Part shown: one piece after another, positions 1 through 32,000 of the stretch
Layout of the letters: every line of letters starts with the position of its first letter
How positions within the stretch are numbered: the first letter of the stretch is position 1
DNA from: Desulfobulbus propionicus DSM 2032
GTDB lineage: Bacteria; Desulfobacterota; Desulfobulbia; Desulfobulbales; Desulfobulbaceae
Direction: 5' to 3'
DNA length: 32,000 nucleotides
Assembly: GCF_000186885.1 (NCBI RefSeq)
Contig: NC_014972.1
Span: 3,300,001-3,332,000 of the forward strand
Program-made: the position numbers and the translations under genes
The notes under the pieces: generated by a model
What the model was told of the DNA's origin: nothing
The model's input: only the letters and a program-made list of their open reading frames with translations
The model's database searches: none

Positions 1-1
1 C

Positions 2-1144
2 TGGATCCTGCGGGTGACGATCAACCTGAAGAACATCGACGACATCGTCCATAAGGCGTGGATCGGCACCCTGAGTGATGCCTACATCGTCAACGGCAAG
101 AATATCCTCCAGACCAGGCCGCGCTTCGGCGGCGACTTCCTTGAACCCGCCGGTGGACCGGATTTTTCTTCAACCGTGGCCACCAAGATCTCCCGACTCG
201 CCTATAAAGGCAGCGAGGCGTTCTACGCCGCCATTCCCGTCGCCAACACCAAGTGGGTGCTGGTGATCAAGGAAAATCCCGATGAAATTCTTTCCCCGCT
301 GCAAAAGGGCAAATATTGGATGGCCTTCCTTTCGCTGCTGGGCTTGACCATCATCGCCACCGGCGCCGCCTTGTTCACCAACACCCTGATCAACCGCATC
401 GAGGAAACGGATCGCGAGAATGCCGCCAATTCCGATATGCTGCTCCAGGCCAACAAGATGATCGCCCTCAGCAAGATGGCTGCGGGCATCGCCCATGAGG
501 TCAACAATCCCCTGGCTTCGATTTCCGAAAAGGCTGGTTGGATGAAAGACCTGCTTGCCGAAGAGGATATCGCCGCCAGCCCCAATTTCGCCGAGTTCAG
601 TGAATCGATCGACAAGATCGAGTATCATGTCGACAGGGCAAGAAAAATAGTTCACAACCTGCTTGGTTTTGCCCGAAGAATGGAACCAGCCAAAGAGAAG
701 ATCAACATCAACAACCTGCTCGACGAAACGACCGGATTGCTGGAAAACGAGGCCCGGTATGTCAACATCCTCATCAAAAAGCAGTATGCGGAAAATGTCC
801 CGGTGATCACCAGCGACCTGTCCCAGATCCAGCAGGTGGTGCTCAACCTGCTCAACAATGCCATCGACGCCATCGGCAGTGACGGCACGATCACTGTCGG
901 CTCGCGCTATCTTGAGGACACCGACCAGGTGGAGCTGTGGGTCGCCGATACCGGCAAGGGCATACCTGAAGCCGAGCAGAGCAAGATCTTCGAACCGTTC
1001 TTCACCACCAAGGCTGTTGGCAAGGGCACGGGCCTTGGACTTTCCATTTCATACAGCATTATCGAAAAGCTGGGCGGGAAAATGCGGGTTCAGAGCAAGG
1101 TAGGCGAGGGAACGATGTTCACCATTCTTCTTCCGAAAAATTAA
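2..1144 (+). CDS. Sensor histidine kinase, 5'-truncated by window edge (paralogue 1 of 3)
   Basis: The frame is open to the window edge with no upstream stop. H-box [16 protein letters not shown]-box [13 protein letters not shown]1 DTGKGIP, F/G2 [22 protein letters not shown] segment [20 protein letters not shown]. The N-terminal part ([21 protein letters not shown]) aligns with the distal periplasmic region of the kinases at 1653 and 10053. Confidence 0.9.
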
Positions 1145-1150
1145 GGGTAC

Positions 1151-1537
1151 ATGATGGATACGTTGCGGGTTTTATTTGTGGATGACGAGGATGATTTTCG
1201 GGAAACCATTGTCAAAAGGCTGAATGCAAGAAAAATCCAGGCCATGGGTGCCGAAAGCGGTTTCAAGGCCCTGGAAATTCTTAAAGACCACGATTTTGAC
1301 GTCATGGTGCTGGACGTCAAGATGCCGGGCATGGACGGGATTGAAACCCTGCGGCACGTGAAGAAGATGAAACCGGAGATCGAGGTCATCATGCTCACCG
1401 GTCATGCCTCGGTGGAGTTTGGCCTCAAGGGCATGCAGCTCGGTGCCTTTGACTATGTGATGAAACCGGCGCCGCTCAACGAACTGCTCGACACCATCGG
1501 TCAGGCCTACAACAAGAAACGTGGCGTGATTCACTGA
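1151..1537 (+). CDS. Single-domain response regulator (receiver only, CheY-like)
   Basis: 128 aa. Has DDE acidic pocket (VLFVDDEDD), phospho-acceptor context VMVLDVKMPGMDG, LTGHAS, and GAFDYVMKP (conserved Lys). No output domain. Starts 7 nt after the kinase stop. Confidence 0.9.
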   Translation: MMDTLRVLFVDDEDDFRETIVKRLNARKIQAMGAESGFKALEILKDHDFDVMVLDVKMPGMDGIETLRHVKKMKPEIEVIMLTGHASVEFGLKGMQLGAFDYVMKPAPLNELLDTIGQAYNKKRGVIH

Positions 1538-1652
1538 AAGAGCCACGTCAGCGAAATGCTGGCCGTCATGCTTCCATGTCCGGCCGCCACCGGACAGCAC
1601 GGCAAGCAGGCAGGGCGCAACGGTATCGCATTGTGACGGAGAGGCCGAACCA

Positions 1653-3443
1653 ATGAGAGTCTGGGATACAAGTCATCTGCTCGATGATATACCGGCCAGC
1701 AAAACCGCTTCCACCGAGCATGTCTACGACTATACCGACAGTCAGGCCAACCTGAACCGCATTCGACAGCACTTCAAACAGCTCCAGACCCGGTTGATCC
1801 TGGGCTTGGTGGTCGGCTTTCTGCTGCCCAACGCCCTGCTTTCCGCCTACTTTCATTACCAGTTTGCCCATACCCTGAAAAACAGCGCCAAGCTCAATCT
1901 GATCGCGGTGGCGGAGAGCCAGAAAAACACTATCGATCTCTACCTGCAGGAACGGCTGGTCAATCTGTACAACCTGTTCCACAGCAAGGAATTCACCCTG
2001 TCGCCCACCCAGGCGCACATGGACAATTCGCTGAGCAGTCTCAAACACTTCAACGACGGCTTTGTCGATGTCGGTTTTTTAAATCCCAACGGCATCCAGA
2101 TCGGCTACGCTGGGCCCTTTGCCTCGCTGCTTGGCAAGGATTACAGCAAGGAGGACTGGTACCAGAGGCTGCTCAAGGAAAACAAGAGCTATCTGATCAG
2201 CGACATCTATACGGGATTTCGCAATGTTCCCCATTTCACCATCGCCACCAAGCAGGTTTTCGACGGCCGCACCTATGTGATGCGCGCCTCCTTGGATCCA
2301 GACAAGCTCTACCTGTACCTGCGCGCCATCAGCCAAGGCAAGGGGGTGGAGTCGACCCTGGTCAACCGTCAAGGGCAGTACCAGGTGGTCGATCCCGGCC
2401 GCAGCCAACTTCCTGGGAGCAGCGACTATCTGCCGCCGGTAACCGCCGCTTCCGGGGTGGAAGAGTTGGTGCTCAACGATCAGAACATGCTGGTGGCCTA
2501 TTCCTGGCTCAAGGAAACGCCTTGGGCCCTGCTGGCCATGCAGCCGGTGGCGGTGGCCCAGGCCGGCATGATCCGAGCACGACTGGTGCTGACCATCGGC
2601 CTGATTGGCGTTAGCCTGATTGTTTCGGTCATCATTTTTTTCACCATCAAGAAACTGGTCCGCCGCGCACGGCGCATGGCGGAAAAAGGGCAGCAGCTGC
2701 AGGAGATGCTTGCCCATGCCTCCAAGCTCGCATCCATCGGCGAACTGGCCGCAGGCGTGGCCCACGAGATCAACAACCCCCTGGCGATCATCATGGCCAC
2801 CAGCGGCGTGATCCGCGATATGCTGAACCCCGAGTTCGAACTCGATCACAGCCCGGAGGCCATCTGCAAGGAGCTCTCGGTCATCGACGCGGCTGCCACC
2901 CGAGCCAAGGGCATTACCCGCAAACTCCAGGACATGGGCAAGAGCCGGGTTCCCTGCACGGTGGCATGCGATGTCAACGCCTTGGTCGAAGAGGTGGTGA
3001 CCCGACTGAAAAAAGTCGAATTCAAGCCCAAACACTTCGACGTGCAGTGCCAGCTTGCCCCCGATCTGCCCCACATCTTAGCTGAACCAGAGCCGTTGCG
3101 GCAGGTGTTCGCCAACATTCTGATCAATGCCGGTGACGCCATTGCCGACAAGGGGACCATCACCATAGCCACCGAGGCCAAGGATGGCATGGTGTTGGTC
3201 ACCATCGCCGATACCGGCAAGGGGATCCCGCCGGAGAACCTCCAGCGGATTTTCAACCCGTTTTTCACCACCAAGGGCGGGGGCAAGGGAACCGGCCTGG
3301 GCTTGAGCATTGCGGCAAGCATCGTCAAATACCTTGGTGGCACGATCAAGGTCAACAGTATCCCGGGAACAGGCAGTTCCTTTACCATCCTGCTCCCGGT
3401 CAACGAGCAGGCCAAGAAAACGATCAAGCAACACGACAAGTAA
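1653..3443 (+). CDS. Sensor histidine kinase with periplasmic Cache-type (probably double-Cache) domain (paralogue 2)
   Basis: 596 aa. Two TM segments (LILGLVVGFLLPNALLSAYF and LVLTIGLIGVSLIVSVIIFFTI) flank a ~240 aa domain with the Cache-like core YLISDIYTGFRNVPHFTIATKQV. H-box AAGVAHEINNPLAII; HATPase boxes [36 protein letters not shown]-like GGAGAGG upstream of the ATG. Confidence 0.9.
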   Translation: MRVWDTSHLLDDIPASKTASTEHVYDYTDSQANLNRIRQHFKQLQTRLILGLVVGFLLPNALLSAYFHYQFAHTLKNSAKLNLIAVAESQKNTIDLYLQERLVNLYNLFHSKEFTLSPTQAHMDNSLSSLKHFNDGFVDVGFLNPNGIQIGYAGPFASLLGKDYSKEDWYQRLLKENKSYLISDIYTGFRNVPHFTIATKQVFDGRTYVMRASLDPDKLYLYLRAISQGKGVESTLVNRQGQYQVVDPGRSQLPGSSDYLPPVTAASGVEELVLNDQNMLVAYSWLKETPWALLAMQPVAVAQAGMIRARLVLTIGLIGVSLIVSVIIFFTIKKLVRRARRMAEKGQQLQEMLAHASKLASIGELAAGVAHEINNPLAIIMATSGVIRDMLNPEFELDHSPEAICKELSVIDAAATRAKGITRKLQDMGKSRVPCTVACDVNALVEEVVTRLKKVEFKPKHFDVQCQLAPDLPHILAEPEPLRQVFANILINAGDAIADKGTITIATEAKDGMVLVTIADTGKGIPPENLQRIFNPFFTTKGGGKGTGLGLSIAASIVKYLGGTIKVNSIPGTGSSFTILLPVNEQAKKTIKQHDK

Positions 3444-3453
3444 ACGCACCATT

Positions 3454-3888
3454 ATGGAAAAAAAACAAAGAGGATTTAAAGTTTTACTGGTTGACGACGA
3501 GGATATTTTCCGTGAGGCCACGGCCCGCCAGCTGACCGTGCGCGGTTTTGTCGTGCTCACGGCCGCCAGCGGTGAGGAAGCGCTCACTGTGGTCAGCAGC
3601 GATCCGCCCGAGGTGGTGGTGCTCGACCAGGAAATGCCTGGCCTGCATGGATCGGATACCTTTGTAGAAATCAAGAAGATCAACCCACTGATCGAGGTGA
3701 TCATGCTCACCGGCAACACCAGTGTCGACAACGCCATCGAACTGATGCGGCTGGGGACCTTCGACTACCTGATGAAACCGATCAACATCGACGAACTGCT
3801 CTATAAGATCGAAGATGCCTACACCCGGAAAAAACTCAACGAAAAGCAGCAGCGTGAAACGGGCCAAGAGAAGCCGATGCGAGCTTAA
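3454..3888 (+). CDS. Single-domain response regulator (receiver only)
   Basis: The ORF-track frame 3310..3888 overlaps the kinase. The internal ATG at 3454 lies 11 nt after the kinase stop and gives MEKKQRGFKVLLVDDEDIF.. Phospho-acceptor VVVLDQEMPG, LTGNTS, GTFDYLMKP. No output domain. Confidence 0.85.
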   Translation: MEKKQRGFKVLLVDDEDIFREATARQLTVRGFVVLTAASGEEALTVVSSDPPEVVVLDQEMPGLHGSDTFVEIKKINPLIEVIMLTGNTSVDNAIELMRLGTFDYLMKPINIDELLYKIEDAYTRKKLNEKQQRETGQEKPMRA

Positions 3889-3928
3889 GGTCCGCCACTT
3901 TCATCAGTGCTGCCGATAAAGGCGATTC

Positions 3929-6562
3929 ATGCTGAAAAAACTGGCCGCGTTTTCTAAAAAATTTTTTTTCTTCCATCAGGAGGAAAGCGACCCGGTACTG
4001 GAAGCCGAAGAGGTGGAGGCGCTCCGGTTGACGTTCAAGTCCCGGTATCACAGCTTCAAACTGTTGCTGGCCGCCAACACCAGAATATTGGAGGCCATGG
4101 CCGAAATTGAACGGGCACTGCAGGGCAACGAGCCGTTCAGCATGTCGTTCGTCCAAACCCACTGCACCTCGATTTCGGTCAATGTTTTCCGGATGATCAA
4201 TGACATGGAAAACATCGCCCCGGGCAAATACACGGCCTTGCGCGACAGTTTTCTTGCTATCCAGAAACGGATCGATGCCCTGCTTGGCTCGAAGAAGCAG
4301 ATCTCCGATACCCGTCTCGTCATCCCTCTTGAAGCAGTCAACAGCGACATGACCGATCTGGTCGGCGGCAAGATGGCCAACCTGGGCGACATTAAAAACC
4401 GGCTGCACATGCATGTGCCCAGCGGCTTTGTGATCACCGCCGCCGCCCACGAGATGTTCATGCAGGCTGACGGTCTGCAACGCGAAATCGACCGGCTTTT
4501 TCAGGTGGCCGGTTCCGACGAAGACCGCAATCTTGATCTGGTCAGTTCCCAGATCCGGCAGCTGATCATGTCGGCCGAGGTGCCGGAACCTATTTATCTG
4601 GCTGTGGTCGAGGCCTACACCCGGATGAAGACCGCCAACAACGGTCAGGATATCCGGATGGCGGTCCGCAGCAGCGCCTTTGGCGAGGATGCGGAAAACA
4701 CCTCCTTTGCCGGCCAGTACCGTAGCGAGCTCAACGTTGGTTTCTCTCAGTTCTTCTACTATTACAAGCAGGTCATGGCCTCCAAGTACAGCGTCCAGGC
4801 CATCGCCTACAAACTCAGCCGAGGTTTCCGTGACGAGGATATCGCCATGTGCGTCGGCTGCCTGGCGATGATCGACGCCGTTGCCGGCGGGGTGATCTAC
4901 ACCCGCAACCCTTTGGACACCAAGGATGACGCCATCTACATCAACTCGGTCTGGGGCCTGCCCAAGGCAGTGGTTGACGGCGATGCCTTGTGCGACTTGT
5001 TCGTGGTTGCCCGGGACGACGCCCTGACCATCCTCCGCCGGGACGTGCGGGAAAAAGGCTACCGGATCGACTCATTCGAGGAGGAGGGGTGTATCCGCAC
5101 CGCGACCGGGGACGAACAACGGACCATGCCCTCACTGACCGACGAACAGGTGCAGTTGCTCGCCGATCATGCGGTTCGGATCGAGCAGTACTATGAAACA
5201 CCCCAGGATATCGAATGGGCCATCGACACCGACGGCAAGGTGTACATCCTCCAATCCCGCCCCCTGCAGCAGATGGAATCCATCCTGCCTGGCCCTGACC
5301 TGGATCTCAAGCGGTTCGAATCGTCCCTGCTGGTTGAGGGGGGAATCAACGCCAGTCCCGGCGTGGCCTGCGGCAAGGTGTTCAAGGTGGCCAAGAAGGT
5401 CGATATCCTTCAGTTTCCCGAAGGCGCGGTCCTGGTGGTGGAACAGGCGCTGCCCACCTGGGCGCCGCTAGTGGCCCGAGCCGCTGCGGTGGTCTCCGAG
5501 CAGGGTGGATTTGCCGGCCATCTGGCCAACGTGGCCAGGGAATTCGGCATTCCCGCAGTCTTTGGGGTCAGCGGGGCCATGGCCAAGATGCACAATGGCG
5601 ATGCGGTCACCGTGGCAGCCGATCTTGGCCAAGTCTATCTGGGAAACATCGCCCCTCTGCTCGAATGGACGAGGCCAGAACCAAAACTGATGCTGGGCAG
5701 TCCGGTGTACGAATCGCTCAAGGAAGTCAGCCGCCATATCATCCCCTTGCATCTTCTCGATCCGGAATCACGCGATTTCGTGCCCCAGAATTGTCAAACC
5801 TTCCACGACATCACCCGTTTCATCCACGAAAAGTCGGTGTATGAAATGTTCAATTTCGGCAAGGATCACAGTTTTTCCGAACGCTCCAGCAAACAGCTGT
5901 ACTACCGGGTGCCGATGAATTGGTGGATACTCAACCTGGATGACGGTTTCACCCACGAAATCCACAGCAAATACGTTAAGTTGGAGGACATCGCCTCCAT
6001 CCCGATGCTTGCCTTCTGGGAGGGCTTTGCCGCCATTCCCTGGGATGGCCCGCCGGCCATGGACGGCAAGGGCATGACCTCGATCATGTTCCGTTCGACC
6101 ATGAACACCGCCCTGGTTCCGGGCATCAAATCCAAGTACGCCGATCGCAATTATTTCATGGTGTCCAGAAACTACTGCACCCTCAGTTCCCGCCTGGGAT
6201 ATCACTTTTCCACCATGGAGGCCATGGTCAGCGAGCGCTCGGCGGAAAACTATCTTGGCTTCAAGTTCAAGGGCGGTGCCGCCGATTTCGAGCGCTGTCT
6301 GGGCCGGGTCCATTTCATTCGCGAGATCCTCGAGCGCTACGGCTTCCGCGCCATGGTCAACGGCGACAACCTTGACGCCCGCATGGAGGGCCATGACATG
6401 GATTACATGCTCAGCCGCCTGAAAATCCTGGGGTACCTGACCCTCCACACGCGGCAACTCGACATGATCATGAACAACAGCGCCTTGGTCGGCTATTACA
6501 TGAATAAGCTCACCAAGGACATTGATTCACTGCTGCAGGAGCAGTACCTCTGCACGGCGTGA
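3929..6562 (+). CDS. PEP synthase/PPDK-like dikinase-family protein: ATP-grasp + swivelling phosphohistidine domain + unassigned C-terminal domain (paralogue A)
   Basis: 877 aa. PPDK_N hallmarks VGGKMANLGDIKN, VPSGFVITA, MAVRSSAFGEDAENTSFAGQY, VWGLPKAVVDG, PQDIEWAIDTDGKVYILQSRP. Mobile domain GGFAGHLANVAREFGIPAV with the catalytic-position His (codon 5519-5521). The C-terminal ~290 aa lack the PEP/pyruvate TIM-barrel motifs I know (no NDLTQ-type motif). Confidence 0.8.
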   Translation: MLKKLAAFSKKFFFFHQEESDPVLEAEEVEALRLTFKSRYHSFKLLLAANTRILEAMAEIERALQGNEPFSMSFVQTHCTSISVNVFRMINDMENIAPGKYTALRDSFLAIQKRIDALLGSKKQISDTRLVIPLEAVNSDMTDLVGGKMANLGDIKNRLHMHVPSGFVITAAAHEMFMQADGLQREIDRLFQVAGSDEDRNLDLVSSQIRQLIMSAEVPEPIYLAVVEAYTRMKTANNGQDIRMAVRSSAFGEDAENTSFAGQYRSELNVGFSQFFYYYKQVMASKYSVQAIAYKLSRGFRDEDIAMCVGCLAMIDAVAGGVIYTRNPLDTKDDAIYINSVWGLPKAVVDGDALCDLFVVARDDALTILRRDVREKGYRIDSFEEEGCIRTATGDEQRTMPSLTDEQVQLLADHAVRIEQYYETPQDIEWAIDTDGKVYILQSRPLQQMESILPGPDLDLKRFESSLLVEGGINASPGVACGKVFKVAKKVDILQFPEGAVLVVEQALPTWAPLVARAAAVVSEQGGFAGHLANVAREFGIPAVFGVSGAMAKMHNGDAVTVAADLGQVYLGNIAPLLEWTRPEPKLMLGSPVYESLKEVSRHIIPLHLLDPESRDFVPQNCQTFHDITRFIHEKSVYEMFNFGKDHSFSERSSKQLYYRVPMNWWILNLDDGFTHEIHSKYVKLEDIASIPMLAFWEGFAAIPWDGPPAMDGKGMTSIMFRSTMNTALVPGIKSKYADRNYFMVSRNYCTLSSRLGYHFSTMEAMVSERSAENYLGFKFKGGAADFERCLGRVHFIREILERYGFRAMVNGDNLDARMEGHDMDYMLSRLKILGYLTLHTRQLDMIMNNSALVGYYMNKLTKDIDSLLQEQYLCTA

Positions 6563-6664
6563 CCGTGCATGGTTGGTGGCCGCCGTTCCATCGAGGGCGG
6601 CTCGTCCGTTAACAGTGGAGTCATGCTATCCGGCGTGCACCGGTGACTCGGAAGTGGAGGAACA

Positions 6665-7039
6665 ATGAGAAAGGTTTTAAGCATGCTATCCATGGCGACG
6701 TACTTCTTGCTTGCCGTCGGGGCCCTGGCCGCTGACAAGGCAACCATCAAAAAGAATGTCGATGACATGGTGGCGGCCATCAACAGCGGCAAGGAGGCAA
6801 CCAGCTACAGAGCCGATACCTATACCCCGTATGCGTTCATTATGGAGCCGAACGGCAAACTGATCGTCCACCCGTATCTCGCCGGAGAATATCTCCAGGA
6901 GAAAGCGGAACCCATCTACAAAGCCCTGCAACAGGCGACCATGGAAGGGACCTGGGTGTCCTATCTCTGGAAAGGTGCGCTCAAGGAGACCTATGTGCGG
7001 CGGACCAAAAGCAATCTGACCGTCGGCAGCGGCTACTGA
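6665..7039 (+). CDS. Secreted/periplasmic single-Cache (sCache_2-like) domain protein
   Basis: 124 aa. Signal peptide MRKVLSMLSMATYFLLAVGALAA. Cache-like core YAFIMEPNGKLIVHPYLAGEYL .. GTWVSYLWKG..KETYVRR..LTVGSGY. Strong SD GGAGG 6-10 nt upstream of the ATG. Confidence 0.7.
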   Translation: MRKVLSMLSMATYFLLAVGALAADKATIKKNVDDMVAAINSGKEATSYRADTYTPYAFIMEPNGKLIVHPYLAGEYLQEKAEPIYKALQQATMEGTWVSYLWKGALKETYVRRTKSNLTVGSGY

Positions 7040-7221
7040 CCGCTGGCGCATTCTGGGTCGCGCGAGGGGCTATGTGTGGTGCCGGGCTGAAGGATCGCCG
7101 GACAGGGAAAAATCAATCTTTCGATCCATACGGAAAACCGGTTTTGCCGTTCAGACACGGCGGCACGGGCCGCCAATGGTTTATCCACATGCCGAACCAA
7201 TCTTGATTGCGGAGAAAGACC

Positions 7222-9837
7222 ATGTCCACCATTCTTGGTAATCTCAGACAGCTCTTCAAGGATTTCCGCGCCAGGAGCGGCTTGACGCTCCCCGTCAGCC
7301 CTGTGGGAATGAACGCCCTGTTCCGCTTCCGCTACACGCTGTTCAAGGAATTGCTGGTGGCCAACTCCGAGCTGCTCACCGTCCTGTCGGACATGGATGA
7401 AAAACTCAAAGGCGAGACGATCTTCGGCCTGTCCTACATCAACAACCAGGTCAACAAGGCCCTCAAACACGCCTTTCAGATGGTCAAATGCCTCAATGTC
7501 ATGTCCGGCGGCGCTTACCGCGAGCTCTACAACGCGTTGGAGCGGATCAACGAACAGATCAAGACCATCGTCAATGAGCGCAAAGTGGATCATGCCCCTC
7601 ACGCGGTCATGCCCTATGACCAGATCCACCTCAAGGACAGCGACTGGGCCGGCGGCAAGAACGCCAATCTGGGGGAGATCAAAAACTGCCTCAATATCCC
7701 GGTGCCCGAGGGATTTGCCATCACCACCAAAGGTTTTCACCTCTTCTTTGAGCACAACGACCTCAAAGAAGAGATTATCAAACAGAAAAACCTGATTTAT
7801 ATCAATGAATTTGACTTACTGAACAGCCTCAGCGCCGAGACGCTGCAACTGGTCCGTTCCAAACCCCTCCCGCCGGAACTGGAAGCAGAGATTCACGCCG
7901 CCTGCACCCGGCTCTGGGGAAATGACCAGGAGGTCCTGGTGGCGATGCGCAGCAGCGCGGTAGGTGAAGACGGCGACATTTCCTATGCCGGCCAGTACCT
8001 CACCCTGCTGGGGGTAACCCGGGACGAGATCTGCGAGGCCTACAAATCGATCATCGCCAGTCTTTACTCCGCCCGCTCCATTTCCTATCGCACTTCCAAA
8101 GGGGTGTATGACGAGGATCTGGCCATGGCCGTGGCCTGCCTCAAGATGGTCGACTCGCGGGCCAGCGGTGTCCTGTACACCCGCCATCCCTATGACATCA
8201 CCAACGAGCATATCTTGATCAACGCCGTCTGGGGCTTGGGTCCCTATGCGGTGGACGGGGTGGTAACGCCGGACGTTTATACCGTGTCCAAGGACGACGC
8301 TCTGACCCTGCTGGAAAAAAATATTTCACTCAAGCCGGTGCAGTTGGTGCTCAACCAAACAGGTGGTGTCGACGAGCGGCCCGTCCCCGCCGAACAGCAG
8401 CAGGCTGCCTGTCTCAGCGAGGCGCAGATCCGTCAGCTGGCTGGCTATGGCGTTGCCCTGGAAAAACATTACAAATGTCCCCAGGATGTTGAATGGGCAC
8501 TGGCTCCGGACGGCAACCTCCTCATTCTCCAATCGCGGCCGCTGAAGATTCAAAGCCCGAAAAATTTCTGTCTGCTCAAGGCCCCCCCCCTGGAGGGGTA
8601 TTCCCTGATCATCGACAATGCTGAAATTGCCTCGCAGGGAGTCGGCACCGGACCGGCCTTTCCGATCCAGACGGTGGAAGACCTGGTCAATTTCCCGCAA
8701 GGAGGGGTGTTGCTTGCCCGCCATTCATCCCCGGAATATGTGGTGGTGATGCGCCACTGCAGCGCCATCATCGTCGAAGCCGGCAGCGTCAGCGGCCACA
8801 TGGCGGCCTTGGCTCGAGAATTCAATGTCCCCACCATTATCTGCGCCCAACCGATCCTGGAACGAATCGCCCAGGGGACGGTGCTGACCGTTGACGCCTT
8901 TACCGGGCGGGTCTATGCAGGCACGGTTCATGAACTGCTGGCCGCGATCAAGAAGGATGACGCCCACATGAAGGGTACCCCGGTCTATGAACAGCTGCAG
9001 CGGATTGCCCAACATGTCATTCCGCTCCATCTGGTCAACCCGGCTGCCCCGGAATTCACCGCCGCAGGGTGCACCACCCTGCACGACCTTGCCCGCTTCT
9101 GCCACGAATTTTCGTACAAGGAGATGTTTCAAATAAGTGATTTGGCATCGAAGTTCCATGGATGGTCGATCAAGTTGGATGCGCCCCTGCCTATGGACAT
9201 CCACCTGATCGATCTCGGCAATGGTCTGAAGGCAGAGGCGACGGCGAAATGGAACGCGGTCAAGGTCGAGGAGATCGCCTCTGTGCCATTTTCGGCGCTG
9301 TTGCAGGGCATGCTCAACAAAAACGTGCACGGCCTGGAACCGCGGCCGGTCAACCTCTCCGGTCTGCTGTCGGTGATGCGCGAACAGACCTTGGCCCCCG
9401 GACACGTGGGCGAACGTTTCGGTGACCGCAGTTACGCCATCATCGCCGACAAATACCTCAACTTCAGCTCGCGGGTGGGCTATCATTACAGCGTCATCGA
9501 CGCCTACTGTGGCGAGACCATCAACAAAAATTATATCACCTTCACCTTCAAGGGGGGAGCGGCCGACGACGTTCGCAAGAACAGGCGGGTCCGGGCCATC
9601 TCCCTGATCCTCGATCGGGAGGGGTTCAAGGTCAACGTCAAGGCCGACAAGGTCGATGCCCGGCTGCAGAAGTATCCCAAATCCTATATTGAAAGCCGGA
9701 TGGATATCCTTGGGCGATTGCTGATTTTTACCCGCCAGCTCGACATGCTCATGACCACGGAAAAAAGCGTGGAATGGGTGGCGGAAAACTTCGTGGCCGG
9801 CAACTACAAGCTGACAACGCCTCCCCTGGAACAATGA
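7222..9837 (+). CDS. PEP synthase/PPDK-like dikinase-family protein (paralogue B)
   Basis: The ORF-track start 7207 is TTG. The ATG at 7222 is preceded by GGAGAAAG and is preferred. Motifs AGGKNANLGEIKN, VPEGFAITT, VAMRSSAVGEDGDISYAGQY, PQDVEWALAPDGNLLILQSRP. Mobile domain AGSVSGHMAALAREFNVPTI (His codon 8797-8799). The C-terminal domain is shared with paralogues A and C. Confidence 0.8.
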   Translation: MSTILGNLRQLFKDFRARSGLTLPVSPVGMNALFRFRYTLFKELLVANSELLTVLSDMDEKLKGETIFGLSYINNQVNKALKHAFQMVKCLNVMSGGAYRELYNALERINEQIKTIVNERKVDHAPHAVMPYDQIHLKDSDWAGGKNANLGEIKNCLNIPVPEGFAITTKGFHLFFEHNDLKEEIIKQKNLIYINEFDLLNSLSAETLQLVRSKPLPPELEAEIHAACTRLWGNDQEVLVAMRSSAVGEDGDISYAGQYLTLLGVTRDEICEAYKSIIASLYSARSISYRTSKGVYDEDLAMAVACLKMVDSRASGVLYTRHPYDITNEHILINAVWGLGPYAVDGVVTPDVYTVSKDDALTLLEKNISLKPVQLVLNQTGGVDERPVPAEQQQAACLSEAQIRQLAGYGVALEKHYKCPQDVEWALAPDGNLLILQSRPLKIQSPKNFCLLKAPPLEGYSLIIDNAEIASQGVGTGPAFPIQTVEDLVNFPQGGVLLARHSSPEYVVVMRHCSAIIVEAGSVSGHMAALAREFNVPTIICAQPILERIAQGTVLTVDAFTGRVYAGTVHELLAAIKKDDAHMKGTPVYEQLQRIAQHVIPLHLVNPAAPEFTAAGCTTLHDLARFCHEFSYKEMFQISDLASKFHGWSIKLDAPLPMDIHLIDLGNGLKAEATAKWNAVKVEEIASVPFSALLQGMLNKNVHGLEPRPVNLSGLLSVMREQTLAPGHVGERFGDRSYAIIADKYLNFSSRVGYHYSVIDAYCGETINKNYITFTFKGGAADDVRKNRRVRAISLILDREGFKVNVKADKVDARLQKYPKSYIESRMDILGRLLIFTRQLDMLMTTEKSVEWVAENFVAGNYKLTTPPLEQ

Positions 9838-9895
9838 GGGCCCGCCTTTAATCGCGCAAGCGGCACCTCCGCAACCTTAACCGCACGGAACAGCC

Positions 9896-9985
9896 ATGCA
9901 GAACCTGATCCTCCTCATCATTATAATCGGCTCCATCATCATCGGCCTGGCCATCGGCATCCGGATGAAAAACAAACGAAAATAA
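9896..9985 (+). CDS. Hypothetical 29-aa single-TM micropeptide (MQNLILLIIIIGSIIIGLAIGIRMKNKRK)
   Basis: Hand-translated ATG..TAA ORF, below the ORF-track size cut-off. It has a hydrophobic helix followed by a basic tail and mostly GC3-type codons like its neighbours. It sits in the gap directly upstream of the third kinase. Only a weak SD (GGAA). Confidence 0.3.
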   Translation: MQNLILLIIIIGSIIIGLAIGIRMKNKRK

Positions 9986-10052
9986 TGCCGGATTTCCTGT
10001 CGGTGTGCTTTGCCTGATCAGATGGAGCAACAGCATAGTCCCTCGACAAGAG

Positions 10053-11756
10053 ATGACCACCCGAACGTCCGAGAGGTCACCTGCCCTCAAATCTCAACCA
10101 CCGAGTACTGTTATGCGTGAAAAGCTCAAAGATTATCTTCGTTTGAAACGACTGCTTTCCGCCGGTTTTTTTACCAGCGGCATCATCCCCATTATCATCA
10201 TCGCTTCGGGTTCCATCTATAACTTCAAGCAATTGTCGATCAACGACATCGAGGTCACGGCCCGGCAGGTGGCGGAGCATCGTACCGATGTGATCAACAC
10301 CTTTCTCAACAGTCAGGTCAATTTCCTCTCCACGCTGATGAATCTTTATCCGCTGGATTATCTCGAGAATCAGGAGAACCTCAAAAACCTTTTCCTCGCC
10401 ATCTCCAAGGAGGGGCAGGAAGGAGCCATCGTCGACCTGCAGCTGATCGACACCAACGGCAAACAGCTCGCCTACGTCGGGCCCTATCAGGAGAAGGTGC
10501 AGGGCAAGGATTACAAGGATATCCCCTGGTTCAGCGAGGTATTGGTGCGCGGTACCTATGTCAGCGACGTGTTCAGCGGCTTCCGCAACTATCCCCACTT
10601 TGTCATCGCCCTCACCAATCCCCTCAAGACGTATGTACTCCGGGCGACCATTAACTCCGGCATCTTCAATTCGCTGCTCTACAGCGCGCAGATCGGTCCC
10701 AACGGCGATGCCTTCATCCTCAATTCCAACGGCGAATTCCAGACCCCGAGCCTGCAAAAAATGGATAAACTGAACGCCCTGGAGATCAAAATGCTCAAAC
10801 ACCACCCGGGGACGGAAATTTCCTCGGACGACGAATATCTCTACGCCAGCCAGTGGCTCAACGGCAACATGTGGCTGCTGGTCATCAAGACCAAGATCAC
10901 CGACTCCCTGGGCGTCTATTACAAGTACCGCAATCGCATCATCTTCATTGTCGCCGCCACCGCCGCCCTCTTTCTCTTCATCGCCAGCGGCATCAGCCGC
11001 TTCATCGTTGAACGGATGCAGCGGGCGGACCGGGAACAAACAGCGCTTGACCAGCAGATGGCCCATATTGAAAAAATGGCCAATATCGGCCGATTGGCCG
11101 CTGGCATCGCCCATGAAATCAACAACCCCCTGCAGTTGATCCAAATGCAGGCCGGCTGGATCGACGAATTGCTCCAGGAGGAAAACCCGGAACAGATCGC
11201 CAATCTGGATGAATACCGCCAATCGGTGGGCAAGATCAAACAACACGTCAATCGGGCCGGCACCATCACCCACCGCCTCCTTGGCTTTTCGCGCAAGATC
11301 AGTGCCGAATACGATGTGCAGATCAATGAGCTGATTCGGGAAACCATTTCCTTTCTGGAAAGCGAGGCCAACAGCAACAACATCACCCTCAATCTCCATT
11401 TTGACGACGCGCTGCCGGTGATCAGAACTGACGGTTCCCAGGTTCAGCAGGCCCTGCTGAACCTGATCGAGAACTCACTGGATGCGGTCGGTTCCGGCGG
11501 TCAAATCGACATCACCACCAGCCGCAGCCCCAAAGAGGTTTCCATACAAATCGCCGATAACGGTCCGGGCATCAAACCCGAGGTCCTGGCCAAGATCTGG
11601 GAACCGTTTTTCACCACCAAGGAACCCGGCAAGGGAACCGGACTGGGACTGTCGATCTGCAGCGACATCGCCCATAAACTCGGTGGGGAAATCATCGCCG
11701 AAAATCGGCCGCAGGGCGGCGCGCAGTTCACCCTCAAACTGCCCATTCGGGGCTGA
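10053..11756 (+). CDS. Sensor histidine kinase with periplasmic Cache-type domain (paralogue 3)
   Basis: Start is ambiguous: GTG 10005, ATG 10053 or ATG 10113. TM segments FFTSGIIPIIIIASGSIY and IIFIVAATAALFLFIASGI. Cache-like core YVSDVFSGFRNYPHFVIALTNP. H-box AAGIAHEINNPLQLI; [37 protein letters not shown]. Confidence 0.9.
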   Translation: MTTRTSERSPALKSQPPSTVMREKLKDYLRLKRLLSAGFFTSGIIPIIIIASGSIYNFKQLSINDIEVTARQVAEHRTDVINTFLNSQVNFLSTLMNLYPLDYLENQENLKNLFLAISKEGQEGAIVDLQLIDTNGKQLAYVGPYQEKVQGKDYKDIPWFSEVLVRGTYVSDVFSGFRNYPHFVIALTNPLKTYVLRATINSGIFNSLLYSAQIGPNGDAFILNSNGEFQTPSLQKMDKLNALEIKMLKHHPGTEISSDDEYLYASQWLNGNMWLLVIKTKITDSLGVYYKYRNRIIFIVAATAALFLFIASGISRFIVERMQRADREQTALDQQMAHIEKMANIGRLAAGIAHEINNPLQLIQMQAGWIDELLQEENPEQIANLDEYRQSVGKIKQHVNRAGTITHRLLGFSRKISAEYDVQINELIRETISFLESEANSNNITLNLHFDDALPVIRTDGSQVQQALLNLIENSLDAVGSGGQIDITTSRSPKEVSIQIADNGPGIKPEVLAKIWEPFFTTKEPGKGTGLGLSICSDIAHKLGGEIIAENRPQGGAQFTLKLPIRG

Positions 11757-11778
11757 ATCCCGGCGCTCCCACCTCTGA

Positions 11779-11828
11779 CCGGGGTGCGGGAAGGCTTCCA
11801 CTCCCACACCCCGGCCCTCACCGTTTTT
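11779..11828 (+). terminator. Candidate intrinsic terminator after the third kinase
   Basis: Perfect 8-bp GC-rich stem CCGGGGTG (11779-11786) / CACCCCGG (11807-11814), with a T5 run at 11823-11827. The 20-nt loop and the 8-nt gap before the T-run are both longer than ideal. Confidence 0.4.
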
Positions 11829-11857
11829 ACACACCCTCCTCAAATCCCATCCCACGC

Positions 11858-12035
11858 GTCACCAAATTTATACACAAGCAATATTCAATAAAAACAAAAT
11901 ATTGCACCAAATCCCGGATCGTTCGTCACCGTAATTATACACCTCTCCGTTGTTCGCTTCCTTCCCTGCTGGCCGCGCTTTGCCGGCATACCGTTGGCCA
12001 AACAGAGCAACCATTTGATTTTAAACATAAATCAA
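11858..12035. promoter_or_regulatory. AT-rich intergenic control region with nested repeats (DR-IR-DR plus a second IR)
   Basis: Direct repeats GTCACCaaattTATACAC (11858-11875) and GTCACCgtaatTATACAC (11925-11942). Between them is a perfect inverted repeat GCAATATT-N12-AATATTGC (11878-11905). A second inverted repeat TTGATTT-N7-AAATCAA lies at 12015-12035. All are upstream of the HTH gene at 12132. Confidence 0.45.
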
Positions 12036-12131
12036 TTTTATCTCGCCACGTATCTCTACCTGGCCTCCAATCTGCAATAGCAAGGGCAGCAGCAATCGTG
12101 TCCATCAGTCCTGCGGCGACAGGGAGAAGCC

Positions 12132-12683
12132 ATGACCAACGGAACCCGACCAGAACCCCATAACGATCTTGAATATCTTGATCTGGAACAGGCGGCAGTG
12201 ATCTGCTCTGTTTCGGATGAGCGATTCGGCAAGTGGATCGACAAGGGGGTCATTCCGGTGTTCGAGGTCAACGGCAAGAAGCTGATTCACTCCCATGACC
12301 TGATCCATCATCTCGTCCGTCACAACATTCCCATCCCCGACAGGCTGTTGCAGGGAAAAAACAGCAGGAAAATCCTGTTCGTCCTCACCGACGAGACCGT
12401 GCCCCACGCGGTGACCACCGAAGTCATCTGGGCGCTCTACAAATTGCGCAAGCGAACATCCTACATCTTTGATTTTGTCCGATTTGACAACAATATCGAA
12501 TTAAAGATCATCACCTTTTGTCCGGATGTGATCATCCTGTTGCAGGAAGATTCGACCAACCAAGGCCCAGAAACGACCATCCGCAAGATAGTCAACGGGT
12601 CAATCCCGCTCTTCACGTTGACCACCGACCGGAACATCGAGCTTGACACGTTTCTCAGCGAGTTAGCAGGAGGCCGACCGTGA
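12132..12683 (+). CDS. Helix-turn-helix (excisionase/MerR-like HTH_17-type) protein with degenerate receiver-like C-terminal domain
   Basis: 183 aa. N-terminus YLDLEQAAVICSVSDERFGKWIDKGVIPVFEVNGKKLIHSHDLIHHL resembles short HTH DNA-binding domains. The C-terminus has a beta-alpha pattern (KILFVLTDE .. PDVIILLQED .. IPLFTLTTD) like a receiver, but with Gln where the phospho-Asp would align. SD GGGAGAAG before the ATG. Confidence 0.55.
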   Translation: MTNGTRPEPHNDLEYLDLEQAAVICSVSDERFGKWIDKGVIPVFEVNGKKLIHSHDLIHHLVRHNIPIPDRLLQGKNSRKILFVLTDETVPHAVTTEVIWALYKLRKRTSYIFDFVRFDNNIELKIITFCPDVIILLQEDSTNQGPETTIRKIVNGSIPLFTLTTDRNIELDTFLSELAGGRP

Positions 12684-13079
12684 ACCAGCCTCCCGCACAC
12701 CGCCAGGCAAAGATCTCCGCCACGGAGAGAGCGGGGAGGCGTGCACGTTCCTCCCGCCTGGCTTCGCTGATGCATTGGATGCTGATGCGTGGTGCCACCA
12801 CGACAGGCAGATTCGGCACTGGTTGCGGGGACATCCCCCACCCCGCCGCCGTCCGCCCGGTCCGCCTGTACCATTGCACCGCGCATCATCATCCCCCTTG
12901 CTTTTTCTGCTCCCCCAAGGAGAGGAAAACGAGCATCTGTTCCCCCTTGATTGGCAACCGCGCGCACCGGCCGAACGAGCTCATCGGCCTTGCGCTCGAC
13001 ATTCAATCAACAACGGGCCGGGAGCCTCGCCCCTGCCCCTGGATAACCACAAACAACCCACTTCCACAGGAGAAAAGCC

Positions 13080-13508
13080 ATGTCACTGTATACCGTTCTG
13101 ATTGTTGACGACGAAGAGGAATTCCGTGAAATGACGGTCAAAAGACTGAGCAAACGCGATCTCGAATGTGACAGCGCCCCCGATGGTGACACTGCCCTGG
13201 AGATGATAACGAAGAAAAACTATGACGTTGTCCTGCTCGACGTCAAGATGCCGGGCAAGGACGGCATCGAAACCTTGCGCGAGATCAAGCGGATAACCCC
13301 GATGACCGAAGTGGTGATGCTGACCGGCCATGCCTCGGTGGAATCGGGCATCAATGGCATCAAGTACGGCGCGTTTGATTATTTGATGAAACCCATGGAA
13401 CTCGATCCGCTGTTTGAAAAACTCAATGCCGCCTACGAGCGGAAACGGGAACAGCAGGCCAAGATCGAAATGGCCCAGATCAAGAAAGACATGGCCCGTC
13501 CGTTCTGA
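13080..13508 (+). CDS. Single-domain response regulator (receiver only)
   Basis: 142 aa. VLIVDDEEEF, VVLLDVKMPGKDG, LTGHAS, GAFDYLMKP. SD AGGAGAA upstream. No output domain, only a short helical tail. Confidence 0.9.
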   Translation: MSLYTVLIVDDEEEFREMTVKRLSKRDLECDSAPDGDTALEMITKKNYDVVLLDVKMPGKDGIETLREIKRITPMTEVVMLTGHASVESGINGIKYGAFDYLMKPMELDPLFEKLNAAYERKREQQAKIEMAQIKKDMARPF

Positions 13509-13569
13509 ACGGCGGGCTTCGTATAAACCCAAAAAGCGCGTTTTTTATCGACAACCAAAGGAGAAAAAA

Positions 13570-14850
13570 ATGAAGTTTTTTCGTGATCTGAACCAATTCA
13601 TGGTGGCCGGGGCCAAGGCCCACGCCCGGTGGGAATTGGAAATGTCGAGCAACATCCTCAAAAGCCGCAAGCGGCTGCTGGTCCTGGGCCTGCTGCTCAT
13701 TCCCGTTTTCCTCGGCGGATACGCCTTTGCCGATGCCGTTGGCCAGGCCCTGCCCTCCTTTATCGGCGGCAAAACAGCCTATGGTCCTTCCCACTACACC
13801 AATCTCATCTTTGGCGCCTCGGTGCTGGTCGGCGTGTGCGCCGGTCTGATCACCGGCTGTATCGGTGCCGGCGGCGGCTTCATCATTGCCCCGGCCCTGA
13901 TGAGCGCCGGCGTCAAAGGTATCCTCGCGGTCGGTACCGACCTGTTCCACATCTTCGCCAAGGCGATCATGGGTTCGGTCCTGCACCGCAAGATGGGCAA
14001 CATCTCGGTATCGCTGGCCGTCACCTTCCTCATCGGCGCCATTGCCGGCTCGACCCTGGGCGGCTACATCAACCGCACCATCTATGACGCCAACCCGGTG
14101 CTGAGCGATATGTTCATCACCTCGATCTATGTCGTCATCCTGGGCTTCCTCGCCTTCTACGCGATGAGCGATTACCTCAAATCCCGCTCCAAGAAAGCGG
14201 TCATCGAGGAGGGTGCCACCAAGATCGCCGAAGAGATCCCCAACATGGGCAAACGGCTGCAGGCCATCAACATACCGCCGATGCTGACCTTCGACGAGAA
14301 CGTCACCCCCGGTGGCCGGCGGTTGTCGGCCATTTTCCTGGTCATCGCCGGTTTCATCGTCGGCATGGCAGCCTCCATCATGGGTGTCGGCGGCGGCTTC
14401 CTCACCTTCCCGATCTTTGTCTATGGTCTGGGCGTTTCCTCGATGACCACCGTCGGCACGGACATCTTCCAGATCGTGTTCACCGCCGGGTATGCCGCCA
14501 TCAGCCAGTACGCGGTGTACGGCTTCATCTTCTACACCCTGGCCATGGGCATGCTGCTCGGCTCGCTGATCGGTATCCAGATTGGCTCCATCGTCACCAA
14601 GGTCGTTCCCGGCACCACCATCCGCGGTTTCTACGCGATCACCGTTACCGCCGGTTTCCTTAACCGGGTCTGCGCCCTGCCGGAAAAACTGATGAAGATG
14701 GGCTACGTGCAATTGAGCAAGGAGTTCCTCAATATTGTCAACATGATCGGCAATATCGGCTTCTTCATCATCATCTCCACCTTCGCGGTGTGGGTCTTCT
14801 GGTGCTTTTTCACTAATCTCAAGGTCCTGAAATCAGGGGAGGCGCATTAA
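13570..14850 (+). CDS. TauE/SafE (DUF81) family anion permease, long form
   Basis: The ORF-track frame starts at 13414, but the ATG at 13570 follows AAAGGAGAAAAAA. There are two internal repeats with the family signature, GAGGGFIIAPALM and GVGGGFLTFPIFVY. Multiple TM segments and a central hydrophilic loop. Confidence 0.75.
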   Translation: MKFFRDLNQFMVAGAKAHARWELEMSSNILKSRKRLLVLGLLLIPVFLGGYAFADAVGQALPSFIGGKTAYGPSHYTNLIFGASVLVGVCAGLITGCIGAGGGFIIAPALMSAGVKGILAVGTDLFHIFAKAIMGSVLHRKMGNISVSLAVTFLIGAIAGSTLGGYINRTIYDANPVLSDMFITSIYVVILGFLAFYAMSDYLKSRSKKAVIEEGATKIAEEIPNMGKRLQAINIPPMLTFDENVTPGGRRLSAIFLVIAGFIVGMAASIMGVGGGFLTFPIFVYGLGVSSMTTVGTDIFQIVFTAGYAAISQYAVYGFIFYTLAMGMLLGSLIGIQIGSIVTKVVPGTTIRGFYAITVTAGFLNRVCALPEKLMKMGYVQLSKEFLNIVNMIGNIGFFIIISTFAVWVFWCFFTNLKVLKSGEAH

Positions 14851-14852
14851 TC

Positions 14853-15554
14853 ATGGCAACTTCAGCACAACTCAAGACCCGCGGGTTTCTCCTGCTGGCA
14901 TCGTTCTTCGCGATCCTGGTGGCTATTTTCATGCCGCTGTTTCCCGGAGCCCATGGCGAAAAGGTTAACGGCCTCGATTATCTCGACAATTTTTTCAACC
15001 AGCTGTCCAAGGGTTCCGCGTATTACATCCCGGAACAGATAACAAAAGCGGAACAATACAACGGTCAGCAGTTCACCACCTCGCTGAAGATGAAATCTCC
15101 GGAAGAGGCAGTCATCACCGCCAAGTTGTTCGCCGCCAATAGCATCACTGCGGTCGCAGAGGGTGACAAAGTCAAGGTCAGCGGCGATTTCGGCTCCATG
15201 ATTACCATCATGCTCAACGATGCCGATGCCATGTACAAGAACAACGGGCAGGCACTGGTCGAGAAATACGGGGTGGATGAACGCCAGACCATCTACTCCT
15301 GGTACCAGGCCCTGACCGCCATGGAGAAGGACATGACCAAGGCCGGTCAGTTCGCCCAGGCCAAGTTTGTCAAGAACTGCATGTCCAAGGCGGTCGAACC
15401 GGCTTACAACTATTACAAGGTGGAAGCCAAACCGGTGAAAGAGGAAATCTTCCTGCTCATCGCCGCCCTGGCCTTCTACGTCATCTACACCATGTGGTAC
15501 GGTTTCGGCCTGCTCTATCTGTTCGAAGGCGCGGGCATCAAGCTTGAGCATTGA
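14853..15554 (+). CDS. Hypothetical membrane protein: N- and C-terminal TM helices flanking a ~170 aa soluble domain
   Basis: 233 aa. Its ATG lies 2 nt after the TauE stop, suggesting translational coupling. TM1 FLLLASFFAILVAIFMPLF, TM2 IFLLIAALAFYVIYTMWYGFGLLYLF. I recognise no family. Confidence 0.6.
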   Translation: MATSAQLKTRGFLLLASFFAILVAIFMPLFPGAHGEKVNGLDYLDNFFNQLSKGSAYYIPEQITKAEQYNGQQFTTSLKMKSPEEAVITAKLFAANSITAVAEGDKVKVSGDFGSMITIMLNDADAMYKNNGQALVEKYGVDERQTIYSWYQALTAMEKDMTKAGQFAQAKFVKNCMSKAVEPAYNYYKVEAKPVKEEIFLLIAALAFYVIYTMWYGFGLLYLFEGAGIKLEH

Positions 15555-15577
15555 TTGCCTGAGCGATCCATGACGAC

Positions 15578-15619
15578 AAAGGCTGCGGGAGGAAACGCTT
15601 TCCACCGCAGCCTTTTTTA
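15578..15619 (+). terminator. Strong Rho-independent terminator
   Basis: Perfect stem AAAGGCTGCGG (15578-15588) / CCGCAGCCTTT (15605-15615) with a 16-nt loop, running into T6 (15613-15618). It ends 10 nt before the ATG of the next gene. Confidence 0.8.
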
Positions 15620-15628
15620 TTCTCCGCC

Positions 15629-18163
15629 ATGACGATTGTTGACCGATTTTTCTCCATAGTGCGTCGCTTCCGCCGTGGCTCAGCCACCTCGCCTCGGCTG
15701 AGTCCGGAAGAACTGCACCGGTTGTTTCTTTCCCGCTACCGCTCTTTCCGCGAGCTCCTCGTCGCCAATGCCAATGCCCTGGAAGCCATGGCGGAAATGG
15801 AAAAGGTCCTCCGCGACGGCCGCACCCTGTCCATGACCTTTATTCGTGCCCGCTGTACCCTGGTGACGGTCAATGTCTACAAAATAATTCATAACCTCAA
15901 AAAGATAGCCGACGGACGCTACGGCGAACTCGATCGTGTGTTCCTGCGTTTGCAGCAACACATCGAAACCCTGCTGGAAGGAAATAGGGGCCGCGCCAAG
16001 GGGGAACTCATGCTGCCCTTGGACAGGATCGACCGCACCCAGGCGGATTTGACTGGCGAGAAAATGGCCAATCTGGGGGAAATCGGGTCGCTCCCAGGCA
16101 TCCGCATCCCTCCCGGCTTCGCCCTGACCGTCGTGGCATCCCGGCTCTTCTTCCAGCGCAACCAGCTCTATCCCAAGATCAATCACATCATCCAGCAAAT
16201 GGATATCGCCGATCTCGAGGATTTGGACCGGAAAAGCACAACCATTCAGGAGATGATCCGTGCCTGCCCCCTGCCCCCAGAGGTGGAGACCTTGCTCCTG
16301 GAGGGATTTGACCGCTTGGCCACGCCCAATCCGCGCCTGCGCCTGGCCGTCCGCTCCAGTGCCCTGGGAGAGGATCTGGGGCAGGCTTCCTTTGCCGGCC
16401 TCTACCACACCGAGCTTTCAGTGGACCGAGATGCCCTGGTGGCTGCCTACAAATCGGTTTTGGCCTCGAAGTATTCCTCTCGGGCCATTTCCTACCGGCT
16501 GGCCAAAGGGTTCATCCATGAGGAAACCGAAATGTGCGTCGGCTGTCTGGCCATGGTGGAGGCCGTGACCAGCGGCATCTGTTACACTCGCTCCATCGGC
16601 GGTCGCGGCAACACCTTAGACCTGTTTGCCGCCCCAGGTGCCGGCAAGGGCATTGTCGAGGGGACCTGTCCCACCCGCCATTTCCGGCTCGACCGTACCC
16701 CTCCCTATGCGCTTTGCTTGCCCGGAGAGGCGGGCAACGGTTTGCTGACCGAAGCCCAGGCCGTGGCCCTGGCTGATATCGGCATGCGGCTGGAACGCCA
16801 TTTCGGCGCACCGCAGGACATTGAGTGGTCCATCGACGCGACGGGGACCATCTTTGTCCTCCAGAGCCGGCCGATCTCCGTTCCCTCCTTCGATACCGCA
16901 ACCGCCAGCCGGCAGTTGCCCGATGACGAACAGCTGCTGCTCCACGGTGGCGTGACCGGCTGCGGCGGCAGCGGCAGCGGCCCGGTGTTCATTGTCCGCT
17001 CACCGGCGGACATGCATCAGTTTCCCAAACGGGCTGTCCTTGTGATCAAGCACCCCTTGCCCGAATGGGCCCCGCTGCTCAAGCGTGCCGTGGCCCTCGT
17101 GGCCGAGACCGGAAGCGAGGCCGGCCATCTGGCCACCATTTCCCGTGAATTCGGTCTGCCGTCCCTGCTCGCGCTACCGGGGGCCACGGAAAAGCTGGTC
17201 AACGGCCAAATCGTCACCGTGGATGCAGGCAACCGGGCGGTCTATCGGGGCCGCATCGAGGAACTGCTGGTGGAGACCGTTGCACGCCCCAACCCCATGG
17301 CGGGCAGCCCGATTCAGCGAACGTTGATCGAGGTCCTCAAGCTGATCACGCCGCTCAACCTGACCGACCCGGCTGCCGATGACTTCCATGCCGCCAACTG
17401 CCGGACCCTGCATGACATCACCCGATTCTGCCATGAGAAATCGGTGATCGAAATGTTCGAGTTCGGCAGACGGTATCACTTCGACAAAGGGGCCGCCAAA
17501 CGACTGGGCGACACCCTCCCCCTGGAGTGGTGGGTGATCGATCTCGGCGGGGGATTCCATCCTGGGTATGATATCCACCGGAAGGAGATCGCCATCACCG
17601 ACATTGCCTCGGCTCCCATGCTGGCGATCTGGGAGGGAATGCATGCCGTGGCCTGGGAGGGACCGCCGGCGGCCCGATTCCGGACCATGGTTTCCTTCCT
17701 GATGCAATCAGCCATGAACAACGGCCTCAATCCAGGCCGCTCTTCCGCCCTACGGGAGAAGAATTATTTTCTTATTTCGAAAAATTATTGTAATCTCAGC
17801 GTGCGTCTGGGATATCACTACGCCATGATCGAGGCAATGCTGGGTGATCGGCCGGTTGACCGCTACATCACCTTTCGTTTCAAAGGCGGAGCGGCCAGCG
17901 ATGAGCAACGAATTCGGCGGATTGAATTGCTGGCCGAGGTGTTGGAAACATTTGACTACCGGATTGACAGAATCGGCGATGCCTTAACCGCCCGGGTGGA
18001 ACGGGAGAGCGAACGCTTCGTTATCGACCGGCTCAAGGTGCTCGGGCATCTCACCGTCCACACCCGTCAGTTGGACATGGTCATGGCTGACCCCGGCGCC
18101 CAGCGGTTCTTCCGCGACAAATTCATTCAAGAGATTGGGGATATGTTGAATCATGGCCAGTGA
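15629..18163 (+). CDS. PEP synthase/PPDK-like dikinase-family protein (paralogue C)
   Basis: 844 aa. The N-terminal helical region LHRLFLSRYRSFRELLVANANALEAMAEMEKVL aligns with A and B. Motifs TGEKMANLGEI, LAVRSSALGEDLGQASFAGLY, PQDIEWSIDATGTIFVLQSRP. Mobile domain TGSEAGHLATISREFGLPSL (His codon 17126-17128). The C-terminal domain is shared with A and B. Confidence 0.8.
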   Translation: MTIVDRFFSIVRRFRRGSATSPRLSPEELHRLFLSRYRSFRELLVANANALEAMAEMEKVLRDGRTLSMTFIRARCTLVTVNVYKIIHNLKKIADGRYGELDRVFLRLQQHIETLLEGNRGRAKGELMLPLDRIDRTQADLTGEKMANLGEIGSLPGIRIPPGFALTVVASRLFFQRNQLYPKINHIIQQMDIADLEDLDRKSTTIQEMIRACPLPPEVETLLLEGFDRLATPNPRLRLAVRSSALGEDLGQASFAGLYHTELSVDRDALVAAYKSVLASKYSSRAISYRLAKGFIHEETEMCVGCLAMVEAVTSGICYTRSIGGRGNTLDLFAAPGAGKGIVEGTCPTRHFRLDRTPPYALCLPGEAGNGLLTEAQAVALADIGMRLERHFGAPQDIEWSIDATGTIFVLQSRPISVPSFDTATASRQLPDDEQLLLHGGVTGCGGSGSGPVFIVRSPADMHQFPKRAVLVIKHPLPEWAPLLKRAVALVAETGSEAGHLATISREFGLPSLLALPGATEKLVNGQIVTVDAGNRAVYRGRIEELLVETVARPNPMAGSPIQRTLIEVLKLITPLNLTDPAADDFHAANCRTLHDITRFCHEKSVIEMFEFGRRYHFDKGAAKRLGDTLPLEWWVIDLGGGFHPGYDIHRKEIAITDIASAPMLAIWEGMHAVAWEGPPAARFRTMVSFLMQSAMNNGLNPGRSSALREKNYFLISKNYCNLSVRLGYHYAMIEAMLGDRPVDRYITFRFKGGAASDEQRIRRIELLAEVLETFDYRIDRIGDALTARVERESERFVIDRLKVLGHLTVHTRQLDMVMADPGAQRFFRDKFIQEIGDMLNHGQ

Positions 18164-18581
18164 ACAAGCCTTCAAACTCGAAGCAGCGCTCAAGATCCAC
18201 CTGCTGCTGGTTGACGATGAATCCGACTTCAAGGAGGTCATGCAGAAACATCTGTCACGGATGGGCATCCGTCTCAGTGTCTCTGAATGTTGCCTCGATG
18301 CCTTGGAAACATTGGACGCCCATGCCATCGATGTGGTGATCATGGACATGAACATGCCGGGGATGGATGGTATCCAGTGCCTGCGCAAGATCAAGGAACG
18401 CTGGCCGCTGATCGAGGTGATCATCCTCACCGGACACGCCTCGGTCAAATCAGGCATCGAGGGCATGGAAAGCGGGGCTTTCGACTACTGCCTCAAGCCC
18501 ATCGATGTCCGCGAGCTCATCGAAAAAGTCGAACTGGCCGCAGAAAAGGCCCTGGTCAACAAAGAACAAGTCGACGGTTGA
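18153..18581 (+). CDS. Single-domain response regulator (receiver only), overlapping the upstream dikinase-like gene
   Basis: 142 aa. HLLLVDDESDF, VVIMDMNMPGMDG, LTGHAS, GAFDYCLKP. The ATG at 18153 lies inside the last codons of the upstream gene (stop 18161-18163), an 11-nt overlap. Confidence 0.9.
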   Translation: MASEQAFKLEAALKIHLLLVDDESDFKEVMQKHLSRMGIRLSVSECCLDALETLDAHAIDVVIMDMNMPGMDGIQCLRKIKERWPLIEVIILTGHASVKSGIEGMESGAFDYCLKPIDVRELIEKVELAAEKALVNKEQVDG

Positions 18582-18628
18582 CCCACCCCCAGCCACCACC
18601 AACGCACACTCCGGAGAACACTCTTCCC

Positions 18629-18958
18629 ATGCGACTGCAATACCCCCTGCGGCGGCGCCTGCTGCCGTTGCTCTGCGGCCTGATGCTTGCGGGCTGCGTC
18701 AGCGCCGGCAAGGATTTCAATGTCCACATGGTGCCGCACATCAAGCTCCACCAGACCACCCGTGCCCAAATCGAGCAAATGTTCGGCCCTCCGTGGCGGA
18801 CCGGGGTCGAGGACGGCCGCCAGACCTGGAGTTACGGCACCTACAAGTATGGTGTCAGCGACACCCTCAGCCGTGACCTAGTGGTCCGCTTCGATGCCGA
18901 CGGCACGGTGGCCTCCTATACCTTCAACTCCAACTATCCCGAAGACAAACAGCTCTAA
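18629..18958 (+). CDS. Lipoprotein, SmpA/OmlA (BamE-like) fold
   Basis: Internal ATG of ORF 18287..18958. Signal peptide with lipobox MRLQYPLRRRLLPLLCGLMLAGC. The mature part (..LHQTTRAQIEQMFGPPW..WSYGTY..) resembles BamE/SmpA small lipoproteins. Confidence 0.6.
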   Translation: MRLQYPLRRRLLPLLCGLMLAGCVSAGKDFNVHMVPHIKLHQTTRAQIEQMFGPPWRTGVEDGRQTWSYGTYKYGVSDTLSRDLVVRFDADGTVASYTFNSNYPEDKQL

Positions 18959-18960
18959 TT

Positions 18961-18990
18961 CGCCTTCGCCTGCGAGATAAGGCCTTTTTT
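18961..18990 (+). terminator. Weak candidate terminator after the lipoprotein gene
   Basis: 5-bp stem GCCTT/AAGGC with a 12-nt loop, followed by CTTTTTT. Located between convergent genes. Confidence 0.3.
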
Positions 18991-19114
18991 CCTGCAGGAT
19001 ACATGACAACTTGCAAGCGGATGAGAATACGCTGCTTTTCCTCTCACCGGGGAGACGGTACACGCGTCTCCCCTGGTCGTGTCCTCTGTACCGCGCCTGG
19101 GTTTCGCCGCTCTG

Positions 19115-20104
19115 TCACCGAAACTGGTCCGGCGGCTCCATCAACAGCTGTTCGCGGAAAAAGGCGATTGCCAGCCGGTCGATCAACCAGCCGGTCCGCC
19201 ACGGAAAACGTCCGTCGACAAAGCCCACGTGGCCGCCATGGGGTTGGATCGCCAGCCGTACTCCAGGGCCGACCTGATCGGCCTCCGGCACGCTGTGCGG
19301 GTACATGAAGGGATCGTCCACGCTGTGCAGGATCAGGGTCGGGGTGGTGATGCGATCCAGGACGCCAAACGAACTGCAACGGCGGTAGTAGTCGTCGGCG
19401 CCGGCAAAACCGTTGAGCGGCGCGGTCACCTGCTGATCGTATTCCCGCAGGGTGTGGATGCGATCCAGATCCACCCGCAGCGGCGAGGAGGTCTGGGCGA
19501 ATTTTCTCCGGTAGGATCGTTTCAGCCGGTCCAGGAGGTAGTGCTGATAGATCCGCGACCCGCCCTGTTCGAGCCTCCGGGCCGCATCGCCCAGGACAAA
19601 GGGGACCGAGACGGCCATGGCCGCTTGCAGCAACGAGGCTGGCCCAGCGGTTCCCAGATAGCGGAGCAGCAGGTTGCCGCCCAGGGAAAAGCCGATCGCC
19701 GCCGCCACCGGTCGGTTGGTGGAGCGAAGAACGGCGAGCACTTCGGCCAAATCCTCGATCGCGCCGGAATGGTAGGTGCGCGGCAGCCGGTTGGGTTCGC
19801 CGCTGCAACCGCGCAAATGCATGAACACCGGCTGGAATCCGGCTTGCAGCAGGCTGGCCATCACCGGCAGGGCATAGTGGGAACGGAGGGTGCCCTCCAG
19901 CCCATGCAGCATCAGCACCGTGGGCCCGCGGCCCGATGTCCAGGCCAGATCAATGAAGTCGCCGTCGGCCAGCTCGATCCGCTCCCGCCGCAAACGCAGG
20001 GCGGGCCGCTTGCGCAGCAGCTTGGGCCACAGCGTTTGCAGATGCGGATTGCGCAGCCAGGGCGGAGGAAGGAACGGGGGCGGCTGCCGCATGATGGTTG
20101 ACAC
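19115..20104 (-). CDS. Alpha/beta hydrolase, YheT/ABHD1-3-like
   Basis: 329 aa. N-terminal PPPWLRNPHLQTLWP, HG oxyanion motif VLMLHGLEG, nucleophile elbow GFSLGG, C-terminal HGGHVGF. Start is GTG 20104 or ATG 20092. Confidence 0.75.
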   Translation of the reverse strand: MSTIMRQPPPFLPPPWLRNPHLQTLWPKLLRKRPALRLRRERIELADGDFIDLAWTSGRGPTVLMLHGLEGTLRSHYALPVMASLLQAGFQPVFMHLRGCSGEPNRLPRTYHSGAIEDLAEVLAVLRSTNRPVAAAIGFSLGGNLLLRYLGTAGPASLLQAAMAVSVPFVLGDAARRLEQGGSRIYQHYLLDRLKRSYRRKFAQTSSPLRVDLDRIHTLREYDQQVTAPLNGFAGADDYYRRCSSFGVLDRITTPTLILHSVDDPFMYPHSVPEADQVGPGVRLAIQPHGGHVGFVDGRFPWRTGWLIDRLAIAFFREQLLMEPPDQFR

Positions 20105-20297
20105 TCACACAGGGACAGAACGCGGGGGCGCTGGGGGCCCCGCCGATGAATGCCGGCTGGGGCCTGCGGCCGTAGTGGTCGTCATCCCGCGATGACATCG
20201 GTTGCACGGCTGCGCCTGGTCCGAAGCACGGGCGCGATGCGCCCGGCGCGGGCAGCGCGGCTCTTTCATGAACACTTGCACTCGGCAGGAGGAAGGT

Positions 20298-20648
20298 ATG
20301 GCCAATTTTTTGTTTGTTCTGCGCGACAATGATTTCGAGAAGGCGACCCGCTGTTTTCAGTTCGCCAAGATCGCCCACTCCAAGGGACACACGGTCAATC
20401 TCTTTTTCATCGACAGCGGCGTCGATTGGGCGGTGAAGGATCGCGACGGCAGTCGCAAGACCGACACTGGCGACTGTGTCAACGATTACCTGCCCTACCT
20501 GGTCGAAAACGAGGTGCCGGTGGGCGTCTGCACCCCCTGCGCCAAGAACCGCCACCTTGACGAGGCCAGATTCCACCCGAACATGGCCCTGGATGGCGGC
20601 CCCCATCTGATTGACATGGCCGCCGAGGCCAAGGTGTTCAATTTCTGA
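20298..20648 (+). CDS. DsrE/DsrF-like family small protein
   Basis: 116 aa, starting at the ATG at 20298 preceded by AGGAGGAAGG. MANFLFVLRDND..AKIAHSKGHTVNLFFIDSGV..VPVGVCTPCAKNR matches the DsrE-like pattern (Rossmann-like, Cys in VC..C). Confidence 0.55.
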   Translation: MANFLFVLRDNDFEKATRCFQFAKIAHSKGHTVNLFFIDSGVDWAVKDRDGSRKTDTGDCVNDYLPYLVENEVPVGVCTPCAKNRHLDEARFHPNMALDGGPHLIDMAAEAKVFNF

Positions 20649-20671
20649 GGTCCCGCTTGCGCGCGCTTCGC

Positions 20672-20706
20672 AGCCGGTGTCCTCGCCTGGGCACCGGCTT
20701 TTTTAT
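20672..20706 (+). terminator. Rho-independent terminator between convergent genes
   Basis: Stem AGCCGGTG (20672-20679) / CACCGGCT (20692-20699) with a 12-nt loop, followed by TTTTTATT. It overlaps the stop codon of the minus-strand CBS gene. Confidence 0.75.
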
Positions 20707-21167
20707 TCGCTGAACAGGTGATAGAAGATATCGGACATGTAAATCACGCCGATGAGCCGGCCGTTGTCCACCACTGAGATGCGGCGCAGCTGGTTCTTGA
20801 TGATCCGGTCCAGGATCGACATCACCGGTTCATCCGGCGGAACGCTGAGCACGTTGTCGTTCATGACCTGGACCACCTTTTTCTCCTTGACCGCGCGGAT
20901 GTACTCGTCCAGGTCCCCCGCCCAGTTCAGCTCGCTGCCGTCGATGCCGTAGTTGAGATAGGAGGGGCGGAGATGGTAGAGGATATAATACATGCTGACC
21001 GTGCCAACGAGTCCATTGTCATAGTCGACCACCATCAGGCTGACCGTCTTGTGGCCGGTGGGCCGCACCTTGGCGTTGAGAATTTTTTTAATGGCCTTTT
21101 CGACCGGTTCGTCCATGTAGATGGTGTCGTAATTCTTGGTCATGATGTCGCGGGCAAACAGCTGCAT
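20703..21167 (-). CDS. CBS-domain pair protein
   Basis: 154 aa with two CBS-like repeats (ARDIMTKNYDTIYMDEPVEKA..LMVVDYDNGLVGTVSMYYIL and VVQVMNDNVLSVPPDEPV..RISVVDNGRLIGVIYMSDIF). SD AAGGAG upstream on the minus strand. Confidence 0.8.
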   Translation of the reverse strand: MQLFARDIMTKNYDTIYMDEPVEKAIKKILNAKVRPTGHKTVSLMVVDYDNGLVGTVSMYYILYHLRPSYLNYGIDGSELNWAGDLDEYIRAVKEKKVVQVMNDNVLSVPPDEPVMSILDRIIKNQLRRISVVDNGRLIGVIYMSDIFYHLFSE

Positions 21168-21635
21168 ACCTCACTCCTTGACTGCGTTGATGGTTGCCCG
21201 ACCGCATCCGCCCGTGGCGGAGGCGACCGGATGGGGATGACGTCCGGTTCCGTCTCTCCCGAACGTGAACAGGCATTCCGCAAGGTTGCGGGACAGTACC
21301 ACTTCCCGCACCAGTTGACCATGTTTATCCCATTGGAGTCCATCAGAAAACGATGCTTTTTCCCCGCCGGCAGCCGGACCGCGCCGGTGTCAAATCGCCT
21401 GCCCAGCCACGCGGCATGACCACGAGCCGGCGTGCCGTTTTTTCCCGCGGCGCCATGGGCCGCACCACCGGAATTTTCCGGCCGCGCCGTGACCACACAT
21501 GGCGGGATGCTCCACTAACAATTTGACTTTAGCGGTAATTCGTGTAAGTAGAGGGGGAAATCCTCACCAGTAGTATCATTCCCCCGGTGATCCGTCGGGG
21601 TTCAGAATACTCTCTCTGCTGCAAGGAGGTCTCCA

Positions 21636-22034
21636 TTGTTTGGGTTCGAAGCTATTTCCCACCACAACGGCTGGGCAGTCGCCGCTACTGGCGCCTGCAT
21701 AGTGTTCACCGGGCTGGCCACCCTCTCCTTTGTCATCTCGCAACTGCACAAACTCGTCGCCTTGCTTGACCGTCCTCCCAAGGTGACCGTGGAAGTCGTC
21801 CCGGAGGAAAAGCCGAAAACGCCGCCTCTGCCCGATTGTCCCAACGATCTCGCTCTGACCGTGTCCCGATACCAGCCCCTGATCGAGGAACTGGACCCGG
21901 AATTCGCCTTGGCCGACCTGTATGCCCTGGCCAAAAAATACCATCTCCCACATCCGCACCTGTCGATTCGCTGCCTGGTAGACGGTGGCAAACTGCAGCC
22001 GCTTGGCGATGGCATGTTCCGCTTTGTGGCATAA
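21636..22034 (+). CDS. OadG-like small membrane subunit (putative) with extra C-terminal domain
   Basis: 132 aa. TTG start 7 nt after AAGGAGG. The N-terminal TM WAVAATGACIVFTGLATLSFVISQLHKLV followed by a Pro/Lys/Glu linker resembles decarboxylase gamma subunits. It lies immediately upstream of the beta-subunit gene. The C-terminal ~55 aa are unassigned. Confidence 0.45.
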   Translation: MFGFEAISHHNGWAVAATGACIVFTGLATLSFVISQLHKLVALLDRPPKVTVEVVPEEKPKTPPLPDCPNDLALTVSRYQPLIEELDPEFALADLYALAKKYHLPHPHLSIRCLVDGGKLQPLGDGMFRFVA

Positions 22035-22071
22035 ACTCGACAACCTGGATATCCATCGGGGGGATTGAACC

Positions 22072-23199
22072 ATGGACCTTTTTCTCCAATTTCTGCACAA
22101 CACCGGCTTTGGCCTGGCCGATTACCGCAACCTGATCATGATCGTGGTCGGCTCATGTTTCGTCTATCTGGCCATCGCCAAAAAATACGAACCGCTCTTG
22201 CTCCTGCCCATCGGCTTTGGGGTCATTCTCGGCAATATCCCCTTCTTCAAGGGATTCGGCATCGGCATCTACGAGGCCAACAGCGTGCTCCACTACCTCT
22301 ATTTCGGGGTGACCAGCGGCGTCTATCCGTCGATCATCTTCCTCGGCCTCGGGGCGATGACCGATTTTTCCTTTCTCCTGGCCAACCCGAAACTGATGCT
22401 GCTGGGCGCCGCCGCCCAGATGGGCATCTTCTTCACCTACCTCAGCGCCCTGGCCCTGGGATTCACGCCGCAGGAAGCCTCGTCCATCGGCATTATCGGC
22501 GGCGCCGACGGGCCGACCTCGATCTTCCTCACCGCCAAGCTGGCGCCGCATCTGATCGGCCCGGTGGCCATTGCCGCCTACTCCTACATGGCCCTGATCC
22601 CGATCATCCAGCCGCCGATCATGAAACTGCTGATCTCCAAGAAAGAGATGCTCATCCGCATGCCCGACATGCGCGAGGTCTCGCGGCGGGAACTGGTGAT
22701 TTTTCCGGTGGCCGGCCTGATTCTCTGCACCTTTCTCGCCCCGGCCTCCATCCCCCTGCTCGGCCCCTTTTTCTTTGGCAACATCATGAAGGAGAGCGGC
22801 GTGGTCGACCGTCTGGCCAACACCGCCCGCACCGCCATCATCGATACCGCCACCATCCTGGTCGGCCTGACCGTGGGCGCCTCCACCCAGGGCGATGTGT
22901 TCCTCAACCCCAAGTCGGTGGGCATCTTCGCGCTCGGCGCCGTTGCCTTCAGTATCGCCACCGCCTCCGGCCTGCTTTTTGCCAAGTTCATGAACCTCTT
23001 TCTCAAGGAAAAGATCAACCCCCTGCTCGGTGCCGCCGGCGTGTCGGCCGTGCCCGGCTCGGCCCGCGAGGTGCACATGATGGGGCAAAAGGCCGATCCC
23101 ACCAATTTCCTGTTGATGCATGCCATGGCCTGCAACTCCTCGGGGGTTATCGGTTCGGCGGTCTGCGCCGGTATCCTGTGGAGTTTTCTCATGGGCTAA
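22072..23199 (+). CDS. Na+-translocating decarboxylase beta subunit (OadB/GcdB/MmdB family)
   Basis: 375 aa. Near-collinear with my recollection of Klebsiella OadB: LAIAKKYEPLLLLPIGFG, GLGAMTDFSFLLANPK, LLGAAAQMGIFFT, IGIIGGADGPTSIF, AAYSYMALIPIIQPPIMKLL, FGNIMKESGVVDRL, NPLLGAAGVSAVP, NFLLMHAM. Confidence 0.9.
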   Translation: MDLFLQFLHNTGFGLADYRNLIMIVVGSCFVYLAIAKKYEPLLLLPIGFGVILGNIPFFKGFGIGIYEANSVLHYLYFGVTSGVYPSIIFLGLGAMTDFSFLLANPKLMLLGAAAQMGIFFTYLSALALGFTPQEASSIGIIGGADGPTSIFLTAKLAPHLIGPVAIAAYSYMALIPIIQPPIMKLLISKKEMLIRMPDMREVSRRELVIFPVAGLILCTFLAPASIPLLGPFFFGNIMKESGVVDRLANTARTAIIDTATILVGLTVGASTQGDVFLNPKSVGIFALGAVAFSIATASGLLFAKFMNLFLKEKINPLLGAAGVSAVPGSAREVHMMGQKADPTNFLLMHAMACNSSGVIGSAVCAGILWSFLMG

Positions 23200-23239
23200 G
23201 CAACAGGTCGTCGACGCGCTCCACGGCGCGAACCGATCG

Positions 23240-23278
23240 CGGGCACACGGGAATGATTCCCGGTGCCCGTTTTTTTTT
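23240..23278 (+). terminator. Strong Rho-independent terminator after the beta-subunit gene
   Basis: Stem CGGGCAC-A-CGGGA / TCCCG-GTGCCCG with loop ATGAT, followed by T9 (23270-23278). Confidence 0.85.
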
Positions 23279-23537
23279 GCAGACGAAATCACGCGCTCTG
23301 TGATAAATTAGACCTTTTGTGATAAGCGGGCGATTGGTCCCCGGACAATCGTCCCTTCCATTCAGCCGCCGCCTTTCTCGGGCAGCAAAACCGACGGCTG
23401 CTCCATTCGACACAACCGGCAGACGGCGGCCTCCGCCGCATACGACGCCGTGCAGCACAACTCGACCACTAACCGCGAATCTGGCCGCGCCCTCTTCTGG
23501 GTCCCGGACAGGTTCCGTCACCAGGTGATGGGATCAT

Positions 23538-25091
23538 ATGGATACGCAATACCAGGCAACCTTGGAAACTCTGGAACGGCTGCGGGCGGAATCCGTTTCC
23601 GCCGGCGGAGAACAGCAACTGGCGGAGCAGCACCGCAAAGGCAAACTGACGGCTCGGGAACGGCTTGACCTGCTGCTCGACGACGGCACTTTCGAGGAAT
23701 TCGATGTGCTCAAGATCGGCCGGGGCTCCAGTCTGGGGGGCGAAAAAAGTTTCCTTGGCGACGGTGTCATCACCGGCCACGGGTCCATCGACGGCCGCGA
23801 GGTCTTCGTCTTCAGTCAGGATTTCACCATCCTCGGCGGATCGTTGGGCGAGGCGCATGCCCAGAAAATCTGCAAGGTCATGGATCTGGCGGTCAAGGTG
23901 GGCGCGCCGATCATCGGCCTCAACGATTCGGGCGGGGCGCGCATCCAGGAAGGCGTGGACGCCCTGGCCGCCTACGGCGAAATCTTCCACCGCAACGTCC
24001 GGGCCAGCGGCGTGGTGCCGCAGATCTCCTGCATCATGGGACCCTGCGCCGGCGGCGCGGTGTACAGCCCGTCGATCACCGATTTCGTGTTCATGGTCGA
24101 GGATTCCTCCTACATGTTCGTCACCGGCCCCAGCGTGGTCAAGACGGTCACCCATCAGGACATCACCTCCGAGGATCTGGGTGGGGCCCGCGTCCATGCC
24201 AGCAAGAGCGGCGTGGCCCACTTCACGGTGCACAACGACGTGCTCGCCCTGCGCGAGGTTCGACGGCTGATCAGCTACCTGCCCTCCAACAACCGGCTGC
24301 GGGCGCCAATCCTCGACCTCAGCGACGCCCCGGACCGCACCGACCCGGCCCTGGACTTCCTCATTCCGAGCAACTCCAACCAGACCTATGACATGAACGT
24401 GCTCATCCTCTCCATCCTCGACGGGGCGGAGTTCATGGAGGTTCATGCCGGATTCGCCCGCAACATCATCTGCGGTTTCGGCCGCCTGGGTGGGCAGACC
24501 GTGGGCCTGGTGGCCAATCAGCCGGCGGTGCTCGCCGGCGTGCTCGACAACGACGCCTCGTTCAAGGCGGGCCGTTTTGTCCGGTTCTGCGACTGCTTCA
24601 ACATCCCGCTGATCGCCCTGGTGGATGTACCCGGCTTCATGCCCGGGCCGGACCAGGAGCACGGCGGCATCATTCGCCACGGGGCCAAACTGCTCTACGC
24701 CTTCACCGAGGCCACGGTGCCGCGCATTTCGGTGATCGTCCGCAAGGCCTACGGCGGCGCCTACCTGGTGATGAATTCCAAGCACATCCACTGCGATGTC
24801 AACTATGCCTGGCCCACGGCCGAGATCGCGGTCATGGGACCCAAGGGCGCGGCCGAGGTCATCCACCGCAAGGAGATCTACTCGTCCACCGACCCGGAAG
24901 CCGTGCTCAACGAAAAGATGGAAGAATACCGCCGTACCTTTGCCAACCCCTTCCTGGCCGCTCAGCGCGGGTACATCGACGACGTTATCTTCCCCCGGGA
25001 TACCCGCACGCACCTGATCCGGACCTTGCAGATGCTCGACAGCAAGAAGACCAAGGGCCCGGATCGCAAACACGGAAATATTCCCCTGTGA
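23538..25091 (+). CDS. Acyl-CoA carboxyltransferase (propionyl-CoA carboxylase beta / methylmalonyl-CoA decarboxylase alpha family)
   Basis: 517 aa. HRKGKLTARERLDLLLDDGTFEEFD, GGARIQEGVDALAAYGEIF, PQISCIMGPCAGGAVYSPSITDF, TGPSVVKTVT, LGGARVHASKSGVAHF, YGGAYLVMNSK. Confidence 0.9.
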   Translation: MDTQYQATLETLERLRAESVSAGGEQQLAEQHRKGKLTARERLDLLLDDGTFEEFDVLKIGRGSSLGGEKSFLGDGVITGHGSIDGREVFVFSQDFTILGGSLGEAHAQKICKVMDLAVKVGAPIIGLNDSGGARIQEGVDALAAYGEIFHRNVRASGVVPQISCIMGPCAGGAVYSPSITDFVFMVEDSSYMFVTGPSVVKTVTHQDITSEDLGGARVHASKSGVAHFTVHNDVLALREVRRLISYLPSNNRLRAPILDLSDAPDRTDPALDFLIPSNSNQTYDMNVLILSILDGAEFMEVHAGFARNIICGFGRLGGQTVGLVANQPAVLAGVLDNDASFKAGRFVRFCDCFNIPLIALVDVPGFMPGPDQEHGGIIRHGAKLLYAFTEATVPRISVIVRKAYGGAYLVMNSKHIHCDVNYAWPTAEIAVMGPKGAAEVIHRKEIYSSTDPEAVLNEKMEEYRRTFANPFLAAQRGYIDDVIFPRDTRTHLIRTLQMLDSKKTKGPDRKHGNIPL

Positions 25092-25099
25092 GGTACGCC

Positions 25100-27115
25100 A
25101 TGTTCGAGAAAATTCTAATCGCCAACCGTGGCGAAATCGCCATTCGCATCATCCGTACCTGCAACCGTCTGGGCATCAGCACCGTGGCCGTCTACTCCGA
25201 CGCCGACAGCCGCAGTCTGCACCGGCACCTGGCCGACGAGGCGGTGCATATCGGCGAGTCGCCGTCGCAAAAGTCCTATCTCGATATCGACAAGATCATT
25301 GCCGCGGCCAAGAAGACCGGCGCCCAGGCCATCCATCCCGGCTATGGCTTTCTCTCGGAAAAGGCCGATTTCGCCCAGGCCATCAAGGACGCCGGGCTGG
25401 TGCTCATTGGCCCGTCGGTGGAGGCCATCGATGTCATGGGCGACAAGATCACCTCCAAGGAATTGGCCAAGAATGCCGGTGTACCGGTCATTCCCGGCCA
25501 TATCGAGGCGATCAAGGACGAGAAGGAAGCCATTGCCATCGCGGCCGAGATCGGCTATCCGATTCTGCTCAAACCGGCGGCCGGCGGCGGCGGCAAGGGG
25601 ATGCGCATCGTGCGTGCGCCCGAGGATATGAAGGAGGCCCTGGAGGCCAGCCGCAAGGAAACCCAGAAGGCCTTCAACGACACCCGGGTGTTTGTCGAGC
25701 GCTACATCGAGCAGCCGCGCCATATCGAAATCCAGGTTCTCGCCGACAGTTTCGGCAACGTCATCCATCTGGGCGAGCGCGAATGTTCGATCCAACGGCG
25801 CTACCAGAAGGTGATCGAGGAATCGCCGTCACCGGCCGTGTCACCGGACCTGCGCGAGCGGATGGGCAAGGCGGCCTGCGATCTCGCCCGCCAGGCCAAC
25901 TATGTCAATGCCGGCACCGTGGAGTTTGTCCTTGATGCCCATCAGCAGTTCTATTTCCTGGAGATGAACACCCGCCTGCAGGTGGAGCATCCGGTCACCG
26001 AGATGGTCACCGGCCTTGATCTGGTGGAATGGCAGCTGCGCATCGCCAGCGGCGAGCCCCTGCCCTTTGATCAGAAAGGGGTGCGGTTCAACGGCTGGGC
26101 CATCGAAGCGCGGATCTGCGCCGAAGATCCGAGCCGGGGCTTCATCCCCTCCACCGGCATGATCACCCGCTACGCAGCCCCGCGCGGAACCGGCATCCGG
26201 GTGGATTCCGGGGTCAACATCGGCGGCAAGGTCGACGTCTACTACGATTCGATGCTCGCCAAGCTCATCTGCCACGGCAAGACCCGCGAAGATGCTCGCC
26301 GCAGCCTGATCGAGGCCCTCAACGGCTATCACATCGAGGGCGTGTCGACCAATATCGATTTTGTCACCAGCGTGCTCTGTCTGCCCGAATTTGCCGAAGG
26401 CAACCTGCACACCGGTTTCATCGAACAGCACTTCGACGGCGGCAAATCCAAACGTTCGCCGGCTGTCCACTACCTGCGGCTGGCCGCCCTGGTCGCGACC
26501 CTGATCTATCACACCCGCGAGGTCGCGGTGCGCGAATCCATGAGCCACATGGTTTCCAGCATCGGCGGCAAACGGAAGATGGGCCGTTTTCCCCAGTACA
26601 TGGTGCGCTGCGAGGACGATCATTTCAACGTCGCCCTGGAAAATCCGCCGATCAGCGGCGAAACCTGCACCATGCGGGTGGACGGCAACCTTTACCAGGT
26701 GGAAATTCCGTATTTCGAGTTTTTCCGCCGCCGCCTCAAACTGGTGATCAACGGTCAGGTGTACCGGTTCCGGATCCAGTTCGACGAATCGTTCATGTTT
26801 GTCTCCTTCAACGGGCTCTCTCGTCTGTTCGAGGTCTATACCCCCAAGGAATGGGCCATGATGACCTACATGCCCGAGAAGGCCGACAAGTCGCTCAACA
26901 ACGTCCTGCTCTGCCCGATGCCGGGTCTGGTGGTGGATGTGCTGGCCCAGAAAGGCGAGCGTGTCTTCCGCGGCCAGAACCTGGTCATTCTCGAGTCGAT
27001 GAAAATGGAAAGCGGCGTGGCCTCGCCGGTGGACGGCATCATTGCCGAGGTCCTGGTCGCCAAGGGTCAGGCGGTGGAGGCCGACGAAACCCTGATCAAG
27101 TTCGAGGTCGTGTAG
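25100..27115 (+). CDS. Biotin carboxylase fused to biotin carboxyl carrier domain (acetyl/propionyl-CoA carboxylase alpha chain)
   Basis: The ATG at 25100 is preceded by GAGG; the ORF track starts at GTG 25088. KILIANRGEIAIRIIRT, HPGYGFLSE, GGGGKGMRIV, HIEIQVLAD, ERECSIQRRYQKVIEE, FLEMNTRLQVEHPVTE. C-terminal biotinyl motif LESMKMES. Confidence 0.9.
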   Translation: MFEKILIANRGEIAIRIIRTCNRLGISTVAVYSDADSRSLHRHLADEAVHIGESPSQKSYLDIDKIIAAAKKTGAQAIHPGYGFLSEKADFAQAIKDAGLVLIGPSVEAIDVMGDKITSKELAKNAGVPVIPGHIEAIKDEKEAIAIAAEIGYPILLKPAAGGGGKGMRIVRAPEDMKEALEASRKETQKAFNDTRVFVERYIEQPRHIEIQVLADSFGNVIHLGERECSIQRRYQKVIEESPSPAVSPDLRERMGKAACDLARQANYVNAGTVEFVLDAHQQFYFLEMNTRLQVEHPVTEMVTGLDLVEWQLRIASGEPLPFDQKGVRFNGWAIEARICAEDPSRGFIPSTGMITRYAAPRGTGIRVDSGVNIGGKVDVYYDSMLAKLICHGKTREDARRSLIEALNGYHIEGVSTNIDFVTSVLCLPEFAEGNLHTGFIEQHFDGGKSKRSPAVHYLRLAALVATLIYHTREVAVRESMSHMVSSIGGKRKMGRFPQYMVRCEDDHFNVALENPPISGETCTMRVDGNLYQVEIPYFEFFRRRLKLVINGQVYRFRIQFDESFMFVSFNGLSRLFEVYTPKEWAMMTYMPEKADKSLNNVLLCPMPGLVVDVLAQKGERVFRGQNLVILESMKMESGVASPVDGIIAEVLVAKGQAVEADETLIKFEVV

Positions 27116-27127
27116 ACCACCGAACGT

Positions 27128-27166
27128 GGCGGGCGCCCACGCACCTCGCGGGCGCCCGCCTTCTCC
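27128..27166 (+). terminator. GC-rich hairpin after the carboxylase operon (terminator-like, poor U-tract)
   Basis: Perfect 10-bp stem GGCGGGCGCC (27128-27137) / GGCGCCCGCC (27151-27160), followed by TTCTCCC. Confidence 0.4.
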
Positions 27167-27217
27167 CTGGGCTGTCCAGGCAATGCCTCCGCAACCCTTC
27201 CCCTTGGTGCTGCCGCC

Positions 27218-27475
27218 ATGATCAAGCTCACCCGTCTCAATGGGAGTGAACTCTATCTCAATCAGGATCTGATCAAGAGCATCGAAGAAAAGCCCGATAC
27301 CACCATCGAGCTGATCAACGGCGATCGGATTCTGGTGCGTGAACAGCCGGACGAAATCATTGACCGCATCATCGCCTTTCGCCTCCGGATTGTCCGGCTG
27401 GCCGGCGGCGATGCACAGACAACGCAATCCAACGTTAAAAGCACGAACTCTTTCTCCTTCTTTCCCTATTTTTAG
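27218..27475 (+). CDS. flbD: Flagellar protein FlbD
   Basis: 85 aa. MIKLTRLNGSELYLNQDLIKSIEEKPDTTIELINGDRILVREQPDEIIDRI matches the FlbD family pattern as I recall it (MIKVTRLNG..F.IN..LIE.IE..PDT.I.L..G.K..V.ES..E). Lies upstream of motA/motB. Confidence 0.85.
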   Translation: MIKLTRLNGSELYLNQDLIKSIEEKPDTTIELINGDRILVREQPDEIIDRIIAFRLRIVRLAGGDAQTTQSNVKSTNSFSFFPYF

Positions 27476-27638
27476 CAATCAATATTTTGAAATTATTGCT
27501 TATTTATTTTTTACGGCAAAATTCACTGTCCCCCGCTTTTTTCCTTTCTAATCTTTCGCCATCCCCATACAATATGCTCCTCTGGCTCTCCTGCGAAAAA
27601 CAGGTGACCATCCGTTTCCCCTCGGCTCAAGCAATTCT

Positions 27639-28424
27639 ATGGATATCGCAACCCTCATTGGCCTTGTTCTGGGCCTGGGTGCCGTCGTCGGCGGCGCCGC
27701 CCTGGAAGGCCTGCATCTCAATGCCCTGGTGCAGCCGACCGCAGCCCTGATCGTACTCGGCGGCACCTTTGGCGCCGCCTTTGTCAGTTTTCCCCTGCCC
27801 ACGGTGCTCAGAGCCTTCAAGGATGTCAAAAAACTCCTCGCTGGTTCGCCCAAGAACGACGACATCATCGCCGACATCTGCGCGTTCGCCGCCAAGGCCC
27901 GGAAAAACGGCATCATCGCCCTGGAGCAGGATGCCAAGAGCCACAAGGATCGGTTCATGAAAAAGGCCATTTCCCTGTCGGTCGACGGGATCGATCCCAA
28001 GGAGATCAGGGAGCTGCTGGAGATCGATATGAGCGCAACCGAAGAGCAGGCCAAGATGAGCGCCGAATTTTTCGAGGCCGCCGGCGGGTATGCCCCAACC
28101 ATCGGCATCATCGGCGCGGTACTCGGCCTGATTCACGTCATGAGCAACCTCTCCGACACGTCCAAGCTCGGCGCCGGTATCGCCGTGGCCTTCGTGGCCA
28201 CCATTTACGGCCTGATCACCGCCAACATCCTCTGCCTGCCGGCGGCGACCAAGATCAAGCTGCGCATCAAGGATGAAATGGTGCGCAAGGAGATGATCAT
28301 CGCCGGGGTCGTGGCCATCCAGAATGGCGAAAACCCGCGCTTCATTGAGGAACGGTTGCGTTCCTACCTGGGCGGAGAAGGCGACGACAAACCGAGCGCG
28401 GTCGCCGAAGAGGAGGCAAAGTAA
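27639..28424 (+). CDS. motA: Flagellar stator protein MotA/PomA family
   Basis: 261 aa. MDIATLIGLVLGLGAVVGGAALEG, ARKNGIIALEQ, APTIGIIGAVLGLI, IYGLITANILCLPAA. Its stop abuts the motB ATG (28424/28425). Confidence 0.85.
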   Translation: MDIATLIGLVLGLGAVVGGAALEGLHLNALVQPTAALIVLGGTFGAAFVSFPLPTVLRAFKDVKKLLAGSPKNDDIIADICAFAAKARKNGIIALEQDAKSHKDRFMKKAISLSVDGIDPKEIRELLEIDMSATEEQAKMSAEFFEAAGGYAPTIGIIGAVLGLIHVMSNLSDTSKLGAGIAVAFVATIYGLITANILCLPAATKIKLRIKDEMVRKEMIIAGVVAIQNGENPRFIEERLRSYLGGEGDDKPSAVAEEEAK

Positions 28425-29202
28425 ATGGCGCGAAAAAAAGCACCGGAAAAACCACCCAATCATGAACGGTGGCTGGTGTCCTACGGCAACTTCATCACCC
28501 TGCTGTTCGCGGTGTTCGTCACCTTGTACGCCATGTCGCAGGTCGACAAGAAGAAAGTCGAGGAGGTGGCCGATTCCTATCGCAACGCCTTCGGCATCAG
28601 CACCGGTATCCAAGCCGGCAAACCGGCCGTCCTGCCCACCACGGACATGGCCCCCATCCCAAGCGTGCAGCCGCAGCCTCCTCCACCCGCCGGATCGTCG
28701 GGACAAGCTGGCAACAGTGGCAAAGTCCGGGCCACCCATCGCGAATTCAAGCACCTGCTGGTAACCCTCGAAAAGTATCTCGGTGACCACCCGCGGGCTG
28801 GTCATCAGTCTCCGGGAGGCAGGCTTTTTCGATTCGGGCAGCGCCGGGATCAAGCCCGCCGCTTTTGCGCTCCTGGCGGAAATCGCCCGGATTCTGCAAC
28901 CGTTTGCCAATCCGCTCAGCTTCGAGGGACACACCGACAACCAACCGATCCGCTCTCCGGCCTTTCCGTCCAACTGGGAGCTGTCCTCGGCCCGGGCCAC
29001 CAGTCTGGCCCGCTATTTCATCGAGCGACAGGGGTTCGCCCCTGAGAAACTGTCGGTGACCGGCTACGGCGAATACCGCCCCGTCACCACCAACGACACG
29101 GAAGCAGGACGGGCGATGAACCGCCGGGTGGATATTGTTCTGTTGGAGATGACCAGCGGGGACAAGGAGATACCTGCGCTGGACAGACGGCCTCCGTTTT
29201 GA
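28425..29202 (+). pseudogene. motB: motB (stator, OmpA-like peptidoglycan-binding) interrupted by a frameshift
   Basis: The N-terminal TM/plug part is in frame 28425.. (ERWLVSYGNFITLLFAVFVTLYAMS). The OmpA-like C-terminus is in the +1 frame, ORF 28783..29202 (RGLVISLREAGFFDSGSA .. EGHTDNQPI .. SNWELSSARA .. GYGEYRP .. NRRVDIVLL). The +1 frame has a stop at 28762-28764, so the switch must occur within 28765-28790. Confidence 0.75.
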
Positions 29203-29300
29203 CGGAGGCAAAAATGCGCGGCCGGCTTAGCAGGTATCGCTCGCGGCATGATGCGGGCAACAGTGCGGGGACCGTGTTGCTGTCAAAAAAATTTGCCAGA

Positions 29301-29417
29301 CATTGCTGAATTCCGCGGCAAACGGAAGCGGGGGAACCAATTTGTTGGGGCGAATCGCGCACTGCGCGTAAGGCATCTCTCAGCCTGAGTCCGTCAGCTC
29401 ACCTCGCAAGCGCAATG
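29301..29417 (+). promoter_or_regulatory. c-di-AMP riboswitch (ydaO/kimA class) in the kup leader
   Basis: P1 is CATTGC (29301-29306) / GCAATG (29412-29417). The conserved blocks as I remember the motif are all present: GCTGAATTC, AGCGGGGGAACCA, TTGGGGCGAATC, GGC..GCCTGAG, TCCGTCAGCTCACCTCGCAAGCG. For comparison, B. subtilis ydaO has AGCGGGGGACCCA, UUGGGGUGAAUC and CCCGUCAGCUAACCUCGUAAGCG. Confidence 0.8.
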
Positions 29418-29476
29418 AGAGCCTCCGGTCAGCGTCCAGGGGCTTGCACAACAGGAACCAGGAGGTCCGTCATCCC

Positions 29477-31399
29477 ATGCCCCGTACTGCGCACTCGACA
29501 ACCGTCTCCCAGACCGACAACAATCACCATCCCCAGCAGGCGCCGCTCGCCTCCCTGGCTCTGGCCGCCCTTGGCGTCATCTACGGGGACATCGGCACCA
29601 GTCCCCTGTACACCATCAAGGAATGCTTTTCCGGCAGCCACGGCGTGGAACCCACCACCGCCAACATTCTCGGCATCCTGTCGCTGGTGTTCTGGTCGCT
29701 GATGGTCGTGATCAGCCTCAAGTACGTCATTTTCGTGCTTCGGGCCGACAACAAGGGCGAGGGCGGCACCTTTTCCCTGCTGGCCGCCTTGCGCACGCCG
29801 CTGGGGCAACGCAAACGCTGGTGGGCGGTCCTGGCGGTGCTCGCCGCGGCCGGCGCCTCGCTGCTGTACGGTGACGGCGTCATCACCCCGGCCATCTCCG
29901 TGCTCTCGGCCATGGAGGGGCTCACCATGGCCACCGACGCCGCCGCCCCCTACGTGGTGCCGCTCACCTGCCTCATCCTGTTGGCCCTGTTCTGCGCCCA
30001 ACGGTACGGCACGGCGGTGATCGGCAAGGTCTTCGGCCCCATCATGATCCTCTGGTTCGGCAGCCTCGGCGCACTCGGCCTGATCGCCATCTTCCGCCAG
30101 CCCGATGTGCTCTTGGCCCTCAACCCGGTCTATGCCTATGAGTATTTTGCCATACACCGGATGCACGGATTCATCTCCCTGGCCTCGGTGGTGCTGTGCA
30201 TCACCGGCGGCGAAGCCCTCTACGCCGACATGGGCCATTTCGGCCGCCTACCCATCCGGATCACCTGGTGCGGCATCGTCCTGCCCGGCCTGGTGCTCAA
30301 CTATTACGGCCAAGGGGCGTTGCTGCTCCACGATCCCGCTATCGCCGAGGTCAATCCCTTTTACGCCCTGGCGCCGAAAGCGGTGCTCTATCCCCTGGTC
30401 GGCCTGGCCACGGTGGCGGCGGTCATCGCCTCCCAAGCCATGATCTCGGGCGTCTATTCACTCACCCAGCAGGCGATGCAACTGGGGTTCACCCCACGCA
30501 TGCGCATCATCCATACCTCGGAGCAAGCCAGGGGACAGATCTACATTCCCACCGTGAACTGGTTGGTGATGCTCGCCTGCCTGACCCTGGTGCTGACATT
30601 CAAGGAATCGTCCCGGCTGGCCGCCGCCTACGGGTTCGCGGTCACCGCCACCATGACCATTACCTCGATCATGTATTTCCACATTCTTCGCTTCCGTTGG
30701 CACTGGACACTGTGGCGGAGCGTCGCCCTGGTCGGGCTGTTTCTCCTTTTCGATTCCTCGTTCCTGGGGGCCAATATCCTCAAGATCAAGGATGGCGGCT
30801 GGATCACCGTCTGCATCGCCTCCCTGGTCTTGGTATCGATGATCACCTGGCGCGACGGCCGCATCCTGCTGGCCAAGCACTATGCACTGATGCGCTTGCC
30901 CACCGATGTCTTTCTCAAGGATTTGGCCGAATACAGTCCACAGCGAACCGCGGGCACGGCCGTGTTCATGTCGATCACCCCCGAGGGCATTCCCCATACC
31001 CTGCTGCACCATCTCAAGCACAACGAGGCCCTGCACGAACGGGTGCTGCTCCTGTCCATTCTTTCGGCGGAGACACCCAAGATAGCGGCGAGCGAACGGG
31101 TACAGGTGGAGGCGCTGGGGCAGGGATTCTATCGGGTCAAGGCCCAATACGGGTTCATGGAGTCGCCGAACATGCCGGAGATTCTCGATCTGGTAAGCCG
31201 AAAAGGGGTAGCGATCGATATCTATACCACCTCGTTCTTCCTGGGACGTGAAACCCTGTTTGCCACCGGACCGGCGCCCATGGCCCAATGGCGCAAAAAG
31301 CTGTTCATCTTCATGTCGCGCAACGCCTGGAACGCCACCTCGTTCTTCAAGCTGCCGCCGGATCGGGTGGTGGAGTTGGGGACACAGGTGGAGCTGTAG
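29477..31399 (+). CDS. kup: KUP/HAK/KT-family potassium uptake protein
   Basis: The ATG at 29477 lies 11 nt after AGGAGG (29460-29465); the ORF track starts at TTG 29444. Hallmark LGVIYGDIGTSPLYT, GEGGTFSL, YGDGVITPAISVLSA, TGGEALYADMGHFG. 12-TM body plus a cytoplasmic C-terminal domain. Confidence 0.9.
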   Translation: MPRTAHSTTVSQTDNNHHPQQAPLASLALAALGVIYGDIGTSPLYTIKECFSGSHGVEPTTANILGILSLVFWSLMVVISLKYVIFVLRADNKGEGGTFSLLAALRTPLGQRKRWWAVLAVLAAAGASLLYGDGVITPAISVLSAMEGLTMATDAAAPYVVPLTCLILLALFCAQRYGTAVIGKVFGPIMILWFGSLGALGLIAIFRQPDVLLALNPVYAYEYFAIHRMHGFISLASVVLCITGGEALYADMGHFGRLPIRITWCGIVLPGLVLNYYGQGALLLHDPAIAEVNPFYALAPKAVLYPLVGLATVAAVIASQAMISGVYSLTQQAMQLGFTPRMRIIHTSEQARGQIYIPTVNWLVMLACLTLVLTFKESSRLAAAYGFAVTATMTITSIMYFHILRFRWHWTLWRSVALVGLFLLFDSSFLGANILKIKDGGWITVCIASLVLVSMITWRDGRILLAKHYALMRLPTDVFLKDLAEYSPQRTAGTAVFMSITPEGIPHTLLHHLKHNEALHERVLLLSILSAETPKIAASERVQVEALGQGFYRVKAQYGFMESPNMPEILDLVSRKGVAIDIYTTSFFLGRETLFATGPAPMAQWRKKLFIFMSRNAWNATSFFKLPPDRVVELGTQVEL

Positions 31400-31411
31400 G
31401 GACCGTCCGGT

Positions 31412-32000
<589 letters not shown>

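Follow-up and report, generated by a model that had tools for sequence, protein, structure and literature searches.

The stretch of Desulfobulbus propionicus DSM 2032 DNA analyzed here (the window; 32,000 nucleotides of contig NC_014972.1) encodes three paralogous PpsA-derived dikinases, P1, P2, and P3, among genes for histidine kinases, response regulators, and membrane proteins (Table 1). P1 matches, at 100% identity, a D. propionicus DSM 2032 protein that bears the annotation “pyruvate, water dikinase.” The mechanical open reading frame of P2 spans 7207-9837, but the start at 7222 is the likely one; P2 is also a distinct subtype, with IDLGxGL instead of WWILNLDDGF.

Table 1. Genes and dikinase domains in the window (positions in nucleotides of the window unless given as residues)
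Feature	Position	Strand	Remarks
dCache_1 histidine kinase, 3' part	1..1144	+	Full length 550 aa; starts upstream of the window
Single-domain response regulator	1154..1537	+	REC only
dCache_1-HisKA-HATPase_c histidine kinase	1653..3443	+	
Single-domain response regulator	3454..3888	+	Ends 40 nt upstream of P1
P1, PpsA-derived dikinase	3929..6562	+	877 aa; ORF; profile, BLASTP, and AF2 evidence
P1 three-helix N-extension	aa 1-125, nt 3929-4303	+	
P1 ATP-grasp	aa 143-449, nt 4355-5275	+	
P1 swivel domain	aa 496-565, nt 5414-5623	+	His531 at nt 5519-5521 (GGFAGH)
P1 orphan C-domain	aa 580-877, nt 5666-6559	+	
Small secreted protein	6665..7039	+	124 aa; signal or TM segment at the N terminus; weak similarity to dCache_2
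P2, second paralogue	7222..9837	+	871 aa from 7222; His at nt 8797-8799 (GSVSGH); C-domain nt 8953-9834
dCache_1 histidine kinase	10113..11756	+	Downstream of P2
HTH_17-type protein	12132..12683	+	183 aa
Single-domain response regulator	13080..13508	+	Heads the TauE-U233-P3 unit
TauE/TSUP-family membrane protein	13570..14850	+	426 aa; extremely conserved across 57 loci
U233, bitopic membrane protein	14853..15554	+	
P3, third paralogue	15629..18163	+	844 aa; His at nt 17126-17128 (GSEAGH); C-domain nt 17282-18160
Single-domain response regulator	18153..18581	+	Start overlaps P3 end by 11 nt

The response regulators encoded nearby form a single paralogous family, and the DD/D/T/K phospho-acceptor residues are intact in all of them. 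None has a DNA-binding output domain, and they would therefore exert no direct control of transcription. The regulator immediately upstream of P1 was missing from the gene list of an earlier, preliminary description of this DNA, which was made from the sequence alone. The overlap between P3 and the response regulator gene that follows it suggests translational coupling. Of the smaller genes, that between P1 and P2 is conserved in Desulfobulbus relatives, while the HTH_17-type protein, the C-terminal half of which resembles a degenerate receiver domain by eye, occurs in Desulfobulbus-type loci only. U233 consists of a transmembrane segment (residues 7-36), a periplasmic domain, a second transmembrane segment (197-222), and a cytoplasmic tail ending in ...LEH. 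Counts of sigma54 and sigma70 promoters and of terminators within the window were at or below chance, and a PADLOC search for antiphage defense gave no match to the dikinases, TauE, or U233.

Only two domains were recognized by Pfam in the three dikinases: PPDK_N (PF01326), with E values of 2e-85 (P1), 6e-90 (P2), and 1e-66 (P3), and the PEP-utilizers mobile domain (PF00391), with E values of 2e-15 to 4e-18. PEP-utilizers_C (PF02896) was not matched in any of them, even at E≤1. The NCBIfam PpsA equivalog NF005057 aligned at model positions 4-466 of 798 only (345 bits versus a cut-off of 598), and TIGR01418 scored 332, under its curated threshold of 740. By BLASTP, residues 9-470 of Escherichia coli PpsA aligned with P1 130-581 at 33% identity, placing His421 opposite P1 His531, and there was no alignment outside this segment. 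Because the alignment stops at these limits, P1 truly has an extended N terminus (∼125 aa) and a replaced C-terminal part (∼290 aa). Identity to PpsA was 30-33% across the N-terminal two thirds of the proteins, in which an ATP-grasp and a mobile His domain, with catalytic residues conserved family-wide, are joined in one polypeptide.

The P1 family therefore has in common with PpsA (EC 2.7.9.2) the nucleotide-binding motifs and the order of ATP-grasp followed by swivel His, but it differs in three respects. First, an unrelated ∼290-aa alpha/beta domain occupies the place of the PEP/pyruvate TIM barrel. Second, it has an additional three-helix N-terminal domain of 125 aa. Third, its catalytic His lies in an (A/T)-G-H rather than a T-C/S-H context. 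In these respects the preliminary description was accurate: the reading frames and His codons lie where it placed them, the ATP-grasp signature is retained, the barrel is absent, and the N-extension is lacking in E. coli PpsA. The C-terminal blocks that it reported, LHD(I/L)(T/A)RF.HE, R(L/V)GYH, FKGGAA, and TRQLDM, are all present; they are invariant in P1, P2, and P3 and conserved across the family.

The AlphaFold2 (AF2) model of the C-domain (pLDDT 82, pTM 0.71) shows an antiparallel beta-meander together with a long helical hairpin; the eight beta-alpha units of a TIM barrel are absent. It is confident for the C-terminal half, where FKGGAAD lies between a strand and a helix that bears R789, R790, and R793. 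A divergent TIM barrel was rejected on this topology, on the lack of PEP-utilizers_C, and on an hhalign probability of 0.26% between the C-domain profile and the E. coli PpsA barrel; kinship with the N-terminal sensor region of the sigma54 activator was likewise rejected (hhalign probability, 0.07%). No match to the C-domain was found in Pfam, NCBIfam, PDB sequences, or by Foldseek. Pfam gave no consistent match for 46 C-domain members at E≤10, a PDB sequence search with two C-domain profiles returned noise only (best E, 0.023), and Foldseek against the PDB gave 0 matches at E≤1e-3. The only weak signal to recur came from four phosphagen (arginine/taurocyamine) kinase catalytic domains (∼70-83 columns each, probability 0.30-0.87, TM ∼0.19), which is a lead, not a result. 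The N-extension is predicted to form three long helices (pLDDT 88-98). Its Foldseek matches were nonspecific helical bundles only, with Mediator, Mrp, and CnrX on top and a best E of 0.5. No conserved His occurs in it, nor did Foldseek match it to HPt-like domains or Enzyme I, and its assignment as an HPt, Enzyme I, or other known helical domain was rejected. The structural comparison advised in the preliminary description was thus made on both models and assigned neither to a known fold.

Residues invariant in the C-domain comprise C622, H626-D627, R630, H633-E634, R755, H759, G782-G783-A-A, R789/R790/R793, D813, R842-Q843, and D845. This make-up of Arg, Asp/Glu, His, and Cys, together with the strand-GGAA-helix loop, supports a putative phosphoryl-transfer or anion-binding site. 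As the domain lacks a recognizable relative, the argument for a catalytic role is one of residue make-up only.

A C-domain profile retrieved 1455 clusters (50% identity) at E≤1e-3, with 729 matching at the stricter E≤1e-30, so that the domain is no product of chance. The family is apparently restricted to the Desulfobacterota, and its members are annotated throughout as PEP synthase or pyruvate, water dikinase. All members have the N-extension (gap fraction, 0.01), and essentially all full-length ones have the ∼290-aa C-domain. Loss of the catalytic His from most orthologues, which had been considered in the preliminary description, is not seen: it is kept in 98/108 diverse representatives and in 84/84 close relatives, and K148, R247, E253, D254, D427, E429, and R444 of the ATP-grasp are all intact in 93 of the 98. 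The remaining 10 representatives have no His, and every one of them also has damaged ATP-grasp residues, so that the His and ATP-grasp behave as one unit; about 9% of members are “dead” kinases. On the question, raised in the preliminary description, of whether the His and the C-terminal blocks co-vary, the His co-varies with the ATP-grasp residues but not with the C-domain, whose core (D627, H759, G783, R793, and D845) is invariant in 108/108 representatives, dead members included. Because this core persists in paralogues without the His and ATP-grasp residues, the C-domain is more than a passive acceptor site in cis. A noncatalytic role, such as binding or dimerization, would also fit its retention in members incapable of in-cis phosphorylation.

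Of 82 related loci, 75 include a response regulator, about 65 a histidine kinase, and 59 both TauE and U233. Of the 84 full-length dikinase genes, 48 directly follow a U233 gene. Many clusters have more response regulators than histidine kinases, with up to three tandem response regulator genes ahead of TauE. Dead copies sit in the canonical operon position and, where context is visible, a live copy lies alongside. In one such locus (L091), the order is TauE, U233-like, dead dikinase, histidine kinase, response regulator, and live dikinase, and the end of a response regulator gene overlaps the start of a dikinase gene. One cluster (L084) carries a canonical PpsA with barrel beside a family member. 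PpsA was rejected as a regular cluster member, since it occurs only there; an ORF in a second locus (L015) is a weak barrel match. Signaling and membrane genes are conserved beside the dikinases, but no catabolic or biosynthetic, acceptor, or downstream pathway gene is conserved there in the 82 loci. The dikinases belong to a conserved module of dCache kinases, one response regulator family, and TauE-type proteins with accessories, rather than to a metabolic pathway. The proposal in the preliminary description that the exchanged third domain signifies a new phospho-acceptor substrate is thus upheld only in part: the exchange is real and the His and ATP-grasp are kept, but no acceptor gene accompanies them and the C-domain core is invariant in dead paralogues.

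When the window sequence is extended upstream (L088), the full D. propionicus cluster is seen to include a sigma54 activator along with DVU0150, TauE, and DUF4881 genes. It is homologous to the Desulfovibrio vulgaris cluster DVU0151/DVU0150-DVU0145 and opens with the same gene order. The shared order (L088, L003, and L084/L085) is a divergent sigma54 activator, DVU0150 (PF28216), TauE, DUF4881 (PF16222), unassigned proteins, and a response regulator, and a sigma54-type site occupies the same intergenic position in the D. propionicus and D. vulgaris clusters. The D. vulgaris DVU0150-DVU0145 operon is sigma54 dependent (PMC4641369) and is induced in syntrophic coculture (PMC4265775). To this DVU0150-type core, the Desulfobulbales/Desulfobacterales cluster adds dCache kinases, extra receivers, and the dikinases. 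In the published descriptions of the D. vulgaris operon, on which this comparison is based rather than on the genome, a dikinase is not mentioned (PMC4265775, PMC4641369); if D. vulgaris lacks one, the membrane module can do without it. U233 has no significant similarity to DUF4881 or DVU0150 except for a shared C-terminal tail. Literature searches on the family, on DUF4881, and on a link between dikinase, TauE, and response regulator returned nothing specific.

Several enzymes offer partial parallels. PTS Enzyme I has the same mobile phospho-His domain, and weak NCBIfam matches to it were found at P1 495-571. Enzyme I passes its phosphoryl group to a partner and couples phosphorylation to membrane transport, and it is PEP driven through a TIM barrel and contains an inserted HPr-binding helical subdomain. 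Neither the PEP-utilizers_N subdomain nor the PEP-binding barrel was detected by Pfam in P1, P2, or P3, and no Enzyme I appeared in the Foldseek results for the N-extension. Rifampin phosphotransferase (RPH; PMC4844700) and HpeHI (PMC12167813) combine ATP-grasp and swiveling-His modules with other acceptor modules and phosphorylate small molecules. HpeHI and phenylphosphate synthase are two-component aromatic dikinases. Together with RPH they illustrate a common principle, in which an ATP-grasp domain and a swiveling His work with a non-PEP acceptor module to give a phosphorylated product along with AMP and Pi (PMC4844700, PMC12167813). The analogy with RPH and phenylphosphate synthase is one of mode of action, not of membership. 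RPH has its acceptor domain between the ATP-grasp and a swivel at the C terminus, whereas in P1 the swivel is central and the new domain C-terminal; RPH models match the P1 ATP-grasp and swivel only (NF041857, 225 bits versus a cut-off of 999), and RPH structures are absent from the C-domain Foldseek matches. VadK (Rv1127c) of Mycobacterium tuberculosis is a PPDK-derived, autophosphorylating regulatory kinase without a PEP/pyruvate domain (PMC13400623). Like the P1 family, it has lost this domain; it retains ATP-dependent autophosphorylation on His and acts in regulation rather than in central metabolism (PMC13400623). Unlike VadK, which is truncated to two domains (ATP-binding and His) and occurs in the context of the methylcitrate cycle, the P1 family derives from PpsA, has gained a third domain and an N-terminal bundle, and is found with two-component systems and TauE.

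We propose that P1, P2, and P3 are active PpsA-derived swiveling-His dikinases with a nonpyruvate acceptor site, probably under the control of receivers, a reading whose chances we judge to be about even. From homology to PpsA and the conserved residues, the ATP-grasp would use ATP to release the gamma-phosphate as Pi and place the beta-phosphate on the swivel His (His531 in P1). The swivel domain would then deliver this phosphate to the C-terminal alpha/beta domain specific to the family, where the invariant residues may form a phosphate- or anion-binding, and probably metal-binding, transfer site for an acceptor other than pyruvate. In the most economical wiring, this domain might act on an anion, or on some component that the TauE module handles, as its phosphorylation target. 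It might also mediate subunit pairing; such pairing would explain why dead paralogues keep the C-domain and are encoded beside live ones. Phosphorylated receivers could conceivably switch the dikinase through its N-terminal three-helix bundle. With rather low probability, the proteins may make up a signaling or energy-coupling device of a new type, serving as ATP-to-His∼P generators plugged into the two-component network and the TauE module, either passing the phosphoryl group to a protein partner or phosphorylating an anion during transport, as a phosphorelay or group translocation system that is driven by ATP and distinct from the PTS. Such a partner might be one of the CheY-like receivers, or the C-terminal ...E-H tail that is conserved in U233 or in DVU0150-type membrane proteins.

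It is unlikely, though worth weighing, that the dikinase is instead a phosphorelay donor, i.e., an ATP-driven source of His∼P that is independent of histidine kinases and exchanges phosphoryl groups with the Asp of neighboring response regulators in either direction, with the C-domain or N-extension serving for docking. Response regulators are the most constant neighbors of the dikinases, often in excess of histidine kinases; their acceptor residues are intact, and dikinase/response regulator gene overlaps suggest translational coupling. The phospho-His of PpsA/PPDK and that of sensor kinases are, moreover, the same N-epsilon isomer. VadK provides a published precedent (PMC13400623). Yet the loci also encode, for these regulators, complete histidine kinases in which HisKA and HATPase_c are intact, no receiver domain fusion was found in the six unusually long family members scanned, and the N-extension offers neither a conserved His nor an HPt-like match. 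Docking alone, furthermore, does not account for a domain of 290 aa in which some 15 polar residues are invariant and a Gly-rich loop of the phosphate type is present.

A soluble metabolic dikinase acting on a free small molecule (for example, a carboxylate or phenolic compound), with the two-component genes only controlling transcription or being unrelated, is distinctly improbable. The polar make-up of the C-domain is compatible with it, as are the canonical PpsA in the L084 cluster and the small-molecule substrates described for RPH and HpeHI (PMC4844700, PMC12167813). Against this, the response regulators have no DNA-binding output, no catabolic or biosynthetic gene is conserved beside the dikinase in the 82 loci, and the compact TauE-U233-dikinase unit, all on one strand, speaks for a role at the membrane.

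Invariance of the C-domain core in all 108 representatives, when 10 have lost the His and ATP-grasp and dead members occupy the canonical operon position, could mean that the proteins are pseudoenzymes or scaffolds, with function residing in a binding or sensor C-domain and the dikinase part vestigial. We consider this very improbable: 91% of representatives and all 84 close relatives keep the His, 93/98 keep all seven ATP-grasp residues, and dead copies with visible context are accompanied by a live copy, all of which argues for purifying selection on catalysis. Finally, ordinary PEP synthases with a very divergent TIM barrel, as annotation and the identity of the N-terminal two thirds to PpsA might suggest, are scarcely credible: they are refuted in practice by the profile scores, hhalign, and the AF2 meander and helical hairpin, and a true PpsA with its barrel stands beside a family member in L084.

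The active, nonpyruvate dikinase that we favor has consequences for annotation. Judged from sequence and models, about 1,500 clusters (50% identity) of Desulfobacterota proteins called PEP synthase or pyruvate, water dikinase are predicted to be incapable of that reaction, and PEP synthases would therefore be overcounted in reconstructions of sulfate reducers, syntrophs, and Desulfobulbaceae. The C-domain is an unclassified fold whose polar core is invariant, which makes it an obvious subject for structural and enzymological study. Induction of the DVU0150-0145-type operon during syntrophic growth has reportedly been known since 2009, and to our knowledge the operon has never been explained. 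The genomic link reported here ties an ATP-driven phosphotransfer enzyme to this type of TauE operon and makes its role experimentally approachable, including the questions of what the enzyme phosphorylates and whether orphan receivers switch it.

The three PpsA-like dikinases of the window (P1, P2, and P3, annotated as PEP synthase or pyruvate, water dikinase) have a PpsA-derived architecture. All three reading frames exist as the preliminary description gave them, with His codons at the positions that it claimed, and the P1 product is 100% identical to the D. propionicus DSM 2032 protein annotated "pyruvate, water dikinase." In each protein, Pfam matched the PPDK_N ATP-grasp and the PEP-utilizers mobile domain only, with no match to PEP-utilizers_C even at E ≤ 1. 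Alignments to the NCBIfam PpsA equivalogs stopped after the first ~466 positions of the model, and the score of 345 bits was far below the cutoff of 598. BLASTP aligned residues 130 to 581 of P1 with residues 9 to 470 of E. coli PpsA (33% identity), placing His531 of P1 opposite His421, the catalytic residue of PpsA. Because the alignment is confined to this part of P1, the proposed N-terminal extension of ~125 aa (N-extension) and C-terminal replacement of ~290 aa (C-domain) are real, and the sequence blocks quoted in the preliminary description are invariant among the three paralogues.

The third domain is new, strongly constrained, and not a barrel. A model made with AlphaFold2 from 46 homologues (pLDDT of 82 and pTM of 0.71, with pLDDT of 85 to 98 over the last 140 residues) predicts mainly helices with short strands in the first half. 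Beyond it, four strands form an antiparallel meander, a helix and a beta-hairpin come next, and two long helices close the C terminus. A TIM barrel of the E. coli PpsA type was rejected, as hhalign gave a probability of 0.26% and the topology of the model differs; these results and the absence of PEP-utilizers_C agree with the earlier claim that the PEP-utilizer barrel is missing. A Pfam scan of the 46 members at E ≤ 10 gave no consistent match, searching PDB sequences with profiles from two alignments yielded none better than E = 0.02, and Foldseek gave no match in the PDB at E ≤ 1e-3. The only recurring Foldseek signal was a weak one to the catalytic domains of phosphagen kinases (four entries, ~70 to 83 aligned columns, best match with probability 0.87 and E = 0.16), which may serve as a lead only. 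The N-extension is predicted as three long helices (residues 26 to 64, 72 to 96, and 102 to 120; pLDDT of 88 to 98 over residues 26 to 120), and this bundle is universal in the family (gap fraction, 0.01). The positions conserved in it are largely hydrophobic (F..LL..N...L) and include no His in the family alignment, and Foldseek returned generic helical bundles only. In the searches made, no Pfam, NCBIfam, or solved-structure relative was found for either part.

An exhaustive profile search with the C-domain recovered 1455 clusters (50% identity) with a limit of E ≤ 1e-3, and 729 when the limit was tightened to E ≤ 1e-30. Among the 150 matches listed, most are 840 to 900 aa long with the C-domain at the extreme C terminus, and shorter ones resemble fragments; by source name, members belong to Desulfobulbales, Desulfobacterales, and other Desulfobacterota. 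His531 is kept in 98 of 108 aligned full-length representatives and in every one of the 84 full-length copies that the 82 closest loci contain. The ATP-grasp residues K148, R247, E253, D254, D427, E429, and R444 are all kept in 93 of the 98 His-containing representatives, and the set also carries substitutions in all 10 that lack the His. Within the C-domain, D627, H759, G783, R793, and D845 are invariant (108/108), and C622, H626, R630, H633, E634, R755, G782, R842, and Q843 each occur in >93% of members; no other part of the protein is as constrained as the C-domain. The preliminary description asked whether the His and the C-terminal blocks co-vary; among these 108 representatives, the His varies together with the ATP-binding site and independently of the C-domain. 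About 9% of representatives (P0133, P0148, P0171, P0188, P0189, P0193, P0194, P0204, P0215, and P0224) are "dead" dikinases, with the His replaced by R, L, S, or Y, damaged ATP-grasp residues, and an intact C-domain core. In one related locus (L091), a dead copy in the canonical position, a kinase-receiver pair, and then a live copy form one operon.

The cluster genes, at positions 1 to 18581 of the window, all lie on the forward strand (see table). Four mechanical ORF starts over-extend genes, and the later starts adopted here are backed by gene calls on public contigs and by family alignments. The small secreted protein between P1 and P2 (124 aa, with a signal or TM segment and a weak dCache_2-like match at E = 1e-3), kept in eight Desulfobulbus-type loci, could be a Cache-like binding protein free in the periplasm. 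The HTH protein (183 aa; N-terminal HTH_17 motif, E = 5e-4), whose C-terminal half resembles a degenerate receiver on visual inspection, occurs in Desulfobulbus-type loci only (5/82) and may be the sole DNA-binding output of the cluster.

Features of the window and of related loci (L-numbered), with supported starts
Feature	Coordinates	Strand	Remarks
dCache histidine kinase, 3' part	1-1144	+
Receiver	1154-1537	+
dCache kinase	1653-3443	+
Receiver	3454-3888	+	mechanical start 3310
P1	3929-6562	+	His codon 5519-5521 (GGFAGH)
Small secreted protein	6665-7039	+
P2	7222-9837	+	mechanical start 7207; His codon 8797-8799 (GSVSGH)
dCache kinase	10113-11756	+	mechanical start 10005
HTH protein	12132-12683	+
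Receiver	13080-13508	+
TauE (TauE426)	13570-14850	+	mechanical start 13414
U233	14853-15554	+	L-x-E-H tail, 15522-15554
P3	15629-18163	+	His codon 17126-17128 (GSEAGH)
Receiver	18153-18581	+	overlaps P3 by 11 nt
Unmatched long ORF	19079-20101
DsrE/DsrF-like protein	20202-20648
Unmatched long ORF	20973-21419
Unmatched long ORF	22065-23303
Carboxylase pair	23538-27115	+
Unmatched long ORF	27627-29000	-
c-di-AMP riboswitch	29294-29426	+
Kup-type K+ transporter ORF	29444-31399
DVU0150-like protein with L-x-E-H tail, L003	493-792
DVU0150-like protein with L-x-E-H tail, L084	9287-9583
DVU0150-like protein with L-x-E-H tail, L085	9154-9462
Canonical PpsA, L084	1947-4373	-	808 aa
sigma54-type site, L088	2012-2027		one mismatch
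Dikinase copies, L091	10001-12577 and 14799-17444		one dead, one live

Elsewhere in the window, long ORFs lie on both strands at 18600 to 23400 and 27627 to 29000, several of them lacking any match in Pfam or NCBIfam. The carboxylase pair consists of a carboxyltransferase (517 aa; Carboxyl_trans, E = 1e-189) and then, overlapping it by 4 nt, a biotin carboxylase (675 aa) with a C-terminal biotinyl domain. This acyl-CoA carboxylase/transcarboxylase pair would fit propionate metabolism via methylmalonyl-CoA in D. propionicus and is unrelated to the dikinases. The K+ transporter ORF starts 18 nt past the end of the riboswitch (Rfam RF00379, 90 bits, E = 4e-20); c-di-AMP riboswitches are known to precede K+ transporter genes.

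Across 82 related loci (contigs from one genome per species), the association of the dikinases with single-domain receivers, dCache kinases, and TauE-type membrane modules is conserved. A receiver is found in at least 75 loci, a histidine kinase (HK) in at least about 65, and TauE and the small membrane protein U233 in at least 59 each, these counts being lower bounds because many loci are short contigs. The canonical unit, on one strand, is (HK)-RR-(RR)-(RR)-TauE-U233-dikinase-(HK-RR), where RR is a receiver, and U233 is directly upstream of the dikinase gene in 48 of 84 cases. The receivers are all paralogues of a single family, 167 of them being connected by single linkage at ≥55% identity, and they retain the DD/D/T/K phospho-acceptor set; in 57 loci, TauE shows unusually high conservation. 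U233 is bitopic, and the last residue of its short cytoplasmic tail is a nearly invariant His (≥95% in 52 sequences). The unrelated DVU0150-like proteins also carry a short cytoplasmic tail right after the last TM helix, and theirs (...ELxEH) is similar to that of U233, both ending ...L-x-E-H-COOH; TauE426 ends ...GEAH. The L-x-E-H tail may serve as a docking peptide or as an acceptor peptide.

The cluster starts before the window, at positions 1 to 6072 of the upstream-extended sequence L088 (L088 coordinate minus 6072 gives the window coordinate). A divergently transcribed sigma54 activator (849 aa, N-terminal region weakly dCache_1-like at E = 0.022) comes first, followed by DVU0150-like (PF28216), TauE (351 aa), DUF4881 (PF16222), 73-aa, and 279-aa proteins. 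The divergent intergenic region holds a candidate sigma54-type site, TGGCACACGGTTTGTT, proposed from its position, as the total of such matches across the locus is not above chance. This start is syntenic with DVU0151 and the DVU0150-DVU0145 "syntrophy" operon of D. vulgaris, which is predicted to be sigma54 dependent and controlled by DVU0151 (PMC4641369) and is reportedly up-regulated during growth in syntrophic co-culture, its function being unknown (PMC4265775). P2-type members of other genera are divergent from, and adjoin, a DVU0150-TauE-DUF4881 operon. In one Desulfobacterales genome (L084), such an operon (DVU0150-TauE-DUF4881-unknown-HK-RR) has as its last gene a canonical PpsA with PEP-utilizers_C, and a P2-type dikinase is divergent from it; this PpsA may be a sign that the dikinase family descends from a PpsA that the DVU0150-TauE cluster already contained.

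We propose that P1 to P3 would autophosphorylate on the His from ATP and that the C-domain would be the site of phosphoryl transfer. The latter is suggested by its Arg, Asp/Glu, His, and Cys residues and by a strand-GGAA-helix loop followed by R789, R790, and R793, a make-up resembling the ligand sets of phosphoryl-transfer sites generally, those of PpsA and PPDK included. The receivers carry no output domain and would act on the dikinase, most plausibly via the N-terminal bundle, and the C-domain may also pair subunits, which would account for the live-dead pairs. For this composite as a whole, belief and doubt are about evenly balanced. Direct His-to-Asp phosphotransfer from dikinase to receivers is the leading rival; we regard it as rather improbable, although VadK, a PPDK-derived autokinase, is a published example of the dikinase scaffold in a regulatory role (PMC13400623). 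A free metabolic dikinase acting on a small molecule, on the model of RPH and HpeHI (PMC4844700, PMC12167813), goes with the new phospho-acceptor substrate that the preliminary description proposed; this we consider unlikely, because the surroundings hold no conserved pathway genes and the neighboring receivers cannot regulate transcription. The donor-side catalytic residues are retained, being lost together in a minority of members, and a pseudo-enzyme is very unlikely; an ordinary PEP synthase is scarcely credible.

The scaffold of P1 to P3 is known, and exchanged acceptor modules are a familiar theme in the dikinase superfamily. No paper on this dikinase family was found in the literature, and its connection with two-component systems and with the DVU0150/TauE cluster seems not to have been described. 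There is a modest chance that the family represents a new type of phosphorelay or of transport-coupled phosphorylation.
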